A stretch of DNA of 64,000 bases from Candidatus Limnocylindria bacterium (lineage in GTDB: Bacteria > Chloroflexota > Limnocylindria > P2-11E), in contig DATDNP010000201.1 in NCBI GenBank assembly GCA_036518215.1, positions 24,448 through 88,447 on the forward strand. The letters are read 5' to 3'. The notes beneath the pieces are model-generated. The model saw only the letters and a program-made list of their open reading frames with translations, was not told where the DNA came from and searched no databases. A program made the position numbers and the translations under genes. This document shows positions 1-64,000 of this stretch, in pieces; positions within the stretch are counted from its first letter, which is position 1; each line of letters opens with the position of its first letter.

Positions 1-175
1 CCTCCGTCGCGTCGGCGAGGCGCACGGCGAGCGGCTGTGGGAGGAGGCGAACTCGAGCCTGAAGCTCGTGACGACGCAGGAGGGGCGCTTGCATCTGGAG
101 CTGCACGACATCACCGCCGTCGAGCGGCCGCCGATCTCGACCATCCCCGCGTACCTCGCGACGCACCAGCGATAG
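1..175 (+). CDS. 3' end of an upstream gene (partial); product not identified
   Basis: Frame 2 is open from the window edge to TAG at 173-175 (...LHLELHDITAVERPPISTIPAYLATHQR*). It is in a different frame from panC. No family recognised. Confidence 0.3.
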   Translation, partial: LRRVGEAHGERLWEEANSSLKLVTTQEGRLHLELHDITAVERPPISTIPAYLATHQR

Positions 176-183
176 GCGCTCGC

Positions 184-1032
184 GTGAAGATCCTTCGGAC
201 CGCATCCGAGGCGCGCGCGTGGCGACGCGAGGCCAGGCGCGTGGGTCTCGTGCCGACGATGGGCGCGCTCCACGCCGGTCACCTCTCGCTCGCCGAGCGC
301 GCGGTGCGCGAGAACGACACCGCGGCGGCATCGATCTTCGTGAACCCGACGCAGTTCGGCCCGCACGAGGACTTCGCCGCGTACCCGCGTCGCGAGGCCG
401 AGGACCTCGCGATGCTGGAACGCGCGGGGGTCGCGGCGGTCTTCGTGCCGAGCGTCGCCGAGATGTATCCGGACGGCGATGCGACGCGCGTCCATCCCGG
501 CCCCATCGCGGACCCGCTCGAGGGCGCGGCTCGTCCGGGCCATTTCGTCGGCGTCGCGACCGTGGTGCTCAAGCTCTTCGCGATCCTCGCGCCGGACGCC
601 GGCTACTTCGGGCAGAAGGACTTCCAGCAGCTGCGCGTGCTGCAGACGATGGCGCGGGACCTGCGTCTCGGCGTCCGCGTCGTCGGATGTCCGATCGTGC
701 GCGAGCCCGACGGGCTCGCCATGTCCTCGCGGAACGCCTACCTCACGCCGGAGCAGCGCCGCGACGCGCGCGCGCTCTCGCGCGGGCTGTTCGCGGCGCG
801 CGAGCTCTGGGACCAGGGCGAGCGCGATCCGGATCAGCTTCGCGCGCGCGTCCGCGAGACGGCGTCGGCGCCCGGCGTATCGCTCGAATACGTCTCCGCC
901 GCGGATCCCATCACGCTCGCCGAGCTGCACGGTGCGGCGGAGCGCACGGTGATCTCGCTCGCCGCGCGTGTGGGAAAGGCGAGACTCATCGACAATGTGC
1001 TCCTCGGTATGGATGTGAGCGAGTTGTCGTGA
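184..1032 (+). CDS. panC: Pantoate--beta-alanine ligase (pantothenate synthetase)
   Basis: Translation from the GTG at 184 (VKILRTASEARAWRREARRVGLVPTMGALHAGHLSLAERA...FVNPTQFGP...GYFGQKDFQQ...) carries the PanC hallmarks: PTMG.LH.GH, QKD(F/Y)QQ and the SSRN region. The 5' extension in ORF 37..1032 is not PanC-like. Confidence 0.9.
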   Translation: MKILRTASEARAWRREARRVGLVPTMGALHAGHLSLAERAVRENDTAAASIFVNPTQFGPHEDFAAYPRREAEDLAMLERAGVAAVFVPSVAEMYPDGDATRVHPGPIADPLEGAARPGHFVGVATVVLKLFAILAPDAGYFGQKDFQQLRVLQTMARDLRLGVRVVGCPIVREPDGLAMSSRNAYLTPEQRRDARALSRGLFAARELWDQGERDPDQLRARVRETASAPGVSLEYVSAADPITLAELHGAAERTVISLAARVGKARLIDNVLLGMDVSELS

Positions 1033-2207
1033 GCCGGCGGAAGCTTCTCGTCGGGCTCTCCGCCGCGCATTTCGCACAGCACGTCACCAATGGCCTGCTC
1101 TCCGCGCTCCTGCCATTCATCAGCGCGACCTTCGCACTCTCCTTCACGGAGGCCGGGTTCGCGGTGACCGCGTACACGATCGCGTCGGGTGTGATGAACG
1201 CGCCGCTCGGCGTGCTCGCCGACCGCGTCGGGTCGCGGCGCGTCATCGTCGGCGGCCTCGTCCTCGTCGCGGCCACGGGCGTCGCCGTCGGGCTCGCGCC
1301 GTCGTACGCCATCCTCCTCCTCGCCCTCGTCGTCATGGGCGTCGCGAGCGCGACGTATCACGCGCCGGCGTCGGCGCTCATCGCCGAGACCTTCACGTAC
1401 GCGCGACGCGGCGTCGCCCTCGGCACGCACACGACCGCGGGCCATCTCGCGTTCTTCGTCGCGCCGCTCGTCGCCGGCATCCTCGCCCTCACCGGCACCT
1501 GGCGGCTCCCCTACGTGCTCTTCTCGCTCGCGCCGCTCGTCTGCGCCTTCGTCGTCATGCGCATCGCGCCGCCCGGGATGCGCGCGACCGAGCAGCACCG
1601 CTGGTTCGCGACCTTCACCGAGATCGGCCGCGTCGCGCGATCGGTCGGCTCGCTCGTGTCGATCTCGATCGTCGCGCAGGTGCTGCTCTCGAGCGCGCTC
1701 GCGTTCCTCACGCTCTTCTACGTGAACGCCCGTGGGGTGTCGCCCGCCGTCGCGGCCGCCCTCTACGGTGTGCCGCAGCTCGCCGGGCTCTTCGCGGCGC
1801 CGCTCTCGGGCGTGCTCTCCGACCGCTTCGGCCGACCCGCCGTGCTCCTCGGTGCGCTCATCGCGAGCGGCCCGGCTTCATGGCTCCTCGTGACGACGCC
1901 CGTCGAGGTCGCGGTGATCCCACTCCTTCTCGTCGGCGCGTGCCTGTCGTTCCGAGCGACCGCGACGGAGGTGCTCATCATCGATACGACACCGGCCGCG
2001 CGACGGTCGACGGTGCTCGGGACGTACTACCTCGTGAATCAGCCCGTCGGCGGGATCGCCGCGCCGATCTTCGGCGCGATCGCCGACAACGCGGGCATCG
2101 CGAACGCCTTCCTCTGGCTCTCCTACGCGTTCGTCGGGCTCTCGGTCGTCGCGCTCGTTCTCGTCGCCGCCGGGAGCGCGCGGCGCCGCGTCGCGCAGGA
2201 GGCATAA
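1029..2207 (+). CDS. MFS transporter
   Basis: GTG at 1029 overlaps the panC stop (GTGA). The product has about 12 hydrophobic helices and an MFS-like loop motif (GVLADRVGSRRV). The upstream Arg-rich part of ORF 219..2207 is a frame shadow. Confidence 0.75.
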   Translation: MSRRKLLVGLSAAHFAQHVTNGLLSALLPFISATFALSFTEAGFAVTAYTIASGVMNAPLGVLADRVGSRRVIVGGLVLVAATGVAVGLAPSYAILLLALVVMGVASATYHAPASALIAETFTYARRGVALGTHTTAGHLAFFVAPLVAGILALTGTWRLPYVLFSLAPLVCAFVVMRIAPPGMRATEQHRWFATFTEIGRVARSVGSLVSISIVAQVLLSSALAFLTLFYVNARGVSPAVAAALYGVPQLAGLFAAPLSGVLSDRFGRPAVLLGALIASGPASWLLVTTPVEVAVIPLLLVGACLSFRATATEVLIIDTTPAARRSTVLGTYYLVNQPVGGIAAPIFGAIADNAGIANAFLWLSYAFVGLSVVALVLVAAGSARRRVAQEA

Positions 2208-2212
2208 AGAAA

Positions 2213-2234
2213 GACGGGGCCTCGCGGCCCCGTC
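2213..2234. terminator. GC-rich hairpin between convergent genes; putative bidirectional terminator
   Basis: GACGGGGCC-tcgc-GGCCCCGTC is a perfect 9-bp stem. It sits 6 nt after the MFS stop and about 25 nt before the stop of the minus-strand gene ending at 2259. Confidence 0.5.
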
Positions 2235-2258
2235 CTCCGTCACTCGCGATCCTCGGCG

Positions 2259-2747
2259 CTAGTCGTGGTGATGCTTCTGCGTCGCGACCCAGGCCGCGGG
2301 ACCGCCATCCGTCTTCACGGTGGCGACCCACGCCGCCGGCCCGCCGTCCTCCTTGACCGTGGAGACCCATGAGGGTGCGTTCCCCTGGGAAGACGCGTGC
2401 GACTCGTTCTCGTCCGTGTCCTTGTCCTCGTCCGTCGAGGTCGCTTCCTGGTCCTGATCGGTCGTCGTGTCCTTGTCCTCGTCGGTGGAGGTCGTCGACG
2501 AGGTCGTGTCCTCATCGGCGCTCGCGTTCGTGGTTGCGGTGTCCTCGTCGGCGCTCGCTTCGGTGTCGGCCTGCGTCGACGTCGACGTCGTGTTCTCGTC
2601 GCTGGTGCTGACCTGCGTCGAGACCGCCGTCGTCGTCCCGGTCTGCGCCGTCATCGTCGCGCCATCGTGCGCGAGCGCGGTCGATGCGGCGAGCGCGAGC
2701 GCGGCGATGGCTCCAAGGGCCGTGATGATGCGGATGCGGATGCGCAT
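2259..2747 (-). CDS. Secreted acidic low-complexity repeat protein (hypothetical)
   Basis: N-terminal signal peptide (MRIRIRIITALGAIAALALAASTALA). A long Thr/Ser/Asp/Glu-rich region follows. The C-terminus has the tandem repeat WVATVK(T/E)DGGPAA three times and ends in HHHD. Confidence 0.6.
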   Translation of the reverse strand: MRIRIRIITALGAIAALALAASTALAHDGATMTAQTGTTTAVSTQVSTSDENTTSTSTQADTEASADEDTATTNASADEDTTSSTTSTDEDKDTTTDQDQEATSTDEDKDTDENESHASSQGNAPSWVSTVKEDGGPAAWVATVKTDGGPAAWVATQKHHHD

Positions 2748-2843
2748 GCTGCGGCTCTCCCTTCGAGGTGTGGTGCCCGGTTAACGGCCAGCGCAACGAC
2801 GTGTTGGGCAGGCAAGCGTTCGCGGCGAACGACCGAGCTGTCG

Positions 2844-3677
2844 TTACTGCGGGTGCAACGAAGCGACGAGCACCGTCAGGGCCTGATTCAGCGAGGCGTC
2901 GACGCCGAGCCGCTGCGCTTCGCGCTGTACGGCACCGCAGATCGCATCGACCTCGGTCGCCCGCTTCGCCTCGACATCCTGGAGCATCGAGCTTCGATTC
3001 GCGCCCGTCAGCTCCGCCATCTCCCGCCACCAGCGCACCGCGTCGTCCTCCGGGATGAGCACGCCGCTCGCGGTCGCCACGCGCGCGACCTCGCGTGCGA
3101 GCCGATCGGCGAGGCGCGCCGCGACGGGATCGCGCAGCAGATCCGCGTTCAGCATGCCGAGCAGCGCGGTCGTCGGGTTCACCGCGGCGTTCGTCACGAC
3201 CTTTCGCCACACGGCCGGCCAGGGGTCGTCGACGACGGTGATCGTCATGCCGCCGCCGCGGAGAAGCTCGGCGAGGGCGTCGAGGGTCGCGCGCGGGCGG
3301 GCACCACGTGGACGGCCGAGCTCGGCCCGTCCGGGGCCGGTCGCGTGGAGCGCGCCGTGCTCGTCCAGCCGCGCGCCGACGTAGATGACGCCCACCGCGG
3401 CGCGATCCGCGCCAACGGCATCGCGCAACACCTCGTAGTTGCCGAGCCCGTTCTGGATCGTGATCGCGACGCCGCCCTGCGCGACGACGCGCCTCGCCAT
3501 ATCCGCCGCCCAGGCGGTGCCGTGCGTCTTCACGCACACGACGGCCGCGTCGACGGGCGCCTCGCGATCCGCGAGCGGGGAGCGCGTGCGATCGACGCGA
3601 ACGAGCTCGGCACGACCGTCGAGCGCGCGCTCGATGACGTGACCGATCGCGCCCATGCCGAGGATCGCGACGCGCAC
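2844..3677 (-). CDS. panE: 2-dehydropantoate 2-reductase (ketopantoate reductase)
   Basis: MRVAILGMGAIGHVIERAL... is an N-terminal Rossmann GxGxxG fold. The overall ApbA/PanE pattern is present and the gene lies beside panB. Confidence 0.8.
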   Translation of the reverse strand: MRVAILGMGAIGHVIERALDGRAELVRVDRTRSPLADREAPVDAAVVCVKTHGTAWAADMARRVVAQGGVAITIQNGLGNYEVLRDAVGADRAAVGVIYVGARLDEHGALHATGPGRAELGRPRGARPRATLDALAELLRGGGMTITVVDDPWPAVWRKVVTNAAVNPTTALLGMLNADLLRDPVAARLADRLAREVARVATASGVLIPEDDAVRWWREMAELTGANRSSMLQDVEAKRATEVDAICGAVQREAQRLGVDASLNQALTVLVASLHPQ

Positions 3678-3680
3678 CTG

Positions 3681-4601
3681 CTACACGGCCTTCGGACGCG
3701 CGAGGTTCTGCCGCAGCGCTGCGAGCTCGGTCTCCTTCATCGTGAAGCTGTGCTCGGCGTCGGGGAACGTGCCGTCGCGCACCTCGCGGTCGAAGGCACG
3801 CAACGCCTCCACGACCGCGCCGCCGATGTCCGCATAGCGCTTCGCGAACTTCGGCTTGAACTCGCCGAACAGGCCGAGCACGTCGTGGAGGACGAGCACC
3901 TGGCCGTCGCAGTCCGGTCCGGCGCCGATGCCGATCGTCGGGATGTCGAGACGCTCGGTCACCATCGCGGCGACGGGAGCGGGGATCGACTCGAGCACGA
4001 TGGAGAACGCACCGGCCTCCTCGAGCGCGATCGCGTCGTCGATGAGGCGCCTCGCGGCGCGCGCGTTGCGCGCCTGCGTCTTGAACCCGCCGAGCTGCGC
4101 GACGCGCTGCGGCGTGAGGCCCACGTGCGCCATCACGGAGATGCCGTTGTCGACGAGCGCGCGGACGGTCTCGACGGTCTCGTGACCGCCTTCGATCTTC
4201 ACCGCGTCCATGCCACCTTCCTTCAGGAAGCGGGTCGCATTGCGGAGGGCATCGGACGTCGACGTCTGATAGCTGCCGAACGGCATGTCGCCGACGAGGA
4301 GCGGGCGCGTCGCGCCGCGCGACACCGACGCGCACATGCGGACCATGTCGTCGACCGTCACGGGGACGGTGTTCGGGTAGCCGAGCATGACCATGCCGGC
4401 GGAATCGCCGACGAGGAGCACGTCGATGCCGGCGGTGTCGACGAGGCGCGCGAACGCGACGTCATACGCCGTCATCATCGTGATGCGCTTCCCATCCCGC
4501 TTCATCGCGACGACGTCGGGGACGGTGACCTTCTTCGGGGGAGCGGCGGACGCGCCGCCGTACTGGGACGAGTCCTGGGGACGCTCGGTCTTCTCGGTCA
4601 T
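3681..4601 (-). CDS. panB: 3-methyl-2-oxobutanoate hydroxymethyltransferase
   Basis: MTEKTERP...ITMMTAYDVAFARLVDTAGIDVLLVGDSAGMVMLGY...GGMDAVKIEGG...HVGLTPQ matches PanB. The ATG at 4599-4601 was chosen over the upstream extension in ORF 3681..4712. Confidence 0.9.
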   Translation of the reverse strand: MTEKTERPQDSSQYGGASAAPPKKVTVPDVVAMKRDGKRITMMTAYDVAFARLVDTAGIDVLLVGDSAGMVMLGYPNTVPVTVDDMVRMCASVSRGATRPLLVGDMPFGSYQTSTSDALRNATRFLKEGGMDAVKIEGGHETVETVRALVDNGISVMAHVGLTPQRVAQLGGFKTQARNARAARRLIDDAIALEEAGAFSIVLESIPAPVAAMVTERLDIPTIGIGAGPDCDGQVLVLHDVLGLFGEFKPKFAKRYADIGGAVVEALRAFDREVRDGTFPDAEHSFTMKETELAALRQNLARPKAV

Positions 4602-4710
4602 GCGACACCTCCGTCCAGGCCGATGGCTCGGTCCCGGCGAATGCATCGAGTCTAGTCCGTCCGCCTGCCGACCGGCTGGCCCGCGGCTTGCGACCGAGCG
4701 CAGCGTGGAC
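4602..4710. promoter_or_regulatory. Divergent intergenic region between panB/panE (-) and a membrane glycosyltransferase gene (+)
   Basis: A 109-bp non-coding gap lies between two divergent start codons. No specific promoter motif could be assigned by eye. Confidence 0.4.
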
Positions 4711-6267
4711 ATGGCGGCCGTCGCCCGCCCGCGCTCGGCGCTCGCGACGCGCGTGACGGCCCTCGCGTCGTCTCAGCTCGTCACCGCGGCGACGCTCGTC
4801 GTCGCGCTCGTGCTGCGCGGACGCCGCGCCTTGCTGCTCGTCGACTTCCCGCTCAACGACGGCGGCATGTTCTACACGGCGATCCAGGACATCCGCGCGG
4901 CGGGCTTCGCGCTTCCAGCGGTGCTCACCTACAACGGCGGGATCCCGTTCGCGTATCCACCGCTCGCCTTCTACCTCGTCGCGGGGCTCTCCGACGCCAC
5001 GGGAGTGTCGACGATCGACCTGCTCCGGGTCCTTCCGCCGATCCTCTCCACGCTCTCCGTCGCGGCGTTCATCCCGATCGCGCGGCGCCTGTCGGCGAGC
5101 GGCAGCGCGGCCGCGATCGCCGTGTTCGTGTACGCCGTCCAACCGTCCGCGTACACGTGGATGGTCATGGGCGGTGGGCTCACGCGGGCGCTCGGGCTCG
5201 TCTTCGCGCTCGTCGCGCTCGCGGCGCTGCTCTCCTTCTATGAGCGGCCGCGAAGGCTCACCTTCGCCATCGCCGCGGTCGGGGGCGCGCTCGCGCTCCT
5301 CTCGCACATCGAGATGGCGTGGTTCCTCGCGTTCAGCGCGGCGCTGTTCGTCGTCGCGCGCCGACCATCGCGCCGCGTCATCGTGGGCGCCGGCGCGAGC
5401 GGCGCGTGCGCCATCGCGCTCGCCGCGCCGTGGTGGCTGACGGTACTGCTGCGACACGGGGTCGGCCCCTTCGTCGCGGCCGCCACCACCGGATCGCTCG
5501 ACAACCCCGTCCTCGATCTTCTCGCGTTCCAGCGGACCGACGAGCCGTACTTCCCGCTCATCGCCGCGGCCGCTATCGCCGGCGTCGTGTTCCACGTCGC
5601 ACGCGGTCGGTACCTCATCCCGGCGTGGCTCGTCGCGATCGCGCTGCTCGACCACCGCTCGTTCAACGCGCTCTCCGGCCTTCCCATCGGGATCCTCGCG
5701 GGCAGCGTCGTGACGGAGCTCATCGCACCGCTCTTCACGCGACGCCATCTCGCCGTCGCCGCCGCCGTCGCCGGCATCGTGTACGTGACGTTCAGCTCGG
5801 CGAAGGCGGACCAGACGCTCCATCGCGCGCTCAAGCCCGACGAACGCTCCGCGATGGCGTGGGTCGCGAACGGCACGCCGGCCGACGCGCGGTTCCTCGT
5901 CATCACGCAGTCGTTCTGGGCGGGCGATCGCGTCGCCGAGTGGTTCCCCGCCCTCACCGAGCGCGTGAGCGTCACGACGGTCCAGGGCAGTGAGTGGCTG
6001 CCGCGCGCGACGGGGTTCTGGCCGCACATGTGGAGCTACGAGAGCGCGCAGGACTGCGCCGATTCCGACGGCGACTGCCTCGCGCGCTTCATGAGCGGCA
6101 GCGGCATCACGTTCGACTACGTCTACCTGCCGAAGACGGCCGTCGCGACGGCGATGGACGAAAGCGACATCTGGTGCTGCGGCGGACTTCGCGCCGCGCT
6201 CCGCCACGACGACCGCTACGCCCTCGTCTACGACGGGCCGGGAGCGACGATCTTCAAGCGCCGCTAG
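4711..6267 (+). CDS. Polytopic membrane protein; putative GT-C fold glycosyltransferase (ArnT/PMT-like)
   Basis: Multiple TM helices. The N-terminal region (FPLNDGGMFYTAIQDI...AYPPLAFYL) resembles the first-loop region of GT-C mannosyl/arabinosyl transferases. The C-terminal half is soluble. Start taken at the ATG at 4711, not 4387. Confidence 0.5.
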   Translation: MAAVARPRSALATRVTALASSQLVTAATLVVALVLRGRRALLLVDFPLNDGGMFYTAIQDIRAAGFALPAVLTYNGGIPFAYPPLAFYLVAGLSDATGVSTIDLLRVLPPILSTLSVAAFIPIARRLSASGSAAAIAVFVYAVQPSAYTWMVMGGGLTRALGLVFALVALAALLSFYERPRRLTFAIAAVGGALALLSHIEMAWFLAFSAALFVVARRPSRRVIVGAGASGACAIALAAPWWLTVLLRHGVGPFVAAATTGSLDNPVLDLLAFQRTDEPYFPLIAAAAIAGVVFHVARGRYLIPAWLVAIALLDHRSFNALSGLPIGILAGSVVTELIAPLFTRRHLAVAAAVAGIVYVTFSSAKADQTLHRALKPDERSAMAWVANGTPADARFLVITQSFWAGDRVAEWFPALTERVSVTTVQGSEWLPRATGFWPHMWSYESAQDCADSDGDCLARFMSGSGITFDYVYLPKTAVATAMDESDIWCCGGLRAALRHDDRYALVYDGPGATIFKRR

Positions 6268-6519
6268 CGGACCTGCGTCGATAAAGCACGGCGGCGGGTC
6301 CTGTCCCGCTCCGGGCGGGTTCTCCTCGCTGCGAGACCGAGACCCGCTTCCGTGACGACACCGAGTGCGGCGGACGCGCGGCCGCGGGCCCCTCGGTCTC
6401 TGGCATCGGAGAACATCGCCCTGCGCGTGCCACCCGCCGCCGCCAGACACGACGCATGTCTGCTAGCTATGCAGCTATGCATCCCGTCACTGTCTGGTCC
6501 GGGCTGACGTTGACCGAGC

Positions 6520-7734
6520 GTGCGGTGGTCGTTCCTCTCGGCGGCGATGCTCGTCGTCGCCTGCGCGCCGGCCACCGTGGCGCCCCTTGCGGCGCCGGCG
6601 TTCCCGCAGCCGCTCGCGATCGCCGAAGCGACGTCGAGCGCGTTCGCTCGGCAGATCCTCGTTCCGACGCCCACGCTCGCGATCGCGGCGACGGCGACCG
6701 CGGCGCCGACGGACAAGCAGCTCGCTCCGTCTCTCGCGCCCACGCCGTCCACGGCGCCAACGCTCACGTTCGCGCCGACTCTCGCACCGACCGTCGCGCC
6801 GACCATCGCGCCGGCTCCGACACCAGCGGCGACGCCGTACGACCCACCCTTCCTCGGTCCGGTGATCGCGAAGGACTACCCGGACCCCGGACTCCTCATC
6901 GCGGCGGGCGCGTTCTACGCGTTCGCGACGAACGCGAACGGGCGCAACGTCCAGGCGAGCGTCTCGACCGACCTCGTGCACTGGCGCGATCTCCCGGACG
7001 CGCTTCCGGCGCTGCCGTCGTGGGCACGGCCGGGCTTCACCTGGGCTCCCGAGGTGACGCAGATCGGCGGCACGTACGTCATGTACTTCACCGCGCGCCA
7101 CGCGCCGAGCGGCCGTCAGTGCATCGGCGCCGCGACGGCGGCGTCCCCGGCGGGTCCGTATCGGCCGCGCGGTGATGTCCCGCTCGTCTGCGAGCCGCAG
7201 TTCGGCGGTTCGATCGATCCGTATCCGTTCGTCGACAGCGACGGCGTGCGCTATCTCGTGTGGAAGACCGACAGCAACGCCATCGGCACGCCGACGGTGA
7301 TCAAGATGGGACGGCTCGCCGCGGACGGGCTCTCCTTCCTCACCATCCCGACCGCGCTCATCGCGAACGACCTGCCGTGGGAAGGTGCCGTCGTCGAGGC
7401 GCCGACGCTCGTGCGGCGCGGCGCCACGTACGTCCTCTTCTATTCGGCGAACGACTACTCGGGTCCGGCCTATGCGGTCGGCGTCGCGACGGCGACGTCG
7501 CTCGCCGGTCCGTGGGTGAAGTCGCCGCGACCCATCCTCGCGAGCGCCGACGGACGCATCGGCCCGGGTGGCGAGACGATCGGCGTCATCGGCGACGACA
7601 CGTGGATGCTCTATCACGCGTGGAGCGCATCGGGCCCGTATCGCGAGATGCGCATCGCGCGCGTCGTGTGGGACGGCGCACGTCCGACCGTGGTGCCGGC
7701 GACGGTGTCCTCGCTCGCTCGCATCACGCCCTGA
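6520..7734 (+). CDS. Glycoside hydrolase family 43-like secreted lipoprotein with a Pro/Thr/Ala linker
   Basis: Signal peptide with a lipobox-like VVAC. A low-complexity APT linker follows. The catalytic domain (YPDPGLLIAAGAFYAFATN...WAPEV...YFTA...DPYPFVDSDG..YLVWK...EAPTLVRRG..YVLFYSAND) follows the GH43 beta-propeller pattern. Confidence 0.75.
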   Translation: MRWSFLSAAMLVVACAPATVAPLAAPAFPQPLAIAEATSSAFARQILVPTPTLAIAATATAAPTDKQLAPSLAPTPSTAPTLTFAPTLAPTVAPTIAPAPTPAATPYDPPFLGPVIAKDYPDPGLLIAAGAFYAFATNANGRNVQASVSTDLVHWRDLPDALPALPSWARPGFTWAPEVTQIGGTYVMYFTARHAPSGRQCIGAATAASPAGPYRPRGDVPLVCEPQFGGSIDPYPFVDSDGVRYLVWKTDSNAIGTPTVIKMGRLAADGLSFLTIPTALIANDLPWEGAVVEAPTLVRRGATYVLFYSANDYSGPAYAVGVATATSLAGPWVKSPRPILASADGRIGPGGETIGVIGDDTWMLYHAWSASGPYREMRIARVVWDGARPTVVPATVSSLARITP

Positions 7735-7849
7735 CGATCTCGTCGCCGGGCGTGGCAGCGAGTGTGCTCAACAGTGCGGCGTGGCGACCCGCCGCGCCGC
7801 CGCGCGCGTCCTCGAACCCCCGCGGCTCCATCGACCGGATGTGGCGAGC

Positions 7850-8974
7850 ATGCGCGCGCTCGTCGTGGCGGTCGCGCGCGCGGTCCCTTCGTGGTGGGTG
7901 GCCGACGTCCTCGTCCCGTTCGCGGTGACGCGGGCGGTATTCGCCGCCATCGGGTACATGGCGTTCCGTCTCCCCGTCGATCCCGCGCTCGCCACGACCG
8001 GAGACCGCTTCCTCGACATGTGGTCGCGGTGGGACGGTCAGTGGTATCTCGCCATCGCGCGCGACGGCTACAGCTACGTCCCCGGCCAGTTCTCGAGCGT
8101 CGCGTTCGCGCCGCTCCTTCCGATCCTCATGCGCGTCGTCGCGTGGCCCGCGCACGACGGCACCGCCGCGCTCGTCGCCGCGGGGATCGGCATCGCGAAC
8201 GTCTCGCTCCTCGTCGCGGCGACGCTCCTCGTGCTGCTCTTCCGCGATGAGGTCGGCCAGGCTGTGGCCGGCCGCGCGTCGCGGTACCTCATGCTCTTCC
8301 CGACCTCGTTCTTCCTCTCCGCCGTCTACCCCGAATCGCTCTTCCTCGCGCTCGCGATCGGCTCGTTCCTCGCGGCGCGCCGAGGGCGGTGGTGGCTCGC
8401 GGGCGCCCTCGCCGCGCTCGCGACGCTCACGCGGCCGTACGGGCTCGTCGTCGTGGCCGCGCTCGCGCTCGAGTACGCCTGGCAGCACCGCTGGCGGATC
8501 CGCGAGTTCGGCGTCGAGATGCTCTCGTTCGCGCTCGCGCCGGCCGCGTATGCGGGGTGGCTCCTCTACCTGTGGCGATCCTTCGGCGATCCGCTCGCGG
8601 GCATGCACGCCGAGAGCGTGTGGCAGCGCGGGCTCGCGCCGCCGTGGCAGGCGTTCGTGAACTTCTTCACGCCGCCGCGCGGCGCGTTCATCGACCTCGC
8701 CTTCGCGCTCCTCTTCATCGCGCTCGCCGTCTTCGCGTGGCGGACGCTCCGCGCGCCGTACGCGCTCTACACGACGCTCACGCTGCTCATCATCCTGTGC
8801 ACCGGGCAGCTCTATTCGCTCATGCGGCTCGGCCTCGAGCTCTTCCCGGCGTTCGCCGTGCTCGCGATCGCCGGCCGCACTCGGCTCCTCGATCGCGCGT
8901 ACTCGAACGCCGCGCTCCTCATCGGAGGCGCGTTCATGGCCTTCTTCGCGTCCGCGCTCTTCTTCTTCGCCTAA
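7850..8974 (+). CDS. Polytopic membrane protein; putative mannosyltransferase (PIG-V / GT-C-like)
   Basis: About 9-10 TM helices. The WDGQWYLAIARDGY motif is typical of PIG-V/DUF2029-type mannosyltransferases. Start chosen at the ATG at 7850, not 7568. Confidence 0.5.
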   Translation: MRALVVAVARAVPSWWVADVLVPFAVTRAVFAAIGYMAFRLPVDPALATTGDRFLDMWSRWDGQWYLAIARDGYSYVPGQFSSVAFAPLLPILMRVVAWPAHDGTAALVAAGIGIANVSLLVAATLLVLLFRDEVGQAVAGRASRYLMLFPTSFFLSAVYPESLFLALAIGSFLAARRGRWWLAGALAALATLTRPYGLVVVAALALEYAWQHRWRIREFGVEMLSFALAPAAYAGWLLYLWRSFGDPLAGMHAESVWQRGLAPPWQAFVNFFTPPRGAFIDLAFALLFIALAVFAWRTLRAPYALYTTLTLLIILCTGQLYSLMRLGLELFPAFAVLAIAGRTRLLDRAYSNAALLIGGAFMAFFASALFFFA

Positions 8975-8983
8975 TCACTCGAG

Positions 8984-10192
8984 TCACTCGAGCTCGCGGA
9001 TCGATCGGACCGCGAGCGGCGGCAGGAGCAGGACGATCGATGCGACGCCGCCGACGACGAACGACGCCGCGGGACCGACGGCGTCGACGACGCCCACGAA
9101 CACGACCGGCGCGACCGGCCCCATGAGCACCGCGCCGAACCAGTCGATGCTCACGACGCGACCGAGCATCTCGCGCGGAACGTGGCGCTGCAGCGCCGAC
9201 TGCCAGAGCACGCCGAAGCCGACGATGGAGAGCCCCCGGATCGCGAACATCACGAGGATCACCGGGAAGAGCGGCAGCAGCCCGAGCAGGACCGACGCGA
9301 CGGCGGCGACGATCGCCCACGCGTAGATCGCGACGCCGACGCGGCGGACCCGCATCTGGCTGATGGTGAACGTGCCGATCACCTCGCCCGCGCCCATCGC
9401 GGCGATGATCGCGCCGTACGTGCGCGCGTCGCCGAAGAGGACGTCGCGTACGAGGAGCGGCAGCGCGACGACAAAGGGGCCCGAGTTCGCCATGTTGATG
9501 AAGGCCCAGAGGAAGATCGTGATCCAGAGCCACGGGACGCCGAACGTGAACACGAGACCATCACGGATCTGGCGGAGCAGCGGCACCGCGACGCGTTCCT
9601 CGAGCGGGCGCCGAGCGACGAGCAGGACCGCGGCGAAGCTGAAGAAGAACGTGAACGCGTCGAGCGCGAACGCCATCGGCGCTCCGGAGAGCGCGACGAC
9701 CGCGCCACCGACGACGGGTCCGCCGACCTGTGCGATCTGACGCGAGAGACCCTGCACCGCGTTGCCTGGGACGAGGACGTCGGCGGGGATGAGCTCGGGG
9801 ATGATCGCGCTGATCGCCGGGCCGACGAACGAGAACGCGACGCCGAAGAACGCCGAAGCGACGTACAGGTGCTCGATGCGCAGCGTCCCGGTGATGCCGA
9901 GCACGGCGATGACCGTCGTCACGATGCCGCTCACCAGATCGCTCACGAGGATGACGCGTCGCCGCGGCAGCCGGTCGACGAGCGCACCCGCAACGAGGAG
10001 CGACAGGATCATCGCGCCGCTCGCGATCGACGCGCCGATGCCGAGCTGCAGCGCGGAGCCGCCGAGGGCGAGGATCTGGAACGGCAGCGCGACGCCGTAG
10101 ATGAAGTTGCCGAAGATCGAGACGGTCTGACCCGCCCACAGCAGGCGGAAGTCGCGATGCCGCAGCGGGACGAGGACCGCGGGGAGCCTCAC
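8984..10192 (-). CDS. MFS transporter (EntS/YbdA-like family)
   Basis: 402 aa with 12 predicted TM helices. The N-terminus (FRLLWAGQTVSIFGN) is typical of EntS-like MFS exporters. Confidence 0.7.
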   Translation of the reverse strand: MRLPAVLVPLRHRDFRLLWAGQTVSIFGNFIYGVALPFQILALGGSALQLGIGASIASGAMILSLLVAGALVDRLPRRRVILVSDLVSGIVTTVIAVLGITGTLRIEHLYVASAFFGVAFSFVGPAISAIIPELIPADVLVPGNAVQGLSRQIAQVGGPVVGGAVVALSGAPMAFALDAFTFFFSFAAVLLVARRPLEERVAVPLLRQIRDGLVFTFGVPWLWITIFLWAFINMANSGPFVVALPLLVRDVLFGDARTYGAIIAAMGAGEVIGTFTISQMRVRRVGVAIYAWAIVAAVASVLLGLLPLFPVILVMFAIRGLSIVGFGVLWQSALQRHVPREMLGRVVSIDWFGAVLMGPVAPVVFVGVVDAVGPAASFVVGGVASIVLLLPPLAVRSIRELE

Positions 10193-10204
10193 GAGAGAGC
10201 GACG

Positions 10205-11113
10205 CTAGCGGAATTGCTGCCGGAGGAACGCGAGCATCCGCGCGTCGTACTCCGCCGGCGCGGTGACATACGCCTCGGTGTGGCCGCATCCCGGCACGAT
10301 CCAGAGCTGGGTCTCCGCGTTCGCGCTCGCCGCCGCGAGATCGCGCGCGTGATGCACCGGGATGAAGTCGTCGTTCTCGCAGTGGATGAAGAAGAACGCG
10401 CGCTCGGGGTGCGCGCGCACCTGGTCGATGGGTCTGATCGTCGTATGGTCGAGGCCGAAGAGCCGAGCGGCGAGAAGGACGCCCGGCACGAAGAAGCTCG
10501 GCAGTCCGCTGTCGTGCGTGAATCCTTCGTTCACGACGCGGTCGGCGTCGGTGAACGCGGAGTCGACGATGACCGGACCGACGTCCGGCCGCAGCGCGAG
10601 CGTCTCGAGGGTCGTCGCCGCGCCCATCGAATGACCGATGAGCGCGACGTCCTTCGCGCGGTAGCCGCGTCCTTCGAGATACGCGATGGCCGCGGCGACG
10701 TCGAGCCGCTCGTACTCGCCGAGCGAGAAGCGATCGCCCTCGCTCTCGCCGCCGCCGCGGAGATCGAACGCGAGCACGCTGTAGCCGTTGGCGAGGAGGA
10801 CCTTCGCGCGATCGATCGTCTGCTGGTCGTTGAGCCTCACCGATTCTTTCCCATGCACGAAGACCACCGCGCGCGCGCCGCGCGGGAAGTACCACCCGCG
10901 CATGAGGAGGCCGTCGCTCGTCCGGAACGAGACCGCTTCGTACGGGCTGCCGACGAGCGCCGCGTGCTCGGGATCGGGGAGGTACCGCTCGTTCAGCGTG
11001 AACACGTTCGCCGCGTAGACGGAGATGCCCGCGTACGCGACGACCGCCGCGACGATGATGAGGATCGTGGCCGTGACGAGGATCTTTCGCATGCCCCGAA
11101 CGTCCGCGCGCAT
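10205..11113 (-). CDS. Alpha/beta hydrolase with an N-terminal membrane anchor
   Basis: N-terminal TM helix. GHSMG nucleophile elbow, and His near the C-terminus (PGCGH). The true start may be the internal MRKIL. Confidence 0.7.
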   Translation of the reverse strand: MRADVRGMRKILVTATILIIVAAVVAYAGISVYAANVFTLNERYLPDPEHAALVGSPYEAVSFRTSDGLLMRGWYFPRGARAVVFVHGKESVRLNDQQTIDRAKVLLANGYSVLAFDLRGGGESEGDRFSLGEYERLDVAAAIAYLEGRGYRAKDVALIGHSMGAATTLETLALRPDVGPVIVDSAFTDADRVVNEGFTHDSGLPSFFVPGVLLAARLFGLDHTTIRPIDQVRAHPERAFFFIHCENDDFIPVHHARDLAAASANAETQLWIVPGCGHTEAYVTAPAEYDARMLAFLRQQFR

Positions 11114-11154
11114 CGTCGCGTCAGGCCTTCGCCTCGCATAGAGTCCTTCGTCAC

Positions 11155-11976
11155 ATGCGGCAGCGTGAGCTCGCGGCGCACCTCCAGCGCGCCGAGGGTG
11201 TGAGCGTCGGCTCGTACATCGCCGCGAGCCCAGAGATCGCGCGGGCCTCCGGTGCGGCGACGCGACGCATCGGCGGCGTCATCTGTCTCGGCGCCGCGAA
11301 GATCGACAGCGAGTTCCTCAATCGCGCCCTCGGCTTCGGGACGATCGCCGCTCCGGACCCGCGGCTGCTCGACCGGATCGAGCGTCATTACGCGTCCATC
11401 GGCCGCCGCGCACGACTCGCGATCGCGATGCAGTGCGTGTCGTCAGCGACGCTCCGTCTCCTCGAACGGCGTGGCTACGTCGCCGAGGTGCGTCATCCCG
11501 ATCACTACGAGCTGATCTACGTGTACGACCGCACGCGCCCTCCCGCGATCCCACACGTCGACGACCTCGCCATCGAGCGCGTCACGCCGCAGCTCGCGCC
11601 GCTCTATTCGCGCGTCGGATACGAGTCGTTCCGCGAGCGTGGTCCTGAGTTCAGGACGATCATCGAGGTCCTCGTGCGCACGCGACGGCGTCGCGTCCGC
11701 GCGTACCTCGGGCGGATCGCCGGCGCGCCCGCGGCGACGGGGATGCTCACGGACATCGGCATCGTCGGAGCGCTCGGAAACGGAAGCGTGCTGCCGCGAT
11801 TCCGCGGACGCGGGATCCAGGTCGCGATGATCGCGCACCGGATCAACGAAGGGTGGAAGCGCGGCTACCGCATCTTCTTCGGCGAGACGGGAAATCCGGC
11901 GTCGGCGCACAACATGGAGGAGCTCGGCTGGCGGAAGCTCTACGACGAGGTCGATTGGGAACGCCCGACAGCCTGA
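11155..11976 (+). CDS. GNAT-family N-acetyltransferase
   Basis: The C-terminal half has a GNAT motif-A-like segment (RFRGRGIQVAMIAHRINEGWKRGY). Size and fold pattern are consistent. Confidence 0.5.
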   Translation: MRQRELAAHLQRAEGVSVGSYIAASPEIARASGAATRRIGGVICLGAAKIDSEFLNRALGFGTIAAPDPRLLDRIERHYASIGRRARLAIAMQCVSSATLRLLERRGYVAEVRHPDHYELIYVYDRTRPPAIPHVDDLAIERVTPQLAPLYSRVGYESFRERGPEFRTIIEVLVRTRRRRVRAYLGRIAGAPAATGMLTDIGIVGALGNGSVLPRFRGRGIQVAMIAHRINEGWKRGYRIFFGETGNPASAHNMEELGWRKLYDEVDWERPTA

Positions 11977-12026
11977 GGGCGCCGAGGCGCGTACCGTCGT
12001 AGGGAGACCGTGGCTGGAGGACCGAC

Positions 12027-12452
12027 ATGGCGATGACCGCTCCGCGACAGATGACCTATGGCCTTCGCGTCACGACGGACTTGTCGTACGACGCGGCGAT
12101 CGAGCAGATGAAGGCGGCGCTCAAGGAGCAGGGCTTCGGCGTGCTCACCGAGATCGACGTGAAGCGGACGCTCAAGGAGAAGAAGGACATCGACTTCCGC
12201 CGCTACGTGATCCTCGGCGCGTGCAACCCCGGGTTCGCCGCACGCGCGCTCTCGACCGAGATCGACATCGGGCTGCTGCTCCCGTGCAACGTCGTCGTGT
12301 ACGAGACGGACGATGGCGCGGTCGTGGAGACGATCGATCCGATCGTGACGCTGGGGCGTGTGCAGAATCCCGCGCTCGAGCCGCTCGGCGCCGAGGTGAA
12401 GGACGCGCTCATGAAGGCGCTCGGCTCGCTTCCCGCGAAGAAGAAGGGCTAG
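12027..12452 (+). CDS. DUF302-domain protein
   Basis: 141 aa. The pattern (FGVLTEIDVK..L.EK...DF..Y.ILGACNP) is characteristic of the DUF302 family. Confidence 0.6.
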   Translation: MAMTAPRQMTYGLRVTTDLSYDAAIEQMKAALKEQGFGVLTEIDVKRTLKEKKDIDFRRYVILGACNPGFAARALSTEIDIGLLLPCNVVVYETDDGAVVETIDPIVTLGRVQNPALEPLGAEVKDALMKALGSLPAKKKG

Positions 12453-13660
12453 CGGCCGAGACGCTCCGCGAGCTTCGCCGCGAGACGCCGCGCGACCTCG
12501 AGCTTCGGTAGCACGGGCAGCGTCTCGACGCCGTCGGCGCTCACGAACGCGACGCGGTCGGTGTCGCTCCCGAAGACCGAGCTCGGGTCGGTGATGTCGT
12601 TCGCGACGACGAGGTCGAGCTTCTTGTCGCGCAGCATCCGGCCCGCCTCGGCCGTCGCGTCGCCGGTCTCGGCCTTGAACCCGACGACGATCGTGCCCGG
12701 CCGTCGCTTCGCGACGACCGCGGCGAGTACATCGTCGGTCTGGACCATCCGCAGCGTGAGCGCGTCGCCGACATCCTTCTTCTTGAGCTTCGCGTCCTTC
12801 GCCTCCGCGGGACGGTAGTCGGCGACCGCCGCGGCCATCACGACCGCGTCCGCGCTCGTGAGCTCGGCGAGGACGGCCTCGCGGAGCTCGGCCGCCGTCT
12901 CGATCGCGACGACGCGCACGCCGGCGGGAGCGCGGAGCGCGGTCGGGCCCGACACGAGCGTCACGTCGGCGCCCGCTTCGCGCAGCGCCTGCGCGACGGC
13001 GTAGCCCATCTTCCCGCTCGATCGGTTCGAGACGAACCGCACCGGATCGATCGGCTCGTGCGTCGGCCCCGCGGTCACGACGACGCGCCGGCCCGCGAGC
13101 GCCGCGGAGGAGGAGACGGCCTCGGCGACCGCGGCCTCGATGCGCTCGAGCGCGGCGAGACGTCCCGGGCCGACCTGACCCGACGCGAGCAGGCCGGACT
13201 CCGGATCCACGACGAGAACACCGCGCGCGCGGAGCCGCGCGATGTTTTCCTGCGTCGCGGCGTTCTGCCACATGTGGGTCTCCATCGCCGGCGCGATGAC
13301 GACGGGCGCGTCGGTCGCGAGCACGGTCGTGGCGATGAGGTCGTCGGCCATGCCGTTCGCGAGACGCGCGATGACGTGCGCGGTCGCGGGCGCGATGCAC
13401 ACGACGTCGGCCTCGCGGCCCATCGCGACATGTCCCGCGGCGCGCTCGTCCTGCATCTCGAACATCTCGACCTCGACCGGGCGGTACGTGAGCGCCTGGA
13501 ACGTGAGCGGGCGAACGAACTCGGTCGCGGACCGGCTCATGACCACCTGCACGGTGGCGCCCGCCTGCGTGAGGCGGCGCGCGAGCTCGATCGACTTGTA
13601 CGCCGCGATCGAGCCGGTGACGCCGAGGACGACGAACTTCCCCTTGAGCGCTTCGGTCAT
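12449..13660 (-). CDS. coaBC: Bifunctional phosphopantothenoylcysteine decarboxylase / phosphopantothenate--cysteine ligase
   Basis: N-terminal flavoprotein domain (LGVTGSIAAYKSIELARRL...) and C-terminal CoaB ligase domain (ITAGPTHEPIDPVRFVSNRSSGKMG). The ATG at 13658-13660 overlaps the coaX stop (ATGA). Confidence 0.9.
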   Translation of the reverse strand: MTEALKGKFVVLGVTGSIAAYKSIELARRLTQAGATVQVVMSRSATEFVRPLTFQALTYRPVEVEMFEMQDERAAGHVAMGREADVVCIAPATAHVIARLANGMADDLIATTVLATDAPVVIAPAMETHMWQNAATQENIARLRARGVLVVDPESGLLASGQVGPGRLAALERIEAAVAEAVSSSAALAGRRVVVTAGPTHEPIDPVRFVSNRSSGKMGYAVAQALREAGADVTLVSGPTALRAPAGVRVVAIETAAELREAVLAELTSADAVVMAAAVADYRPAEAKDAKLKKKDVGDALTLRMVQTDDVLAAVVAKRRPGTIVVGFKAETGDATAEAGRMLRDKKLDLVVANDITDPSSVFGSDTDRVAFVSADGVETLPVLPKLEVARRLAAKLAERLGR

Positions 13661-14427
13661 GCGTTCAGCTCCCACAGGAGACGGAGCCCCTCGAGCGTGA
13701 GGTCTTCGTCCACGCGCTCGATCCCCTTCGCGAGCGGCGCGATCGTCGCGGCGAGCCCACCGGTCGCGATGACGGTCGGCTTCGCGGGAAGCTCCGCGAG
13801 GATGCGCGCGAGCAGCCCCTCCACGAGGCCGACGTAGCCGAACATGAGGCCGGACCGCAGGCAGTCCGCGGTGTTCTTCCCGATCGCCTGTGCCGGCGGT
13901 GTGAGCGCGACGCGGAAAAGCCGCGACGCGCGGCCGAAGAGCGACTCCGCCGAGACCTCGAGGCCGGGCGCGAAGGACCCACCGAGGAAGTCACCCTCCG
14001 CGCTCACGACGTCGAAGTTCGTCGTCGTCCCGAAGTCGACGATGACCACCGGGCCGCCGTACCGGCGATGCGCCGCGAGGGTATTCGCGATGCGGTCGGC
14101 GCCGACCTCGGAGGGATTGTCGACGCGCAGGCGGACACCGGTCTTGATACCCGGTCCGATCACGAACGGCGGATGCTCGAGGTAGCGCTCGCCGAGGCGC
14201 GTGAACGCCTGCGTGAGCGGCGGCACGACGCTCCCGACGACGAGCGCGTCGAGATCGGCGAGCGCGAGGTCCTCTTGACCGAGCAGGCCGTCGATCGAGA
14301 CCGCGAGCTCGTCCTCGGTGCGGTCGTGCACCGTCGCGAGACGCCAGGTGTGGCGAAGCTTCGCGTTCTCGTACACGCCGAGGACGATGTTCGTGTTGCC
14401 GACGTCGACCGCGAGGATGGTGCTCAT
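13657..14427 (-). CDS. coaX: Type III pantothenate kinase
   Basis: MSTILAVDVGNTNIVLGV...VIVDFGTTTNFD...IATGG is the CoaX (Bvg accessory factor) family signature. The long Arg-rich 5' extension of ORF 13657..14775 was rejected. Confidence 0.9.
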   Translation of the reverse strand: MSTILAVDVGNTNIVLGVYENAKLRHTWRLATVHDRTEDELAVSIDGLLGQEDLALADLDALVVGSVVPPLTQAFTRLGERYLEHPPFVIGPGIKTGVRLRVDNPSEVGADRIANTLAAHRRYGGPVVIVDFGTTTNFDVVSAEGDFLGGSFAPGLEVSAESLFGRASRLFRVALTPPAQAIGKNTADCLRSGLMFGYVGLVEGLLARILAELPAKPTVIATGGLAATIAPLAKGIERVDEDLTLEGLRLLWELNA

Positions 14428-14429
14428 CG

Positions 14430-14933
14430 CTAATCGTTCGCTTCGGTCGCGCCGGTGCGCAGGCCTCCCTGCCCCATATGGGCCTTGAGCGCCTTCGCGA
14501 CATTCGCCGGGACGTACGCGTCCACGGGCGCGCCGAACGCGACGAGCTCCTTCACGCGCGAGGCGGAGAGGAACAGGTACTCCGGCGCGGTCATGAGGTA
14601 GACCATCTCGACGCCCGGCGCGAGCGTGCGGTTCATGTTCCCCATCTCGAACTCGAACTCGAAGTCGGAGAGCGCGCGGATCCCGCGGATGATGAAGGCG
14701 GCGCCGCACGCCTTCGCGAAATCGACCTGGAGGCCGTCGAAGGGCCGGACCTCCACGTTGTCGAGCGTGCGGCACGCCTCGGTCATGAGCGCGACGCGCT
14801 CGTCCGCCGTGAACACCGTCTTCTTCGCGAGGTTGCGGCCGACGCCGACGACGACGCGGTCGAAGAGACGCGCCGAGCGCTCGACGATGTCGACATGGCC
14901 GTTCGTCGGGGGATCGAAGGATCCGGGGTACAT
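14430..14933 (-). CDS. coaD: Phosphopantetheine adenylyltransferase
   Basis: MAMYPGSFDPPTNGHVDIVERS carries the T/HxGH nucleotidyltransferase motif. About 167 aa. Start at the ATG at 14931-14933, not 15215. Confidence 0.9.
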   Translation of the reverse strand: MYPGSFDPPTNGHVDIVERSARLFDRVVVGVGRNLAKKTVFTADERVALMTEACRTLDNVEVRPFDGLQVDFAKACGAAFIIRGIRALSDFEFEFEMGNMNRTLAPGVEMVYLMTAPEYLFLSASRVKELVAFGAPVDAYVPANVAKALKAHMGQGGLRTGATEAND

Positions 14934-15067
14934 GGCCACGCGCTGCTTCACGCGGTCGCGCCTCCTTCTTACTGGTAGTGCACGCCGCCGCGAATCGTAG
15001 CGCTTACTGCGGAGCCGAAGGCGAAGAAGCAGGACGGTCATGCGACGCAATGCGTCGCATGAGCCAC

Positions 15068-16474
15068 CTATGCCGGGGCCGCACGGGCCGCGGCGGGCTT
15101 CGGTTCGGCGGCCTGCGCGGGTTTCGCGGCGAGCGGGATGCGCACGGTGACGACCGTCCCACGCGTGCCGCGCCGCTCGATGCGGACGGTCCCGTGATGG
15201 CGCTCGACGATCCACCGCACGATGGCGAGGCCCAGCCCGCTCCCGGACGAGTTCACGCGGCGCGCCGCGGTGCTGCGGTAGAAGCGATCGAACACCTTTG
15301 GCAGATCCGCATCGTCGATCCCGATGCCCTCGTCCTCGATGCGCAGGACGCTGTCGTGGCCGTCGTCGGAGAGCGAGATGTCCACCCCTCCGGGCTCGGG
15401 CGTGTAGCGGAGCGCGTTGTCGACGAGCGCGAGGACGAGCTGCTTCAGGCGGTCGCGCTCGCCGTCGACCACGGCGCTCTCGATCCAGCGCACGCGGAGA
15501 CGCCCTCCGGCGATCGGCCGGAGCTCGTCGAACGTCTCCATGACGATCTCGTCGAGATGCACGGCGCGCGGCGCGAACGCCTCGGCGGCCTCCGCGCGAG
15601 CCAGCATGAGGAGCTCGTCGACCAGCCGCGACAGCCGGCCCGATTCACGCGCGATCCGCAGGAGCGACTCGTGCTGCTGCTCGCTCGACATCGTGCTCGT
15701 GGAGAGGAGCTCGGCGTTCCCGCGGATCGTCGTGAGCGGCGTGCGCAGCTCGTGCGACACGTCGCCGAGGAATCGTTGCTGCTGCCGGTACGCGTCGTCG
15801 AGGGACGTGAGCATGTCGTCGAACGTCTTCGCGAGGACGACGAGCTCGTCGTTCGGGTCGCCGCGCACGTGCACGCGTCGCGAGAAGTCGCGGGAGGTCG
15901 CGATCTCCTGCGCCGTCTCGGTCACCGCCGCGACGGGGCGCAGCGCGCTGCCTGCGATGGTCGACGCCGTGGCCATGCCGAGGCCGACGCCGAGGAGCAG
16001 GAGGATGAAGTAGGTCATCCGCAGATCCGCGTTCGCGCGATCGATGACCGAGAGGTCGGCCGCGGTCACGATGTGGCCGATCCCGATCGGCACGACGTAC
16101 GTGCGCACGCGGCCCTCGGTCGTGTAGCTGGTGTGCCACCCGTCCAGCATGTCCGTGACCGCTGCGTACTTGAACGAGAGGAGGTCGATCTCGCCGGCGG
16201 TCGCGACGACCTTCCCATTGATCACGAACCACGCCGCATGCGGCTCGTCGATGGCGCGGGAGAGGTCGCTCAGGTCGACGGCGTCGATCGGGATGCCCGA
16301 GTGGAGCTCGCCGTCGATCTGCTCCTGCGCCTTGTCGGCCATGTCGCCGAGCGCGCTGTCGACGTCCGAGTCGTGCGCCTCGGCGTGGAGGAGGTACGCG
16401 AGCGTGAGGGCGACCGCGAGGACCACCGCGATGACGCCGCCGTACCACAGCGCCAGGCGGCGGCGAAGGGTCAT
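15068..16474 (-). CDS. Membrane sensor histidine kinase (two TM helices, periplasmic sensor, HAMP, HisKA, HATPase_c)
   Basis: H-box ([18 protein letters not shown]), N-box (LVDNALRYT) and G-boxes (DEGIGI, GSGLGLAIV). Two hydrophobic segments flank a sensor domain of about 140 aa. Confidence 0.9.
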   Translation of the reverse strand: MTLRRRLALWYGGVIAVVLAVALTLAYLLHAEAHDSDVDSALGDMADKAQEQIDGELHSGIPIDAVDLSDLSRAIDEPHAAWFVINGKVVATAGEIDLLSFKYAAVTDMLDGWHTSYTTEGRVRTYVVPIGIGHIVTAADLSVIDRANADLRMTYFILLLLGVGLGMATASTIAGSALRPVAAVTETAQEIATSRDFSRRVHVRGDPNDELVVLAKTFDDMLTSLDDAYRQQQRFLGDVSHELRTPLTTIRGNAELLSTSTMSSEQQHESLLRIARESGRLSRLVDELLMLARAEAAEAFAPRAVHLDEIVMETFDELRPIAGGRLRVRWIESAVVDGERDRLKQLVLALVDNALRYTPEPGGVDISLSDDGHDSVLRIEDEGIGIDDADLPKVFDRFYRSTAARRVNSSGSGLGLAIVRWIVERHHGTVRIERRGTRGTVVTVRIPLAAKPAQAAEPKPAAARAAPA

Positions 16475-17163
16475 GCCGCCGACCGGAGCTCGTACCCCAC
16501 GCCGCGGAGTGTGTGGATCATGCGCGGCTCGCCGTGCGCCTCGAGCTTGTTGCGCAGGTACCCGATGTAGACCTCGAGCACGTTGTCGTTGCCCTCGAAG
16601 TCGTAGCCCCAGACGCGCTGCGTGAGCTCGCGCTTCGGGATGGCCTTTCCGGCGCTGCGCATGAGCTGGAGGAGCAGGCGGTATTCGGTCGCGGTGAGAT
16701 CGATGTCGCGCCCGCCGCGCTTCGCGCGGTGGCTTCCGGTGTCGAGCTCGAGGTCGCCGATCTCGAGGATCTCCGGCGCGGGCTGCCGCCGCCGGAGCAC
16801 CGCGCGGAGGCGGGCCGCGAGCACCTGGAGGCTGAACGGCTTCACGAGGTAGTCGTCGGCGCCCGCGTCGAGGCCGGTGATCTGGTCGACCGCGGCGTCC
16901 TTCGCTGTGACCATGAGGATCCCGACGTCAGGCAGATCCGCACGCATGCGACGGCAGAGGGTGAGTCCGTCGGTCCCCGGCATGAGGATGTCGAGCACGA
17001 GCGCGTCCGGGTGGAACGCCTTCACCGTCTCGACCGCCTGATCCGCGTCGTTCGCGATCGCGACGTCGTATCCCTCGCGTTTCAGCGCGCGGTCCACGAC
17101 GCTCGTCACGCCTTCGTCGTCGTCGACGACGAGCACTTTCGCTCGCTTCTCTTCTGTCGTCAT
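16471..17163 (-). CDS. OmpR-family response regulator
   Basis: REC domain (VLVVDDDEG...LDILMPGTDG...KPF) followed by a winged-helix OmpR/PhoB C-terminus (LTATEYRLLLQLM...VWGYDF...LEVYIGYLRNKLE). It overlaps the kinase gene (ATGA). Confidence 0.9.
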   Translation of the reverse strand: MTTEEKRAKVLVVDDDEGVTSVVDRALKREGYDVAIANDADQAVETVKAFHPDALVLDILMPGTDGLTLCRRMRADLPDVGILMVTAKDAAVDQITGLDAGADDYLVKPFSLQVLAARLRAVLRRRQPAPEILEIGDLELDTGSHRAKRGGRDIDLTATEYRLLLQLMRSAGKAIPKRELTQRVWGYDFEGNDNVLEVYIGYLRNKLEAHGEPRMIHTLRGVGYELRSAA

Positions 17164-17330
17164 GTCCGAATCCTCAGGTCACGCGCCCACTCCGCGAATC
17201 TGCCGCTGGTCCTCGATGAGTGGGTCCTTCGGTCCTTCTCTCAGGCCACGCTCAGGGAGAACCTCGCTGAAGAGAACTGAGGCTGGGCTTAGAGCTCCAG
17301 ACGCAGGACGGACAAAAAGGAGGCTCGCTC
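17164..17330. promoter_or_regulatory. Divergent intergenic region between the response-regulator gene (-) and the FeS/NrfD operon (+)
   Basis: A 167-bp gap between divergent starts. It is a likely site for promoters and the regulator's own operator. No motif was assigned. Confidence 0.4.
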
Positions 17331-18095
17331 GTGGCAGGACAGCTGACCCGCAGGCAGCTCATCGGCACGCTGGGTGGCGTCGGCGGGGCAGCGCTCGCCG
17401 CCGGCTTCGTTCCGGTCGCCTTCCCCGAGGCGGTCGCGGCCGAGCCGCAGACGAAGCAGCGACAGTGGGCGATGGTCATCGACCTTCGCAAGTGCGATGG
17501 CTGCAAGAAATGCACGGAAGCGTGTCAGACCACGCACCACCTTCCGCAGACCTTCGAGTGGATCAAGGTCTTCGAGATGAAGGACAAGACCGGTGCGCAG
17601 TACTTCATGCCCCGGCCGTGCATGCAGTGCGAGAACGCACCGTGCCTGCGCGTGTGCCCGGTGGCAGCGACGTTCCGCGAGAGCGACGGCGTCGTGCTCG
17701 TCGATCAGGAGCGGTGCATCGGCTGCCGCATGTGCATGGCGGCGTGCCCGTACGGCGCGCGCTATTTCAACTACACCGATCCGCCCGTCGCACAGAACCC
17801 GTTCGGGCACCCGACGCCCGAGTTCCCGGTCCCGCAGATCAAGGGGACCGTCGGCAAGTGCATGTTCTGCGTCCACCGGACGGCGGACGGCGAGCTCCCG
17901 GCGTGCGTCCAGGCCTGCGGCATGAAGGCGCTCTACATCGGCGACCTCGTCGAGGACGTCGCGACGAACGGCGACCAGACGGTGCGCCTCTCGACCTTCA
18001 TCCAGGAGAACGACGCCTTCCGATACAAGGAGGAGCTCGGCACCGGACCGCGCGTCTACTACATCGCTGGCCACGGCCAGCTACTGGACTACTAG
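17331..18095 (+). CDS. Tat-exported 4x[4Fe-4S] ferredoxin-type subunit (NrfC/PsrB/HybA-like)
   Basis: Twin-arginine signal (TRRQLIGTLGGVGGAALAAG). Four Cys clusters: CDGCKKCTEAC, CMQCENAPCLRVCP, CIGCRMCMAACP and CMFCVHR...CVQAC. Confidence 0.85.
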   Translation: MAGQLTRRQLIGTLGGVGGAALAAGFVPVAFPEAVAAEPQTKQRQWAMVIDLRKCDGCKKCTEACQTTHHLPQTFEWIKVFEMKDKTGAQYFMPRPCMQCENAPCLRVCPVAATFRESDGVVLVDQERCIGCRMCMAACPYGARYFNYTDPPVAQNPFGHPTPEFPVPQIKGTVGKCMFCVHRTADGELPACVQACGMKALYIGDLVEDVATNGDQTVRLSTFIQENDAFRYKEELGTGPRVYYIAGHGQLLDY

Positions 18096-18097
18096 AG

Positions 18098-19435
18098 ATG
18101 GATAGAAGGACGCACGACCGCTACGTCGAGCGCGCCATGTGGCCCATCGGTCGCGGCGACCGGTTCTTCTGGATCGCGGTCGTCGTGCTCGGCGCGTTGG
18201 TCGTCGCCGGGCTCGGCGCATGGGTCTACCAGATCAAGAACGGCCTCTGGGTCACCGGGCTGAACCAGAAGGTCTCGTGGGGCTTCTACATCATCAACTG
18301 CGTCTTCTTCATCGGCATGAGCTACGGCGGCGCGATGACGAGCGCGATCCTCCGCCTCACCAACGCGAAGTGGCGCGCGCCGCTCACCCGCCTCGCGGAG
18401 GCCACGGCCGTCGCGGCCCTCCTCGTCGGCGCCGTGTATCCGCTCATCGACATGGGCCGGCCCGACCGCTTCTTCAACATCCTTGCGTACGCCCAGGTCG
18501 GGTCGCCGGTGGTCTGGGACGTCGTCGCCATCAGCACGTACATGGTCGCGAGCATCGTCTTCCTCTACCTCCCGCTCATCCCGGACCTCGCGATCACGCG
18601 CGACTCGCTGCACAAGAGCAAGCTCGCGCCGATCTACCGGGTCCTCGCGCTCGGCTGGAAGGGAACGCCCGGACAGGAGCGATCGCTCGCGCGCGGCGTC
18701 GGGATCATGGCGATCCTCATCATCCCGCTCGCGGTCTCGGTCCACTCGGTGCTCGCGTGGCTCTTCGCGGTCACCGCGCGCGGCGGCTGGCACAGCACGA
18801 TCTTCGCGCCGCTGTTCGTCCTCGCCGCGATGCTCTCGGGCGTCGCCGCGGTGATCCTCGTCATCGCGGCCTTCCGGAAGGTGTACGGGCTGCAGGAGTT
18901 CATCACCGCCCGTCACTTCCGCTACCTGAGCTACCTCATGATCGCCCTCGGCGCGGGCTACCTGTACTTCATGGTGAGCGAATACCTCACCGAGGGTTAC
19001 CTCGCGGATCAGGCGACCGCGCCGCTCCTCGAGCAGATCTTCGTGGGCACGTACTCGCCGGCCTTCTGGGGCTTCACGATCGTGGGCCTCGTCTTCCCGC
19101 TCGTCCTCGCCGCGATCCCCGGCCGCTACGCGATCGCGCGCGCGTGCAGCGCGTCGCTCCTCGTCATCGGCGGCATGTGGCTGAAGCGGTTCCTCATCGT
19201 CGTGCCGGGCATGGCCGAGCCGGTCATGCCGTGGGACTGGGGCCGCTACGCCCCGAGCTGGGTCGAGATCGCGATCACGCTCGGCTCGGCGGCCGCGATC
19301 CCGCTCATCCTCATCCTCTTCTTCCGCTTCTTCCCGGTCATGTCCGTCCACGAGATGGAAGAGGTCGAGGGTGGCGCGCCCGAGCCACGCGGCGTGGTGC
19401 TCATGCCGACCCTCGCGGAAGGAGCAGGCAAGTGA
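18098..19435 (+). CDS. NrfD/PsrC-family quinone-interacting integral membrane subunit
   Basis: About 445 aa with 8-10 TM helices. The conserved N-terminal pattern of polysulfide-reductase NrfD proteins (FFWIAVVVLGALVV...VSWGFYIINCVFFIGMSYGGAMTSAILRL) is present. ATG is 3 nt after the FeS gene stop. Confidence 0.8.
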   Translation: MDRRTHDRYVERAMWPIGRGDRFFWIAVVVLGALVVAGLGAWVYQIKNGLWVTGLNQKVSWGFYIINCVFFIGMSYGGAMTSAILRLTNAKWRAPLTRLAEATAVAALLVGAVYPLIDMGRPDRFFNILAYAQVGSPVVWDVVAISTYMVASIVFLYLPLIPDLAITRDSLHKSKLAPIYRVLALGWKGTPGQERSLARGVGIMAILIIPLAVSVHSVLAWLFAVTARGGWHSTIFAPLFVLAAMLSGVAAVILVIAAFRKVYGLQEFITARHFRYLSYLMIALGAGYLYFMVSEYLTEGYLADQATAPLLEQIFVGTYSPAFWGFTIVGLVFPLVLAAIPGRYAIARACSASLLVIGGMWLKRFLIVVPGMAEPVMPWDWGRYAPSWVEIAITLGSAAAIPLILILFFRFFPVMSVHEMEEVEGGAPEPRGVVLMPTLAEGAGK

Positions 19436-20109
19436 AACGGAAGATCCTCGTCTTCGCCGCGGCGCTCGTCGCGACGCTCGCGTTCATCGTCGCCGGCCGC
19501 GGGCTCCTCCCCGGCTCGGTGCAGCTCCGCGTCCCGAACTCCAACACGATCTCGCAGAACGCGCCGATGCCCGGCCACGACACGACGCCGCAGCAGGCGC
19601 CGCAGCCGATCGTCGCTCCGCCGGGAGGCTCGCGCGTCGCGCTCGCCGTGACGACCGGCGCGAAGCCCGAGCTCGGCTACATCGTCAGCGCAACGGTGAC
19701 GAGCCCCGCGGGCAAGGCCGTGAGCGAGGCGACCGTCCGCTTCTACGACGTCGTCGACCTCTTCGGTCAGCGCGAGGAGCTCATCGGGAGCGGCACGACC
19801 GACGGGCAGGGCAACGCCTCGATCTCGTACCTCCCGGCCTCCGGCGGAACGCACCAGCTGGTCGCGCGCTTCGCCGGCCAGGGCTCGCTCAGCGCATCGC
19901 TCGGCACGACCACCTTCGAGGCAAAGGTGACCGCGAAGCCATACGTCGTAGACCAGCCGCCGCTCGCGGGCTTCAGCCGCGCGGTGCCCTACGCCGTCGG
20001 CCTGCTCGTGCTCGCGGTCTGGGGCCTCATCGCCTTCTCGTTGTTCGGTACCGCGCGTGGCGTCGTCGCCACGGCGAACACAACACGCCGAAAGGGGGAA
20101 ACCGCATGA
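19432..20109 (+). CDS. Bitopic membrane protein with an Ig-like extracytoplasmic domain (hypothetical)
   Basis: GTG overlaps the NrfD stop (GTGA). N- and C-terminal TM helices flank a beta-rich domain (TDGQGNASISYLPASGGTHQL) reminiscent of Big/invasin Ig-like folds. Confidence 0.55.
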   Translation: MKRKILVFAAALVATLAFIVAGRGLLPGSVQLRVPNSNTISQNAPMPGHDTTPQQAPQPIVAPPGGSRVALAVTTGAKPELGYIVSATVTSPAGKAVSEATVRFYDVVDLFGQREELIGSGTTDGQGNASISYLPASGGTHQLVARFAGQGSLSASLGTTTFEAKVTAKPYVVDQPPLAGFSRAVPYAVGLLVLAVWGLIAFSLFGTARGVVATANTTRRKGETA

Positions 20110-20687
20110 TCCTGCGCCGCATCCTCGCGACCACCGCGTCCACCGTCTTCGTCGTCGGCGCGCTTGCCTCGTGTGGAGGCGGCACCGGCGAGACGCCCAA
20201 CAGCAACGCCAACGCGGCGCCGTCGACGCCCGCGCAAACGCAAGCGTCGGCAGCACCGCAGAAGGCGACGTTCCTCATCCTGCAGGGCGACACGGTCCGC
20301 AGCCCGGAGAACCTCACTGACGAGGAGAAGACATTCCTCTCCTGCGTCCAGCAGAGCCGCTTCCCGCAGGGCTCGCGCATCGTGTGGCGCTACCGCGTGC
20401 TCGACCCGACCACGAACACCGCGCTCGATGACAAGGCGATCAAGTCCTTCGATCTCATCCTCCCGGATGGCTCGAAGGTCGCATTCAAGTACGGCGGCCA
20501 CGGCGGCACGAAGCCCAACTACGCCGAGTACTTCTGGACCGCGGGCTTCAGCATCCCGGCCGACTACCCCACGGGTCTCTTCAACTATCAGGTCAAGGCA
20601 GTGAGCGCTGAAGGCGCGACGGGCTCCTTCGATCAGTTCAAGGTCGCCGCCGCCCAGCTCACCGTCGTCAAGGCCGGAACGAGGTAA
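20106..20687 (+). CDS. Lipoprotein (hypothetical)
   Basis: ATG overlaps the upstream stop (ATGA). Signal peptide plus lipobox (LASCGGG). No family recognised. Confidence 0.55.
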   Translation: MILRRILATTASTVFVVGALASCGGGTGETPNSNANAAPSTPAQTQASAAPQKATFLILQGDTVRSPENLTDEEKTFLSCVQQSRFPQGSRIVWRYRVLDPTTNTALDDKAIKSFDLILPDGSKVAFKYGGHGGTKPNYAEYFWTAGFSIPADYPTGLFNYQVKAVSAEGATGSFDQFKVAAAQLTVVKAGTR

Positions 20688-20692
20688 ATGAC

Positions 20693-22198
20693 ATGAGGCG
20701 TCTCGCCGTCGCGTTCGCAGCGGCAACACTCCTCGCAGCATGCAGTACGAGCGCAACTCCGTCCGCGCGGAGCCAAGATGTTGCGTCGGCCAAGCCGACC
20801 GCGACCGTGGCGGCGAGCGCCGCCTCATCCGCAGCTCCAAGCGCATCCACGCAGCCGATGGAGGTCGTCGGCAAGTTCGGGCTCGATCCGGCGCATGGAC
20901 CGTGGGACACGAAGGTCTCGGCGACGGCGACGGGCATGAAGGCGAACACGAAATACGACCTCGTCTGGGTCACCGGCAAGGTGACATGGAAGCTCTCGGA
21001 TGACAAGAGCAAGTACCTCGGTCGCGACGCGAAGATCGTGCAGAACACGATCACGAGCGTGACGACCGATGGGAACGGCGCGTTCACGACCCAGTTCGCG
21101 GTGCCGCGCGGCTTCGGCTACGGGCACGACGTGCTGGTCGTCGACGCGGACAAGGTCATCCGCAACAAGGGTCTCTTCGACGTGGACATGACGACGACGA
21201 TCAGCCCGACGAGTGGGCCGGTCGGGACGCCGATCACCGTCGAGGTGAAGGGCATCGGATACCAGGCCTACCAGAACAGCTTCCAGCTCGACTACGACAA
21301 CGAGTACACCGGTTGGGTCTCGTCGGTCACGACCGACGGCTACGCGAAGTTCGTCATCCCGGCGACCGGAGCGGTCGGCACGCACATCATCACGCTCGGC
21401 CACTCCGACTTCGGCGCGCCGTACATGAACCCGCAGCAGCAGCCGGTCGTCGCGTCGCGGCCGTTCCCGCACATCCCATTCACCGTCACCGACGGCGCGG
21501 CCGTGATGCCGAGCGCCGCCGACAAGCAGGGATTCGCCCCGATCGCGGGTAAGCCCGTGACGCAGGGGATCTGGTCAGAGCCGTACGCGACCACCGTCGG
21601 CGCGCCCGTGACCCTGAGCGCGAAGGCGCTTCCCGCGAACAGCGACATCGAGATCTTCTGGACGACGCAGGTCGGCAACCGCTCCGTCACCGGTTTCGAG
21701 GAGCGCACCTCATCGCTCGGCAAGACGAAGACGGACGCCAGCGGCTCGTTCAGCTGGTCGTTCAACATGCCCGACGATCTCGGCGGCACTCACACGGTCA
21801 CGGCGAAGCTCGGTGACAAAGAGGTCGCGAAGACGACCGTGTACATCCTCGCCCAGGCGTTCCCGCTCGACGTGACGCAGGGGCCCGCCGGTACGAAGAC
21901 GACGCTCCACCTCAAAGGCGCCGGCTGGACCGAGACCGAGCAGATCTACCACGTGGTCGTCGACAACGCCTACACCGGCTACGCGTGCGCCTTCAACAGC
22001 AAGGGCGACGTGACGGTCTACCTCACGATGTCCGGCGCGCCCGGGTGGCACTACATCGACATGTACCCGGGCATCTACCAGGGTCCGGCCGACGCGAAGC
22101 CTGCGGACTTCAAGATCCCGCAGCTCACCGCCGACACCGACCACCCGGGCGAGAAGCTTCCCATCTTCCGCTGGGCGTTCTACATCTCCGCGTCCTGA
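20693..22198 (+). CDS. Large lipoprotein with three Ig-like (IPT/Big-type) repeats (hypothetical)
   Basis: Lipobox (LLAACSTS). Three internal repeats of about 90 aa (..GPVGTPITVEVKGIGY.., ..GAPVTLSAKALPANSDIEIFW.., ..GPAGTKTTLHLKGAGW..). No heme (CxxCH) or obvious copper motifs. Confidence 0.55.
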   Translation: MRRLAVAFAAATLLAACSTSATPSARSQDVASAKPTATVAASAASSAAPSASTQPMEVVGKFGLDPAHGPWDTKVSATATGMKANTKYDLVWVTGKVTWKLSDDKSKYLGRDAKIVQNTITSVTTDGNGAFTTQFAVPRGFGYGHDVLVVDADKVIRNKGLFDVDMTTTISPTSGPVGTPITVEVKGIGYQAYQNSFQLDYDNEYTGWVSSVTTDGYAKFVIPATGAVGTHIITLGHSDFGAPYMNPQQQPVVASRPFPHIPFTVTDGAAVMPSAADKQGFAPIAGKPVTQGIWSEPYATTVGAPVTLSAKALPANSDIEIFWTTQVGNRSVTGFEERTSSLGKTKTDASGSFSWSFNMPDDLGGTHTVTAKLGDKEVAKTTVYILAQAFPLDVTQGPAGTKTTLHLKGAGWTETEQIYHVVVDNAYTGYACAFNSKGDVTVYLTMSGAPGWHYIDMYPGIYQGPADAKPADFKIPQLTADTDHPGEKLPIFRWAFYISAS

Positions 22199-22221
22199 AG
22201 CTGCGCGACCTCCTTTTAGGT

Positions 22222-22268
22222 GAGCGCGCCGTCTCATCCGACTCGTACCGGATGAGCGGCGCGTTCTC
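22222..22268. terminator. Imperfect hairpin between convergent genes; putative bidirectional terminator
   Basis: GAGCGCGCCGTCTCATCCG-actcgtac-CGGATGAGCGGCGCGTTCTC lies between the lipoprotein stop (22198) and the REC-gene stop (22276). Confidence 0.45.
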
Positions 22269-22275
22269 CTGTCCG

Positions 22276-22671
22276 CTAGGCCGCGGGCCGGCGGCGCGCC
22301 CCGAGCAGCTGGCGGACGCACGCCGCCAGCTCATCGACGTCGAACGGCTTCAGTACGACCGCATCGACGGGAAGGGCGTGCGTTCCGCTGCGCGCCCATT
22401 GCTGTGCCGTGAGGAGCAGGATGGGCGTCGCGCCGAACCGCGCTCGCATGCGCGAGAGGTACGCACGGCCACCGACGGGCTCGTGGACGTCACGTCCGAT
22501 GAGATCGGTGATCACGAGGTCGGGCGCCTGGCTGTCGGACACGAGATCGGGGGACGTGACCGCGTGCGCGTCGGCGCCGATGACGTCGACGACGACGTCG
22601 CGCAACACGCGCAGGATCGGCTCGTCATCCTCGATGATGAGGACAAGGCCGCTCCGCCGGCGCTCCCCCAC
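22276..22671 (-). CDS. Stand-alone receiver (REC) domain protein
   Basis: LVLIIEDDEP...DLVITDL...LKPFDVDEL fits the REC fold. 131 aa with no output domain. Confidence 0.65.
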   Translation of the reverse strand: MGERRRSGLVLIIEDDEPILRVLRDVVVDVIGADAHAVTSPDLVSDSQAPDLVITDLIGRDVHEPVGGRAYLSRMRARFGATPILLLTAQQWARSGTHALPVDAVVLKPFDVDELAACVRQLLGARRRPAA

Positions 22672-22715
22672 GGTATGAGTACACGCGCGGCAGGGGGCAC
22701 CGGAAAGATGTACGA

Positions 22716-23315
22716 ATGGACAGGGTCATGGAGAACGTGCAACTCACCGGTCGGCAGGAACAGGTGGTGGCCGGTGTCGCCCGCGGCTTGACGAACAAAG
22801 AGATCGCGGCCGAGCTCGGCATCTCCGAGCGCGCCGTGAAAGCGCACGTCTCCGAGCTGCTCCGGAAGTTCGCGGTCCCCAACCGCGCCGGGCTCATCGC
22901 CCAGCTCGTCGACTCGTCCCGGCCGCAACACGCCCTCGAGCTCGACGCGCGCCAATTCGCGCAGTACGAGGACGTCCCGTTCATGGTGGCGGTGACACAC
23001 GGGCCGGAGCACCGCTTCGTCTTCGTGAACGCGATGTCTGCGTCCGTCGCGGGCCGCACCGCAGCCTCGCTCGTCGGCCACGCGATGAAAGACGCGTATC
23101 CCGAGCTCGACCCGCGCTACCTCGCCGCACTCGACGCCGTGTACACGACCGGTATCCCGTGGTCCGCGCCACGCTCGCCGGCGCGATTCCCGCGCGCCGA
23201 CGGAACGTTCCACGACACCTGGCTGAATCTCATGTTCGCGCCGATCCGCGACGCGAGCGGGAGGATCGCCGGCCTGCTCCACATCGGCGCCGAGGTCGAG
23301 CCGGGCGACGAGTGA
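22716..23315 (+). CDS. LuxR-family HTH regulator with a C-terminal PAS-like domain
   Basis: The N-terminal LuxR/GerE HTH (LTGRQEQVVAGVARGLTNKEIAAELGISERAVKAHVSELLRKF) precedes a PAS-like domain of about 110 aa. This is the reverse of the usual order. Confidence 0.6.
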   Translation: MDRVMENVQLTGRQEQVVAGVARGLTNKEIAAELGISERAVKAHVSELLRKFAVPNRAGLIAQLVDSSRPQHALELDARQFAQYEDVPFMVAVTHGPEHRFVFVNAMSASVAGRTAASLVGHAMKDAYPELDPRYLAALDAVYTTGIPWSAPRSPARFPRADGTFHDTWLNLMFAPIRDASGRIAGLLHIGAEVEPGDE

Positions 23316-23324
23316 CGCGCTGCG

Positions 23325-24578
23325 CTATGCGACGGCGCGCCCCGCCGCGTACACGCGCGCGACGAGCTTCGCGCCGAGCGAATATGCGAGCTCACGTTCG
23401 TCGTCGGTCGCGAGGACGATGACATCCGCACGCCGGCCCTTCACGAGCGAGCCTGTCCGCTCGCCGCGCCCGAGCGCGTGCGCGGCGTTGATGGTCGCCG
23501 CGACGATCGCCTGATGCGGCGTGAGGCCGCAGAGCGACACCGCAAGCGCGATCGCGGTCGGCATCCCGACGACGGGCGAGGTCCCCGGATTGTGGTCGGT
23601 GGCGATGGCGACCGGCACGTCCGCGGCGAGGAACCGGCGCGCGTCCGGCGCCGCGTAGCCGACGAAGAACGCGCTCCCGGGTAGCAAGACGGCGGGGATC
23701 GCGGCCCGCGCGAGCGCGCGAAGACCGTCCGCCGAGGCGTTCGCGACGTGATCGGCCGACCGCGCCTTCATGCGCGCCGCGAACTCCGTCGCGCCGACAT
23801 CGTTCAGCTGATCGGCGTGCAGCGTGACGGCGAGGCCCGCGTCGCGCGCGGCCTTCGCGAGCGGACGCACCTCCTCCGTCTCGAAGACGCCGCGTTCGAC
23901 GAACGCGTCGACGGCCTCGGCCAGACCCTCGGCCGCGACCGTGGGGATCGTCTTCACGACCTCCTGGAGGAAGCCGCGGCGGTCCTCGGCATGCTGCGTC
24001 GGCATCGCATGGAGCGCGAGGTACGTCGGCGCGACGTCGATCGCGACCATGGCGTTCGCATGCGCGATGACGCGGAGCATCCGCAGCTCGTCGGCCGGCT
24101 CGAGGCCGTACCCGCTCTTCACCTCGATCGTGGTCGTCCCCGCGGCGATCGCGGCGTCGAGGCGGCGGATGAGCAGGCCGAGGAGGTCGTCGTCGCTCGC
24201 GTCGCGGGTCGCGCGCACGGTCGAGTGGATGCCGCCGCCCTGCGCGAGCATCGAGAGGTAGTCGCCACCGCTCTTCCGCGCCGTGAACTCGTCCCAGCGA
24301 TGGCCCGCGTAGCAGAGGTGCGTGTGCGGGTCGACGAATCCGGGCATCACGACCGCGCCGCCGGCATCGATGACCGTCGCGTCCTCCGTCACCTCGAGGC
24401 GCTCCCAGCCATCGCCGTGACCGCCGGCCGCGATGACCCCGTCGCGGACGCCGATCCAACCATCGTCGATCGCACCGACGTCGCCGGCCGAGGCGCCCGT
24501 GCGTGGGCGCTCCTCCTTCAGTGGCGCGAGGGTAAGGAGCCGCGCGCGCCGGATGACGAGATCGGCCTCAGCAGCCAC
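23325..24578 (-). CDS. hutI: Imidazolonepropionase
   Basis: Amidohydrolase metal-binding motif (GFVDPHTHL), together with ...TLHADQL... and ...ATDHNPG..., matches the HutI pattern. GTG start at 24576-24578. Confidence 0.85.
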   Translation of the reverse strand: MAAEADLVIRRARLLTLAPLKEERPRTGASAGDVGAIDDGWIGVRDGVIAAGGHGDGWERLEVTEDATVIDAGGAVVMPGFVDPHTHLCYAGHRWDEFTARKSGGDYLSMLAQGGGIHSTVRATRDASDDDLLGLLIRRLDAAIAAGTTTIEVKSGYGLEPADELRMLRVIAHANAMVAIDVAPTYLALHAMPTQHAEDRRGFLQEVVKTIPTVAAEGLAEAVDAFVERGVFETEEVRPLAKAARDAGLAVTLHADQLNDVGATEFAARMKARSADHVANASADGLRALARAAIPAVLLPGSAFFVGYAAPDARRFLAADVPVAIATDHNPGTSPVVGMPTAIALAVSLCGLTPHQAIVAATINAAHALGRGERTGSLVKGRRADVIVLATDDERELAYSLGAKLVARVYAAGRAVA

Positions 24579-24579
24579 G

Positions 24580-24942
24580 CTACTCGACGATCTTCCAGTA
24601 CGAGTCCTTGCGTCGGATCAGGTCGCCGTCGAACTCGAAGAGATCGCACCCCCGGACCGAGATCCGCGTGCCGTTCCTCGTCGTCCCGGTGAGGAGCCAT
24701 TCCGATGCGCCGCGCTCGCCCGCGACGAAGTGGCGGTCGTCGCCGTACTGCACGTCGGGTATGCCCTCGAACCGCGTCGCGAGGAGCGCGCGAACGCGCT
24801 CCTTTCCTTCCGCGCGCGTCCCGGACGGCGCCGGCCCGCGCGGGAAGTCGAATACGCAGTCGTCGGTGAAGAACTCCATGATGGCGTCGAGGTCGTGGCG
24901 ATTGAACGCGTCGAGGAACTCGCGCAGTCGCGGCTCGTCCAT
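24580..24942 (-). CDS. NTF2/SnoaL-like fold protein
   Basis: MDEPRLREFLDAFNRHDLDAIMEFFTDDCVFDFP... is the typical SnoaL-like start. Start at the internal ATG (24942), not 25110. Confidence 0.55.
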   Translation of the reverse strand: MDEPRLREFLDAFNRHDLDAIMEFFTDDCVFDFPRGPAPSGTRAEGKERVRALLATRFEGIPDVQYGDDRHFVAGERGASEWLLTGTTRNGTRISVRGCDLFEFDGDLIRRKDSYWKIVE

Positions 24943-24944
24943 CG

Positions 24945-25841
24945 CTACTCCAGGAACCGCGCCTCGATGACGCGCGAGCGGTCGAAGCTCTCGAGCTTGA
25001 GCGCGTCGGCGGTGACCTGCAGTGCCGCGTCGAGCGGGATCAGCCCGATGAGCTCTCCGCGCAAGATCTTCACGCCCGCCGCGCTCGCTCGCGCTCCCAC
25101 CTCGTGCCACACCCTCGCGAGCGACGTCGTGTTGAAGTCGAGCACGTTCATCGAGACCTGGACGCGCGCGGGACCGGTGAGCTCGAAGCCGAGCGCCTGG
25201 ATCGCCGCGAGCCCGCCCGACGACTCCCGGATCTCTTTCGCGATGCGCTTCGCGAGCTTCAGGTCCGTCGTATCGAGCTCGATGTTGAAGGCGATGAGGA
25301 ACGGACGAGCGCCGACGACCAGGCCGCCGCTGCGCTCGTTGAAGCGCGCCGGCCCGGCGTCTGGGACGTGCGTCGTCGGCATCGCGGCCGCGAGGCCTTC
25401 GTACTGGACCGCGTTGCGGATGTCACCGAGCTTCGTCCGTTCGGGGCGGCTCGCCGCGTTCGCATAGAAATAGACGGGGACCGCATGGCGCTCTCCCGCC
25501 TCCCGGCCGAAGCGCTTCGCGAGCGCGACGCACTCGTCCATCGTCGCGCCGCTGATCGGGACGAAGGGCACGACGTCCACCGCCCCGAGCCGCGGGTGCG
25601 CGCCGGTGTGCGTGCGCATGTCGATCTCGGCGAACGCGACGTCGCAGAGCGCGTGCGCCGCGGCGAGCACGGCGTCCGGGTCGCCGGCGAACGTGAACAC
25701 GCTTCGGTTGTGATCCGCGTCGCTCGTCTGGTCGAGGAGGCGCACGCCCGGCACCGCCGCGATCGCCGCCGCGCATCTCGAGATGACGTCGGCGCGGCGC
25801 CCCTCGCTGATGTTCGGCACGCATTCCACGAGCGCAGGCAT
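24945..25841 (-). CDS. ftcD: Glutamate formimidoyltransferase (FtcD N-terminal-type)
   Basis: MPALVECVPNISEGRR... is the canonical formiminotransferase N-terminus. About 298 aa. It follows hutI in the same operon. Confidence 0.8.
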   Translation of the reverse strand: MPALVECVPNISEGRRADVISRCAAAIAAVPGVRLLDQTSDADHNRSVFTFAGDPDAVLAAAHALCDVAFAEIDMRTHTGAHPRLGAVDVVPFVPISGATMDECVALAKRFGREAGERHAVPVYFYANAASRPERTKLGDIRNAVQYEGLAAAMPTTHVPDAGPARFNERSGGLVVGARPFLIAFNIELDTTDLKLAKRIAKEIRESSGGLAAIQALGFELTGPARVQVSMNVLDFNTTSLARVWHEVGARASAAGVKILRGELIGLIPLDAALQVTADALKLESFDRSRVIEARFLE

Positions 25842-25896
25842 GCGCGACAGGCTAGCGCGACGGACTTAAGGCCAGCTCCTGAGCGGAACGGAGGCC

Positions 25897-26052
25897 GTGA
25901 CGGAGAGCACGGCGTAGTGCTCGAGGGAGTCCCAGGCCCGCCAACCGTGATGGGTACGGAACAGAGAGGAGGGGCGGTTGGCGTGGCCTGCTAGACGAGC
26001 GAGAGCACTACGCCGTGCTCTCCACAGCGACACGTGCGGCGCCGTGCTCTCT
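25897..26052. repeat. Nested inverted repeats and a direct repeat in the ftcD/hutI leader; putative structured RNA or operator array
   Basis: GAGAGCACGGCGTAGTGCTC (25903-25922) is the reverse complement of GAGCACTACGCCGTGCTCTC (26001-26022). The inner arms CAGGCCCGCCAACCG / CGGTTGGCGTGGCCTG are also complementary. CGCCGTGCTCTC recurs as a direct repeat at 26040-26052. Confidence 0.5.
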
Positions 26053-26073
26053 GAGCCGCGCGCGGCCGAGGTG

Positions 26074-26529
26074 CTAGTGACGCGCCGCCTGCTGCGGCAG
26101 CATCCCCTCCGCGTTGCGGATGCGGCGAGTGAGGATCGGGAGCAGCGCGAGCGCGAGCTGCGGGTGGCTCTCGAGGATCCCCTTGAAGTGCCAACGCTGG
26201 ATCCCGAGCGCGGTCGTCGGCTCCGTCGCGCGGACGCTCGCCGATCGCGGGAACTCATCGAGGAGCGCCATCTCGCCGACGACGTCGCCCGGACCGAGGG
26301 TCGCGAGCTTCGTCTCGTGCCCGTCCTTTTCCTGGACGACCTCGACCTTGCCGCTCCGGATGATGAACGCGCCGACGCCGGTGTCGCCCTGACGCATGAT
26401 GAGCTGGCCGGCCTGATAGGTCTGCTCGACGGCCGCGTTCGCGATCGCGTCGAGCGACCGCTGGTCGAGGTCCTCGAACCACGCGACGCGCTTCAGGAAT
26501 TCGGTGTTCGGTGCTGCCACGCGCGGCAT
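26074..26529 (-). CDS. Stand-alone cyclic-nucleotide-binding (CNB) domain protein
   Basis: A CNB fold follows the start at MPRVAAPNTEFLKRV, with the GEMALL and RSA.VRA phosphate-binding-cassette motifs. The 5' extension to 26718 was rejected. Confidence 0.7.
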   Translation of the reverse strand: MPRVAAPNTEFLKRVAWFEDLDQRSLDAIANAAVEQTYQAGQLIMRQGDTGVGAFIIRSGKVEVVQEKDGHETKLATLGPGDVVGEMALLDEFPRSASVRATEPTTALGIQRWHFKGILESHPQLALALLPILTRRIRNAEGMLPQQAARH

Positions 26530-26576
26530 GGTAGCCCCAGCCCTGATACTTCGCCACAAGGGGAAACACAGAGAGC

Positions 26577-27428
26577 GTGAAGTTCCGGATCGAGGTGGCG
26601 ACCGATATCGCCGCGTGCGCGGCGACGATCCCCATCCAACAGGAGACGTGGAGCGGCGACCTGGCCGTCCCGGCCAACATGCTGCTCGCGGTCGCGCACA
26701 ACGGAGGCTTCGTCGCACTGGGCTATGGCGAGGACGATCCCGAGCCGGCCGGGTTCGTGTTCGGCTTCCTCGGCATACGCGACTACCACTTCCGCCACCA
26801 CTCGCACATGCTCGCGGTCCGCGACAAGTACCGCGGCACGACGCTCGCGCGGGAGCTGAAGGAGGCGCAGCGGGACCACTGCCTCGATCAGGGCATCGAG
26901 ATCATCGCGTGGACGATGGACCCGCTCGAGGCGCGCAACGCCACGTTCAACTTCGCGAAGCTCGGCGCCTACACGCGCGAGTACCACCGGGACTTCTACG
27001 GGGAGATGCCCGACAAGCTCAACGCGGGTCTGCCGTCGGATCGCATCTACGTCGAGTGGCCGATCGGTCACGACCGCACGTACAAGCGTCTCCGCGGCGA
27101 GGATCGACCGCCGACGCTCGACGACGCCGAGGGCGAAGGGATCCGCTACGTGCTCCGCGCCGATGGGGAGCGGCCCGCTGCGGTCGCCGCACCGAATGGC
27201 GAGTCGCATCTGCTGCTCGAGATCCCTCGGCAGTTCCAGGAGATGAAGCGACGCGACGGCGCGCTCGCGCTCCGCTGGCGTCTCGCGGCCCGCGAGGCGT
27301 TCGAGTCGGCGATGGCGCAGGGCTACGCGGCGGTCGAGTTCCTCCGTTCCGCGGACGGGCGCGCCGCGTATCTCCTCGTGCCGCAGCCGCGGCGCGAGGC
27401 GCCGATCGACACGGATGAGGACGCCTGA
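26577..27428 (+). CDS. GNAT-fold acyltransferase; candidate amino-acid N-succinyl/acyl-transferase
   Basis: Motif-A-like HMLAVRDKYRGTTLAREL. The gene is translationally coupled (TGATG) to the downstream enolase-superfamily gene. Confidence 0.45.
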   Translation: MKFRIEVATDIAACAATIPIQQETWSGDLAVPANMLLAVAHNGGFVALGYGEDDPEPAGFVFGFLGIRDYHFRHHSHMLAVRDKYRGTTLARELKEAQRDHCLDQGIEIIAWTMDPLEARNATFNFAKLGAYTREYHRDFYGEMPDKLNAGLPSDRIYVEWPIGHDRTYKRLRGEDRPPTLDDAEGEGIRYVLRADGERPAAVAAPNGESHLLLEIPRQFQEMKRRDGALALRWRLAAREAFESAMAQGYAAVEFLRSADGRAAYLLVPQPRREAPIDTDEDA

Positions 27429-28540
27429 TGCGGATCGAGCGGATCGAGCTCTTCCTCCTGCGTCTTCCCCTGAAGCGCCCATACGAGACGAGCGGTTCGG
27501 TCGAGACGCATCAGACGCGTGTGATCGCGCGCATCGAGTCGGAGGGCGTCGTCGGATGGGGCGAGAGCGTCGCTCCCGAACGTCCGTGGTACTCCGGCGA
27601 GACGCCTGAGACGATCTGGTGGCTGCTCGACGAGATCGCGATCCCGCAGCTGCTGAAGAGCGATCTCCCCGATCCGTACGCGACGAACGCGACGCTCGAC
27701 TGGATCCGCGACCACCGGATGGCGAAGGCGACGCTCGAGATGGGGATCTGGGATCTCTTCGCGAAGCGCGCGAACGCGCCGCTCTCCGCGCTCCTCGGCG
27801 GCACGCGCGATCGCATCCTCTGCGGCGTCGCGATCGGGATCCAGCCCACCGTCGAGCAGCTGCTGGAGCGGATCCGGACCGAGCTCGACGCGACCGCTTA
27901 TCAGCGCGTGAAGGTGAAGATCAAGCCCGGCTGGGATGGGCACATCGCCGAGATGATCCGCAACACCTTCCCCGATCTCCCGTTCCAGCTCGACGCGAAC
28001 TCCGCGTACACGCTCGCGGACATCCCGCTCTTCAAGCGCATCGACGCGTACACGCCGCTCCTCGTCGAGCAGCCGCTCGCCGAGGACGACATCATCGACC
28101 ACGCGACGCTGCAGAAGGCGATCATGACGCCGGTCTGCCTCGACGAGTCGATCCACACCGCCGAGGACGCGCGCAAGGCGATCCAAATCGGAGCGACCCG
28201 CGTCATCAACATCAAGGCGGGCCGCGTCGGCGGACTCGCGGAGGCGAAGCGGATCCACGATGTGTGCGAGGAACATGAGGTCCCAGTCTGGTGCGGCGGC
28301 ATGCTGGAGATGGGCATCGGGCGCGCCGCGAACGTGCACCTCGCGTCGCTCCCGAACTTCCGCCTGCCGGGCGACGTCAGCGCATCGTCGCGCTACTTCG
28401 ACACGGAGATCATCGGCGAACCGTTCACCGTGGAGAAGGACGGGACGATGAAGGTGCCGAGGGGTCCGGGGATCGGCGTGACGGTCCTCGAAGACGTCAT
28501 CCGAAAGCTCGCGCTCAAGACGAAGGAGTACCGGCCCTAG
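27428..28540 (+). CDS. Enolase-superfamily enzyme, o-succinylbenzoate synthase / N-succinylamino-acid racemase subgroup
   Basis: MRIERIELFLLRLPLKRPYETS is an OSBS/NSAR-type N-terminus. A KxK motif (KVKIKPG) and metal ligands (D..LD..., LVEQP) are present. 370 aa. Confidence 0.8.
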   Translation: MRIERIELFLLRLPLKRPYETSGSVETHQTRVIARIESEGVVGWGESVAPERPWYSGETPETIWWLLDEIAIPQLLKSDLPDPYATNATLDWIRDHRMAKATLEMGIWDLFAKRANAPLSALLGGTRDRILCGVAIGIQPTVEQLLERIRTELDATAYQRVKVKIKPGWDGHIAEMIRNTFPDLPFQLDANSAYTLADIPLFKRIDAYTPLLVEQPLAEDDIIDHATLQKAIMTPVCLDESIHTAEDARKAIQIGATRVINIKAGRVGGLAEAKRIHDVCEEHEVPVWCGGMLEMGIGRAANVHLASLPNFRLPGDVSASSRYFDTEIIGEPFTVEKDGTMKVPRGPGIGVTVLEDVIRKLALKTKEYRP

Positions 28541-28559
28541 CCGAGCGTCTGCGCGACGG

Positions 28560-29057
28560 TCAGCGCCTCGCGGATTCCTTCGGCTCCTCCGCGGGCGCCG
28601 GCCACACGACGACCTCGTCGATCACCGTGCCGAACGCGTCGACGAGGCGTGCGTAATCACCGCGCGCCCAGATGAGCCGCGCCGCCGCGATCGGCCCCGC
28701 CATGTACACATGCTTGCGTCCCTGAGCGAGGTCGTCGGGCAGCGGGTGCGACGCCGCACGGATCCGCGAGCCCGAGTGGATGCGGTAGATCTCGCCGCTG
28801 CGGACGAAGGACGGCGAGCCCCACGTGTAGACCCACTCCCACTCGACCGGCTTCGCCATCTCGGCGCGCCAGAGCGCCCGCAGATGCTGGATGCGCCAGT
28901 TCGCCATGTCGGAGTCGAGCTGCACGCGGACCTCGATCCACTCGGCGTTCGCGTCCTCGAGCGTCGTGCCCGGCGGCGCCGGGCGGAGCATGAGGATCCG
29001 CGCCTTCGTCGCCTCGACAGGACGGAAATCGGCCACGAGGCGAGAATAGCGGGCCAT
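28560..29057 (-). CDS. Hypothetical protein
   Basis: ORF of 165 aa, rich in W/R, with no recognisable family. Its annotated start overlaps the aqpZ start (CATG), so the true start is probably the internal Met (MLRPAPP). Confidence 0.35.
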   Translation of the reverse strand: MARYSRLVADFRPVEATKARILMLRPAPPGTTLEDANAEWIEVRVQLDSDMANWRIQHLRALWRAEMAKPVEWEWVYTWGSPSFVRSGEIYRIHSGSRIRAASHPLPDDLAQGRKHVYMAGPIAAARLIWARGDYARLVDAFGTVIDEVVVWPAPAEEPKESARR

Positions 29058-29757
29058 GAACGATCACACACGCGCACTGCTCGCGGAAGCCTGCGGCACG
29101 TTCTGGTTCTTCTTCATCGGCGCGGGCGCCATCCTCACCGACAACGTGATCGGCGGGTCCGGTCTCGTGCCGATCGCGCTCGCGCACGGCATCACGCTCG
29201 CCATCGCCATCTCCGCCTTCGGCGCTCTGTCCGGCGGCCACTTCAATCCCGCCGTCACGTTCGGGCTCGCGGTCGCCGGGAAGCATCCGTGGCCGCGCGT
29301 CGTCACGTACTGGATCGCGCAGCTCGCCGGCGGCCTCGTCGCGGGCTTCGCGCTCCGCTACGTGTTCGACTCGATGATCGCGTCGATCGACAAGACGCAC
29401 CTCGGCACGCCCGCCCTCGCGTCGACGGTGACACCGACCGTGGGCATCGCCATCGAGGCGATCCTCACGCTGTTCCTCGTGTGGGCGGTGTACGGGACCG
29501 CGGTGTCCCCGCTCGCGCCGCGCATCGCCGGCTTCGGCATCGGTCTCACGGTCATGACCGACATCCTGCTCGGCGGTCCGCTCACCGGCGCGGCGATGAA
29601 CCCCGCTCGCTGGCTCGCGACGGCGGTGCCGGCCTCCTTCTACGACAACGCGGCCGTGTACTGGATCGGCCCGCTGCTCGGCGCCGCGATCGCGGGGCTC
29701 ACCGTCCGCTTCGTCTTCGCGCCGCCACCGGATCTCGAAGCGTCGAAGGCGTCGTAG
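29056..29757 (+). CDS. aqpZ: Aquaporin (MIP family)
   Basis: Two NPA motifs (SGGHFNPAVT and GAAMNPAR). Six TM helices. 233 aa. Confidence 0.9.
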   Translation: MNDHTRALLAEACGTFWFFFIGAGAILTDNVIGGSGLVPIALAHGITLAIAISAFGALSGGHFNPAVTFGLAVAGKHPWPRVVTYWIAQLAGGLVAGFALRYVFDSMIASIDKTHLGTPALASTVTPTVGIAIEAILTLFLVWAVYGTAVSPLAPRIAGFGIGLTVMTDILLGGPLTGAAMNPARWLATAVPASFYDNAAVYWIGPLLGAAIAGLTVRFVFAPPPDLEASKAS

Positions 29758-29759
29758 CG

Positions 29760-30200
29760 ATGGCGAAGTGGATCACGCGCGAGCACCCGAAGGTCGACCG
29801 CGTCGCGTGCCCGTGGCTCATCGAGCGCTTCGTCGACCACGGCGCTGAATTCGTCTACGTGCCGTCGGGCGACGTCCTGCGCGAGGCCGAGCGCCAGGGC
29901 GCCACGCCGTACGACGTGAGCGGCGTCGAGCTCGGTCACCACGGCGACGAGTGCAGCTTCGACGCGTTCGCTCGGAAGTACGACCTGCTCAACGATCCCG
30001 CGCTCGCGTACATGGCGAAGGTGATCCGCGGCGCGGACACCCAGGCAAAGGACCTCACCCCCGAGTCGCGCGGCGTGGAGGCGCTCCTCGACGGCGTCCG
30101 CGCGCTCCATCACCCGAACGACCAGGAGCAGCGGAGAGCCTCGCGTCCGATCCTCGACGCCCTCTACGCGTACTGCCAGCAGAAGACGAAGACGACGTAG
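29760..30200 (+). CDS. ChrB-domain (chromate-resistance-associated) protein
   Basis: MAKWITREHPKVDRVACPWLIERFVD resembles the conserved start of the ChrB C-terminal/rhodanese-like domain family. Assigned from memory of that motif. Confidence 0.45.
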   Translation: MAKWITREHPKVDRVACPWLIERFVDHGAEFVYVPSGDVLREAERQGATPYDVSGVELGHHGDECSFDAFARKYDLLNDPALAYMAKVIRGADTQAKDLTPESRGVEALLDGVRALHHPNDQEQRRASRPILDALYAYCQQKTKTT

Positions 30201-30204
30201 CGCC

Positions 30205-31320
30205 GTGGCCTCGACGAGCCTGTGGCTTGACGGGACGACGCGGACCTTCGGATCTCTTGACGGCGACACGACCGTCGATGTCGCGGTCGTCGGCGGTGGT
30301 ATCGCCGGGATCGCGACGAGCTACTTCCTCGCGAGCGCGGGAGCGCGCGTCGTCGTACTCGAAGCGCGCGGCGTCGCCGAGGCCGCGAGCGGGCGCAATG
30401 CCGGTTTCCTGCTCGCGGGCGTCGCGGAGAACTTCGTCGCGGCGTCACGACGCTACGGGGAGGACCGCGCGCTCCGGATCTGGATGCTGACGAAGCGGAC
30501 GCAACTACTCGCGCGCGACCTCGTCGCGCGGCACGACATCGACTGCGACCTGCGCTGGAACGGATCGGATCAGATCGCGGGCGACGACGACGAGTGGCGC
30601 GAGGTCGAGGAGAGCGCGCGCCGCCTCGCGGAGCGTGGCGTGCCGGTCACCGTCGATCCGCGCCGTCGTGCCGCGACGTACGCCGACGACGGCGAGGTCC
30701 ACCCGGTGCGGTGGGTGCGAGGGCTCGCGCGCGCCGCCGCGGAGCGCGGCGTCGAGATCCACGAGAGCACGCGGGTCGTGTCGGCGCGGGGCAGCGAGGT
30801 CCGGACCGAGCGCGCGACCGTGCACGCCGGCACGGTCGTCCTCTGCACGAATGCGTACACGTCGCATCTCCATGGGACGCGCGTACGGGCGGTGCGCGGG
30901 CAGATGCTCGCGACGGCACCGACACGGCGCGTCTTCGAGCGACCCGCATACGCGCATCGCGGCTACCGCTACTGGCGCCAGACGCCGGACGGACGCGTGG
31001 TCGTCGGCGGATGGCGCGACACGGCGGCGGACCGCGAGGTCGGCGAGGAAGAGACGCCGACGCCCGACGTGCAGCTGCATCTCGACGCGTTCCTACGCGA
31101 GCACGCCATCGATGTGCCGGTCACGCACCGCTGGGCAGGCACGATGGGCTTCTCGCACGACGCGCTTCCCTATGTCGGACAGGTAGGCCCTCGCCTCTTT
31201 GTGTGCGGCGGCTTCACCGGACACGGCATGGCCTTCGGTCCCGCGAGCGCGGAGATGGTCGCGACGCTCGTCCGGACGGGGAGCCACGCCGACGCCGACC
31301 TTTTCGATCCATCGCGATGA
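30205..31320 (+). CDS. FAD-dependent oxidoreductase (DAO family)
   Basis: Dinucleotide-binding motif (VAVVGGGIAGIATSYFLA). C-terminal motif (GHGMAFGP) typical of DadA/glycine-oxidase-like enzymes. Confidence 0.8.
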   Translation: MASTSLWLDGTTRTFGSLDGDTTVDVAVVGGGIAGIATSYFLASAGARVVVLEARGVAEAASGRNAGFLLAGVAENFVAASRRYGEDRALRIWMLTKRTQLLARDLVARHDIDCDLRWNGSDQIAGDDDEWREVEESARRLAERGVPVTVDPRRRAATYADDGEVHPVRWVRGLARAAAERGVEIHESTRVVSARGSEVRTERATVHAGTVVLCTNAYTSHLHGTRVRAVRGQMLATAPTRRVFERPAYAHRGYRYWRQTPDGRVVVGGWRDTAADREVGEEETPTPDVQLHLDAFLREHAIDVPVTHRWAGTMGFSHDALPYVGQVGPRLFVCGGFTGHGMAFGPASAEMVATLVRTGSHADADLFDPSR

Positions 31321-31420
31321 CATTGCGACCTATCTGCCCGCGTCGTGCGTGATACAGATAGATACAGCACGTTGTGGCGAATGAGGACGCGCCACACAAC
31401 TAGGCGGGAAGGGTTCGGGG

Positions 31421-31990
31421 TTGCACGCATCGGTCATCCCGTCGATCAACGATCTCGGCGGGCTCGTCACCTATCTCTTCCGCAATCCCTACCTGTTCAT
31501 CTCGTCGACCACGGTGATGACGAGCGGGCTCCTGCTCGGTGCCGTCGTCGTGAGCATGCTTCCGCGCCGGCTCGGCATCATGCACGCCGTCGCCCCGACG
31601 CTCGCCGTGATCCTCGCCTACTTCGGGTTCGGGAGCTTCGCGCTCTCCACGGAGATCCTGCTGCGATTCCACAGCAGCATCCCCTACGAGACCGAGGTGC
31701 AGTTCGTGAGCGGCGTCGGGCATCTCCTCGAGGCGCTCGTCGGACTCGCCGTGCTGTTCCCGCACGTGCGCGATCACACGAAGCTCGAGTGGCTGTGGGC
31801 GCACACGGTCGCCCTCACCTACTGGACGTTCCAGGTCGCCGTCCTCACGCCGCCGTGGTTCTCGTTCCAGGGGCAGCGCGAGCTCGTGACCATGAGCGCG
31901 CTCCTCATGCTCGCGATCGCCGGAGGCGTGAACGCCGCGCTGTGGGTCCGTGCGGCGCGGCAGGCGCGGCGCCCTGTGGCGGTGCGGTGA
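31421..31990 (+). CDS. Hypothetical polytopic membrane protein
   Basis: TTG start. About 5 hydrophobic helices. No family recognised. The stop overlaps the tRNA 3' end. Confidence 0.4.
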   Translation: MHASVIPSINDLGGLVTYLFRNPYLFISSTTVMTSGLLLGAVVVSMLPRRLGIMHAVAPTLAVILAYFGFGSFALSTEILLRFHSSIPYETEVQFVSGVGHLLEALVGLAVLFPHVRDHTKLEWLWAHTVALTYWTFQVAVLTPPWFSFQGQRELVTMSALLMLAIAGGVNAALWVRAARQARRPVAVR

Positions 31991-32060
31991 GCCGCCCGGG
32001 ATTCGAACCCGGAACCAAAGGATTAAAAGTCCTCTGCTCTGCCGTTGAGCTAGCGGCCCG
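31988..32060 (-). tRNA. tRNA-Lys (anticodon UUU)
   Basis: The reverse complement folds as a cloverleaf. Acceptor GGGCCGC/GCGGCTC (one G-U pair), D-arm GCTC..GAGC, anticodon stem GAGGA/TCCTT, loop CTTTTAA, T-arm CCGGG-TTCGAAT-CCCGG, discriminator A. CCA is not encoded. Confidence 0.85.
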
Positions 32061-32240
32061 CGCTCACAGATTGTCGTCCTGAGCGGCCCTGTCCGGGAAC
32101 GCCTGACACGACGCCGGGCTCCTGCTCTACAGCCACCCTCCTGTGTCGCTCCTATGACGTTCGACCGGCCACGGCGATGGACGACGTCGATCGAAGGGTG
32201 CGGCATCCTTCGGGCCGATTCGGGGGGAAGGAGGTGTGAG

Positions 32241-32828
32241 ATGTCAAAGGAAGCCATCGCAAAGGTCATCCAGCGCTCGGTCAGTGACGCGGCGTTCCGC
32301 GGGCAGCTCGCGACGGACCCAGCGGGCGCGCTCCGCGGTTACGACCTCACCGATGATGAGAAGGCGGCGCTCCGGTCGCCCGACGCGCGGCGTTTGAGCG
32401 GTTACGGCGTCGACCAGCGCATGAGCAAGGCGTTCGTTCTCGGATTCGGCACCGCGGCAGTCACCGCCGTCACATCGAGCGACCTGCACGGCACGGTGCA
32501 GAGCCCCGACGCGGCCGAACGCAACATGCCGTTCCTCGCGACGGAGAGCACAAGCGGCGTGCAGAGTCCAGACGCGATCGATCGCAACGCGGCGTTCAGC
32601 GCCGACGCGACCAGCGGGACGACCGCGCAGGAGCCCAGGGACATCGCCCCGGTCGACATCGGCGGCACGGATTCGATCGTCCCGTCCGACGCCGGCCACG
32701 GTCTGCGCGGCGATCTGCTCGAAGGCGGCATGATCGACGAGGGCGCGACGATGGGCGTCGAGACGCACGACGCCTCCGGTCTGGTACCGCCGGGCGGCGA
32801 CAGCGCCGACACGAACATCGAGCCCTGA
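32241..32828 (+). CDS. Protein with a Nif11/NHLP-like N-terminal leader domain and a Ser/Thr/Asp/Gly-rich C-terminus (paralog of the gene at 63704)
   Basis: MSKEAIAKVIQRSVSDAAFRGQLATDPAGALRGYDLTDDEKAALRS resembles Nif11 / nitrile-hydratase-leader-peptide RiPP precursor domains. The C-terminal 120 aa are low-complexity with no Cys. Confidence 0.5.
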   Translation: MSKEAIAKVIQRSVSDAAFRGQLATDPAGALRGYDLTDDEKAALRSPDARRLSGYGVDQRMSKAFVLGFGTAAVTAVTSSDLHGTVQSPDAAERNMPFLATESTSGVQSPDAIDRNAAFSADATSGTTAQEPRDIAPVDIGGTDSIVPSDAGHGLRGDLLEGGMIDEGATMGVETHDASGLVPPGGDSADTNIEP

Positions 32829-32942
32829 GCAGCACGCGTCTCGAAGGAGCGGCTTTCAGCGAGCCGCTCCTTCCGCATCCAGGCGACCGAGCGAGCGCTC
32901 AGCGAGACGACGCACGCCTCTCGCCTCTATCGTTCACGACCC

Positions 32943-33752
32943 ATGGACACGACGGTGCAGTCCACCGCGGACGCGAGCCAGGTCAGCGAAGGCATCTACG
33001 TCTACTGCATCATCGAGAGCCCCGAGTCGCGGACGTTCGGGAAGATCGGCATCGGCGGTCGCGGCGACGACGTGTTCACCGTCCATTACAAGGAGCTCGC
33101 CGCGGTCGTGAGCCGGACGCCGCTCATGGTGTACGACCCGACCCGGGAGAACGCGCTCACCCACGAGCACGTGAACGAGATCGTGATGATCGACAACGGC
33201 TTCACGCCCGTGCCGATGAGCTTCGGGACGCTGTTCAAGACCGAGGACGACATCGTCGAGTTCCTGAAGGACACGTACGACGCGCTGCGCGACGTGCTCC
33301 GGAAGATGAAGGACAAGCTCGAGTTCGGTCTCAAGGTGAACTGGGACCGCGACATGGTGCTCGCGGACGTGGAACGCGACTACGAGGAGATCCGGCGGCT
33401 GAAGGCGCAGATCGAGAGCGATCAGCAGAGCTCCACGTACTTCGCTCGCATGCAGCTCGGCCGTCTCGTCGAGCAGGCGCTCGCCGAGAAGTCCGAGACG
33501 TTCGTCCGCGAGATCTACGACGAGCTTCGGGAAGCCGCGATCGCCTCGCGCTCGAACAAGGTCATCGGCGATCGCATGATCATGAACGCCGCGTTCCTCG
33601 TCGAACGCGAGAAGGCCGACTTCTTCGACAAGAAGGTGCAGGAGATCGGCCGGCGCTACGAGGGCAAGCTGAAGTTCACGTACACCGGTCCATGGCCGCC
33701 GTACAACTTCGTCACGATCCGGCTGCAGCTGGAGCGGAGCGCCGGGGTCTAG
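32943..33752 (+). CDS. gvpF: Gas vesicle protein GvpF/GvpL family
   Basis: GIYVYCIIESPE... at the N-terminus and TYTGPWPPYNFV at the C-terminus are hallmarks of the GvpL_GvpF family. Confidence 0.85.
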   Translation: MDTTVQSTADASQVSEGIYVYCIIESPESRTFGKIGIGGRGDDVFTVHYKELAAVVSRTPLMVYDPTRENALTHEHVNEIVMIDNGFTPVPMSFGTLFKTEDDIVEFLKDTYDALRDVLRKMKDKLEFGLKVNWDRDMVLADVERDYEEIRRLKAQIESDQQSSTYFARMQLGRLVEQALAEKSETFVREIYDELREAAIASRSNKVIGDRMIMNAAFLVEREKADFFDKKVQEIGRRYEGKLKFTYTGPWPPYNFVTIRLQLERSAGV

Positions 33753-33754
33753 CC

Positions 33755-34081
33755 GTGCTCCTGCGCCTGCTCACCCTCCCCATCAGCGGTCCCATCGCCG
33801 GCATCCGCTACTGCCTCGAGAAGGTCGTCGAGGTCGCGGACCGCGAGATGTGGGACGAGGAACCCGTGCGCGAGCAGCTCATCCTCGTGAACCAGGCGTA
33901 CGAAGAGGGACGTCTTCCCGAAGAGGACTTCCGCGAGCGCGAGGCCGAGCTCCTCGCACGGCTCCGCGAGATCCGCGAGCACACGAAGGCGCGGGCGCGC
34001 GCCGACGCGGAAGCGCAGGCGGGCGCCGCGGTCGACGAGAAGCGTCGCGTCGTCATCGACGTCCCGGACGAGCTCGAGTGA
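33755..34081 (+). CDS. gvpG: Gas vesicle protein GvpG
   Basis: GTG start (VLLRLLTLPISGPIAGIRYCLEKVVEVADREMWDE...EEGRLPEEDFREREAELLARLREIRE) matches the GvpG pattern. The upstream extension from 33692 was rejected. Confidence 0.75.
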   Translation: MLLRLLTLPISGPIAGIRYCLEKVVEVADREMWDEEPVREQLILVNQAYEEGRLPEEDFREREAELLARLREIREHTKARARADAEAQAGAAVDEKRRVVIDVPDELE

Positions 34082-34106
34082 GCCGCACGCGTCCGGCGGC
34101 GCGCGC

Positions 34107-34883
34107 ATGACGCTGCAGTACGTGTACGGCATCGTCCCCGCCGCCGAGGCGAACGCCGTCGACGGCGCGGCGATCGCCGGCCTCGATGGAGGTCGCGTGC
34201 GAACGATCGTCGAAGGCCCGTTCGCCGCGGCCACGAGCGAGGTGAGCGCGGAGGAGTACGGGAGCGCGTCGCTCAACGATCGCGTCGCGGATCTCGAGTG
34301 GCTCACGCCGCGGGCCGCGACCCATCAGGCCGTGAACATGCGTCTCCTCGACGTCGCCGGCACCGTCCTTCCGCTCGCGTTCGGCGCGCTCTACCACGAC
34401 GATGCGCGCGTCCGCGGGATGCTGCGGGAGGACCTCTCGTCGCGAAGCGCGCGCATGCGCGAGCTCGCGGGGCGCGCCGAATGGGTCGTCACGGTGTCGC
34501 GCGAGGTAAGCGCGGTCGCCGCGGCCGACGAGGACGTCCATGCGCTCGAAGAGGAGATCGCGAAGGCGACACCCGGCAAAGCGTTCCTGCTCGAGCGAAG
34601 GCGCGCGAGCGTCGCGAGCGCGGCCGGCGAGCGCGCCGACGCGGATGCCGCGCGACGCGCGCTCGCGCTCCTCACTCCGGTGAGCGAGCGGACGTATCGC
34701 GAGCCCGTGGCGCGCGGTGGCACGGATGTCGTCGTGCTCCGCGTGTCGCTCCTCGCGGCGCGCGACCGCAGCGACGCGGTGGACGGCGCGATCGCCGCGG
34801 TCCGCGAGGACCTCGCCGGCGCGGGATACCACGTGCGCGCGACGGGTCCCTGGCCGGCATACCGCTTCGGATCGCTGCCGTGA
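34107..34883 (+). CDS. gvpL: Gas vesicle protein GvpL/GvpF family (second copy)
   Basis: TLQYVYGIVPAAEA... at the N-terminus and ATGPWPAYRFGSLP at the C-terminus. Confidence 0.85.
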   Translation: MTLQYVYGIVPAAEANAVDGAAIAGLDGGRVRTIVEGPFAAATSEVSAEEYGSASLNDRVADLEWLTPRAATHQAVNMRLLDVAGTVLPLAFGALYHDDARVRGMLREDLSSRSARMRELAGRAEWVVTVSREVSAVAAADEDVHALEEEIAKATPGKAFLLERRRASVASAAGERADADAARRALALLTPVSERTYREPVARGGTDVVVLRVSLLAARDRSDAVDGAIAAVREDLAGAGYHVRATGPWPAYRFGSLP

Positions 34884-35077
34884 GGGACGACGTCGCGACA
34901 ACCGAGATCCCGCTCGTCGAGATCATCGACCGGCTGCTCGACCGAGGCGTCGTGCTCGCCGGCCGCGCCGTGATCTCCGTCGCAGGCGTCGATCTCATCG
35001 AGCTCCGTCTCAACGTCGTGCTCGCCTCGGTCGACGCGCTCGCGCGGAGCGATCGGCGGATCGCGGAGCCGAGGTGA
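34880..35077 (+). CDS. Small GvpA/GvpJ-family protein (GvpS-like)
   Basis: GTGA overlap with the gvpL stop. 65 aa. LVEIIDRLLDRGVVLAGRAVISVAGVDLIELRLNVVLASVDAL matches the GvpA/J core. Confidence 0.7.
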   Translation: MRDDVATTEIPLVEIIDRLLDRGVVLAGRAVISVAGVDLIELRLNVVLASVDALARSDRRIAEPR

Positions 35078-35721
35078 CGCTCCTCGTCCGCGCGATCGTT
35101 CGGGCGAGCGATCTCGACCGCGTGGCCACCGACGACGACATCGTCGCGATCCGCGCGGCCGACCTCGCCGCGCTGGCTTCGCGCATCGACGGGCCCGTGA
35201 GCGCGACCGAGAGCGCGCTGCGCGGCCACGACTCGCTCACGCGGAGCATCCACGAGCGCGTCGCCTCGCTGCCGGCTCGCTTCGGCCAGCTGTTCGAGAG
35301 CGAGGACGACGTGGTCGCGGCGATCGAAGCGCGCGCCGCGACGCTTCGCGAGGGGATCGCGACCGTCGACGGACGCGTCGAGGTGGCGATCACGTTGCGA
35401 TGGCGCGAGCTCTCGCGGCCCAGCGCGAGCGTCGACGGGTCACCCGGACATGCGTACATGGCGCAGCGCGCGGCGGATCTCGCGCTCGCACGCCGAGCGG
35501 AAGCGATCGCCGCACGCCTCGTCGACGAGATGGCATACGAGCGAGCGCATGCACGTCTCAAGACTTGCCCGCGGCCGGGGGTGGCAGCGATAGTTGCCAT
35601 CTTGGTCGACCGAGACGACGTGAGCGACGTGCGCGAGCGCGTCCGCTCGTTCGGAGCCTGTTCGAGCGAAGTCACCGCCAGCGTGGACGGCGTCTTCGCT
35701 CCGTACTCGTTCGCGTCGTGA
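35074..35721 (+). CDS. Gas vesicle protein GvpF/GvpL family (third, divergent copy)
   Basis: GTGA overlap. LLVRAIVRASDL... at the N-terminus and VDGVFAPYSFAS at the C-terminus parallel the two other GvpF/L copies. Confidence 0.65.
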   Translation: MTLLVRAIVRASDLDRVATDDDIVAIRAADLAALASRIDGPVSATESALRGHDSLTRSIHERVASLPARFGQLFESEDDVVAAIEARAATLREGIATVDGRVEVAITLRWRELSRPSASVDGSPGHAYMAQRAADLALARRAEAIAARLVDEMAYERAHARLKTCPRPGVAAIVAILVDRDDVSDVRERVRSFGACSSEVTASVDGVFAPYSFAS

Positions 35722-36035
35722 CCGACCTCACGCTCGAGCTCGAGGAAGTGCGCGCGGAGCTCGCGCGGGTGAGCGCGCAGCTTCCCGAGCGTATCGACGT
35801 CGACCCGGACGACGTGGAGCGGGGCCTCGCCGGTCTCGTGCTTGGACTCGTGGAGCTGTTGCGGCAGGTGCTGGAGAAGCAGGCCGTGCGACGGATGGAG
35901 GGTGGGAGCTTGACGGATGAAGAGATCGAGCGGGTCGGCCTCGCGCTCATGAGGCTCGAGCGGAAGGTGCGCGAGCTCGCTGAGCACTTCGGCCTCACCG
36001 AGGACGACCTCCGGCTCGGGCTGGGCGCGTCATGA
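35718..36035 (+). CDS. gvpK: Gas vesicle protein GvpK
   Basis: GTGA overlap. DVDPDDVERGLAGLVLGLVELLRQVLEKQAVRRME matches the GvpK pattern. 105 aa. Confidence 0.75.
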   Translation: MTDLTLELEEVRAELARVSAQLPERIDVDPDDVERGLAGLVLGLVELLRQVLEKQAVRRMEGGSLTDEEIERVGLALMRLERKVRELAEHFGLTEDDLRLGLGAS

Positions 36036-36337
36036 CGCTGGATAGGCGGCTCCGCGACACGGAAACATCCGCGACCCTCGTCGACCTTCTCGATCGCGTG
36101 CTCGACAAGGGACTCGTCGTGGCCGGCGACGTGAGCATCTCGCTCGCGAACGTCGAGCTGCTCACGATCCGCATCCGCCTCCTGGTGTGCTCGATCGACA
36201 AGGCGGAGCAGATCGGACTGAACTGGTGGCGTTACGAATCACAGCTCTCGCGCCGCGACGGTGAGTCCGACGAGGTGAAGCGCCTCGAGGCGCGCATCGC
36301 CGAGCTCGAGGCGCAGCTGAAGCGAAAAGGGGGATGA
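36032..36337 (+). CDS. gvpJ: Gas vesicle protein GvpJ (GvpA/J family)
   Basis: ATGA overlap. [45 protein letters not shown]-terminal coiled-coil tail. Confidence 0.8.
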   Translation: MTLDRRLRDTETSATLVDLLDRVLDKGLVVAGDVSISLANVELLTIRIRLLVCSIDKAEQIGLNWWRYESQLSRRDGESDEVKRLEARIAELEAQLKRKGG

Positions 36338-36340
36338 GAC

Positions 36341-36622
36341 ATGGCGGTCGTTGAGCGGAGCCCGGGTGGCAGCAGCCTTATCGATGTCCTCGATCGCGTG
36401 CTCGACAAGGGCATCATCATCGACGCGTGGGTGCGGGTCTCCCTCGTCGGGATCGACCTCATCACCGTCGAAGCCCGTGTCGTCGTCGCGTCGATCGACA
36501 CCTACCTTCGCTACGCGGATGCGCTCGGCCTCACGCAGGGTCGTGGGCAGAGCAGCATCGGGGCGAGCGGCGGAGGCTTGGACACAGCGACGGGCCGGTC
36601 GCGCGAGCGCGAGCGCTCGTAG
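36341..36622 (+). CDS. gvpA: Gas vesicle structural protein GvpA
   Basis: [52 protein letters not shown] is the near-canonical GvpA core. Confidence 0.9.
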
Positions 36623-36631
36623 CCGCCCGCG

Positions 36632-38650
36632 ATGCGGGACGTCGTCGAGCGTCCGAGCGATCTCATGCCGGACGCGCGCGAGACGCTCGAGCCGATGCTC
36701 GACGATCTCGTGCGCGGACTCGGGTATGAGCGCGCGCTCATCCTCGTCCACGACGAGACCGCCGGCGCGCTCCGAGGCCTGTTCGGGCTGAACGTCCGCG
36801 ACGAGCAGGCACGTTCGGTCCTGCTGCCGCTCGCACGCGCGAACGATCCGTTCGTGACGGCGCTCCGCTCCGGCGTGCCACAGCTCGTCGATGACGTCGC
36901 GACGGACGACCGCCTCGACGACGCGGAGCGCAGCGCGCTCCTCGCGATGCGCATCACGCGCTGCGTCGCCGCCTCGCTCCCCGTGACGCACCGAGAGCGC
37001 ACGAGCACGATCGTCCTCCTCGGTCGCGAGGGCGCCATCACCGAGGCCGACCTCGAGCGTCTCCTTCCCTTCGCGCGCCAGGCCGGTGCCGCATTCACAC
37101 GAGAGCAGGACGTCGAGCTCCTCCGCCGCGCGTCCGAGTCGCACGCGATCGAGAAGGAATGGCTCTGGTGGATGCTGAACGGCGTCGACGACCCCGTCGT
37201 CGTCGCGGACGCGAAGAACGACATCCTCCACTTCAACCGCCGCGCGGAGCACCTCTTCCGCGCGTCGGATGAGGACAGCCCCGGAAAGCGGCGTGCCGTC
37301 TGGATGAACAACTTCCTCTTCACGGCGTCGCTCTCGACGTGGAGCCTCGACCGGACGAGCCGCGCCACGAGCCGCGAGGTGACGCTCGTCGACCCGATCG
37401 ACGGAAGCGAGCTCATCTTCGAGGTGCTGACGGCCGCGGCGCTGAACCACCGCACCGGAGAGCGCGGCACCGTCGCGGTGCTCAAGGACGTCACGAACAT
37501 CCGCCACATGACTCAGGAGCTCACGCGCAGCGCCGAGCGCATCCAGAGCGCCGACGTTGAGATACGCGCCGAGCGCGACAGGCTCGACCTCGTCCTCCGG
37601 AGCGTGCCGAACCCGATCATCGTCGTCGACAACGACAACCAGATCATCTCGATGAACGCGGCAGCGCAGCGGCTCTTCACGCGCACCGAGGGCCGAGCAC
37701 AGCACGCGCTCGCCAACGACGCGAAGTTCACATCGTTCCTCGCGGAGCTGCGCCTCGACCCGACGCGCGAGAAGCGCACCGAGCTGCTGCTCATCGATCC
37801 CCTCACCGAGGAGCGCCTCGAGATGGAGGTGACCGCGACCGAGGTCCGCGATCAGCACGGTGCCGTCGTCGCGATCGTCTCCGCGATGCAGGAGGTCGGC
37901 CGCTTGCGCGAGCTCGAGCGGCGACGGCTGCAGCAGGTGCTCTTCGAGACCGAGAAGCTCGCCGCCACCGGGCGTCTCGCGGCGTCGATCGCGCACGAGA
38001 TCAACAACCCGCTCGAGGCCGTCCAGAACGCGCTCTATCTGCTCGGCACGTCGGTCGCGAAGGACGGTCAGGAGCGCGAGTACCTCGGCATCGCGCAGCG
38101 CGAGACGCAGCGGATGTCGCGGATCCTTCGACAGATGCTCGGCTTCTACAAGCCGATGACCGCCATGGGCACGCTCGACGTGAACGTGCTCGTCGACGAG
38201 GCCGAGGCGCTCGTCGCGAAGCGCATCCGACAGTCCAAGGTGACGCTGGTCCGCGAGCTCGATCCGAACCTCCCGAAGATCCGCGCCTCCGCCGACCAGC
38301 TGAAGCAGGTGCTCCTCAACCTCTACCTCAACGCGCTCGAGGCGATGCCGAACGGCGGCACGCTCACCGTGGTCACGCGCGGCGGCAACGATCTCGACCT
38401 GCCCTTCGATTCGGTCCGGATCGAGGTGCGCGATACGGGCACGGGCATGGACGAGCAGACGCAGGCCCGGATCTTCGAAGCCTTCTTCTCCACGAAGGAG
38501 CAACGCGGCACCGGCCTTGGCCTCTGGGTATCGCACGGCATCGTGCAGGGGCATGGCGGCACGATGAAGGTGCGCAGCAAGCCGGGACAGGGTGCGACGT
38601 TCGTCATCGCGCTGCCCGTCGCCGGGCCGCCGGAGGTACGCGATGGCTGA
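36632..38650 (+). CDS. Cytoplasmic GAF-PAS-PAS sensor histidine kinase
   Basis: N-terminal GAF. Two PAS-like regions. H-box (LAASIAHEINNPLEAV), N-box (LNLYLNALEAM) and G-boxes (DTGTGMD, GTGLGLWVS). It starts 10 nt after the gvpA stop. Confidence 0.85.
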   Translation: MRDVVERPSDLMPDARETLEPMLDDLVRGLGYERALILVHDETAGALRGLFGLNVRDEQARSVLLPLARANDPFVTALRSGVPQLVDDVATDDRLDDAERSALLAMRITRCVAASLPVTHRERTSTIVLLGREGAITEADLERLLPFARQAGAAFTREQDVELLRRASESHAIEKEWLWWMLNGVDDPVVVADAKNDILHFNRRAEHLFRASDEDSPGKRRAVWMNNFLFTASLSTWSLDRTSRATSREVTLVDPIDGSELIFEVLTAAALNHRTGERGTVAVLKDVTNIRHMTQELTRSAERIQSADVEIRAERDRLDLVLRSVPNPIIVVDNDNQIISMNAAAQRLFTRTEGRAQHALANDAKFTSFLAELRLDPTREKRTELLLIDPLTEERLEMEVTATEVRDQHGAVVAIVSAMQEVGRLRELERRRLQQVLFETEKLAATGRLAASIAHEINNPLEAVQNALYLLGTSVAKDGQEREYLGIAQRETQRMSRILRQMLGFYKPMTAMGTLDVNVLVDEAEALVAKRIRQSKVTLVRELDPNLPKIRASADQLKQVLLNLYLNALEAMPNGGTLTVVTRGGNDLDLPFDSVRIEVRDTGTGMDEQTQARIFEAFFSTKEQRGTGLGLWVSHGIVQGHGGTMKVRSKPGQGATFVIALPVAGPPEVRDG

Positions 38651-39803
38651 GACCTGCATCCTCGTCGTCGACGACGAGCAGAGCGTAGCGACGACGATCG
38701 AAGCGATCCTGCGGCTCGACGGCCACGACGTCGTGGCGGTCACGAGCGGCACCGAGGCGATCCGCCTCCTCGGCGAGCGGCAATTCGACGTCGTCCTCAC
38801 GGACCTACGCCTCGCCGACATGGATGGCATCGAGATCCTGAAGGAGGTGCAGCGGACGGCGCCGGAGACGGCGGCCATCATGCTCACCGGCTACGCGTCG
38901 CTCGAATCCGCCATCGCCGCGCTACGGTCGGGCGCGTACGACTACCTGCTCAAGCCCTCCGACGTGGAGGAGCTGCGGGCGACGGTGAATCGCGCGATCG
39001 AGCGCCGGCAGCTCCGCCGACGGCTCCTCGAGCTCGAAGAGGTCGACCGGCTGAAGACGCAATTCCTTTCGATGGTGTCGCATGAGCTCCGCACCCCGCT
39101 CACCGCCGTGAGCGGGTTCGTGCAGGTCGCGCGGCGACGCATCGCGCGCGCGCTCGAAGGGGGCGGTGCGATCGATTGGCAGCAGGAGGCGGTGCGCACC
39201 GCGGAGACGCTCGACCTCGCGCAGCGTCAGTCGCGGCGCCTCGCGCGCCTCGTCGACGAGCTGCTCGACGTGTCGCGGCTCCAGCTCGGGCGGATCGAGC
39301 TCCACCCGGCCGAGATCGACATCGTCGATGACGTGAGAGAGGTCGTCGAGCGCATGAAGCTCCTCGTGTCGACGCACGACTTCCAGTTCCGCTCGGACAT
39401 CGAGCAGGGTCGCGTCATCGCCGATCGCGACCGGCTCGACCAGGTCTTCGAGAACCTCATCGGGAACGCGGTGAAGTACTCGCCGGCGGGCGGCACGATC
39501 GGCGTCATCGTCGGCGCCGTCGGCGACGACGTGCACGTCGCGATCAGCGATCAGGGGATCGGCATCTCGCGCGACGAGCTCGACCGCATCTTCAATCTCT
39601 TCTATCGCTCGCCCGATCCGCGCGCCGGGCACGTCGGCGGGCTCGGCCTTGGTCTCTACATCAGCCGCGACATCGTGACGCGCCACGGCGGGAGACTGTG
39701 GGCGGAGAGCGATGGCGAGGGGAGCACGTTCCACGTCAGCATCCCGCTCGCGAGCACGGGCACGACGGGCGTCACAGCCCGCGCAGGAGCGACGACAGCC
39801 TGA
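38643..39803 (+). CDS. Hybrid protein: N-terminal receiver domain fused to a histidine kinase (REC-HisKA-HATPase_c)
   Basis: REC (ILVVDDEQ...VLTDLRLADMDG...KPSDVEEL), H-box ([16 protein letters not shown]) and G-boxes (DQGIGI, GLGLGLYIS). It overlaps the upstream kinase stop. Confidence 0.85.
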   Translation: MAETCILVVDDEQSVATTIEAILRLDGHDVVAVTSGTEAIRLLGERQFDVVLTDLRLADMDGIEILKEVQRTAPETAAIMLTGYASLESAIAALRSGAYDYLLKPSDVEELRATVNRAIERRQLRRRLLELEEVDRLKTQFLSMVSHELRTPLTAVSGFVQVARRRIARALEGGGAIDWQQEAVRTAETLDLAQRQSRRLARLVDELLDVSRLQLGRIELHPAEIDIVDDVREVVERMKLLVSTHDFQFRSDIEQGRVIADRDRLDQVFENLIGNAVKYSPAGGTIGVIVGAVGDDVHVAISDQGIGISRDELDRIFNLFYRSPDPRAGHVGGLGLGLYISRDIVTRHGGRLWAESDGEGSTFHVSIPLASTGTTGVTARAGATTA

Positions 39804-40029
39804 CCCCGAGCCGCTTCGCGATGTGCGCGAGCGCGGGAAGCGTCGGCGTGACGCGGCCGGTCTCCATCTTCCAGACGTACTGCTTCTCGAAGTACACGCG
39901 ACCGCGTCGATCCGTACCGAGCTCGGCCATGGTGAGACCCTGCTTCTGGCGCAGCGCGCGGATGCGCTCACCCACCCGCTTCGCGAGGAGCGGCTCACCG
40001 GGCACGTCTGGGTGCACGCGCGCCGGCAT
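39772..40029 (-). CDS. XRE-family helix-turn-helix transcriptional regulator
   Basis: 85 aa. LAKRVGERIRALRQKQGLTMAELG...LPALAHIAKRLGVRLSSLL is an HTH_XRE. Start at the internal ATG at 40027-40029. The rest of ORF 39772..40782 is a frame shadow of the hydrolase gene. Confidence 0.7.
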   Translation of the reverse strand: MPARVHPDVPGEPLLAKRVGERIRALRQKQGLTMAELGTDRRGRVYFEKQYVWKMETGRVTPTLPALAHIAKRLGVRLSSLLRGL

Positions 40030-40655
40030 CAGAGTCCTCTCGTGACGAAGTCGACGATGGCCGTGATCGCTTCGTCGCCGTAGGGCGCCGCGAACATCCC
40101 GCGCGAGTGCTCCTTGCCGCCGAACATGAGGAGCGTCTTCGGATGTGACGCGACGGTGAACGCGCGCAGCACGTGCTGGCCAGCACCGAGCGAATCTTCG
40201 TCGGCGCACACGAACAGCTTGCGGCCGGTGACGCGACGCGTCAGCTCGTCCGGCGTGTCCTGCACGGGCGCGGAGACGGACACGACGCACTCCACGTCCG
40301 CGTCGAAGCTCGACGCGAGGACGGCGTGGCCTCCCATCGACGCGCCGACGAGCGCGATCTCGGCCGCGCCGCGCTCCCGGAGGAGCGCCTTCGCCGCGCG
40401 CAGATCGATGACCGGCGACCACGGCGCGGGCGGTGCCCAGGCGTTCGTCGTTCCCGTCGACCCGTCGTATCCACGAAGGTTGAGGGTGAGTGCGGGAACG
40501 CCCCGCGCCGCGAAGCGGGGCGCGATGTCGCGCCAGCCGCTCCCGTCCCAACCGGATCCGTGGACGAGGATCACCGCGCGCGAAGCGGGCAGCTCGCCAT
40601 AGAGATCCGCCTGGAGCGTCTCGTCCCCGCTCGTGATCCGCACGGTGACCGCCAT
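40029..40655 (-). CDS. Alpha/beta hydrolase (dienelactone-hydrolase-like)
   Basis: LVHGSGWDGSGW..., the GASMGG nucleophile elbow, and a C-terminal His. 208 aa. Confidence 0.65.
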   Translation of the reverse strand: MAVTVRITSGDETLQADLYGELPASRAVILVHGSGWDGSGWRDIAPRFAARGVPALTLNLRGYDGSTGTTNAWAPPAPWSPVIDLRAAKALLRERGAAEIALVGASMGGHAVLASSFDADVECVVSVSAPVQDTPDELTRRVTGRKLFVCADEDSLGAGQHVLRAFTVASHPKTLLMFGGKEHSRGMFAAPYGDEAITAIVDFVTRGL

Positions 40656-40681
40656 GCGCGAATGGTGCTACAAACGAACGG

Positions 40682-43048
40682 ATGGCTCGCACGGTGGAGG
40701 CGGACGCCGCGCGCCTCTTCACGGACGCCCGGAGCGCCTTCCCGTTGTGGGAGGTCACGAAGGATGTCCTCGACGAATTCATCGACCTCTCGCTGAACTA
40801 CCGTCAGAGCGGTCACCCGGGCGGCTCGCGTTCGAAGGTCCATCTCCTTCTCGCGCTCATGCTCACCGGCGCGATGCGCTACGACGTCCTTCGGCCGTGG
40901 CGGCCCTTCGCCGACCGCTTCGTGCTCTCCGCCGGTCACACGATCCCGCTCGTGTATTCGACGCTCGCCGTCATGAATGAAGCGCTGCGCGCCCGGCGCG
41001 AACGAGATGGCGACCCGCGATTCGCGTTCCCCTTCGACGGCAGGTACGCGCTCACCTGGGAGGACCTTCTCCTCCTACGACGCAACAAGGGGCTTCCGGG
41101 GCACGCCGAATTCGCCGGCAAGACGCTTTTCGTGAAGGCGAACACGGGGCCGTCGGGACACGGCATGCCGCCGTCGGTCGGTCAGGCGGCCGCGCTGAAG
41201 CTGGCGGGCTGCGAAGAGGTGAAGGTCTTCGTCGTCGAGGGCGAGGGCGGCCTCACGCCCGGGGCGTCGCACGAATCCAAGAACTCGGCCTGGGGGCTCG
41301 GGCTCTCGAACCTCGTGTTCCTCGTGGACTGGAATGACTTCGGCATCGACGAGAACGCGCTCTCGACGGTCGTCCACGGCAGCCCCGTCGACTGGTTCGA
41401 GCCATATGGGTGGCGCGTCCTCGGCACGGAGCACGGTATGGAGTGGGAGGACGTGACCCGCATCGTCACGGAGGTCGCGCGCGGCGAGAATCCCACGAAG
41501 GTCCCCAGCATGGCGTGGTTCAAGACTCGCAAGGGACGCGGCTACGCGAAGTACGACTACAAGTCACACGGCTCGCCGCACGCGATGAACAGCGAGCCGT
41601 TCTGGGGGCTGCGCAAGGAATTCATGAACAAGTACGGCGTCGAGTACGAAGGCGTCGACCAGAACGCGCCCGCCGATCCCGCCGCGACGGCGGCGCAGGC
41701 GCGCCGCAACTTCGCGATCGCGGCGTCCGCGCTCCGCAAGCGGATGGACGTCGTCGAGTACCTCTCGGACCGGCTCGTCGAGATCGGCGAGACCGTGCCC
41801 GACCGTGTCGCGTCGTTCACGCTCGGCGGCCGCGGCGCGGGGCTGTTCTCCGACGAGCGCCTCTTCGACTTCGAGCACTACCCGGCGGGGATGTGGGCGA
41901 AGCCGGGCGAGAAGAAGCCGAACCGCGCCGCGCTCGGCACCTGGGGCGCGTGGGTGAACTCGTTCGCGAAGAAGGAGTACGGGCGTCCGCTCGTCATCGC
42001 GATGTCCGCGGACCTCGCTGAGTCGACGAACATCGCGGGCTTCATGAAGGGCTTCGAGGACATGGAGGGCTGGGGCTGGTACCAGCGGGACGCGAACCCG
42101 CGCGGCACGCTCCTTCCGCAGCAGATCACGGAGTTCACGAACGCGGGCATCGCGTGCGGCATCGCGAGCGTGAACCTCGCCGACGATCCGTTCGGCGATT
42201 ACAACGGCCTCTGGGGCGCATGCTCGACGTACGGCTCGTTCTCCTATCTGAAGTACGGCGAGATGCGGCTCTTCAGCCAGCTCGCGCAGGACTGCGACCT
42301 GAGGGTCGGCAAGGTCATTTGGGTCGCGGGGCATTCCGGTCCCGAGACCGCCGAGGACTCGCGCACGCACTTCGGCATCTTCGAGACGGGCGTGACGCAG
42401 CTCTTCCCCGACGGCGCCGTCGTCGACGTGCATCCGTGGGAGCACAACGAGGTCCCGGTCGTGCTCGCGGCCGCGCTCCGGCAAAAGGCGCCGATCGTCG
42501 CGATCCACCTCACGCGGCCCGCGGTCGATATCCCCGATCGTGCGGCGCTCGGCATGCCGTCGCACTTCGCCGCGGCGCGCGGCGCGTACGTGATGCGCGC
42601 GTACGCGCCAGGGCAGCCGAAGATGGGCACGGTGTTCGTGCAGGGGACGTCGACGACCGCGAACGTCGTGAAGATCCTCCCGAAGCTCGCCGAGCGCGGC
42701 CTCAACGTGAAGATCGTCGCAGCGATCAGCCCGCAGCTCTTCGCGCTGCAGGACGCGACCTACCGCGAGAGCGTCGCTTCCGACGCCGATCGCATCGACG
42801 CGATGGTGATCAGCAACCGCGCGCGCCGCGTCATGAGCGACTGGATCGCGCATCCCATCGTCGCCGAGTACTCGCTCACGTCCGACTGGGACGATCGCTG
42901 GCGGACCGGCGGCTCGGTGGACGAAGTCGTCGCCGAGGCACACCTCGATCCGGAGCACCTCCTCGCGGGGATCGAGCGCTTCTGCCGGGAGCGCGCGGAG
43001 CGCTTGCGCCGCCTGCGTGGCGCGATCGAGGCCGCGGAGCGCGGCTAG
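40682..43048 (+). CDS. Transketolase-family thiamine-diphosphate enzyme (788 aa, with insertions)
   Basis: TK N-terminal motif (RQSGHPGGS...DRFVLSAGH), ThDP-binding (VVEGEGGLTPGASHES), and pyrimidine-binding and C-terminal domains in order. Confidence 0.7.
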   Translation: MARTVEADAARLFTDARSAFPLWEVTKDVLDEFIDLSLNYRQSGHPGGSRSKVHLLLALMLTGAMRYDVLRPWRPFADRFVLSAGHTIPLVYSTLAVMNEALRARRERDGDPRFAFPFDGRYALTWEDLLLLRRNKGLPGHAEFAGKTLFVKANTGPSGHGMPPSVGQAAALKLAGCEEVKVFVVEGEGGLTPGASHESKNSAWGLGLSNLVFLVDWNDFGIDENALSTVVHGSPVDWFEPYGWRVLGTEHGMEWEDVTRIVTEVARGENPTKVPSMAWFKTRKGRGYAKYDYKSHGSPHAMNSEPFWGLRKEFMNKYGVEYEGVDQNAPADPAATAAQARRNFAIAASALRKRMDVVEYLSDRLVEIGETVPDRVASFTLGGRGAGLFSDERLFDFEHYPAGMWAKPGEKKPNRAALGTWGAWVNSFAKKEYGRPLVIAMSADLAESTNIAGFMKGFEDMEGWGWYQRDANPRGTLLPQQITEFTNAGIACGIASVNLADDPFGDYNGLWGACSTYGSFSYLKYGEMRLFSQLAQDCDLRVGKVIWVAGHSGPETAEDSRTHFGIFETGVTQLFPDGAVVDVHPWEHNEVPVVLAAALRQKAPIVAIHLTRPAVDIPDRAALGMPSHFAAARGAYVMRAYAPGQPKMGTVFVQGTSTTANVVKILPKLAERGLNVKIVAAISPQLFALQDATYRESVASDADRIDAMVISNRARRVMSDWIAHPIVAEYSLTSDWDDRWRTGGSVDEVVAEAHLDPEHLLAGIERFCRERAERLRRLRGAIEAAERG

Positions 43049-43591
43049 CTACGCGTCGGGCCGGATGATCCGCGTGTGCGCCTTCGCGATGCGCTGGACG
43101 GCGGGCGCCGCCTCCGTGCCGACCGTACGCGTCGCGTAGCCACACACGAGGGAGAGCGGCTGATAGCCGAGGGCCTCGTTCCAGAGATCCTCGAGACGGA
43201 GCGCCGCGGTCTGCTTCCCATCGCGCCAGAGGAGCGACACGATCTCACCGAAGGCGCGGACGCTGCCGTGACGCGACGCGAGCTGCTCGATGCGGTGACC
43301 GACGACGTCCGCGAACGTCTCGCGCGTCGGAAGCCCGTTCCGGAGCAGGCGCGCGATGACGCGCTCGGCGTCCATCGAGACGTAGCGTCCGGAGAGGACC
43401 GCATCATCGACGCGCACGCCCTCGCTTCGGAGCCGCTGCTCGATCGCCGCGACGTGCGCGCGCGTGCCGATCGAGACGATCGCGTCATCCCGCGCGAAGC
43501 CGGGCGCGAGGAACGTCGCCACCGTCGTGGCGAGCGTCGTGTCGTCGTCGTACAGATGGAGCGCGTGGTCGCGCTCTGGTCCCTCGCTCAT
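43049..43591 (-). CDS. Hypothetical protein, possibly a MEDS-like sensory domain
   Basis: 180 aa. The N-terminus (HALHLYDDDTTLATTVATFLAPG) loosely fits the MEDS family pattern. Weak call. Confidence 0.3.
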   Translation of the reverse strand: MSEGPERDHALHLYDDDTTLATTVATFLAPGFARDDAIVSIGTRAHVAAIEQRLRSEGVRVDDAVLSGRYVSMDAERVIARLLRNGLPTRETFADVVGHRIEQLASRHGSVRAFGEIVSLLWRDGKQTAALRLEDLWNEALGYQPLSLVCGYATRTVGTEAAPAVQRIAKAHTRIIRPDA

Positions 43592-43662
43592 CGCTGGCCC
43601 GCTTCATCTGCAGGCGGCATGCCAGGGGACAAGCGAGCGCTCTGAGCCGGTATCGTCGTTGC

Positions 43663-44535
43663 GTGCCGAAACGCCGATCGTCGCGCTCCCGCGTCGCCGT
43701 CGACGCGGTCGCCGAGCACAACCGGCAGATGTGGGAGCGCCTCGCCGCGGCGGGCATCCCGTACACGCGTCCGCAGGGCACGCCGCCGCGCGACCCGCGT
43801 GCGAAGCGGCGTTTCCTCGACGAGCTCACCGAGGGACAGCTCGCCGGTATCGAGCTTCGCGGGAAGCGAGTGCTCTCCCTCGCCGGGGGCGGCGGATGGG
43901 ACGCGATCCTGTTCGCGGAGCTCGGTGCCGAGACGACGCTCGTCGATCTCTCGGCACGTCAGCTCGCGACCGTGCGTGCGCTCGCGCGCGAGCGCGGGAC
44001 GAAGCTGCGCTTCGTCCGCGCGGACATGCGCGACCTCTCCTCGTTCGAAGACGCGTCGTTCGACCTCGTGTACCACCATCACTCGCTCGTCTTCGTTCCC
44101 GACGCGGCAAAGGTGATCCGCGAGGTCGCGCGCGTCCTCGCGCCGAGTGGCGTCTACATCTTCTCGACGATGCATCCGGTGACGCTTCGCATGTACGAGA
44201 CGTGGACCGGCAGCGGCTGGGGGTTCAAGCAGCGCTACTTCGCGAACGGCGCCGTCCCGGTGAAGGACCCGACCTGGGAGTTCGACGAGGTGAAGGTCCG
44301 TGCGCCGACGCTCGAGTACGCGCACCGCATCTCGGACCTCATCACGGCGTGCGGACGGGCGGGCCTCGTCGTGGATCGGATGTGGGAGTGGTCGCCGGGT
44401 GACACCGGAGGTCCGCCTGGCTCGGACGACGAGCTCGAGCGTTACCTCCCGGCGTTCATCGCGATCCGGGCTCGTCGTCCCGCGGCGCGCGAAGCTTCGC
44501 GCTCGCGTCCGCGTACTGCTGCACGATCTCGCTGA
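43663..44535 (+). CDS. Class I SAM-dependent methyltransferase
   Basis: Motif I (VLSLAGGGGWDAILFAELGA) and motif post-I (LVDLS). The 3' end is uncertain and overlaps a minus-strand ORF. Confidence 0.65.
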   Translation: MPKRRSSRSRVAVDAVAEHNRQMWERLAAAGIPYTRPQGTPPRDPRAKRRFLDELTEGQLAGIELRGKRVLSLAGGGGWDAILFAELGAETTLVDLSARQLATVRALARERGTKLRFVRADMRDLSSFEDASFDLVYHHHSLVFVPDAAKVIREVARVLAPSGVYIFSTMHPVTLRMYETWTGSGWGFKQRYFANGAVPVKDPTWEFDEVKVRAPTLEYAHRISDLITACGRAGLVVDRMWEWSPGDTGGPPGSDDELERYLPAFIAIRARRPAAREASRSRPRTAARSR

Positions 44536-44791
44536 GCTTGCGCGCGGCCGTCGGGATGTTCACGGCCCACCCGACGCCGATGACCTTCTCGCTGAAGATC
44601 CGATCGCTCGACGGATCCCAGTACGCCTCGCGCAAACGATCGAATGTCGGCACGCGGAAGTCGTACGGGATCGCGCCTGCGACCTTGCCGTGCCACGTCC
44701 GCTCCTGGGGCGGCTTGCGGAGCTCTTGGTAGATCGCGCCGACGAGCGCGATCCATGCGAGCGTGCGAAATCCGCGCATCAAGTCCCTCAT
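44456..44791 (-). CDS. Small hypothetical protein with one TM helix
   Basis: 111 aa from MRDLMRGFRTLAWIALVGAIYQEL. Its start overlaps the pyrE stop by 4 nt. The longer ORF 44456..45262 is a shadow of pyrE. Confidence 0.4.
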   Translation of the reverse strand: MRDLMRGFRTLAWIALVGAIYQELRKPPQERTWHGKVAGAIPYDFRVPTFDRLREAYWDPSSDRIFSEKVIGVGWAVNIPTAARKLSEIVQQYADASAKLRAPRDDEPGSR

Positions 44792-45387
44792 CTGGCGCCT
44801 ACGGGAGCACCGGTCGTGCCAGGGTGGGTCGCCGGGACGCCCGTTGCGCAGAGCGGGCACGCGCCGGCCGGGTACGTCGGGATGTCGAGCGACCAGAGCG
44901 CGTGGAGCGGGACGCCGAGCTTCGCGCCGCCGCCGGAGCGATCGACGAGGACGGCGGCCGCGACGACCTCGCCACCCGCCGACCGAACGGCGTCGATCGT
45001 CTCCTGGACCGAGCCGCCCGTCGTCATGATGTCGTCCACCACGACGACATGCTCGCCCGGTGCGAGCTGGAAGCCGCGGCGGAACACACGCCCCGTGCCC
45101 GCCTCGTCGCGCTCGGCGTAGACAGCGCGAGCGCCGAGCTGCCGAGCGACCTCGTGCGCGAGGATGATCCCGCCCGTCGTCGGCCCGGCGATGGTGTCGG
45201 GGTGGAGCGCGCGGACGGCGTCGGCGATGGCGGCGCAGAGACGCTCGGTCTCGCGCGGCCACTGCAGCACCTGGAACTTCTCGAGGTACCGAGGGGAGTG
45301 CTTCCCCGACGCCAGGACGAAATGCCCGTCACGGAGCGCGCCGGCGTCCCTGAAGATGCGTTCGACCTCGCTGGCATCCATCCCCAC
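44788..45387 (-). CDS. pyrE: Orotate phosphoribosyltransferase
   Basis: PRPP-binding motif (VVVVDDIMTTGGS), together with GHFVLASGKHSPRYLE. Confidence 0.85.
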   Translation of the reverse strand: MGMDASEVERIFRDAGALRDGHFVLASGKHSPRYLEKFQVLQWPRETERLCAAIADAVRALHPDTIAGPTTGGIILAHEVARQLGARAVYAERDEAGTGRVFRRGFQLAPGEHVVVVDDIMTTGGSVQETIDAVRSAGGEVVAAAVLVDRSGGGAKLGVPLHALWSLDIPTYPAGACPLCATGVPATHPGTTGAPVGAR

Positions 45388-45458
45388 GAGAGTAGGACTG
45401 CTCGGCGAGCGGTGCCCATCCCGCGGCGCCGCGCCGCATACTCGGGCGCCTGGAAGAG

Positions 45459-47138
45459 GTGGGTACCGCGAGGGCCGGCGACGTCCCCCGCCGCTTCGAG
45501 CAAGCGATCACAGTGTCGCGGCTCATCGGCGCTGTGGCGGTACTTGTCCTCGCGCCAAATATCCCGAACCTCGGCGCGCCCATCATCTGGCTGCTCGCCG
45601 GTAGCCTCGTCGTATCCGCCGCCGTGCTGCACGTCCTCGCGACGCGCATGCGAACGGCGGGCCAGGTCGAGCGGCTCTCGTGGATCGTGCTCGGCTGGGA
45701 CATCTTCATCGTCGCGCTCGCGCAGCTCGCGATGACGCCCGATCCGCTCTGGCCCGCGATCGTGCTCATCGGCGTCCTGCTGGTGGTCTCCTCGGCGTTC
45801 CGCCTCGGCGAGATCGGCGCGCTCATCTCGGCGAGCGCGGAGATCGTCGTCGTCGTGCTGCTCACGTTCTGGCGCCAGGATGCGCTCGCGATCGGGACGC
45901 CGGTCGCGTATCTCGGCTTCGACGTGGTGATGTTCTGCCTCGCGGCGATCCTCATGACCTCGATGCTCCGCGAGGTCGGCACCCTCCGCCAGGAGCGACA
46001 CGCCCTGCTCAGTCAGGTCGGGGACGTGGAGACGCTGCGGCGTTCGACCGAGCAGCACGCGCGCCTCCTCGAGCACGAGCGCGAGGCGCGGACCGCCGCA
46101 GAGCTCACCATCACGCGTCTCGAGGCCGTCCGCCAGATCACCGACGCGATCCTGCGCCAGTCGTCCATCGACGACGTCCTCGCGGAGACGCTCGCGGGCG
46201 TCGCGCGGATCGCGGGAGCGCACGCCGTCGTCGTGCTCGGTGTCGCCGGCGAGCAGGGCGTGTCCGTGCGAGCCGCGTACGGGCTCGAGCACAGCGTGCG
46301 GCGTCCCCTTCCGCTCGAGGGAGATCTGGGCGAGGCCGTGACCGCCGACAAGCCGGTCATCGTGTCGGACAACAGCACGACGCCGCTCGATGCGCACGCG
46401 ACCGAGCGGATCGACTCGCGCATCCTCCTGCCGCTCCATGGGGCCGGCGGCGCGAAGAGCCTCCTGTACATCGGGTTCACGCGGCATCAGGACTTCGGTC
46501 GCGACGACCTCACGCTGCTCGGGCTCATCGCAGAACGCGTCGGGATCGCGCTCGAGCGGGTCGAGCGCTTCGAGGCGGAGCGCCGCGCGCGCGAGGCGGC
46601 CGAGAACGTCGCGGAGCGGTCGCGCCTCTTCCTCGACGCCGCCGACACGCTCCTGCGCGCGCCCGATGCGAGCGACGCGCTCGTGCGGCTCGCGCGGCTC
46701 GCCGTGCCGCGGCTCGGCGATTGGTGCGCGGTCTACGCGCTGCGCGCCGATACCGAGCTCGAATGCGTCGCGCTCGCCAGCGAGGACGGCGATCGCGAGG
46801 CGCGCCTGCGCTCCGCGCTCCTCGGTCGGATCATGCGGCCGTCGCACCACCCGCTCTGGAGCGTCATCCGCAGCCGCCAGCATCGGCTCATCGAGCGCAT
46901 CGGGCCGGAGGACCTCGTCCCGCTCGCCGAAAGCTCGGAGCACCTCCGCGTGCTGCTCGAGGCGTCCATCCGATCGTGGCTCGCGGTGCCTCTGCTTGCG
47001 GACGGTCGCCTGCTCGGAGTGTTCGAGCTATACGCGACGTCGTCGGGACGCGCGTTCACGACGCACGACGTCGAGAGCACGCGTGGCTTCGCGGAGCACG
47101 TCGCGGTCGCGCTCGCGCGTGCCGGGGCGATACGATGA
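45459..47138 (+). CDS. Membrane-anchored tandem-GAF domain protein (no recognisable output domain)
   Basis: About 5 N-terminal TM helices, a coiled-coil, then two GAF-like regions. No HisKA, GGDEF or other output domain. Confidence 0.55.
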   Translation: MGTARAGDVPRRFEQAITVSRLIGAVAVLVLAPNIPNLGAPIIWLLAGSLVVSAAVLHVLATRMRTAGQVERLSWIVLGWDIFIVALAQLAMTPDPLWPAIVLIGVLLVVSSAFRLGEIGALISASAEIVVVVLLTFWRQDALAIGTPVAYLGFDVVMFCLAAILMTSMLREVGTLRQERHALLSQVGDVETLRRSTEQHARLLEHEREARTAAELTITRLEAVRQITDAILRQSSIDDVLAETLAGVARIAGAHAVVVLGVAGEQGVSVRAAYGLEHSVRRPLPLEGDLGEAVTADKPVIVSDNSTTPLDAHATERIDSRILLPLHGAGGAKSLLYIGFTRHQDFGRDDLTLLGLIAERVGIALERVERFEAERRAREAAENVAERSRLFLDAADTLLRAPDASDALVRLARLAVPRLGDWCAVYALRADTELECVALASEDGDREARLRSALLGRIMRPSHHPLWSVIRSRQHRLIERIGPEDLVPLAESSEHLRVLLEASIRSWLAVPLLADGRLLGVFELYATSSGRAFTTHDVESTRGFAEHVAVALARAGAIR

Positions 47139-47818
47139 GAGGGATGGCGGTGTCCCAGCGACCCCTCGTCCTGCGCCGCGATCTCGTGCGGATGTTCTCG
47201 GAGGACCGTCTTGTGGCGGTCATCAGGACGAACGCTGTCGAGAGCGCTGAGACGGCGGCGCGCGCGATGGCGCGTGCGGGCGTGCGCCTCGTCGAGATCA
47301 CGCTCACCGTCCCCGACGCGTACGAGCTCATCGCGAAGCTCGCCACCGACGACGAGTTCGCGCGGCAGGGCGCCGTCATCGGCGCGGGGACGGTGCTCTC
47401 GGGCGCACAGGCGGAGGACGCGCTCGTCGCGGGCGCGCGCTTCCTCGTGTCGCCCGCGCTCATCCCGGCGATGATCGAGGCGGGACGCGCTCGTGACGCG
47501 ATGACGATGCCGGGCACGATGACGCCGACCGAGATGGTGAAGGCGGCCGAGCTCGGCGCGGACTACATAAAGGTGTACCCGCTCGCGACGATCGGCGGTC
47601 CGGACTTCATCACGAACGTCCGCCGCGCGCTCATGCACCTGCCGCTCGTCGCGACGGGCAACGTCGAGCTCGCCGAGATCCCCGCGTACCTGAAGGCGGG
47701 CGTCGTCGGCTTCGGCATCGGCGGACCGCTCATCCGCCCCGACCTTCTCGCGAAGGGCGACGTGGACGGCATCGTGGCGAACGCGCGGACCTTCCTCGCG
47801 GCGACCCGCCGCTCCTAG
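47135..47818 (+). CDS. eda: KDPG / KHG aldolase (Eda family)
   Basis: ATGA overlap with the upstream gene. LVAVIR...VRLVEITL...GAGTV...FLVSP...PG..TPTE...GA...K.YP fits the Eda (beta/alpha)8 pattern. Confidence 0.75.
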   Translation: MRGMAVSQRPLVLRRDLVRMFSEDRLVAVIRTNAVESAETAARAMARAGVRLVEITLTVPDAYELIAKLATDDEFARQGAVIGAGTVLSGAQAEDALVAGARFLVSPALIPAMIEAGRARDAMTMPGTMTPTEMVKAAELGADYIKVYPLATIGGPDFITNVRRALMHLPLVATGNVELAEIPAYLKAGVVGFGIGGPLIRPDLLAKGDVDGIVANARTFLAATRRS

Positions 47819-47820
47819 CC

Positions 47821-49836
47821 TTGCCGCGCGATCTCCCGCTCGGCAACGGAGACCTTCTCGTCACCTTCGACTCGACGTACCAGCTTCGCGACATCTACTA
47901 CCCGATGGTCGGCATGGAGGATCACACGATCGGCGACCCGAGCCGCTTCGGGGTGTGGGTGGATGGCTCGTTCAGCTGGATGTCGGACACCGGCTGGGAG
48001 CGCCAGATCGCCTACGAGCACGAGACGCTCGTCGGCGATTCCCACCTCCACCACGCGGCGCTCGGCCTCCGCCTGCATTGCCGGGACGCGGTCGACTTCG
48101 ACCGGAACATCTACTTCAAAGAGGTCACCGTCGAGGACGAGAGCGGCAAGGATCGCGATGTCCGGCTCTTCCAGCACTTCAACGCGTCGCTCTATGGGAA
48201 CGACGTCGGAGACTCGGCCTTCTACGATCCGCGGTGCCAGGCGATCGTCCACTACAAGGGCCGCCGGTACTTCCTCGTCTCGGGCACGACGGGCGGGCAC
48301 GCCTACGGCCTCACGTCGTTCGCCATCGGACAGAAGGACGCCCCCGGAAGGGAAGGCACGTGGCGCGACGCGGAGGACGGCGAGCTGTCGAGGAACGCCG
48401 TCGCGCAGGGATCCATCGACAGCGTCGGGATGCTGTCCGCGACCGTCCCCGCGAGCGGCAGCACGACGCTCGTGTTCTGGATCGCGGTCGGGCAGGCGTA
48501 CGACGAGGTGCGCGAGCTCGACAAGCTGGTGCGCGAGCGCACCCCGGCCGCGTTCCTCGCTCGGACGAAGGATTACTGGCGGCTCTGGGCGAACAAGGAC
48601 GAGACCATCGTCGATCACGTGTCGCCCGAGCTCACCAGCCTCTACAAGCGCTCCACGCTCGTGATCCGCACGCAGGTCGACAACCGCGGCGCGATCATCG
48701 CCGCGAACGACTCGGACGTCCTCCGCTTCAACCGCGATACGTATTCGTATCTGTGGCCACGCGATGGCGCGCTCGTCGCCGACGCGCTCGATCTCGCCGG
48801 GTACGGCGAGGTCACGCGCCGCTTCTTCTACCTGTGCGGCGAGCTCATCACGCGCGAGGGGTATCTGCTCCACAAGTACAACCCCGACGGGTCGCTCGGA
48901 TCGTCCTGGCACGGGTGGTCGACGCCCGAGGGGCGGCTCGAGCTTCCCATCCAGGAGGACGAGACCGGCCTGCCGATCTGGGCGCTCTGGCAGCACTACG
49001 AGCGCGACCGGGACATCGAGTTCGTTCGTCCTCTCTATCGCAAGCTCGTTCGGGGCGGCGGGGACTTCATGGCGACCTTCCGTGAGCCGAAGACGAAGCT
49101 CCCGGCCGCGTCCTTCGACCTGTGGGAGGAGCGGCGCGGCATCCACGCGTTCACGACGGCCGCCGTCGTCGCCGGTCTCACCGCCGCGCGGAACTTCGCG
49201 GTCGCGTTCGGTCAGCACGAGTACGCGAAGCGGTACGCGGTCGCGGCGCAGGAGATCCGCGATGCCGCGCTCGCGAACCTCTGGGATGCGGACCGCGGCC
49301 GCTTCGTGCGCACGATCGCCGTCCTGCCCGACGGCGTCATCGTGAAGGACGCGACCGTCGACATCTCGCTCGCGGGGATCTTCCTCTTCGGGCTCCTGCC
49401 GGCAGACGATCCGCGCGTCGTGTCGACGATGCGGGCGATCGAGGAGAGGCTCACGATCAAGACCCCCGTCGGCGGGCTCGCGCGCTACGAGAACGACGCG
49501 TACTTCCGCGTCGCCGAGGACACCGAGGCCGTCCCGGGGAACCCGTGGTTCGTCGCGACGCTGTGGCTCGCGAAGTGGTACATCGCGATGGCGCGGACAC
49601 AGGCGGACCTCCAGCGCCCGCGCGAGCTGCTGGAGTGGTGCCGCACGAAGGCGCTCCCCTCTGGGATCCTCGCCGAGCAGGTGCATCCGTACACCGGCGA
49701 GCCGCTCTCGGTCTCGCCACTCACCTGGTCGCACGCAGCGTTCGTCTCGACGGTGCAACTCTTCGCGCGCGCGTCGGCGCGCATCCGCGACGGCATCCGC
49801 ACGAAGGCGAAGGCCGCGGGCGAGGTGATCGCGTGA
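47821..49836 (+). CDS. Glycoside hydrolase family 15 (glucoamylase/glucodextranase/trehalase-like)
   Basis: N-terminal LGNGDLLVTFD motif. The (alpha/alpha)6 catalytic region has NRDTYSYLWPRDGALVA and LWEER...AFTTAAVVAGL, and the C-terminus has WLAKWY. Confidence 0.8.
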   Translation: MPRDLPLGNGDLLVTFDSTYQLRDIYYPMVGMEDHTIGDPSRFGVWVDGSFSWMSDTGWERQIAYEHETLVGDSHLHHAALGLRLHCRDAVDFDRNIYFKEVTVEDESGKDRDVRLFQHFNASLYGNDVGDSAFYDPRCQAIVHYKGRRYFLVSGTTGGHAYGLTSFAIGQKDAPGREGTWRDAEDGELSRNAVAQGSIDSVGMLSATVPASGSTTLVFWIAVGQAYDEVRELDKLVRERTPAAFLARTKDYWRLWANKDETIVDHVSPELTSLYKRSTLVIRTQVDNRGAIIAANDSDVLRFNRDTYSYLWPRDGALVADALDLAGYGEVTRRFFYLCGELITREGYLLHKYNPDGSLGSSWHGWSTPEGRLELPIQEDETGLPIWALWQHYERDRDIEFVRPLYRKLVRGGGDFMATFREPKTKLPAASFDLWEERRGIHAFTTAAVVAGLTAARNFAVAFGQHEYAKRYAVAAQEIRDAALANLWDADRGRFVRTIAVLPDGVIVKDATVDISLAGIFLFGLLPADDPRVVSTMRAIEERLTIKTPVGGLARYENDAYFRVAEDTEAVPGNPWFVATLWLAKWYIAMARTQADLQRPRELLEWCRTKALPSGILAEQVHPYTGEPLSVSPLTWSHAAFVSTVQLFARASARIRDGIRTKAKAAGEVIA

Positions 49837-50882
49837 GGTCGAGCGGCGCGACGACGCGCGACCGAAACCCTCGGTCGCCCATCGTCGCTCTTCTGATCGT
49901 CCTCGTCGCGATCGCCGCGTGCGGTGGCGTCGGCAGCAGCTCGCCTTCCGCCGGAGCGAACGGATGCGGGACGACGGCCGTCTTCATCCTCGCGAACCCC
50001 GGCGGGCTCACCTGCCTCGACGACACGGCGAAGTCGATCGGCAAGCTCGTGCAGCTCCCCGATCAGAGCGCGCCGTCGACGCCGGCGCTCCATCCGTCCG
50101 GCAAGGCGATCGCGTTCGCGCTCACGCAGCAGCCCGATCCGAAGCGCGGGTTCGGCTCCGACATCTACATGGTCGATCTGGACGGATCCAACCTGCACGC
50201 GGTCGTCCTGCACGAGGACAACAACGTCTTCTACGCGAGTCCCCGTTTCGACGCGAGCGGAAACGTGCTCTACGTGCACCGGCGCGCGGCCATCGTGCAG
50301 AACGGTGCCTTCGTGGGGAACGAGGACGCGATCGAGCGCATCGACCTCCGCACCGGCCAGGCGACGAAGATCGTGAAGGACGGCGCCGACCCAACCGTGA
50401 GCGCCGACGGCAAGACCCTCGTGTACGTGCACCTGAAGGACGGCCAGATCGACGCGCTGTGGCGCGCCGACATCGACGGCGCGAACGCGGCGCCGCTCCT
50501 CAAGACGAAGGACACGTTCTGGTACCTGCAGGCGCCGCGGTCCTCTCCGGCCGCGTGCGAGCTCGTGTTCTCGGCGGCGGGCCATAGCGTCTCCGGAGCA
50601 GCGCCGGGCGCGGAGGTCGCGGCGACACGCGGCCAGGTCGGGGGGCGGCTCGCCCATCTCAACATCCCGTCGGAGCTCTTCATCGTCCCGTGCGACGGCT
50701 CGGGCCTCCGCTCCGTCGGTCAGACCGGCGACGATGTCGTGCCGTCGTGGTCGCCCGACGGTTCGAAGATCGCGTACGTCGGCACGGGAGGGTTCTTCGT
50801 GCTCGACGTGAAGGCACAGACGACGCGCACAGTCGCACAGGGTCAGGACTTCTTCTTCGGCGACCTCGTCTGGCTCAAGTAG
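49833..50882 (+). CDS. TolB-like beta-propeller lipoprotein (WD40-like repeats)
   Basis: GTGA overlap. Lipobox (IAACGG). Repeated ..SPDG..IAYV.. and ..SADGKTLVYV.. blades. Confidence 0.65.
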   Translation: MRSSGATTRDRNPRSPIVALLIVLVAIAACGGVGSSSPSAGANGCGTTAVFILANPGGLTCLDDTAKSIGKLVQLPDQSAPSTPALHPSGKAIAFALTQQPDPKRGFGSDIYMVDLDGSNLHAVVLHEDNNVFYASPRFDASGNVLYVHRRAAIVQNGAFVGNEDAIERIDLRTGQATKIVKDGADPTVSADGKTLVYVHLKDGQIDALWRADIDGANAAPLLKTKDTFWYLQAPRSSPAACELVFSAAGHSVSGAAPGAEVAATRGQVGGRLAHLNIPSELFIVPCDGSGLRSVGQTGDDVVPSWSPDGSKIAYVGTGGFFVLDVKAQTTRTVAQGQDFFFGDLVWLK

Positions 50883-50902
50883 TCGTGGCTGAGGGAGCAG
50901 AG

Positions 50903-52048
50903 CTAGGCGCTCGGCGGTAGGCGATACCCGGCGAGCGCCGGCTCACCACGCAGCCTCGCGAATCCCGGCTTGATCGTGTCGTAGATGATCGACAGGCGTT
51001 CGTCGTATCCGACGAACGCCGACTTCATCGCGTTGATGGTCAGCTTCTCGACGTCGGCGAGGTCGAGCCCGAACGCCTCCGCGAGACGATGGAACTCGTC
51101 GGAGAGCGTCACGTCCGACATGAGCCGGTTGTCGGTGTTCACCGTGACGCGGAACCGCTGCGCGATGAGCTGCCGGATGGGATGCGTCGCGAGCGACGGG
51201 ACCGCGCCCGTATCGACGTTGCTCGACGGGCAGAGCTCGAGCGGGATGCGTTTGTCGCGGACGTATGTCGCGAGCGGGCCGAGCGCGACGACCGCGTCGC
51301 CTGCGAGCGTCATGTCCTCGATGAGGCGCACGCCATGGCCGATGCGATGAGCGCCGCAGACCTGGATCGCCTGCCAGATGGACGGCGGGCCGAAGCCCTC
51401 GCCCGCGTGGATGGTGATGTTGAAGTTCTCGCGATGGCACAGGTCGAACGCCTCGAGGTGCGCCTTCGGCGGATTCCCCGCCTCCTCTCCGGCGATGTCG
51501 AACCCGACGACCCCGCGGTCGCGGAAGGCGACCGCGAGCCGCGCCATCTCGACCGAGTCGGTGCGATCGCGCATCGCGCATACGATCTGCCGCAGGACGA
51601 TGCGGTACCGCCGCTCGGCCGCCGCGAACCCGCGCTCGACCGCCTCGACGACCCGCTCGAGCGTCATCCCGCGGGCGGTGCTGAACACCGGTGCGTATCG
51701 CACCTCGGCGTAGACGACGCCGTCGTGCGCGAGGTCCTCGCCGCACTCGAACGCGACGCGCTCGATCGCGTCCGGCGCCTGCATGACCGCGATCGTGTGC
51801 GCGAACCCCCGTAGATAGAGCGACAGGGAGCCGCTCGCCGCGCTCTCGTGGAACCACCGTCCGAGCTCGCCGGGATCGTTCGTCGGGAGCCCACGGTGAC
51901 CCTGCTCCCGCGCGAGCTCGACGATCGTCGCCGGACGGAGTCCGCCGTCGAGATGGTCGTGGAGCAGAACTTTCGGTGCGGCATGCAGCGTCTCGCGCGG
52001 GATCACGCCCAGATGATGCGCCAGGTGCGCCACCGTGCTGACTTTCAC
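50903..52048 (-). CDS. add: Adenosine deaminase
   Basis: PKVLLHDHLDGG..., HAGE and SLNTDDP-like motifs (VNTDN). Confidence 0.85.
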   Translation of the reverse strand: MKVSTVAHLAHHLGVIPRETLHAAPKVLLHDHLDGGLRPATIVELAREQGHRGLPTNDPGELGRWFHESAASGSLSLYLRGFAHTIAVMQAPDAIERVAFECGEDLAHDGVVYAEVRYAPVFSTARGMTLERVVEAVERGFAAAERRYRIVLRQIVCAMRDRTDSVEMARLAVAFRDRGVVGFDIAGEEAGNPPKAHLEAFDLCHRENFNITIHAGEGFGPPSIWQAIQVCGAHRIGHGVRLIEDMTLAGDAVVALGPLATYVRDKRIPLELCPSSNVDTGAVPSLATHPIRQLIAQRFRVTVNTDNRLMSDVTLSDEFHRLAEAFGLDLADVEKLTINAMKSAFVGYDERLSIIYDTIKPGFARLRGEPALAGYRLPPSA

Positions 52049-52080
52049 AGGCGTGCGGGAGGCCCCTACGATTCGGGGCC

Positions 52081-55000
52081 GTGGGGGATCAAGGGACGGC
52101 CCGGGACGAACGGCGCGTGGCCGAGCTCGAAGCCGAGCTCGCGCGGGCGCGCGAGCAGCAGGCCGCGATCGCCGGGGTGCTGCAGGCGATGGCGGGATCG
52201 CACGCCGACGAACAGGCCATCCTCGACGCGATCGCGACGAGCGCCGTCCGGTACTGCGGCGCGAACGACGCGCAGGTCTGGCTCGTCCGCGGCGACGAGC
52301 TCGAGCGCGCCGCGCATCACGGCCCGGTCGCGAACCTCGAGGGACGGATCCGGCTCGACCCGACGTCCGTCGCGGGACGCGCGATCGGCGAGCGCCGCAC
52401 GATCCACATCAGCGACGTCCTCGGTCCCGAGGGCGATGCGTATCCGCAGACACGCGCGCGCTTCGCGCAGATGGGCCACCGCGCGCTGCTCGTCGCCCCG
52501 GTCGTGCGCGACGGGGTCGCGATCGGCTCGCTCAACCTGCGGAAGCACGCGCCCGAGCCTTTCACCACGGAGCAGATCCAGCTGCTCGAGGCGTTCGCGG
52601 ACCAGGCCGCGATCGTGATCGAGAACGTTCGCCTGCACCGCGAGACGACAGCCTCACTCGAGCGGCAGACGGCGATCAGCGACCTCCTCGGCACGATCAG
52701 CCGATCGGCGTTCGACCTCGATGCCGTCCTCACCACGATCTGCGTCCGCGCCGTGGCGCTCGTCGGCGCACAGGGCGCGTCGATCGGGATCCGCGAGGGC
52801 GACGAGATCGTCATCATCGCGACCGGCGGCGGCCCGGCGACGCTCGGCAAAGGCGAGCGCTGGCTGATCGACGACACCACCGTCGGCGGACGTGCGTTCC
52901 TGGACGGTAAGCGCCACTACGCTCCCGATGTCACAAAAGACCCGGCGCTTCCCCAGGGAGGGGCGCAGACCCGTCTCGCGATCCCATTCGTGCGCGACGG
53001 CACCGTGACCGGTGTGCTCTTCACGGCACACCGCGAGGCGAACGCGTTCGACGAACGCGACATCCAGCTGCTCGAGGTGTTCGCCGATCAGGCGGCCATC
53101 GCGATGGAGAACGTACGTCTCTACCGCGAGACGAAGGAGTCGCTCGAGCAGCAGACCGCGATCAGCGAGATCCTGCAGGTGATCTCGAGCAGCCCGACCG
53201 ACATACAGCCTGTGCTCGACGCGATCGCGCGGAACGCGGCGCGTTACTGCCTCGCGGAAGACTGCGGCGTAGCGCTCATCCGTTCCGACGGCCTGCTCGA
53301 GCAGGTCGCGCAGTACGGTCCGATCGCGCTGGACATCGCGCCATGGCCGGTCGATCGCACCTCCGTGCGTGGCCGCGCGATCGTGGACCGGCAGGTGATC
53401 CACGTACCGGACATGGCCTCCGAGAGCGAGGCCGAGTACGCCATCGGCGTTCGGCGCTCACGCGAGCTTGGCCAACGCTCGATACTCGCCGCGCCGCTCC
53501 TGCGAGAGGGCAGGCCGCTCGGCGCGATCGGGCTGCGACGCACCGAGGTCCGGCCCTTCACGGACAAGCAGATCGCGCTGCTGCGCACGTTCGCAGATCA
53601 GGCCGCCATCGCGATCGAGAACGTCCGCCTGTTCAACGAGACGAAGCAGGCGCTCGAGCAGCAGACCGCGATCAGCGAAGTGCTGCGCGCGATCTCGAGC
53701 TCGCCGACCTCGTCGCAGCCGGTCCTCGATGTCGTGGCCACGAACGCCGTGCGCTTCTGCGAGGCCGAGCACGCCGTCGTGTGCCTCATCCGCGACGGGC
53801 TCCTGACGCCCGTCGCCCACGGCGGCCTCGACTGGGAGCCCGTGAAGCCGTTCGTCATCGACCGCACGACGGTGACCGGTCGCGCGGTCGTGGACCGACG
53901 GATCACTCACGTCGCAGACCTCTGGGCGCTCGAATCCGAGTATCCGCTCGGCTATGCGCAGGCGCGCGAGGGCAACGAACGCGCGCTCGTCGCCGCGCCG
54001 CTCATGCACCAGGATGAGGTCGTCGGCGCGATCATCCTCCGGCGGACGCACCCGACGCCGTTCACCGAACGACAGATCGATCTGCTCGCGACGTTCGCCG
54101 ATCAAGCCGCGATCGCCATCTCGAACGTGCGCCTCTTCAACGAGACGAAGGAAGCGCTCGAGCAGCAGACCGCGATCGCCGACATCCTGCGCGTCATCTC
54201 CAGCTCGCCGACCGACCTGCAGCCGGTCGCGGACGCGATCGCGAAGAGCGCGCTCCGTTTCGCCGGCGCAGAGGACGCATCGCTCGTCTTGGTGAAGGAC
54301 GGAGTCTTGGTGCCGGCCTCTCACCGCGGACCGATGGTGATCCCTTTGACGGTGCCGGCGGACCGGCGTTCGGTCACCGGTCGTGCGATCCTCGACCGCA
54401 AGACGGTCCACGTCGGGGACGTCATGGCGAACGAGGAATTTCCGCAGAGCACGGAGAACGCGGCCAGCAGCGGCCAGCGCGCCGTGCTCGCCGCGCCGCT
54501 CATGCGCGAGGGGACGGCCATCGGCGCGATCCTGCTCCGCAAGACCGAGCCAAAGCCGTTCACCGACGGGCAGGTCGCCCTCGTGGAGACGTTCGCATCG
54601 CAGGCCGTGATCGCGTTCGAGAACGTGCGTCTCTTCAATGAGACAAAGGTCGCTCTCGAGCGTCAAACGGCGACGGCGGAGGTCGTCAAGCTCATGAGCA
54701 GCACCGCGTTCGACCTCCGGCGCGTGCTCGACATCGTCATCGGACACGCGACGCAGCTCGCCCAAGCCGACGCTGGGTTCATCTATCAGGCCGACGGTGA
54801 GTACCTGCGCATGACGGCGGCGTACGGCGAGCACGCCGAGGCGATGCGCGAGTGGCAAGCGGAACATCCGATCCGCGGCGACTATCTCGGGTCGGCCACC
54901 GGTCGCGCCTTCGCGGAGCGCCGGACGGTGCACATCTCGGACGTCGAAGCCGACGCGAGCTACACGTATGGCGAGGCGAAGCAGCTCGGCGCTTTCAGGA

Positions 55001-56436
55001 CGCTCCTCTCCGTGCCGCTCGTGCGCGACGATCGAGCCGTCGGCACCTTCTCGCTGTGGCGCACGACGCCACGTCCATTCACGGCAGAGGAGATCGCGCT
55101 CGTCGAGAGCTTCGCCGATCAGGCGCTCATCGCGATCGAGAACGTTCGCCTCTTCGACGAGACGAAGGGCGCCCTCGAGCGACAGACGGCACTGGGCGAG
55201 ATCCTGCGCGTCATGGCCAGCTCGCCCACGAGCGAGCAGCCGGTCCTCGACGCCATCGCCCACAACGCCGTGCGCTTCTCGGGCGCCGAGGACGCGGCGG
55301 TCGCGCTCCGTGGCGAGAAGACATATCGCTTCGTCGCGCACGAGGGTGCGCTCCTACCCGACTTTGGCGTCGATCGGCCGCTCGACGAATCGACGGTGAG
55401 CGGTCGGGCGATGCTCCGAGCCGAGCTCGTCCACGTTCCGGATATCCGTGAGCGCGCCGCGGAGTTCCCGCGCAGCTACGAGTTCGCCCAGCGCAGCGGC
55501 CAGCGCGCGATGCTCTCGGTCCCGATGCTGCACGACGGCACGGCGATCGGCTCGATCGTGCTCCGCCGCAAGGACCCGCGCGCGTACTCCAACGAGGAGA
55601 TCGAGATCGCGCGCGCCTTCGCGGACCAGGCGGCGATCGCGATCGAGAACGTGCGGCTCTTCCACGAGATCCAGGAGAAGAGCGCACAGCTCGAGATCGC
55701 GAACCGCCACAAGAGCGAGTTCCTCGCGAACATGAGCCACGAGCTGCGGACGCCGCTGAACGCGATCATCGGGTTCAGCGAGGTGCTGTTGCAGGGCATC
55801 TTCGGCGACGTGAACGAGAAGCAGCGCGAGTATCTCGACGACGTGCTGTCGTCGGGAAAGCACCTGCTCTCGCTCATCAACGACATCCTCGACCTCTCGA
55901 AGATCGAAGCGGGCCGGATGGAGCTCGAGGTCTCGACGTTCTCTCTCACCGCCGCGCTCGAGAGCGGGCTCACGATCGTCCGCGAGCGGGCCGCGCGGCA
56001 CGGGATCGCGCTCGCAGCCGTGATCCCGGACGATCTTCCGACCGTGGACGCCGACGAGCGCAAGGTGAAGCAGATCCTCTACAACCTCCTCTCGAACGCC
56101 GTGAAGTTCACTCCCGACGGCGGACGCGTGGAGGTGCGTGTGCGTCGCGTAGGCGACGACGTCGAGATCGCCGTGAAGGACAACGGCATCGGGATCGCAC
56201 CCGCGGATCAGCCCAAGGTGTTCGAGGAGTTCCGGCAGGTCGGGCGCGAGCGGTCGCGCGAAGGCACCGGCCTCGGCCTCACGCTCACGAAGCGCTTCGT
56301 CGAGCTGCACGGCGGCCGGATCTGGCTCGCGAGCGAGGTCGGCGCGGGGAGCACGTTCACGTTCACCCTCCCGCTGCGCCGCGACGCCCGCCGCGGGGAC
56401 CCTGCCAGGGAGATCACGCCCGCGCAGCCATCCTGA
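52081..56436 (+). CDS. Soluble giant sensor histidine kinase with seven tandem GAF domains (1451 aa)
   Basis: No TM helix. Seven GAF units of about 180 aa, each followed by a near-identical linker (F(A/T)[30 protein letters not shown]). Then HisKA ([19 protein letters not shown]) and HATPase_c ([16 protein letters not shown]). Confidence 0.9.
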   Translation: MGDQGTARDERRVAELEAELARAREQQAAIAGVLQAMAGSHADEQAILDAIATSAVRYCGANDAQVWLVRGDELERAAHHGPVANLEGRIRLDPTSVAGRAIGERRTIHISDVLGPEGDAYPQTRARFAQMGHRALLVAPVVRDGVAIGSLNLRKHAPEPFTTEQIQLLEAFADQAAIVIENVRLHRETTASLERQTAISDLLGTISRSAFDLDAVLTTICVRAVALVGAQGASIGIREGDEIVIIATGGGPATLGKGERWLIDDTTVGGRAFLDGKRHYAPDVTKDPALPQGGAQTRLAIPFVRDGTVTGVLFTAHREANAFDERDIQLLEVFADQAAIAMENVRLYRETKESLEQQTAISEILQVISSSPTDIQPVLDAIARNAARYCLAEDCGVALIRSDGLLEQVAQYGPIALDIAPWPVDRTSVRGRAIVDRQVIHVPDMASESEAEYAIGVRRSRELGQRSILAAPLLREGRPLGAIGLRRTEVRPFTDKQIALLRTFADQAAIAIENVRLFNETKQALEQQTAISEVLRAISSSPTSSQPVLDVVATNAVRFCEAEHAVVCLIRDGLLTPVAHGGLDWEPVKPFVIDRTTVTGRAVVDRRITHVADLWALESEYPLGYAQAREGNERALVAAPLMHQDEVVGAIILRRTHPTPFTERQIDLLATFADQAAIAISNVRLFNETKEALEQQTAIADILRVISSSPTDLQPVADAIAKSALRFAGAEDASLVLVKDGVLVPASHRGPMVIPLTVPADRRSVTGRAILDRKTVHVGDVMANEEFPQSTENAASSGQRAVLAAPLMREGTAIGAILLRKTEPKPFTDGQVALVETFASQAVIAFENVRLFNETKVALERQTATAEVVKLMSSTAFDLRRVLDIVIGHATQLAQADAGFIYQADGEYLRMTAAYGEHAEAMREWQAEHPIRGDYLGSATGRAFAERRTVHISDVEADASYTYGEAKQLGAFRTLLSVPLVRDDRAVGTFSLWRTTPRPFTAEEIALVESFADQALIAIENVRLFDETKGALERQTALGEILRVMASSPTSEQPVLDAIAHNAVRFSGAEDAAVALRGEKTYRFVAHEGALLPDFGVDRPLDESTVSGRAMLRAELVHVPDIRERAAEFPRSYEFAQRSGQRAMLSVPMLHDGTAIGSIVLRRKDPRAYSNEEIEIARAFADQAAIAIENVRLFHEIQEKSAQLEIANRHKSEFLANMSHELRTPLNAIIGFSEVLLQGIFGDVNEKQREYLDDVLSSGKHLLSLINDILDLSKIEAGRMELEVSTFSLTAALESGLTIVRERAARHGIALAAVIPDDLPTVDADERKVKQILYNLLSNAVKFTPDGGRVEVRVRRVGDDVEIAVKDNGIGIAPADQPKVFEEFRQVGRERSREGTGLGLTLTKRFVELHGGRIWLASEVGAGSTFTFTLPLRRDARRGDPAREITPAQPS
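55690..56380 (+). repeat. Duplicated kinase-core segment (near-identical at DNA level to 59115-59800)
   Basis: The HisKA-HATPase_c regions of the two adjacent kinases share long identical nucleotide runs, e.g. aaccg(c/t)cacaagagcgagttcctcgcgaacatgagccacgagctgcg. This points to a recent tandem duplication. Confidence 0.7.
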
Positions 56437-56523
56437 GAACGGTCGCGGCCCGCCGATCTCGCGAGCGTTACGGCGGCGCCTGACGCGATACAGGCGGGCC
56501 TAGCATGCGGGCGGAGGGAGCGG

Positions 56524-59500
56524 GTGGACCTCGTTCGCCGAGCTGAATGGCTCGTGGAACGACCGTGGCGACTCGTCGCCATCGTGGCCGTCGCAGTCGC
56601 GCTGCCGATCCTTGTCCTCGGTGAGATATCGAACGAACAGACGCGCGCCCGGGACGTATTGGCGCGCGCCGAGGCGGGCGAACGCGATGCGGCAGCGGCG
56701 ACCGAAGTGCTCGCGACCCGACTGACCTCGATCGAACGAGCCGTCGTAACGACGGGCTCCCGGGATCCGCTGGGCGTTCCCACGCCGCTCATCAACGCCG
56801 TCGAGCGACTGGATAGCGAGGCCATCGAGGCGGAGCTCGCTGCGGTGTGGCCGTATCGCGATCCGTCGGTGATCCGGCTGGCGGTCGTCGATCCGGACGC
56901 GCACGTCATCGGGCAGACGCCGCAGCCTCTCAGTGGTGTTCGCACCGTTGCGTCCTATAGCAGCGCGTTCGCACTGAGCGCGCCGGAAGCGAGCGACGTC
57001 CATGTCGACGCGGGCGACCCTCGCCTCGAGATCGGGACGCCCATCGAAGGAGCCGAACGGCGCGGGTATCGCCTCATCGCTACGGTGAGTCTCCGCGCGC
57101 TCGCCTCCGACACACTCGCGCCGCTCGCGTTCGTGTATCCGGACGTGTATCTCATCGACACGCGCGGGCGTCTTGCGCTGCGCGGCTCGCGTTTGCTCGC
57201 GGACGAACAACTCTTGCGCGATGTGACCGCCGCCACGGCTGTGATGCCCGGCGCATCGAGCGTGATCGATCCGATCGATCCTTCGTATCGAATACTCGCG
57301 ACCGCGCGGATGCCCGAATTCGGTTGGTCGATCGTCGTGCTCGACCCGGGCGTCTCCAACGCGACCCTGGATGCCAGCCTTGCGCAGCAGCGTGCACTGC
57401 GGATCGGCCTTGTTGTCGTGCTTCTTGTCGGCTCGGTGATCGTGGGCAACACGTCGAGCGCGACGATCCGGCGCCGTCGCGAGGCACAAGAGGCTCTCGA
57501 ACAGCAGGTCGCGACGAGCGCGGTGCTGCGTGCCATCAGCGCGACGCATGACGACGTGCAGGCCGTGCTGCAGTGTGTCGTGGATGAGGCGCTGCGCCTC
57601 TGTGACGCGGAGAGCGCGACCTTCTATCGGAGCGACGGCGAGGATCGCGTGCTCATGGCTGTCGCAGGTCGCCACCCGGAGTCTGTCCCCATCGGCGAGC
57701 GCATCGCGAACACGCCGACGACGCTGCTCAGCTTGGCCCTTCGAGAAGGGAAAACGTTCCACACGCGCGACATGTCGAGTGAGGAGACGCGCCGGCTGGT
57801 CCGGCCCGACGAAACGCAGGAGGAATGGCAGCGCACGATCCTCGCATCGTGGCCAGGACTGTCCCGGCTCGCGGTTCCCGTGATGCAGGATGGCAAGGCG
57901 GTCGGTGTCATCCGCGTCGATCGCCGTGAGCGCGGCGGCTTCACACCGCAGCAGATCAAGCTCATCGAGTCCTTCGCGGCGCAGGCCGCGATCGCGATGG
58001 AAAACGTTCGTCTCTTCAATGAGACGCGAGAGGCGCTCGATCGACAGACCGCCATTAGTGAAGTCCTGAAGACGATCTCGCAGAGCGTCTTCCAACTGGA
58101 CTCGACGCTCCAGACCGTCGTCGAGAACGCGGCACGACTGTGCGACGCGGACGCAGCCTGGATGGTCGAATGGGCCGGTGCGGGCTACACGGGCCTCGCC
58201 CGATACGCGCGCACCCCAGAGATAGCCGCGCTGCTCGAAAGGGCACGTAAGTCGCAGCCCGGCGTCGTCGCTCCAGCCGAACGGCATCGCATCGCCGGCC
58301 GGATGTTCCTCGAACGTCGCACGATCGGCGTGGCTGACATAGCGAACGAGCCGGAGCTCTCAGGGTCATGGACGGCCCTCGATATCGGTGCGCGGTCCGT
58401 GCTCGGCGTACCTGTCGTGAGCGATGGCGTGCCTCTCGCGGGAATCGTGCTTGCGCGGGTTACCGTACGCCCGTTCTCCAAGAGCGAGACGGAACTCGTC
58501 GAGACGTTCGCCGATCAGGCGGCGATCGCCATCAAGAACGTCCGTCTCTTCACCGGTACGAAGGAGGCGCTCGAGCAGCAGACCGCGGTGAGCGATGTCC
58601 TCAAGACGATCAGCCGGAGCGTGTTCGAGCTGGCGCCGACCCTACGCACGGTCGTCGAGAACGCGGCACGCATCTGCGACGCTGATGCCGGCTGGATGAC
58701 TCGCACCTCTCTGTCGGGACACAGCTCGGGAGCGCGCTACGGCCGCACGCCCGAGATCGCACGCGCCGTCGAGCTCGCGTATGAGAGGTCCGTCGGGGAC
58801 GTCTCCGGGCCCGATCCCAGTAGGATCGGGGACCGCGTCTACCTCGAACGGCGGCCGATCGTCGTCGACGACATCGCGGCCGACGCCACCCTCGCGAACT
58901 CCTACATCGCGCACGGGATCAAGTCACGCTCCGTGCTTGCGGTGCCGGTCCTTGGCGACGACGCCGTGCTCGGCGCGATCATCCTCGCTCGTCTGACGGT
59001 GAGACCGTTCTCTGAACGCGAAACGCAGCTCGTTCAGACGTTCGCTGACCAAGCCGCGATCGCGATCCAGAACGTTCGTCTCTTCAATGAGGTCGAAGAC
59101 AAGTCGCGGCAGCTCGAGGCCGCCAACCGTCACAAGAGCGAGTTCCTCGCGAACATGAGCCACGAGCTGCGAACGCCGCTCAACGCGATCATCGGCTTCA
59201 GCGAGGTGCTTCTCCAAGGGCTCTTCGGTGACATCAACGCAAAGCAGCGCGAATACCTCGACGACGTGCTGACCTCCGGGAAGCATCTGCTGTCGCTCAT
59301 CAACGACATCCTCGACCTCTCTAAGGTCGAGGCGGGCCGCATGGAGCTGGAGCTGTCGCGCTTCTCGGTCGCGACGACGGTCGATACCTCGCTCACGATC
59401 ATCCGGGAGCGTGCTGCGCGTCACAGCATCGCACTGAGGGCCGTTCTCCCGAACGATCTGCCCGAGATCGAGGCCGACGAGCGGAAGGTCCGCCAGATCC

Positions 59501-59826
59501 TCTTCAACCTCCTGTCGAACGCCGTGAAGTTCACGCCGGATGGCGGCACAATCAGCCTTCACGTGCGCCGCGAGGCCGGCGGGTTGTGCTTCGCGGTGTC
59601 GGACACGGGGATCGGGATCGCGCCGGAGGATCAGGTGAAGGTGTTCGAAGAATTCCGTCAGGTCGGCCGCGAGCGCGCGCGCGAAGGGACCGGGCTGGGC
59701 TTGACGCTCACAAAGCGCTTCGTCGAGCTCCATGGCGGCCGGATCTGGGTCGAGAGCGAGACGGGAAAGGGCAGCACGTTCTCGTTCACCCTTCCGCTGA
59801 CGCAGCCGTCGGCGGCGCCGGCATGA
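56524..59826 (+). CDS. Membrane sensor histidine kinase with an extracytoplasmic sensor domain, three GAF domains and a kinase core (1100 aa)
   Basis: TM helix at about aa 15-35 and again at about aa 290-312, with a ~250-aa extracytoplasmic region between them. Then 3x GAF with the same linker motif and a HisKA-HATPase_c core paralogous to 52081..56436. Confidence 0.9.
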
Positions 59827-60200
59827 GCGACCTCGTTCTCATCATCGAGGACAACGAGAAGAACATGAAGCTCGCGCGCGACCTCCTGCGCTTTCACGGC
59901 TTCGACACGATCGAGGCGACGAGCGCGGAGGATGGCCTCGCGCTCGCGCGGGAGCGACAGCCGCGGCTCGTCCTCATGGACATCCAGCTTCCCGGGATGG
60001 ACGGCGTCACAGCGCTGGGGCGATTGAGGTCGGACGGCACGACCGCCGCGATCCCCGTCGTCGCGATGACGGCCTCTGTGATGAAGGAGGACCGCGAGCG
60101 CTTCGACAAGGCGGGCTTCGACGGGTTCCTCATGAAGCCGATCGACGTGCGCGCGTTCCCGCAGCAGGTGCGCGACGCGATCGCGCGCGGCCGCGCGTGA
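59823..60200 (+). CDS. Single-domain response regulator (CheY-like receiver)
   Basis: ATGA overlap with the kinase stop. [11 protein letters not shown]...[13 protein letters not shown]...KPID. 125 aa with no output domain. Confidence 0.85.
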
Positions 60201-61237
60201 GCGATCGCCCGAAGATCCTCGCCGTCGACGACACCCCGGAGAACCTCCGGCTCCTCGACGCGCTCCTCGCGCCGCAGGGCTACGAGCTCGTGCCGGCGTC
60301 CTCCGGACGCGAGGCGCTCGCGCTCGTGCCGGAGCGGAGGCCGGACCTGCTCCTCGTCGACCTCGTGATGCCGGAGATGAACGGCTTCGAGGTCACCAAG
60401 GCCGTCCGCGCCGACGACACCTGGAAGCATCTGCCGATCATCATCATCACCGCGACGGGCGGCGCCGATCTCGTTCGGGCGCTCGAGGCGGGCGCGGACG
60501 ACTACGTGTCGAAGCCGTTCGACAAGAACGAGCTGCTCGCGCGCGTCCGGTCGCTCATCCGCGTGAAGAACTACTACGACACCGTGCAGCGGCAGCGCGA
60601 GGAGCTGTCGCGCTTCTTCTCGCCCGCGATCGCGCACCTCATCACGAGCGACGAAGGGAAGCGCATGCTCGACGGCCATCGTCGCGCCGTCACGGTCGTC
60701 TTCTGCGACCTGCGCGGCTTCACGGCGTTCTCGGAGACGGTGGAACCCGAGGAGGTGCTGGGCGTGCTGCGCGAGTACCACCGCGCGATGGGCGAGCTCA
60801 TCGCAGCGCACGGCGGCACGCTCGAGCACTTCGAGGGCGACGGCTTCATGGTGTTCTTCAACGATCCGATCGAAACGCCTCAGCACGAGCATGTCGCCGT
60901 GCGTATGGCCGTGGCGATGCGAGACCGCTTCGACGAGCTCGCCGCGCCGTGGCGCAGGAAGGGCTACGACCTCGCGTTCGGTGTCGGCGTTGCGGTGGGC
61001 TACGCGACGCTCGGACGCATCGGCTATGAGGGCCGCTACGACTACGCCGCGATCGGCAACGTGACGATCCACGCGTCGCGCCTCATGGCACGAGCGCAGG
61101 GCGGCGAGATCCTCATCACGCAGCGCCTGAACGCCGCGATCGAGGACGAGTTCGAGACGGCGGCCGTCGGCGAGCTCGAGCTGAAGGGCGTCACACGACC
61201 GGTCGCGGCGTTCAACGTCATTGGGAGGCGGAGATGA
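60197..61237 (+). CDS. Response regulator with a class III adenylate/guanylate cyclase (CHD) output domain
   Basis: GTGA overlap. REC (ILAVDDTPEN...LLLVDLVMPEMNG...KPFDKNEL). CHD (VTVVFCDLRGFTAFSE...GTLEHFEGDGFMVFFNDP...GVGVAVGYATLGRIG). Confidence 0.85.
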   Translation: MSDRPKILAVDDTPENLRLLDALLAPQGYELVPASSGREALALVPERRPDLLLVDLVMPEMNGFEVTKAVRADDTWKHLPIIIITATGGADLVRALEAGADDYVSKPFDKNELLARVRSLIRVKNYYDTVQRQREELSRFFSPAIAHLITSDEGKRMLDGHRRAVTVVFCDLRGFTAFSETVEPEEVLGVLREYHRAMGELIAAHGGTLEHFEGDGFMVFFNDPIETPQHEHVAVRMAVAMRDRFDELAAPWRRKGYDLAFGVGVAVGYATLGRIGYEGRYDYAAIGNVTIHASRLMARAQGGEILITQRLNAAIEDEFETAAVGELELKGVTRPVAAFNVIGRRR

Positions 61238-63366
61238 GCGACATCTACGAGACGATCAGTACGCGGCTCGATTACGGCTCGTTCGTCCCGCGGCCCATCG
61301 GCGATGTCGAGCGCGCGGACCTGAAGCGGCGGGACGGCACGATGTACACCGTCCTGAAGAACCCGCACGGCGACCGTGCCGCCGGCCTCTACATCCGGCT
61401 CGAGCCGGATGACGTCGCGCTCTTCGAGCTGATGGACGGCAACCGCACGATCCAAGACATCCTTGTCAATTACCTGGCGACGCACGGCGTGCTCGCCGTC
61501 GACCGCCTCGCGCGCCTCACGGCCGCGCTGTCGGCGAACGGCTTCTTCGGCGACGAGCGCCCGCGCTTCTACGAGCGCCTCGCCATGAACCGCCAGCTCC
61601 GCGATCCGCTCGTTCGTCTTTCGCTGTCGCTGCGGCGGCTCATCACGTGGGACATCGCGCGCTGGTCGAACGCCGATTCGCTCGTCCAGCGCGTGTACCG
61701 CGCCGGAGCGTGGCTGGCGTTCACGCCCGTCGGCGCGGCGCTCATCGCGGTCCTCTGCGTCGCCGGGATCGTCGCGTGGGTCCGCGAGGTCAGCGTCGGT
61801 CGCCACACGCTCGTCACGCTCGACGGGTCATTCGTGCTCGGGATCGTCGCCCTCATCCTCCTCCAGGTGCTATCGATCTCTGTGCACGAGGCAGGGCACG
61901 CGCTCGCGATCGCGCATTACGGGCGTCGCGTCCGACGCCTCGGTCTCGCGGTCTATTACCTCTTCCCGTGCGTCTACGTTGACAGCACCGACATGACGAT
62001 GGCATCACGAAAGGCGCGCATCGTCGTGTCCCTCGCCGGTCCGGTGGGCGGTCTCACGGTGAGCGCACTGTGCGCATTCGTGGCGATCGCCGACGGCGGA
62101 GTCCTCGGCAGCATCGCCTTCAAAGCATCGTCGCTCTTCCTTTTCCAATTCGCGCTCAACCTCATGCCGATCCTCGAGCTCGACGGCTACTACATCCTCG
62201 TCGACCTGCTCGACGCTCCGCTCCTCCGACAGCGCGCGCTCGCGTTCGCGCGGGGCGGCGTCATGCGGAAGCTTCGACGGCGCGAGCGGTGGTCGCCGTC
62301 GGAGATCGGGCTCGGCGTGTACGGCCTTCTCGCGATCGCCACCTCCTTCCTGATGATCGGCTTGTCGCTCGCGCTCTGGGAGTCACGCGTCTCGATCGCG
62401 GCACGCGAGCTGCTCGCAGCGGGGCCGCTCGGAGCGCTCGCGCTGGCGCTCCTCGTGCTCGTGTTCATCGGTCCACTCATCGTGGCGCTCACGATCCGCG
62501 TGGTCGGCTGGGGCAGGACCTTCGCGAAGGGGCGCGCACGGCGCGTACGCCGGCGTGAGCAGCAGGCGCTCGTCGAACGCGCACGCATCCTCTCGCGCGT
62601 GCCGTTCCTCGCGAGTCTCGCAGGGAATGCGCTCATCGCGATCGCGTCACACCTGAGCGAGGAGCGTGTGGACGCGAATACGAACGTCGTGACGATCGGC
62701 GAGCCCGGCCAGCGTTTCTACGTCGTGCGCTCGGGCCGTCTCGAGGTGCTCGACGCGAGCGGGCGCGTCATCGGCACGCTCGCGCCGGGTGACGGCTTCG
62801 GAGAGCTCGCGCTGCTCGACCACCGGCCGCGGACGGCGACGGTGCGCGCGACCGAGCCGAGCGAGCTCTGGTCCCTCGACCGCGGCCACTTCGAGCGTTG
62901 GATCCGCGAGCGGTACGAGATCGCCGCGCGGATCCGCGCGTCGGCTGAGGAGCGCGACATGCTCGCGAAGCTGCCCTTCTTCAAGGGACTGGAGCCTGCC
63001 GAGCTCGACCGGATCGTGCCGCATCTCAAGCTGACTCGCGTCGCCGCGGGCGAGGCGGTCTTCCGCGAAGGCGATCCCGGCGACCGCTACTACGTCATTC
63101 GCGAGGGCGAGGCGGACGTGAGCGTCGGCGGGAGCCTCGTGGCCCACCTCGGACCGGGCAGCGGCTTCGGGGAGCTCGCGCTGCTTTTCGGGAAGCCGCG
63201 TACAGCCACGGTGACCGCTACGAAGGATCTTGTCCTGGCCTCCCTCGGGCGCAGCGAGTTCGGCTGGCTCGTACGGGAATCAGGTGAGACGATGGGTGAG
63301 TTCAAGACACGAACGGCGCATTATGTCGGTTCCGCCGGCCTCGGGACGGCGGTGAGGGGGGCTTAG
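61234..63366 (+). CDS. Site-2 protease (peptidase M50) fused to two C-terminal cyclic-nucleotide-binding domains
   Basis: ATGA overlap. M50 zinc motif (HEAGHAL) in a TM helix and the second S2P motif (NLMPILELDG), with multiple TM helices. Then 2x CNB with GFGELALL...RTATVRA and GFGELALLFGKPRTATVTA. Confidence 0.85.
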   Translation: MSDIYETISTRLDYGSFVPRPIGDVERADLKRRDGTMYTVLKNPHGDRAAGLYIRLEPDDVALFELMDGNRTIQDILVNYLATHGVLAVDRLARLTAALSANGFFGDERPRFYERLAMNRQLRDPLVRLSLSLRRLITWDIARWSNADSLVQRVYRAGAWLAFTPVGAALIAVLCVAGIVAWVREVSVGRHTLVTLDGSFVLGIVALILLQVLSISVHEAGHALAIAHYGRRVRRLGLAVYYLFPCVYVDSTDMTMASRKARIVVSLAGPVGGLTVSALCAFVAIADGGVLGSIAFKASSLFLFQFALNLMPILELDGYYILVDLLDAPLLRQRALAFARGGVMRKLRRRERWSPSEIGLGVYGLLAIATSFLMIGLSLALWESRVSIAARELLAAGPLGALALALLVLVFIGPLIVALTIRVVGWGRTFAKGRARRVRRREQQALVERARILSRVPFLASLAGNALIAIASHLSEERVDANTNVVTIGEPGQRFYVVRSGRLEVLDASGRVIGTLAPGDGFGELALLDHRPRTATVRATEPSELWSLDRGHFERWIRERYEIAARIRASAEERDMLAKLPFFKGLEPAELDRIVPHLKLTRVAAGEAVFREGDPGDRYYVIREGEADVSVGGSLVAHLGPGSGFGELALLFGKPRTATVTATKDLVLASLGRSEFGWLVRESGETMGEFKTRTAHYVGSAGLGTAVRGA

Positions 63367-63367
63367 G

Positions 63368-63583
63368 GTGGACTGCTGGGTCTGCGAGCGCACGGCGCTC
63401 GGGGCGTGCCGGTTCTGCGGCCGCGGCACCTGCCGCGACCACGCGCGCACGCACCCCTTCGTCATCGAAGTGTTCCGCGGACGCAAGCACGAGACGCTGC
63501 GGGCGCTCGTCGTCGAGGACGCGCTCCACTGTGGCGTGTGCAAGCCCCGCAGCGAGCCCGTCGAGCTCCCCGAGCTCGAGTGA
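63368..63583 (+). CDS. Small Cys-rich zinc-ribbon-like protein
   Basis: GTG 1 nt after the protease stop. 71 aa with CWVCE..13..CRFCGRGTC..25..HCGVCK and an acidic tail. This is a predicted Cys4-type zinc ribbon. Confidence 0.5.
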   Translation: MDCWVCERTALGACRFCGRGTCRDHARTHPFVIEVFRGRKHETLRALVVEDALHCGVCKPRSEPVELPELE

Positions 63584-63703
63584 GGAGGCCTACCTGAGAG
63601 CTACTGTCATCACGATCACACAGGGGCAGCCATGGCGATGGACGTATGGGGAGCGTGGCGGGGCCAGAGTTCCGTCAACAGGCGATGGGAGGCGAAACAG
63701 AGA

Positions 63704-64000
63704 TGTCCAAGGAAGCTCTCGCGAAGGTGGTCCAGCGGGCGATCAGTGACGCGGCGTTCCGCCGTCAGATCTCGAGCGATCCGACGGGTGCGCTGCGCGG
63801 CTTCGACCTGACGTCGGACGAGACCGCGGCCATCCGCGCGGCGGACGCTGGCAAGCTCAGCGCGCTCGGCATCGACCAGCGCATGAGCAAGGCGTTCACC
63901 CTCGGCGGGAACGCGGACTCTCCGAGCATGGTCGGCGGCACCGACATCAACACGCTCGGCAGCGCGATCACGACCGGAAGCGCGGGCACGGCCGGCGGCG
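63704..64000 (+). CDS. Protein with a Nif11/NHLP-like N-terminal leader domain (5' part; paralog of 32241..32828)
   Basis: MSKEALAKVVQRAISDAAFRRQISSDPTGALRGFDLTSDETAAIRAADAGKLSALGIDQRMSKAFTLGG is about 60% identical to the N-terminus of the 32241 gene. It runs off the window end. Confidence 0.5.

Follow-up and report, generated by a model that had tools for sequence, protein, structure and literature searches.

An Os1348-family candidate docking domain, repeat tails and a proposed cyclic-nucleotide-gated intramembrane protease in Limnocylindria

We analysed a 64-kb stretch of DNA (64,000 nucleotides, hereafter the window) from a Candidatus Limnocylindria bacterium; the class is represented here solely by metagenome-assembled genomes. 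The window encodes two proteins, A and B, that share an N-terminal domain of the Os1348 family and continue into long repeat-rich tails. We propose, with a probability of roughly 55%, that this domain serves to dock the proteins to an intramembrane protease, cAMP-gated and RRE-guided, which is encoded immediately upstream of gene B, and that the product of gene B is a substrate in cis. The proposal draws on family membership and predicted folds, on the intact motifs of the protease, and on a gene linkage that recurs in most of the related loci.

Two Os1348-family proteins with repeat tails

32241..32828, + strand: gene A, Os1348-family NHLP-clan protein, 195 aa (open reading frame and translation; NF038399)
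32241..32444, + strand: N-terminal candidate docking ('leader-like') domain of gene A, aa 1-68 (BLASTP against gene B)
32496..32525, + strand: first copy of a tail motif, VQSPDAAERN, aa 86-95 of gene A
32559..32588, + strand: second copy of this motif, VQSPDAIDRN, aa 107-116 of gene A
32631..32666, + strand: second type of tail motif, EPRDIAPVDIGG, aa 131-142 of gene A, present in 1-4 copies in relatives
63703..64000, + strand: gene B, Os1348-family NHLP-clan protein, truncated at the window end with 99 aa visible
63703-63906, + strand: Os1348 domain of gene B

Proteins A and B are identical at 47 of 68 aligned residues (69%; 87% positives, no gaps, BLASTP E 4e-34). The similarity is restricted to residues 1-68, and exactly two copies of the domain, those of genes A and B, were found in the window by tblastn. 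The initial annotation, made from the sequence alone, had recognized the shared domain but put its identity at about 60% over some 70 residues; it had also placed the partial gene B at 63704, a frame that yields stop codons, while the start is at 63703.

Both genes have the features of genuine coding sequences. GC at third codon positions is 0.87 for gene A and 0.91 for gene B in a window of 69% GC, the codon-position GC pattern of real genes extends through both frames, tails included, and GGAGG-type ribosome-binding sites precede both. Gene A has three distinct orthologues, 79-83% identical to it, each an intact reading frame within the range of 193-195 aa, and in these the motifs are conserved more than the spacers. 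Since full length is retained and motifs are kept better than spacers, gene A is not decaying, and the early reservation that these might be non-conserved, eroding reading frames does not apply to it. The gene A product is 100% identical to an NCBI protein from a metagenome-assembled genome, 'Os1348 family NHLP clan protein [Candidatus Limnocylindria bacterium]'. The full length of gene B can be inferred from an orthologue of 213 aa in a related locus, L004, where gene order is identical.

The domain belongs to a family that is already curated and named. Against NF038399 ('Os1348 family NHLP clan protein', NCBIfam; curated cut-off 40 bits) gene A scores 58.1 bits and gene B 62.1 bits. The NHLP leader model TIGR03793 gives 14.0 and 14.7 bits (cut-off 50.9), Nif11 (PF07862/TIGR03798) finds no match in either protein at E up to 1, and Frankia_peptide (PF14407) gives 30.6 and 33.8 bits (cut-off 48) in a window without an ATP-grasp gene. 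Gene A has Pfam matches to Frankia_peptide and LigA only; the Nif11 model is passed solely by a short relative from a second lineage of loci, lineage II (25.7 versus 23.8 bits). Every invariant residue of the domain is present in gene A, including the family-invariant end G-V-D-Q-R-M-S-K-A-F (alignment columns at 32406-32435). In the AF2 prediction the gene A domain comprises six helices over aa 3-67. A Foldseek search with this model, whose confidence is moderate, ranked the Os1348 structure 6lk7 at 1-2 (probability 0.97, E 0.05, 28% identity) and the docking domain of SonA at 3-5; phmmer against PDB also matched 6lk7 (E 0.03). The gene A domain is thus predicted to have an all-helical fold like that of PDB 6LK7. 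An initial assignment to Nif11/NHLP-like leaders therefore stands at the level of the NHLP/Nif11/LigA-like clan, through NF038399 and the 6lk7 fold, but not for the strict NHLP, Nif11 and Frankia_peptide models, and the suggestion of a new precursor class was overstated because NF038399 is an existing family. We found no conserved Gly-Gly leader site: gene A reads VLGFG and gene B LGG, and the position is not GG-conserved across the family.

The tails of A and B are Cys-free and rich in Gly, Ser, Thr, Ala and Asp, which bears out the composition first described. They are strongly acidic (net charge -17 in gene A) and predicted by AF2 to be disordered. Tail length is 100-450 residues, and several unrelated motif types are combined within one protein. 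Short motifs are repeated 2-8 times, with type and copy number differing among relatives, and repeat-rich tails were scored in 211/266 proteins versus 6/266 shuffled controls. The VQSPDA-type motif occurs in 2-6 copies in relatives; around its second copy in gene A, orthologues are identical at 11-13 of 14 positions versus 3-6 of 10 in the neighbouring spacer.

A conserved protease module upstream of gene B

52081..59826, + strand: two giant multi-GAF histidine kinases at the operon head (ORFs 52081-56436 and 56524-59826; Pfam)
59823..60200, + strand: stand-alone response-regulator receiver in the same operon (Pfam Response_reg, 84.5 bits)
60197..61237, + strand: fusion of a response-regulator receiver and a class III nucleotidyl cyclase (Pfam Response_reg and Guanylate_cyc)
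61234..63366, + strand: site-2-type intramembrane metalloprotease, 710 aa (Pfam M50 and two cNMP_binding)
61294-61536, + strand: RRE-like domain of the protease, about aa 21-101 (AF2 fold, Foldseek)
63368..63583, + strand: cys71, a 71-aa Cys/His-rich putative two-zinc finger protein
63605..63620, + strand: Crp/FNR-type palindrome TGTCATCACGATCACA, 98 nt upstream of the gene B ATG

The protease has the HExxH and NxxPxxxLDG motifs, the multi-pass core and the Pfam score of a site-2 (M50) protease. It matches Peptidase_M50 (PF02163; 34.5 bits versus a cut-off of 27.2), keeps both HEAGH (aa 218-222, at 61885) and NLMPILELDG (aa 309-318, at 62158) intact, and shows about six transmembrane-like segments in its hydropathy profile. 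Two copies of cNMP_binding (PF00027; 137 bits) follow, with intact phosphate-binding cassettes (GFGELALL...RPRTATV, aa 521 and 644); a literature search for site-2 proteases with cNMP-binding domains returned nothing relevant. The N-terminus is predicted to be RRE-like, with three strands (26-31, 37-43, 52-56) followed by three helices (58-66, 73-84, 89-101; pLDDT 87-92). Its best four PDB matches in Foldseek are RREs, among them TglI and leader-bound TbiB1 (probability 0.96-0.98; E 0.04-0.08, which is weak). In addition, the NCBIfam model daptide_HExxH, an RRE-fused leader peptidase, matches the protease with 122 bits over model positions 25-366, so that the N-terminus is aligned from model position 25 onwards. 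A Pfam PqqD/RRE search of this region found nothing and a 20-sequence profile of it gave chance-level matches in PDB only; because sequence detection failed, the RRE assignment rests on the predicted fold and the alignment to the daptide model.

The cyclase, protease and cys71 are joined through overlapping stop and start codons, the cyclase stop overlapping the protease start, and gene B begins 119 nt past cys71, the last gene of the protease operon, in agreement with the gap of about 120 nt given originally. The kinases carry seven and three GAF domains with HisKA and HATPase_c, a layout shared by five related loci (L010-L014), and some of the related loci also have the receiver-cyclase immediately 5' of the protease. 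Within the module, conservation is highest for cys71 (71-96% identical where the protease is 56-87%). Cys3, Cys14, Cys17, Cys22, His25, Cys55 and Cys58 are invariant in its alignment and Cys6 nearly so, its C-terminus is an invariant acidic PVELPELE, and Pfam offers weak hints only (C5HCH, DUF2180).

The palindrome TGTCATCACGATCACA matches 9/10 consensus positions, and 9 or more were reached in 2 of 2900 shuffles. Across the family, about 50 of 58 upstream regions have a best Crp-like match between -93 and -111. Upstream of gene A the best candidate (6/10 at -99) equals the shuffle mode and was discarded as background. Promoter and terminator consensus scans around both genes gave no matches, an uninformative result at 69% GC, and Rfam detected a tRNA alone around gene A.

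We found that the linkage is conserved. Among 44 genome loci retrieved by the Os1348 domain alone, the protease and cys71 lie directly upstream of the Os1348-domain gene in 37, and a Crp-type gene follows at those loci wherever the contig is long enough. In a reverse search seeded with cys71, the protease ends at most 150 nt upstream of cys71 in 63 of 69 assessable metagenome loci. The protease-cys71 pair is accompanied by Os1348-domain genes in three different arrangements, with one to three divergent copies of the family per locus, and cys71, the constant partner of the protease, is present in all locus classes. Class III (31 loci), the commonest arrangement outside Limnocylindria, has a small basic ORF and no Os1348-domain gene; hence the pairing of protease and domain is not obligatory. 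We weighed whether the start of these small ORFs, MAEKKI(S/Q)PKA..., could be related to the VQSPDA repeat of gene A; neither the N-domain HMM nor NCBIfam matched the ORFs. By eye, they share an R-[VMI]-[ST]-K motif, which we retain as a lead and do not count as evidence.

In lineage II the Os1348 domain (43.4 bits versus the cut-off of 40) forms the C-terminal half of a zf-HC2 anti-sigma factor, and the fusion adjoins an ECF sigma factor gene. Nothing relevant was found in the literature when we searched for NHLP-type domains carried by anti-sigma factors.

Of the neighbours first proposed for the domain in other genomes, the M50 protease is the one that recurs. In the 64-kb window we detected neither an ABC/C39 exporter nor a maturase of the radical SAM, YcaO, lanthipeptide, ATP-grasp, P450 or methyltransferase type, and no maturase or exporter recurs in the gene tables of related loci that we examined.

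Proposed mechanism and alternatives

We propose that A and B are two-part proteins, a folded six-helix head of about 68 residues and a long, disordered, polyacidic repeat tail, in which the Os1348 head would deliver the protein to the membrane protease encoded just 5' of gene B. The multi-GAF histidine kinases would activate the response-regulator cyclase, and the level of a cyclic nucleotide, probably cAMP, would rise. A Crp-type regulator would then switch on the substrate gene via the palindrome at -98, and separately the nucleotide bound to the protease would license cleavage. The cut may fall at the invariant end of the domain, ...D-Q-R-M-S-K-A-F..., or close to it, parting head from tail. 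Gene B would supply the substrate in cis, and the product of gene A would be handled in trans. The freed tail could give multiple short peptides. Alternatively, with the anti-sigma fusion as a model, cleaving the tail could serve to destroy a multivalent protein with a sequestering role.

An early guess that these proteins could be M50 substrates gains indirect support from the tight, conserved synteny and from the RRE-like domain predicted on the protease, and the lineage II fusion points the same way, since an anti-sigma factor is the kind of protein that site-2 proteases cleave. Export of the peptides, suggested at the same time, is not supported: neither the window nor the gene tables examined for related loci showed an exporter, a signal peptide or a maturase. 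Counting against the substrate proposal, the segments on which site-2 proteases normally act are transmembrane or strongly hydrophobic, and hydropathy analysis finds no such segment in gene A or cys71.

We also consider, tentatively and at somewhat worse than even odds, a wider generalization in which the NHLP/Os1348 fold would act as a portable tag that directs proteins to an intramembrane protease gated by cyclic nucleotides and guided by an RRE, rather than as a part of natural-product biosynthesis. Anti-sigma factors would carry the tag in one lineage, and fast-evolving polyacidic repeat proteins would carry it in Limnocylindria. Leader recognition of the RiPP type would thereby merge with regulated intramembrane proteolysis in one cAMP pathway, which would either produce a burst of short peptides or set free the factors bound by the multivalent tails.

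The best-surviving alternative, which we consider unlikely, is that Os1348-family proteins are partners or regulators, for example serving the protease or the Crp-type regulator as dimeric adaptors or inhibitors, while cys71 or some unlinked membrane protein would be the actual substrate. This would agree with the stable dimer formed by Os1348, with the class III loci that lack the domain, and with cys71 being more conserved than either neighbour and common to all classes. However, a partner with a fixed regulatory function would hardly be expected to have a hypervariable, rapidly expanding tail, the presence of one to three divergent copies at a locus is typical of substrates or precursors, and the anti-sigma fusion suits a substrate tag better. 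The RRE ligand could be cys71 and not the Os1348 protein; the PVELPELE of cys71 loosely recalls, by eye, the ELExMEAP bound by daptide RREs.

Less probable still are classical multi-core RiPP precursors, with the Os1348 domain as leader, the repeats as cores modified by enzymes encoded elsewhere, and the protease as leader peptidase acting before export. A leader-like domain of the NHLP clan is indeed present beside an RRE-bearing protease related to the daptide and YydH/LiaK leader peptidases, the tail repeats resemble cassettes (conserved motifs, variable spacers and copy number), and the prototype Os1348 has been linked to antibiotic activity (PMC7726476). Against this, neither the window nor the related-locus tables examined hold a co-encoded modifying enzyme or a recurrent ABC/C39 exporter, the Cys-free tails of 100-450 residues mix unrelated motif types, the same domain is carried by an anti-sigma factor, and control by kinases, a cyclase and Crp would be unusual for a RiPP cluster. 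A literature search for RiPPs in Limnocylindria returned nothing relevant.

We give very little weight to a Pycsar-like anti-phage module, in which the cyclase and the cNMP-binding protease would be the defence proper and the repeat proteins an accessory or decoy. The PADLOC models PycC and PycTIR/Effector do match here (50-72 bits), but the similarity is confined to the cyclase and the cNMP-binding domains, both generic; PADLOC gave no hit for gene A, gene B or cys71, the cyclase bears a receiver domain and is under histidine-kinase control, and synteny of the locus with housekeeping and purine-catabolism genes is stable in many genomes.

The neighbourhood of gene A, as annotated initially, is a gas-vesicle cluster, in contrast to the protease operon beside gene B:

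32943-36622: gvpL/F, gvpG, two more gvpL/F and two gvpA-type genes

A gas-vesicle accessory role for gene A, co-transcribed with the gvp genes, is the least credible reading: gene A does lie on the same strand immediately 5' of gvpL/F, the first of the gvp genes, 114 nt downstream, and the adjacency is seen on three metagenome contigs (all with an identical protein, hence the same organism), but gene A has no Gvp-family match in Pfam, a tRNA-Lys gene just upstream of it marks a boundary, type-1 relatives with its motifs sit within the protease locus in other genomes, and other unlinked Os1348 paralogues have unrelated neighbours. The gas-vesicle neighbourhood appears not to be conserved, and a functional link is not supported; gene A would be a dispersed paralogue with no protease adjoining.

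Comparison with known systems and significance

Os1348 of Pseudomonas sp. Os17 (PDB 6LK7), an all-helical six-helix domain, is both a member of the same curated HMM family and the best fold match, and its cluster also holds an HExxH metalloprotease-like protein. However, it is an almost tail-less protein of 85 aa, whereas A and B are long-tailed. Its neighbours (a GNAT protein, a soluble HEXXH protein and a SagB-type dehydrogenase) do not adjoin gene A or gene B, and no gene for a site-2 protease, a cNMP-binding domain, a zinc-finger protein or a Crp-type regulator lies near Os1348, which is under Gac/Rsm control.

The daptide peptidase MpaP (NF041824) has an RRE N-terminal to an intramembrane HExxH protease, as is predicted here, with homology of 122-145 bits that includes the RRE region. 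This score is far under the equivalog cut-off of 300, and the protease here has two extra cNMP-binding domains. None of the daptide enzymes MpaB/C/D/M is present, and the window lacks the set of aminotransferase, ADH and methyltransferase. Unlike the proteins described here, daptide substrates are short peptides that have an ELExMEAP leader and end in Thr; gene A ends in ...NIEP.

NHLP/Nif11-leader RiPP precursors (Haft 2010) and the borosin precursor SonA belong to the same LigA-like clan. SonA indicates that such a domain can be a folded docking module for its own processing enzyme. In contrast to these systems, we find neither a maturase nor a Gly-Gly site paired with a C39 transporter, and the tails are ten times the typical core length.

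In regulated intramembrane proteolysis, SpoIVFB, which has a nucleotide-sensing CBS domain, cleaves pro-sigma-K, and RseP cleaves anti-sigma factors. The present system resembles these in combining a site-2 protease that has a cytoplasmic ligand-binding domain with small accessory proteins, and in the lineage II anti-sigma and ECF sigma factors that adjoin the protease. It differs in that the sensor is a cNMP-binding pair, and recognition would use an RRE and a soluble NHLP-clan domain instead of a transmembrane helix.

Multi-core precursors are known among cyanobactins, some graspetides and fungal KEX2-processed repeat proteins. The tails share with them short conserved cassettes, variable spacers and a copy number that varies between close relatives. 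They differ in that no cassette-flanking protease sites or modifying enzymes were found and several unrelated cassette types are mixed within one tail.

Overall, the system around the Os1348 family and its repeat-tail architecture appear new, and the genomic context points to a signal-triggered cleavage system, of which we found no description. If the proposal is true, RRE leader recognition and site-2 protease signalling, usually separate fields, would be linked. It would provide the first proposed substrate and trigger for a cNMP-binding site-2 protease, an architecture for which we found no publication, and a testable function for the Os1348 family, for whose prototype a crystal structure but no role is known. 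The hypervariable repeat tails would be an unusual case of fast cassette evolution downstream of a highly conserved processing machine. For Limnocylindria, an abundant class in soil and fresh water, it would mean a widespread cAMP output pathway.

Two Os1348-family genes and their repeat tails

Two genes of the window share an N-terminal domain, as the initial annotation had observed:
32241-32828 (+), gene A, an ORF of 195 codons
63703 to the window end (+), gene B, 99 codons visible

Gene B had been placed one nucleotide later, at 63704, but that frame holds stop codons. The likeness between the two proteins, first put at about 60% identity, is in fact 69% across residues 1-68, gapless (E 4e-34); beyond residue 68 they are unrelated. 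The window holds exactly two copies of the domain (tblastn). GC at the third codon position is 0.87 in gene A and 0.91 in gene B, similar to neighbouring genes, and the tails behave likewise. The three distinct gene A orthologues (79-83% identical) are all full-length, and their tail motifs are conserved more than the spacers. Both are therefore real genes under selection, and not the non-conserved, decaying ORFs that had been considered.

The domain matches NCBIfam NF038399, 'Os1348 family NHLP clan protein' (58.1 bits for gene A and 62.1 for gene B; curated cut-off 40). The proposed resemblance to Nif11/NHLP leaders thus holds at the level of the NHLP clan but not of the strict families, as both genes were sub-threshold in profile searches with the strict NHLP, Nif11 and Frankia_peptide models. 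At NCBI, a protein from a Candidatus Limnocylindria MAG with 100% identity to gene A already bears the Os1348-family name; hence the assignment is not new, and the family of genes A and B is one that was curated and named before. The AlphaFold2 model of gene A (40 homologues) has six helices within residues 3-67, the remainder being unstructured. In the PDB it matches 6lk7, the crystal structure of Os1348, best (probability 0.97); next come the docking domain of SonA (a borosin precursor), which is folded, and LigA-like domains. ECOD places Os1348/SonA/LigA-like domains in one group with NHLP, Nif11 and ComX (PMC12353581). The prototype Os1348 is a dimer of 85 residues with no assigned function, and its cluster encodes a GNAT, a HEXXH protein and a SagB-type dehydrogenase (PMC7726476). 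A phmmer search of 1.84 billion cluster representatives returned 508 relatives at E <= 0.001; among the best 150 of these, the domain nearly always occupies residues 1-68 of proteins of 100-540 residues.

Beyond the domain, the tails examined are predicted to be disordered (AlphaFold2) and are built from short conserved motifs in several copies per protein. Gly, Ser, Thr, Ala, Asp, Asn and Pro make up 64-77% of residues, net charge is -14 to -43, and Cys is absent with a single exception that looks frameshifted. Repeats (at least 2 copies of a 9-mer at >=7/9 identity) were found in 211/266 tails versus 6/266 shuffled tails. Gene A carries the following:
32496-32525 (+), VQSPDAxxRN motif, copy 1 (relatives carry 2-6 copies)
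32559-32588 (+), VQSPDAxxRN motif, copy 2
32631-32666 (+), second motif EPRDIAPVDIGG, single copy (relatives carry 1-4)

The gene B subfamily has repeats of the LGNA(L/I)TxGDD type, complete in the 213-residue orthologue P0098. Cassettes of other subfamilies are quite unlike those of gene A: NAVQRFELGG, SAINDDPDGFLAAN, VRAGDDWKF, AVTDAHDRGD, RAxxDSEPxDLRG and ILRDPENPANARGYIGD. By eye, one common cassette, (I/V)(N/H)DDP(D/N)GFL (for example in P0117, L025_1389, L029_10001), fits the EF-hand-type calcium-loop pattern N/D-x-D-x-D-G-x-hydrophobic, and many others share an acidic-Pro-x-Asp core (SPDA, EPRD, DPDN, SEPxD). One tail (L057:10001 onwards) turns basic and Cys-containing midway in the repeat region (net charge +6, 3 Cys), which looks like a frameshift or MAG assembly error.

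A conserved protease-cys71 module

Gene B follows an operon in which stop and start codons overlap or abut:
52081-59826 (+), two giant multi-GAF histidine kinases at the operon head, with seven and three GAF domains
between the kinases and the cyclase fusion (+), receiver protein
60197-61237 (+), receiver-cyclase fusion, upstream of the protease
61234-63366 (+), Peptidase_M50 with two cyclic nucleotide (cNMP)-binding domains, 710 residues, upstream of cys71
63368-63583 (+), cys71, a Cys/His-rich ORF of 71 residues (putative zinc-finger protein), upstream of gene B
63605-63620 (+), putative Crp/FNR-type palindrome TGTCATCACGATCACA, 98 nt upstream of gene B

The two large kinases are cytoplasmic; kinases in related loci reach 2862 residues. 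The palindrome fits 9/10 consensus positions, a score reached by 2/2900 shuffles, and the best palindrome match lies at -93 to -111 in about 50/58 upstream regions of family genes. Upstream of gene A, the best Crp-type match is no better than background.

In the protease, the HEAGH and NLMPILELDG motifs are both intact; there are about six hydrophobic segments and two phosphate-binding cassettes of canonical form. The highest-scoring NCBIfam model is that of the daptide intramembrane metalloprotease (122 bits versus a cut-off of 300; alignment from model position 25), a fusion of a RiPP recognition element (RRE) to a site-2 protease that removes leader peptides (doi 10.1101/2023.03.08.531785). 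Sequence methods alone detected no RRE on our protease. AlphaFold2 predicts three strands and then three helices for residues 1-140 (pLDDT 87-92), and the four best Foldseek matches of this N-terminus in the PDB are RREs, namely those of TglI and leader-bound TbiB1, at probability 0.96-0.98 with E of only 0.04-0.08.

Contigs of five different family members share the order protease, cys71, one to three Os1348-family genes and a convergent Crp-type regulator, with tails that bear no relation to one another. A domain-only scan of one genome per species gave 44 loci, 37 of which have both protease and cys71 immediately upstream; nearly all 44 are in Limnocylindria or Chloroflexota MAGs. The best-conserved component is cys71 (71-96% identity versus 56-87% for the protease), exactly 71 residues long in every distinct sequence extracted from class I loci (defined below). 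Seven ligand positions are invariant (C3, C14, C17, C22, H25, C55, C58), C6 is present in all but one, and an acidic C-terminus, PVELPELE, is conserved within Limnocylindria loci. Family searches gave no assignment, with weak C5HCH and DUF2180 hints only. The locus is embedded in purine-catabolism and sugar genes (window 47497-52048; loci L005, L010, L014), with synteny across several Limnocylindria genomes; its flanks encode adenosine deaminase, GH15, xanthine-dehydrogenase-type subunits, amidohydrolases, an M20 peptidase, a transthyretin-like protein and OHCU decarboxylase.

Homologues of cys71 also occur outside Limnocylindria. Among 80 metagenome loci found from cys71, 69 had sufficient upstream sequence, and in 63 of these a cNMP-binding protease ends <=150 nt upstream.

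Arrangements of loci found from cys71
Class I, 14 loci: the Limnocylindria order of protease, cys71, Os1348-family gene(s) and convergent Crp-type regulator
Class II, 5 loci: M16 peptidase, ECF sigma factor, zf-HC2 anti-sigma factor and a 75-residue Os1348-like protein (73.1 bits)
Class III, 31 loci, actinobacterial-looking synteny: small ORF of 38-53 residues and co-directional Crp-type gene
Class IV, 4 loci: Os1348-domain ORF immediately 5' of the protease

In class II, an Os1348 domain (NF038399, 43.4 bits versus 40; terminus LDERVSK) forms the C-terminal half of the anti-sigma factor itself. Such soluble zf-HC2 fusions lie at L067:10110-10529 and L070:10072-10527, adjoining the ECF sigma factor, M16 peptidase, cNMP-binding site-2 protease and cys71. 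The Os1348 domain is absent from the 31 class III loci. Their small ORF, mostly unannotated and always beside the protease/cys71 pair (L064:8375-8518, L062:5460-5591 and about 28 more, including L143:4346-4504), reads MAEKKI(S/T)PKA...AATRV(T/S)KK followed by basic (Lys/Arg-rich) short tandem repeats, and could in these loci correspond to the Os1348-family protein. By eye, all partner proteins share an R-[VMI]-[ST]-K element.

The Os1348 domain as a candidate docking handle

The most parsimonious reading makes the Os1348 domain a docking handle for an RRE-guided, cNMP-gated site-2 protease, with genes B and A encoding candidate substrates. On this view the protease would have a linked substrate in gene B and a dispersed one in gene A, and the kinase, cyclase and Crp genes would supply transcriptional and post-translational control. 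A freed acidic repeat tail might yield several short peptides, or cleavage might lift multivalent sequestration. Full-text literature searches returned no description of a module combining the RRE/site-2 protease with two cNMP-binding domains, zinc-finger, Os1348-family and Crp-type proteins, of the repeat-tail architecture, or of an anti-sigma/Os1348 fusion.

It is unlikely that the Os1348-family proteins are regulators instead of substrates. Less probable still is that they are RiPP precursors, whose maturases would have to be encoded at unlinked sites, as we looked for maturase and exporter genes across the 64-kb window and none is present. We give very little credence to a Pycsar-like defence module: PADLOC Pycsar models (PycC, PycTIR, Effector) match the cyclase (60197-61237) and the cNMP-binding domains (61234-63366) at 50-72 bits, but this similarity is at the domain level only.

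Gene A has different neighbours:
26074-26718 (-), stand-alone cNMP-binding protein, 214 aa, some 5.5 kb ahead of gene A, no DNA-binding domain detected
31421-31990, membrane ORF, 189 aa, no family
31986-32059 (-), tRNA-Lys(UUU), directly between the membrane ORF and gene A
32943-36622 (+), compact gas-vesicle cluster of this Limnocylindria (Chloroflexota) MAG: gvpL/F, gvpG, two further gvpL/F, two gvpA/J-type genes
36623-39803, PAS/GAF histidine kinase and hybrid kinase, after the gas-vesicle cluster

The tRNA gene may be the insertion boundary of gene A and the gvp cluster. That gene A encodes a gas-vesicle accessory protein is the least probable explanation of all, and the adjacency looks incidental, because in other genomes proteins with the gene A-type motif set lie within the protease locus (L010-L013) and the neighbours of other unlinked paralogues are unrelated.

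Returning to the docking-handle reading, the anti-sigma fusion of class II argues that the Os1348 domain tags proteins for the protease and is not the hallmark of a natural product.

Follow-up and report, generated by a model that had tools for sequence, protein, structure and literature searches.

The genome of a soil "Candidatus Limnocylindria" (Chloroflexota) encodes ten adjacent genes that probably constitute a functional, self-contained gas-vesicle operon of soil Limnocylindria, in which eight gvp genes (order F-G-L-S-(third F/L)-K-J-A, 32943-36622, 3.68 kb) are directly followed by the genes of two histidine kinases, HK1 and HK2. The unit is located in a 64-kb stretch of MAG-derived DNA of high GC content, hereafter the window, and its genes (32943-39803, + strand; Table 1) were called using a GC3 frame plot, a codon-usage caller and the junction sequences. 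The initial annotation had named the same eight gvp genes with three GvpF/L paralogues, and all eight score above the Pfam gathering scores, which served as the threshold. It had also supposed a high-GC, non-aquatic host, in agreement with the source: the exact match of GvpF sits on a forest-soil contig, HK1 is identical to NCBI HEY6960031.1 (a Candidatus Limnocylindria MAG), and the relatives are soil MAGs.

Table 1. Genes and putative expression signals of the gas-vesicle unit (positions in the window)
Feature	Position	Strand	Product or location	Profile support
-10-like hexamer TATCGT	32928..32933	+	9 nt 5' of gvpF ATG	
gvpF	32943..33752	+	269 aa	Pfam GvpL_GvpF, 243.7 bits
gvpG	33755..34081	+	108 aa, GTG start	Pfam GvpG, 67.9 bits, residues 6-72
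gvpL-like GvpF/L paralogue	34107..34883	+	258 aa	Pfam GvpL_GvpF, 156.7 bits
gvpS-like, small GvpA/J/M-family protein	34880..35077	+	65 aa	Pfam Gas_vesicle, 48.5 bits
Third GvpF/L paralogue (F3)	35074..35721	+	215 aa	Pfam GvpL_GvpF, 87.8 bits
gvpK	35718..36035	+	105 aa	Pfam GvpK, 105.8 bits
gvpJ	36032..36337	+	101 aa	Pfam Gas_vesicle, 62.9 bits
Shine-Dalgarno-like GGGGG	36329..36333	+	7 nt 5' of gvpA ATG	
gvpA, major shell protein	36341..36622	+	93 aa	Pfam Gas_vesicle, 59.5 bits; NCBIfam NF006874
HK1, GAF-PAS-PAS-HisKA-HATPase histidine kinase	36632..38650	+	672 aa	Pfam
HK2, REC-HisKA-HATPase kinase	38643..39803	+	386 aa	Pfam

Dozens of soil genomes, from two phyla, carry the same ten-gene unit. 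Gene order was compared among the 49 related loci with sufficient sequence; J-A-HK1-HK2 is present in 46 of them, including about 30 from Pyrinomonadaceae (Acidobacteriota). The full order F-G-L-S-F3-K-J-A-HK1-HK2 is present in 35 of these loci, and nine others miss only a detectable F3. The flanking genes differ between subclades, both upstream (tRNA-Lys and a membrane protein versus plsY-gpsA-yggX) and downstream (HTH, hydrolase and transketolase-like genes versus tRNA-Pro and other genes); therefore, the conserved unit comprises the ten genes.

GvpA passes the model of the NCBIfam GvpA subfamily NF006874 (114.2 bits, cut-off 100), so that the gene initially annotated as gvpA-like holds against a profile threshold. 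It shares 68%, 61% and 55% identity with GvpA of Octadecabacter, Halobacterium and Streptomyces, respectively, and has a C-terminal tail of about 27 aa. GvpF is 40% identical to the Octadecabacter protein in the GvpF position, GvpG is 42% identical to Streptomyces GvpG, and the closest match of GvpJ is Streptomyces GvpJ (48% over 95 aa). The gvpL-like product is closest to a 278-aa F/L protein of Octadecabacter, encoded 5' of its gvpS-like gene, while the third GvpF/L is closest to a 240-aa Octadecabacter F/L protein, likewise encoded between the S-like gene and gvpK. The gvpS-like product best matches a 72-aa Octadecabacter gvp protein (50%) and then Streptomyces GvpS (42%), and its gene comes after L, as gvpS does in B. 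megaterium and Streptomyces. The accessory core of GvpF/L, GvpG, GvpK and GvpJ/M/S-type proteins is present. In the mechanism proposed here, gvpA would encode the shell, gvpJ and gvpS minor proteins of the GvpA family, and the three GvpF/L-fold proteins would act in assembly together with GvpG and GvpK.

The genes are closely packed, with 4-nt overlaps at L/S, S/F3 and F3/K (GTGA) and at K/J (ATGA), which makes four such junctions and not the five consecutive ones initially reported; the F/G, G/L, J/A and A/HK1 spacers are 2, 25, 3 and 9 nt long. A TANNNT hexamer ends 6-12 nt 5' of the in-frame gvpF start in 29/51 Chloroflexota-type loci (background 0.76% per position), and the TATCGT hexamer of the window is a putative promoter element, from which the operon would be transcribed with little or no leader; a generic sigma-70 promoter scan gave no match. 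A purine-rich Shine-Dalgarno-like motif precedes gvpA in 45 of the 46 Chloroflexota-type loci, whereas elsewhere the motif was found before G in 4/47, S in 6/44, J in 3/25 and HK1 in 0/22 cases. Transcription would start from a -10-like box just 5' of gvpF and give a leaderless mRNA, on which the accessory genes, having no ribosome-binding sites, would be translationally coupled, and gvpA alone, with its conserved strong Shine-Dalgarno sequence, would supply shell protein in the surplus required for vesicles. We infer both the operon structure and the control of stoichiometry from these sequence signals.

The best annotated match of the cluster is located on plasmid pOA238_160 of Octadecabacter arcticus and has the same order of L-like, S-like, third F/L and K genes. 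It differs in the presence of gvpN, an Hsp20 gene, gvpO and a fourth F/L gene (360 aa), in a separate, upstream gvpA, in its marine origin and in the lack of kinases. The cluster of Bacillus (Priestia) megaterium (gvpAPQBRNFGLSKJTU, compared by gene list) shares the core order F-G-L-S-K-J, except that one more F/L gene separates S from K here, but has gvpN, R, T, U, P and Q, an upstream shell gene and no kinases (PMC9501494). The Streptomyces coelicolor type (gvpO-A-F-G-...-J-L-S-K) also comes from high-GC soil bacteria and is free of gvpN and gvpC (PMC9501494, PMC4982088); it contains A, F, G, J, L, S and K, and its GvpA carries a C-terminal extension, as here. However, it is headed by gvpO (PF05800, 121.9 bits), which is missing here, its gvpA stands at the front of the cluster and not at the end, it has two F/L paralogues instead of three and no attached kinases, and its proteins are just 27-55% identical to those of the window.

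In Halobacterium the essential set is A, F, G, J, K, L, M and O (PMC9501494 Table 2), and seven of these eight categories were found here, with S in place of M. The missing C, H, I, N, D and E are non-essential or regulatory in Halobacterium (PMC9501494 Table 2). GvpO, which is essential there, is absent here, and a third F/L paralogue, which may replace it, is present instead. The gene set is, thus, essentially the Halobacterium essential set with the third F/L in the place of O and without the GvpN ATPase and GvpC. Within the same phylum, vesicles of mesophilic Chloroflexales (e.g. Ca. Viridilinea mediisalina) were seen by cryo-ET (PMC7332563); these are aquatic or mat phototrophs of a different class that carry gvpA and gvpN, with GvpN as the marker.

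The GvpN AAA+ ATPase is given as conserved in all gvp clusters (PMC9501494). Pfam gave no match to AAA_5/GvpN, GvpO, GvpC or Hsp20 among 67 of the 70 predicted proteins of the window, phmmer --max with GvpN, GvpO, GvpC, GvpH, GvpI, GvpD, GvpE and Hsp20 seeds against its six frames reached only E = 0.07 at best, and none of its predicted proteins has a Walker A motif. Positive controls for these searches worked; for example, PF05800 detects GvpO of Streptomyces, Octadecabacter and Halobacterium but has no match in the window or among the related loci. No GvpC or other outer reinforcing protein was found in the window using Pfam Gas_vesicle_C and the Halobacterium GvpC seed. In 80 related loci or genomes of two phyla, GvpN, GvpO, GvpC and Hsp20/GvpH are likewise absent within 10 kb of the cluster. 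The initial annotation was, thus, right about the lack of GvpN and GvpO in the window and the three F/L paralogues, but it overstated how unusual this is. The gvpO gene is also missing from cyanobacterial and Serratia clusters (gene lists, PMC9501494), Streptomyces clusters without gvpN were already known (PMC4982088), and at least three GvpF/L paralogues also occur in Serratia, Octadecabacter and Spartinivicinus. Absence of gvpO is ordinary in bacteria, and absence of gvpN is known from actinomycetes.

There is a modest chance that the system is standard but split. The genes of GvpN, and possibly of proteins like GvpC or GvpO, would then lie in another part of the genome, their products would act on this cluster, and the minimal appearance would reflect gene location only. 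The absence of GvpN and GvpO concerns 64 kb of the 89.4-kb contig and the 10-kb surroundings in relatives, and flotation might require gvpN, as its deletion in Halobacterium leads to tiny vesicles (PMC9501494) and the Serratia mutant forms only small bicones (PMC4982088, PMC6617781). Moreover, the Acidobacteriota (Pyrinomonadaceae) version of the cluster retains an inserted ArsA-type ATPase, which hints that an ATPase is perhaps needed, in which case Limnocylindria would obtain one from elsewhere. On the other hand, gvpN lies inside the cluster wherever it is present in the annotated comparisons (Octadecabacter, Halobacterium, Spartinivicinus), its absence extends over the 64-kb window and the 10-kb surroundings of all 80 loci, and Streptomyces clusters miss it too. 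If the self-contained operon does form vesicles, small bicones or spindles might be expected, because gvpN mutants of Serratia and Halobacterium form only small bicones; this expectation is speculative.

Somewhat less probable is that the genes, although conserved, give no buoyant gas vesicles and instead produce a different GvpA-based structure or have a function in stress, which has been proposed for gvp clusters of soil streptomycetes. Flotation has no obvious use in soil, and gvpN and gvpC are absent. The gvpN-less cluster of S. coelicolor was long believed not to form vesicles, which counts against the functional operon preferred here, and its gas vesicles may have another function or essential genes may be lacking (PMC4982088). 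Against such a role, GvpA passes the GvpA model and shares 61-68% identity with the shell proteins of organisms in which vesicle formation is proven, the gene set lacks only O of the Halobacterium essential set, and the gvpA-specific Shine-Dalgarno pattern suits mass production of shell protein. In addition, the title of a 2019 paper, as given in the reference list of PMC11657280, refers to gas vesicles in a Streptomyces strain.

The two genes downstream of gvpA encode cytoplasmic kinases with the domain order initially assigned to them. Both have the features of HisKA-class histidine kinases. HK1 contains GAF_2, PAS (two stretches), HisKA and HATPase_c domains (Pfam), no membrane segment, and an intact H-box (His455, SIAHEINNPL) and N, G1 and G2 boxes; its kinase core is nearest to ZraS (PDB 9jfj, E = 1e-39). 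The HK1 PAS domains, which are free of Cys and His, are as well conserved as the kinase core, whereas the GAF domain is poorly conserved. HK2 (Response_reg 99.0, HisKA 61.5, HATPase_c 99.1 bits) has an intact H-box (His147), all ATP-binding boxes and the acidic residues of the receiver. This receiver is the sole one in the ten-gene unit, in which Pfam found neither an output-domain response regulator nor a DNA-binding or sigma-54 activator domain. An HTH gene lies 3' of the unit only in the nearest subclade, and the window overall is rich in signalling genes.

It is improbable that the kinases are mere neighbours that regulate an unrelated process and adjoin gvpA by inherited synteny. The unit has no output-domain regulator of its own, signalling genes are numerous in the window, and the A-HK1 gap of 155-244 nt in Acidobacteriota leaves room for a separate promoter. 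Nevertheless, A-HK1-HK2 is kept in 46 of the 49 loci in both phyla while both flanks change, and even a reduced locus (L049) retains F-A-HK1-HK2. The A-HK1 gaps otherwise span 9-124 nt (9-54 nt in most Chloroflexota loci), and HK1 and HK2 overlap by 8 nt in the window; the overlap is 8-14 nt long in almost every Chloroflexota locus. Divergence is tightly correlated as well (identity to the window: GvpF versus HK1, rho 0.87; HK1 versus HK2, rho 0.93). Adjacency despite differing flanks, short gaps or overlaps and co-divergence support the view that HK1 and HK2 belong with the gvp cluster, and this synteny suggests a link to gvp expression. The initial proposal of signal-controlled vesicles stands as far as this association is concerned, but the unit offers no DNA-binding response regulator. 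Overall, the observations of the initial annotation were confirmed and its interpretation was partly supported.

Signalling proteins within a gvp cluster are also found in Serratia sp. ATCC 39006, together with three GvpF paralogues; the cluster-encoded GvrA, GvrB and GvrC are needed there for expression of the gvpA operon, which is induced by low oxygen (PMC4982088, PMC6617781). Precedents exist both for three F/L paralogues and for regulators encoded in the cluster. The Serratia system, likened here by description, has gvpN and a second operon that combines its regulators with further gvp genes, whereas here two kinases, one fused to a receiver, come right after gvpA with no transcription-factor partner; the Serratia combination of the NtrC-type activator GvrA with GvrB and GvrC does not recur here, as Pfam found no sigma-54 activator or other DNA-binding domain in the ten-gene unit. 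In the proposed operon, the kinases would be co-transcribed with the gvp genes, HK1 would read an intracellular cue via its two conserved PAS domains and phosphorylate the receiver of HK2, and HK2 might act on a response regulator whose gene lies outside the unit and which would set operon expression. Such a relay and its target are speculative.

Purifying selection acts on all ten genes. The dN/dS values are well under 1 for nine of them (0.14-0.26 for gvpF, 0.11-0.26 for gvpK, 0.10-0.27 as the range across gvpF, gvpK, gvpJ and gvpA, 0.24-0.41 for the kinases), and the third F/L gene is fast-evolving (0.52-0.92) with a reading frame intact in at least 35 loci. A decaying, non-functional remnant of a larger gvp cluster, to which this high value and the lack of N, O, C and Hsp20 relative to Octadecabacter might point, is disfavoured and very improbable, given ten intact frames in the window and dozens of genomes, the low dN/dS of nine genes and the conserved translation signals.

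The cluster is a widespread new variant of the gas-vesicle system with predicted vesicle formation, and surveys based on GvpN would miss it. Tentatively, it is possible that an eight-gene, 3.7-kb module free of the ATPase and GvpC suffices to build vesicles and is gated by a dedicated, co-inherited two-kinase relay whose conserved PAS domains read an intracellular cue. The same reading may apply to abundant soil bacteria, both Limnocylindria and, with an ArsA-type ATPase added, Pyrinomonadaceae. If true, the module would rank as the smallest gas-vesicle gene set in nature, and the reasons why soil bacteria retain gas vesicles would for the first time become accessible through signal transduction.

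The ten co-directional plus-strand genes at 32943-39803 are recognised alike by a GC3 frame plot and a codon-usage gene caller, in a window of about 70% G+C throughout. Pfam places eight of their products in gas-vesicle families, GvpL_GvpF (243.7, 156.7 and 87.8 bits), GvpG (67.9 bits), GvpK (105.8 bits) and Gas_vesicle (48.5, 62.9 and 59.5 bits), all far above the gathering scores, and identifies the other two as kinases: HK1 (672 aa, GAF-PAS-PAS-HisKA-HATPase) and HK2 (386 aa, REC-HisKA-HATPase). Both kinases have intact H, N, G1 and G2 boxes, and no membrane segments were found in either. The eight gvp genes and two kinases of the initial annotation are supported by gene calls and Pfam, and the HMM confirmation that it had asked for was obtained for all gvp families. 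The gvpA product, which exceeds the NCBIfam NF006874 cut-off of 100 (114.2 bits) and is 68, 61 and 55% identical to GvpA of Octadecabacter, Halobacterium and Streptomyces, respectively, is a true GvpA. The 101-aa protein is nearest to Streptomyces GvpJ and the 65-aa protein to small S-like proteins of Octadecabacter and Streptomyces; a PDB sequence search with F3, the third GvpF/L paralogue, gave a marginal GvpF match and nothing else. The claim of five overlapping junctions in a row is corrected to four, with GTGA or ATGA overlaps at L/S, S/F3, F3/K and K/J; spacers are 2 nt (F/G), 25 nt (G/L), 3 nt (J/A) and 9 nt (A/HK1), and HK1 and HK2 overlap by 8 nt. A repeat search over 31-41 kb of the window revealed nothing beyond high-GC noise and the F/F3 paralogy.

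With each species represented by a single genome, a scan yielded 378 stretches that encode GvpF relatives. Among the best 80 of these, about 50 come from Limnocylindria or Chloroflexota soil MAGs (72-88% GvpF identity) and about 30 from Pyrinomonadaceae or Acidobacteriota MAGs (63-67%). The exact GvpF protein was found on a forest-soil metagenome contig and HK1 is identical to NCBI HEY6960031.1, encoded on an 89.4-kb contig and attributed to a Candidatus Limnocylindria bacterium (Chloroflexota); comparative evidence for a soil origin backs the earlier view of a non-aquatic host. Syntenic contigs 77-84% identical to the Limnocylindria cluster (loci L005, L017 and L030, and the entry of protein P0011) bear the MAG labels Acidiferrales, Bathyarchaeia, Saccharimonadales or Verrucomicrobiae, and L072, labelled Thermoanaerobaculia, matches the Acidobacteriota-type loci (GvpF identity 64-65%). 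These discordant labels are probably binning errors and not real hosts.

Gene order was compared by tblastn of the window proteins against related loci, on the 49 with at least 7.5 kb past gvpF. The exact order F-G-L-S-F3-K-J-A-HK1-HK2 was found in 35 of the 49; in another nine only F3 was undetected, and it is probably present there in diverged form, since an F3-sized gap remains. The order A-HK1-HK2 was retained in 46/49 loci, upholding the proposal that the kinases directly after gvpA are part of the cluster, and the conserved unit comprises ten genes. Compared with four relatives, F, K, J and A gave dN/dS values of 0.10-0.27, the kinases 0.24-0.41, G and S 0.23-0.65, L 0.38-0.54 and F3 0.52-0.92, with dS probably compressed by extreme GC3 bias. 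Over 50 loci, how similar GvpF is to its window counterpart correlates with the same measure for HK1 (rho 0.87) and HK2 (0.84), and the two kinases correlate with each other at 0.93. Among the Chloroflexota loci, gvpA and HK1 lie 9-124 nt apart, usually less than 55 nt, and HK1 and HK2 overlap by 8-14 nt in almost all of them. Selection, co-divergence and spacing suggest a functional unit that is inherited whole.

In the Acidobacteriota version (Pyrinomonadaceae loci), a 651-aa tandem ArsA-type ATPase (Pfam ArsA_ATPase, 458 bits) is encoded between gvpG and gvpL; it may act as a substitute assembly ATPase where gvpN is missing from the cluster. HK2 has an extra C-terminal stretch with receiver similarity in these loci, and in one of them, L055, an Rrf2-family regulator gene follows HK2. 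In L049, on a 434-kb contig of an uncultured Chloroflexia, gvpA, HK1 and HK2 come straight after gvpF, and G, L, S, K and J are all missing within 10 kb. The locus represents a remnant left by reduction or, alternatively, a split cluster; the kinases still adjoin gvpA.

No AAA_5/GvpN, GvpO, GvpC or Hsp20 domain was found in the window by Pfam (67 of the 70 predicted proteins), and no predicted protein of the window carries a Walker A motif. Annotated GvpN, GvpO, GvpC, GvpH, GvpI, GvpD, GvpE and Hsp20 proteins (Octadecabacter arcticus pOA238_160, Halobacterium pNRC100 and a Streptomyces plasmid) gave no match better than E = 0.07 against all six frames of the window with phmmer --max, a search in which GvpA, GvpJ, GvpS and GvpK seeds matched strongly. 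Since Pfam recognises GvpO and AAA_5 when given the seed proteins, these negatives carry weight, and the absence of GvpN and GvpO from the window stands as first described. As the window reaches 32.9 kb beyond the cluster on the upstream side and 24.2 kb on the downstream side, their location just outside in the same operon, which would have made the cluster a standard one, is excluded. GvpN, GvpO, GvpC and Hsp20 also had no match within 10 kb in any of the best 80 of the 378 loci, in a search run with a control.

In Halobacterium the essential proteins are GvpA, F, G, J, K, L, M and O (PMC9501494); the window set equals all but O, and the other Halobacterium proteins without a counterpart are exactly those listed as non-essential or regulatory (PMC9501494). 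The order F-G-L-S-K-J is shared with Bacillus megaterium (PMC9501494), and the L-S-F/L-K block, including a third F/L paralogue, with Octadecabacter, which has N, Hsp20, O and a fourth F/L gene in addition. The Streptomyces cluster gvpOAFG-JLSK also lacks gvpN and gvpC but, unlike the window, keeps gvpO (PMC9501494, PMC4982088). Mutants in gvpN of Serratia (PMC4982088) and Halobacterium (PMC9501494) form small bicones only; the title of a 2019 paper in the reference list of PMC11657280 reports vesicles in a Streptomyces strain. Cluster-encoded regulators are already known from Serratia, where GvrA/B/C and low-oxygen induction have been described (PMC4982088, PMC6617781). In Chloroflexota, vesicles are known only from mesophilic Chloroflexales carrying gvpA and gvpN (PMC7332563). 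The initial interpretation holds up in part, the kinase linkage and the soil origin having comparative backing; the lack of gvpO and the three F/L paralogues are not out of the ordinary. No paper was found on gas vesicles together with Limnocylindria, Ellin6529 or Pyrinomonadaceae/Blastocatellia.

The flanks of the unit differ between subclades. In that of the window, the unit is preceded by a membrane protein gene and tRNA-Lys and followed by an HTH gene, a hydrolase gene and a transketolase-like gene; in another, plsY, gpsA and a YggX-like iron-trafficking gene are directly upstream and tRNA-Pro directly follows HK2. The distance from tRNA-Lys to gvpF is 115 nt in L002, 880 nt in the window and about 6-7 kb in L005, L019, L021, L028 and L067. 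This variable, tRNA-flanked siting is consistent with past mobility of the unit. An Rfam scan found one tRNA and nothing else.

Positions of features in the window and in related loci
Feature	Locus	Position	Strand	Description
tRNA-Lys(ttt)	window	31986-32059	minus	
tRNA-Lys(ttt)	L002	868-940		
tRNA-Lys(ttt)	L011	17128-17202		
tRNA-Lys(ttt)	L037	17190-17265		
Membrane protein gene	window	31421-31990		189 aa
Os1348-like gene	window	32241-32828	plus	195 aa; residues 1-60 match Os1348 NHLP-clan RiPP-precursor-like domain
Hairpin	window	32843-32873		perfect, 13 bp, -29 kcal/mol, 3' of Os1348-like gene
TANNNT hexamer	window	32928-32933		TATCGT
F3	window	35074-35721	plus	third GvpF/L paralogue
gvpA	window	36341-36622	plus	
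HK1	window	36632-38650	plus	
HK2	window	38643-39803	plus	
HTH gene	window	39772-40029	minus	
Reduced or split cluster	L049	10001-14459		
ArsA-type P-loop ATPase	L055	11147-13102		also in the other Pyrinomonadaceae loci (L051-L081)
Rrf2-family regulator	L055	20168-20716		
Signalling neighbourhood	window	26074-26529; 52117-63366		
Coenzyme A pathway genes	window	184-1032; 2844-3677; 12449-14951		upstream half

Neither the membrane protein gene nor the NHLP/Os1348-like gene was accepted as a cluster member, both being absent or variably distant in relatives; membership of the latter is also countered by the hairpin between it and gvpF. The Os1348 match reaches 58.1 bits (NCBIfam cut-off 40), Pfam Frankia_peptide being below threshold, and the gene lies between tRNA-Lys and gvpF in the window genome only, its nearest relative L002 having none. 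The HTH gene was rejected as an output regulator within the unit, being confined to the closest subclade, and the downstream genes of another subclade (a weak LAGLIDADG-like match and a CAP-domain protein) are unrelated.

A generic sigma-70 promoter and terminator scan of 31900-40800 detected no promoter; its single terminator candidate was sub-chance and lay on the wrong strand. Of 51 Chloroflexota-type loci, 29 have a -10-like TANNNT hexamer that ends 6-12 nt before an in-frame gvpF start (background 0.76% per position; TAAAGT in eight relatives), which points to a possible leaderless or near-leaderless transcript opening the operon at gvpF. In the subclade with the yggX-like gene upstream, gvpF overlaps the stop codon of that gene behind a GGAGG motif. 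A conserved element, GACCGAGCGAGCGC, followed about 12 nt on by its partial inverse GTCGCTCGCGC, lies upstream of gvpF, 25-60 nt before the -10-like box in several relatives (L008, L016, L019, L024, L052 and L067), and could be an operator or an RNA hairpin; the window retains its left half only, at about 32885-32898. A purine-rich Shine-Dalgarno-like motif precedes gvpA in 45/46 loci, against 4/47 for gvpG, 6/44 for gvpS, 3/25 for gvpJ and 0/22 for HK1. This pattern fits the need for shell protein in excess, and the gvpA site might provide a large surplus over the translationally coupled accessory proteins.

The kinase core of HK1 is NtrB/ZraS-like (SIAHEINNPL; top PDB match ZraS, E = 1e-39). 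In an alignment of 53 orthologues, scored as mean top-residue frequency, its PAS domains (0.70 and 0.67) are as conserved as the kinase core (0.76 and 0.67), and conservation of the N-terminal GAF domain is low (0.49, with 16-21% identity between phyla). Neither Cys nor His is among the 63 invariant residues of the sensor, which argues against His-ligated haem, LOV-type flavin adducts, bilins and Fe-S clusters as likely cofactors. A PDB sequence search with the sensor half gave one marginal GAF match (E = 0.011), so no ligand can be deduced from a solved structure. Since HK2 has the only receiver domain of the unit and none of the ten genes encodes a DNA-binding regulator, the most economical model, although speculative, is that a signal may pass from HK1 to the receiver of HK2 and be handed on by HK2 to a regulator encoded elsewhere. 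Elsewhere, the window has a dense cyclic-nucleotide and GAF signalling neighbourhood, encoding a 1439-aa kinase with seven GAF domains, a 1100-aa kinase with three, a stand-alone receiver, a receiver-adenylate/guanylate cyclase, an M50 protease with two cNMP-binding domains and a separate cNMP-binding protein. The scattered coenzyme A pathway genes (panC, a panE-like gene, coaBC, type III pantothenate kinase and coaD) have no connection with the gvp unit.

Why soil bacteria carry gas-vesicle genes is an old puzzle, as flotation has little apparent use in soil. The gvp set of the window is, to our knowledge, the smallest natural one, with a dedicated kinase pair. Judging from the 378 GvpF relatives, the architecture appears widespread, with relatives in several hundred genomes, one per species, from two phyla that dominate soil; what is new is this gvp variant with its kinases. 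Whether the gvpN-less Streptomyces cluster works has long been doubted (PMC4982088); the unit described here would be a second gvpN-less architecture, unrelated to the Streptomyces type, and is under purifying selection. Surveys that use GvpN as a marker (as in PMC7332563) overlook a large share of gvp-carrying Chloroflexota. The unit thus offers a handle on whether GvpN is really dispensable and on the cue that triggers vesicle formation in soil, and its 3.7-kb gene set is a possible compact acoustic or buoyancy reporter.

Follow-up and report, generated by a model that had tools for sequence, protein, structure and literature searches.

A candidate cyclic-nucleotide-gated leader protease and its conserved neighbours in a Limnocylindria bacterium

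A chain of six genes within a 64,000-nt stretch of Candidatus Limnocylindria DNA (the whole of which we call the window) raises the question of whether its histidine kinases, receivers, nucleotide cyclase, and intramembrane protease with cyclic-nucleotide-binding (CNB) domains make up a single pathway and, if so, which protein the protease cleaves. An earlier note on this DNA had read the genes in order as a cascade running from kinase to cyclase to CNB-gated protease.

The gene chain and its products

The chain comprises the following genes:

52081..56436, + strand: HK1, histidine kinase, 1451 aa (ORF; Pfam: seven GAF, HisKA, HATPase_c; soluble)
56524..59826, + strand: HK2, histidine kinase, 1100 aa (Pfam: three GAF, HisKA, HATPase_c)
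59823..60200, + strand: stand-alone REC, 125 aa (Pfam Response_reg)
60197..61237, + strand: REC-cyclase, a REC joined to a class III cyclase, 346 aa (Pfam; alignment)
61234..63366, + strand: RRE-M50-CNB-CNB intramembrane metalloprotease, 710 aa (Pfam, motifs, TM prediction)
63368..63583, + strand: Cys71, 71-aa two-zinc cross-brace finger protein (conserved ligands)

A Pfam scan confirmed this chain and all of the domain architectures read earlier from the sequence (multi-GAF kinases, REC, REC-cyclase, and M50 with two CNB domains). HK1 gave seven GAF stretches, HisKA at 86 bits, and HATPase_c at 120 bits, while HK2 begins with a region of ~320 aa that has a hydrophobic start and matches nothing in Pfam. 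The stand-alone REC matched Response_reg at 84.5 bits and by eye has the acidic pocket, D53, T, and K; the REC-cyclase matched Response_reg at 103 bits and Guanylate_cyc at 74 bits, and its receiver is PleD-like, with an acceptor Asp that aligns with PleD D53. The chain thus holds the components of a two-component system, namely kinases with HisKA and HATPase_c and receivers with an acceptor Asp. Stop-start overlaps, which had been claimed for every junction, are present at HK2/REC (ATGA), REC/REC-cyclase (GTGA), and REC-cyclase/M50 (ATGA), but not between the protease and Cys71 genes, which are separated by a 1-nt spacer (TAG-G-GTG), nor between HK1 and HK2, which lie 87 nt apart. An Rfam scan of the region returned no match, indicating that it contains no riboswitch.

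The REC-cyclase is the only cyclase in the 64-kb window, and its cyclase domain is nearest to that of P. aeruginosa CyaB. Alignment with CyaB (3r5g) showed that both metal-binding Asp residues and the transition-state Arg are kept. The substrate and catalytic positions are non-canonical: the substrate pair has His for Lys and Ala for Asp/Thr, and the catalytic Asn is replaced by Ile. With neither the Lys/Asp(Thr) nor the Glu/Cys(Gly) pair, the protein does not pass as a canonical adenylate or guanylate cyclase, and the earlier description of it as a producer of cAMP or cGMP is in doubt. The same substitutions are common to the other REC-cyclases that we aligned (L002, L008, L010, L034, and L057; L034 has Gly for Ala). 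Lacking the canonical Lys, Asp/Thr, and Asn, the enzyme may be inactive or may form another product, and judged by these residues both its product and even its activity are uncertain.

Five features of the protease bear on its function:

61303..61542, + strand: putative PqqD-like RiPP recognition element (RRE), aa ~24-103, N-terminal (family Pfam matches, AF2 topology)
61885..61899, + strand: HEAGH zinc-binding/catalytic motif, aa 218-222 (sequence; 17-homologue alignment)
62158..62187, + strand: NLMPILELDG, second S2P signature motif, aa 309-318 (sequence; 17-homologue alignment)
62662..62910, + strand: CNB domain 1, aa 477-559, cassette FGELALLDHRPRTATV (Pfam, alignment)
63001..63273, + strand: CNB domain 2, aa ~590-680, cassette FGELALLFGKPRTATV (Pfam, alignment)

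Peptidase_M50 (PF02163) matched at 34.5 bits (cut-off 27.2) over profile positions 3-102 of 221 only. Residues H218, E219, H222, N309, P312, and D317 are invariant among 17 homologues, and the second S2P motif, (N/S)xxPxxxLDG, with the third zinc ligand, is present as NLMPILELDG. Six transmembrane (TM) segments are predicted, with both termini cytoplasmic and HEAGH at the end of TM2 (199-217). The K/R-rich loops fall on the same side as the RRE, the active site, and the CNB domains in the TM prediction, and the RRE, the M50 active site, and both CNB cassettes are all predicted to face the cytoplasm. A full-length AF2 model was of medium confidence (pLDDT 69, pTM 0.33), and a fold search with it retrieved tandem-CNB proteins only.

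The best model for the M50 part was the daptide intramembrane metalloprotease (NF041824; E 3e-35, 122.1 bits vs. a cut-off of 300), and the YydH/LiaK epipeptide protease model (NF058609) matched at E 1e-16 (61 bits vs. a cut-off of 225). Since neither equivalog cut-off was reached, these are the nearest families, and the protease is a member of neither. Distant relatives of the protease also matched the daptide and YydH-type models best, and on profile similarity we judge that the M50 part belongs to the RiPP-leader-peptidase branch (daptide, YydH-like). A Pfam scan found no PDZ or CBS domain in the protease, and no sigma/anti-sigma gene or membrane-tethered regulator was conserved near it across our comparison set of 65 dereplicated related loci; for these reasons, we rejected a classical signalling site-2 protease of the RseP/SpoIVFB type. 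What survives of the earlier site-2 protease label is the M50 domain with its catalytic motifs intact, placed now in the RiPP leader-peptidase branch and accompanied by a putative RRE. The protease family is widespread, with 890 cluster representatives at E <= 1e-30, part of which were reached via the CNB repeats alone.

Pfam PqqD was matched by 18 of 31 diverse family members (best E 1.4e-7); the N-terminal domain of this particular protease gave no match to it. The modelled topology of the RRE is beta3-alpha3 (AF2), and a PDB profile search with it returned TfuB1 and PaaA at non-significant values (E 0.36-0.78), along with spurious matches to designed Symfoil proteins. RREs bind RiPP leaders, and a domain of this kind would predict a leader-type substrate.

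At the other end of the protein, cNMP_binding (PF00027) matched at 137 bits over two stretches, and both CNB domains keep the phosphate-binding cassette FGELAL..PR[TS]ATV. Among the 17 homologues, G523, E524, and R533 of CNB1 and G646 and R656 of CNB2 are invariant, and position 647 is Glu (E647 here) or Asp. The cassette Arg, which the earlier note had picked out beforehand as the residue on which its CNB assignment should be judged, is thus present and invariant in both domains (R533 and R656). PKA/PKG regulatory subunits are the proteins that the tandem resembles most (25-30% identity), and within this protease clade the fused CNB domains can be C-terminal, N-terminal, or placed after an insert.

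Core and accessory genes across related loci

The yield of related loci depended on the search: a single-protein query against genome contigs gave 5 useful loci, and an alignment query against metagenomes gave 80. Our GC3-based gene caller was crude, sometimes replacing the Cys71 or protease gene with an opposite-strand ORF, and tblastn and HMM matches were therefore used for the presence/absence counts. The nearest relative, L094 (87% identity), stood in for the DNA past position 64000.

Cys71 was found beside the M50-CNB gene in 58 of 58 loci, at a gap of 3-45 nt and with 59-90% identity across phyla. Pfam gave only a sub-threshold Cys/His-finger match to this 71-aa protein. It had been called a Cys-rich zinc-ribbon protein; it is Cys-rich and has the ligands for zinc, but its eight conserved ligands form a two-zinc cross-brace finger and not a simple ribbon. 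It probably serves the protease as an obligatory subunit or regulator in the cytoplasm.

Two further features lie downstream of Cys71:

63605..63620, no strand assigned: CRP-type palindrome TGTCATCACGATCACA, ~98 nt upstream of the precursor start codon (motif scan)
63703..64000, + strand, cut by the window end: Os1348-family NHLP-clan precursor-like gene (NF038399, 62.1 bits vs. a cut-off of 40)

In the precursor-like protein, a conserved leader-like domain of ~63 aa precedes an LGG (aa 67-69), after which comes a tail that is variable and free of Cys. Between one and three such NHLP-clan proteins were encoded near the protease in 53 of 53 loci, with tails of 120-500 aa that are variable, acidic, Cys-free, and of low complexity; conservation of the LGG after the leader domain is about 60-65%. 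Precursor and protease remain partners in loci of other phyla, at 31-38% identity, and where the domains are ordered differently (L091, L092, and L093), and in L093 the NF038399 protein accompanies the protease even though Cys71 is not adjacent. L088 and L090 have Cys71, and none of their neighbouring genes was recognised as NHLP-clan. The conserved partners of the protease have no TM segment. The precursor gene begins just beyond the coordinates covered by the earlier note, which had left the target open. The precursor "core", at 120-500 aa, is far longer than known RiPP cores. Within 10 kb, we found no conserved RiPP-modifying enzymes, and no exporter (C39-ABC) was conserved nearby. A literature search for Franean1_4349 returned nothing.

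A convergent gene for a CRP-family regulator was present in 29 of 31 loci. The palindrome TGTCATCACGATCACA is the sole match to TGTNA-N6-TNACA in the 64-kb window, where 0.10 matches are expected, and a CRP-type core motif stands in the same place ahead of the precursor gene in 60 of 66 loci (background 0.26 per kb). No CRP box was found as a rule upstream of the protease gene, with the core motif occurring within 300 nt in three loci only. Neither the CRP regulator nor the CRP box figured in the first reading of the locus.

The kinases and cyclase behaved differently from these partners. A cyclase lay within 1 kb upstream of the protease gene in 10 of 43 dereplicated loci, most loci had none within 10 kb, and at distances of >3 kb from the protease gene, only four cyclase domains occurred in 347 kb. 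In L006, a close relative, the same flanking genes are present and the cassette between them is absent. Kinase, REC, and REC-cyclase are thus not a conserved part of the system. The earlier proposal of a functional link between class III cyclases and the M50-CNB protease fared better: at least four different cyclase arrangements occur beside the protease gene in different lineages, including REC-cyclases that are co-directional or divergent, a REC-GAF-cyclase, a tandem cyclase, and a cyclase-AAA-TPR protein with canonical adenylate-cyclase residues, and the same three-gene kinase cassette adjoins the protease in two orientations. We conclude that the invariant unit is the M50-CNB protease, Cys71, the NHLP-clan precursors, and the CRP regulator, not a chain of kinase, cyclase, and protease, and that the 9-kb kinase/REC/cyclase cassette is a lineage-specific insertion, an accessory input outside the core. 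The constancy of its partners points to the NHLP-clan precursor as the target of the protease.

A proposed mechanism and its alternatives

The core module consists of the protease (putative RRE, M50, and a PKA-R-like CNB tandem), Cys71, the precursors, and the CRP regulator with its predicted operator. As we picture it, a cyclic nucleotide, most likely cAMP, would act on this module at two levels. At the first, the CRP homologue would turn on transcription of the precursor; at the second, nucleotide bound to the CNB tandem would release or activate the protease. The RRE would grip the precursor leader, and cleavage, conjecturally placed towards the end of the conserved leader block (..RMSKAF.LGG), would free the tail, which might then be passed across the membrane. 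Directly upstream and translationally coupled, the cassette would give the module its own phosphorylation-controlled source of nucleotide. We give slightly better than an even chance to the reading in which a cyclic-nucleotide-gated leader protease processes the precursors encoded beside it and the cassette is a plug-in source of signal. We are more tentative, at somewhat under an even chance, about a fuller version, in which the nucleotide gates a protease responsible for maturing, and perhaps also exporting, a hitherto unrecognised class of NHLP-led proteins whose giant tails are acidic and disordered, transcription of these proteins is driven by that nucleotide too, via the CRP homologue, in a coherent feed-forward loop, and in this lineage the signal comes from a phosphorylation-controlled non-canonical cyclase that may make something other than cAMP or cGMP.

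The CNB domains could instead sense no cAMP or cGMP at all, serving another ligand such as ppGpp or a structural or dimerisation role, in which case the cyclases would serve the CRP regulator. CNB folds can bind other ligands (PMC2938197), the cNMP-type domain of HetC bound ppGpp, GTP, and GDP but not cAMP (PMC10986499), and a nearby cyclase is absent at most of our loci. In all 17 homologues, nevertheless, the residues in contact with the ribose and the cyclic phosphate (Gly-Glu and Arg-[ST]-Ala) are retained in both cassettes, the tandem resembles PKA/PKG regulatory subunits above all, and the cyclase adjacencies are repeated and independent, which makes this alternative unlikely.

Slightly less likely again is that Cys71 is the true target of the protease or its gate, in the manner of a BofA-like inhibitor, and that the NHLP-clan gene is a co-regulated neighbour only. 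The proximity of Cys71 in 58 of 58 loci, which makes it the tightest partner, its high identity across phyla, and its presence in L088 and L090 with no recognised NHLP-clan gene would all suit such a role. The putative RRE, however, predicts a leader-type substrate, the NF038399 protein sits beside the protease in L093 with no adjacent Cys71, and a strongly conserved, folded two-zinc domain suits a subunit more than a cleaved substrate.

The linear cascade of the earlier note, from kinases through the REC-cyclase and a cyclic nucleotide to a CNB-gated site-2 protease, if taken to end in classical regulated intramembrane proteolysis of a regulator tethered to the membrane (an anti-sigma factor, for example), we regard as improbable. 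The translational coupling of REC, REC-cyclase, and protease, the intact M50 and CNB motifs, and the two orientations of the adjoining kinase cassette are in its favour, but the cassette is missing at most loci, the conserved partners have neither TM segments nor, among them, a sigma/anti-sigma gene or tethered regulator, and the protease itself is free of PDZ and CBS domains, has an M50 domain that falls among the RiPP leader peptidases, and contains a putative RRE.

A Pycsar-like anti-phage system, in which the nucleotide of an unusual cyclase activates a CNB-bearing membrane effector, is scarcely credible and was rejected: the cyclase has non-canonical substrate-position residues and matched PycC models (PADLOC, best E 1e-18), and the CNB domains matched PycTIR effector models (PADLOC, E 1e-20), but a canonical adenylate cyclase from another locus matched PycC model PDLC00734 better (E 3e-27), so that the PycC similarity, like the PADLOC matches as a whole, is generic, the cyclase here is under two-component control, and the module, in most loci free of a cyclase, shows vertical conservation and a stable synteny with housekeeping genes.

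Related systems and wider meaning

The closest precedent for the proposed leader protease with CNB domains is HetC of Nostoc PCC 7120, an ABC exporter that contains a peptidase and needs its N-terminal cNMP-type domain to function (PMC10986499). As is proposed here, HetC has a CNB-fold domain fused to membrane machinery that removes leader peptides at the cytoplasmic face. HetC differs in that it joins a C39 cysteine peptidase to an ABC transporter in place of an M50 metalloprotease, its single CNB-type domain (here there are two) bound ppGpp and not cAMP, and an RRE, a Cys71 partner, and a CRP box are not reported for it.

The curated families that score best against the M50 part, the leader-removing RiPP M50 proteases (daptide, NF041824; YydH/LiaK/EpeP, NF058609; TglG/TmoG, PMC10885120), are likewise intramembrane HExxH proteases encoded beside precursor peptides. 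In contrast, the present protease scores below their family cut-offs, no modifying enzymes are encoded nearby, and the precursor tails here run to 120-500 aa. SpoIVFB of Bacillus subtilis is also an M50 protease, and it strips an N-terminal pro-sequence from a non-transmembrane protein (PMC11486902, PMC9042235), much as is proposed here. Its C-terminal, cytoplasmic, nucleotide-binding regulatory domain and the small partner proteins that restrain it extend the likeness; it has a CBS domain where our protease has a CNB tandem, cleaves a sigma factor, lacks an RRE, and is inhibited by BofA and SpoIVFA, membrane proteins with no relationship to Cys71. The CBS domain of SpoIVFB binds ATP, and we know of no described RiPP M50 leader protease with CNB domains.

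Two curated families bear on the remaining parts. TIGR03896 ("cyc_nuc_ocin", NCBIfam), a tandem-CNB family tied to bacteriocin/NHLP-type export, is matched by the CNB domains of this protease family (P0213, 150.5 bits vs. a cut-off of 161), but its members stand alone as soluble proteins and have no protease domain. The NHLP/Nif11 RiPP precursors (TIGR03793; NF038399) share the leader-like domain of the partner protein (62 bits vs. the NF038399 cut-off of 40), often followed by a Gly-Gly-like motif. They differ in having a short modifiable core, compared to the long, acidic, Cys-free, low-complexity tail here, and the genes here have no C39-ABC exporter or modification enzymes near them.

A literature search for site-2 proteases, M50 proteases, or intramembrane metalloproteases under cyclic-nucleotide control found nothing relevant. 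The earlier statement that such control is undescribed stands within the scope of that search, qualified by the HetC precedent for a CNB domain on a leader-cleaving membrane machine. A protease with CNB domains, a putative leader-binding domain, and constant neighbours hints at direct control of protein maturation by cAMP-type signals. The best-known bacterial receptors of cAMP and cGMP are CRP-family transcription factors, and the proposed gating, if true, would add a post-translational and irreversible output to cyclic-nucleotide signalling. It would equally be a new regulatory input for intramembrane proteolysis, for which the other controls are site-1 cleavage, inhibitor proteins, or ATP. 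Because the module has a sensor, an enzyme, a candidate substrate, a candidate partner subunit, and a candidate operator, it can be rebuilt in E. coli. NHLP-type leaders on low-complexity tails of 120-500 aa would represent an uncharacterised class of proteins, and the taxa that carry them are uncultured, abundant soil Chloroflexota (Limnocylindria) and Actinomycetota.

Anatomy and synteny of the module

An earlier note on this DNA proposed a chain in which kinases act on a receiver (REC)-cyclase, whose nucleotide gates a site-2 protease through its cyclic-nucleotide-binding (CNB) domains. Every ORF position it gave matches an observed ORF, and all of its domain architectures were confirmed by Pfam. 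The features concerned, in DNA of ~70% G+C, are:

52081-56436, kinase HK1 (ORF)
56524-59826, kinase HK2 (ORF)
59823-60200, REC (ORF)
60197-61237, REC-cyclase (ORF)
61234-63366, intramembrane protease M50-2xCNB (ORF)
63368-63583, Cys-rich 71-aa ORF (Cys71)
63605-63620, CRP-type palindrome TGTCATCACGATCACA, between Cys71 and the precursor gene and beyond the stretch that the earlier note covered
63703-64000, NHLP-clan gene (Os1348 family), running past the window end (NF038399, 62.1 bits against a cut-off of 40)

Stop-start overlaps had been described at every junction; three 4-nt overlaps (ATGA, GTGA, ATGA) are present, but the last junction is a 1-nt spacer and HK1 and HK2 are separated by a gap of 87 nt. 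Because the architectures were confirmed by Pfam and the catalytic and CNB cassette residues proved invariant, nothing that the earlier note had proposed as a refutation overturned its observation. With a hydrophobic start and then a stretch that matches no family, the N-terminal ~320 aa of HK2 (56524-57540) might constitute a novel sensor domain outside the cytoplasm. The sole Rfam match in the window is a single tRNA gene (31988-32059, -).

We gathered six genome and 80 metagenome loci, which fell into 65 groups on dereplication at 97% nucleotide identity. The Cys71 gene lies downstream of the protease gene in all 58 loci with sufficient sequence, and Cys71 is 71-92% identical across them, compared to 55-74% for the protease. 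An 'Os1348 family NHLP clan protein' is likewise encoded downstream (53 of 53 loci), at times by two or three tandem gene copies, and beyond it stands a convergent CRP-family regulator gene (cNMP_binding + HTH_Crp_2) in 29 of 31 loci. In the nearest relative (L094, 87% identity) the complete series of genes reads HK > REC > REC-cyclase > protease > Cys71 > 219-aa NHLP-clan protein, with a partial 231-aa opposite-strand gene of no identified family in the CRP's usual place. These comparisons show the anatomy and synteny of the module. We conclude that what stays constant is the set of sensor-protease, zinc finger, leader-bearing precursor and CRP; the central idea of the proposed chain survives but is re-anchored, the phosphorelay-cyclase part being an add-on of one lineage.

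The Cys71 family (230 matches, all annotated as hypothetical) reaches Acidimicrobiales and Solirubrobacterales. It conserves eight Zn ligands (C3, C6, C14, C17, C22, H25, C55, C58), along with W4, F16, R19, P30 and a C-terminal P..LPEL motif, and its confident model (pLDDT 88.6) bears a weak likeness to FYVE/PHD cross-brace fingers. We infer that Cys71 serves the protease as a subunit or regulator in the cytoplasm.

The protease family and its CNB domains

The window's protease is identical to a protein from a Candidatus Limnocylindria (Chloroflexota) metagenome-assembled genome. It retains HEAGH and NLMPILELDG motifs, as well as the cassette FGELAL..PR[TS]ATV in both CNB domains, and these catalytic and cassette residues do not vary among 17 homologues (62-87% identity). 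A word-indexed search gave 413 family matches, nearly all from Limnocylindria or Chloroflexota metagenomes, and an exhaustive one returned 890 cluster representatives (E <= 1e-30), part of which match the protease solely via the CNB repeats. Database names of members are generic (e.g., 'cyclic nucleotide-binding domain-containing protein').

The NCBIfam model nearest to residues 50-406 is the daptide biosynthesis intramembrane metalloprotease (E 3e-35), followed by the YydH/LiaK epipeptide maturation protease (E 1e-16), both with scores under the membership cut-offs; distant relatives show the same pattern. The N-terminal domain of ~100 aa is homologous throughout the family. Pfam PqqD, a RiPP recognition element (RRE), matches it in 18 of 31 diverse members (best E 1.4e-7), and in an AlphaFold model of medium overall confidence residues 26-101 have the RRE topology of three strands, then three helices. 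Hydropathy and the positive-inside rule predict six TM segments and place the putative RRE, active site and CNB tandem all in the cytoplasm.

The CNB tandem most resembles PKA/PKG regulatory subunits. Within the clade, CNB domains occur C-terminally, N-terminally, beyond a ~400-aa insert, or combined with FHA or AhpC domains, and one permuted relative has the order CNB-CNB-PqqD-M50. The recurrence of these fusions argues that CNB and protease activities are functionally linked. The insert, which lies between M50 core and CNB tandem in the most numerous distant relatives (P0134, P0140, P0129; about 1050-1150 aa), has no match in Pfam or NCBIfam; the extra domains of other variants are FHA (P0139) and AhpC/Redoxin (P0136).

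SpoIVFB, an M50 protease that processes a soluble pro-protein, carries a nucleotide-binding CBS domain. Removal of RiPP leaders by M50 proteases is known for EpeP, TglG/TmoG and the daptide protease (PMC10885120). HetC, a leader-cleaving ABC exporter, has an essential N-terminal cNMP-type domain that bound ppGpp rather than cAMP (PMC10986499), and stand-alone tandem-CNB proteins (TIGR03896, NCBIfam) are associated with bacteriocin-type transport. A literature search of incomplete coverage found no paper on an M50-CNB fusion or on cyclic-nucleotide control of an intramembrane protease.

The NHLP-clan protein as candidate substrate

The conserved block of the NHLP-clan partners spans residues 9-63 and ends in ..GxDxRMSK; conservation falls sharply past it, with LGG or LAG frequent at residues 67-69. 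The tails that follow (120-500 aa) are rich in Ala, Gly, Asp, Ser and Thr and contain no Cys and no hydrophobic segment, which would make these proteins an unusual precursor class. Many tails finish with a G(D/E)GP(N/E)I(T/Q)P-like sequence, which is conserved only loosely. Comparison of the neighborhoods of related loci revealed no modification enzyme or exporter conserved near the module.

The protease-precursor partnership persists over large evolutionary distances. A Chloroflexota relative with 38% protease identity (L093) encodes a 78-aa NF038399 peptide next after the protease, a 59-aa NHLP-like peptide lies immediately upstream of another protease relative (L091), and in a Solirubrobacterales locus (L092) a 1151-aa protease variant is preceded by a Cys71 homologue and followed by a 286-aa NF038399 protein whose tail is rich in Pro. 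Since this protease with its putative RRE is constantly paired with leader-bearing proteins, the NHLP-clan proteins are the best substrate candidates, and we consider it quite probable that they are cleaved by it; the cleavage site and the fate of the tail are matters of speculation.

The L092 protein (9761-10621) combines the same leader with a repetitive Pro/Gly/Met-rich tail (PPPPGWDPSMGPPPG...) that is not acidic, and tail composition is therefore lineage-specific. Acidimicrobiales-type relatives have, instead of the NHLP-clan gene, 43-49-aa ORFs near the M50-CNB gene (L088, 5460-5591; L090, 3323-3472), one immediately upstream and the other 2.4 kb upstream; these start M(S/T)DKKI.PT.P and could represent another kind of precursor. 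Near the distant M50-CNB/Cys71 pair of L091, a small ORF (5582-5899) that contains a DFNGDFNGDFNDDFNGDFNGDYNGDYN repeat may not be a real gene.

The palindrome TGTCATCACGATCACA is the only TGTNA-N6-TNACA match in the 64-kb window (0.10 expected). Its core, GTnA-N6-TnAC, recurs at the same aligned position before the NHLP-clan gene in 60 of 66 loci, where a background of 0.26 per kb predicts about two; scanning of the related loci did not find the core upstream of the protease gene. The conserved CRP-type box and the adjacent CRP-family gene suggest that the precursor gene has its own nucleotide-dependent promoter.

Upstream arrangements and the cyclases

Five upstream arrangements were seen among related loci. 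The co-directional kinase/REC/REC-cyclase cassette is confined to the window's subclade (L002, L005/9, L008, L010, L011, L094), the cyclase gene being REC-GAF-cyclase in L002 and L008. A second subclade (L034, L057) carries the same three genes upstream in divergent orientation, a divergent cyclase-AAA_16-TPR gene is found in a third, and a tandem cyclase occurs in a single locus. In the largest subclade, pnt transhydrogenase genes lie upstream and there is no cyclase within 10 kb. In the window, an adenosine deaminase gene (50903-52048, -) diverges from HK1, with a GH15 glycoside hydrolase gene (47821-49836, +) upstream of it. This flank is shared with L006 and L011, and L006 has it without the 9-kb cassette, which therefore represents an insertion or deletion.

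Of 43 dereplicated loci, 10 have a cyclase domain whose end falls within 1 kb upstream of the protease gene; only four such domains occur in 347 kb located >3 kb from that gene, and the entire 64-kb window holds one cyclase. The cyclase-protease association thus clearly exceeds background and originated in several arrangements, but is not obligatory. We would give even chances that the cassette supplies the nucleotide.

Both receivers have the acceptor Asp, and the cyclase-fused one is PleD-like. The window's cyclase, which among solved structures is closest to P. aeruginosa CyaB (E 7e-34), retains both metal Asp residues and the Arg, but His takes the place of the substrate-defining Lys/Glu, Ala that of the Asp/Thr and Ile that of the catalytic Asn. 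Since the same changes occur in other aligned REC-cyclases (L002, L008, L010, L034, L057; Gly for Ala in L034), they reflect selection and not decay. Conserved His/Ala(Gly)/Ile in place of Lys, Asp/Thr and Asn unites the module-adjacent REC-cyclases as a subfamily. Because M. tuberculosis Rv1900c accepts Asn/His at two of the changed positions, the window's cyclase may possibly be active.

The CNB ligand is rather likely to be cAMP or cGMP. The strongest hint of cAMP as the usual one comes from canonical class IIIb adenylate-cyclase residues, present in the cyclase-AAA-TPR genes of five of six aligned loci and, within the tandem cyclase, in its second domain. The L040 cyclase-AAA-TPR protein is non-canonical, with Ala and Ile, but keeps the Lys.
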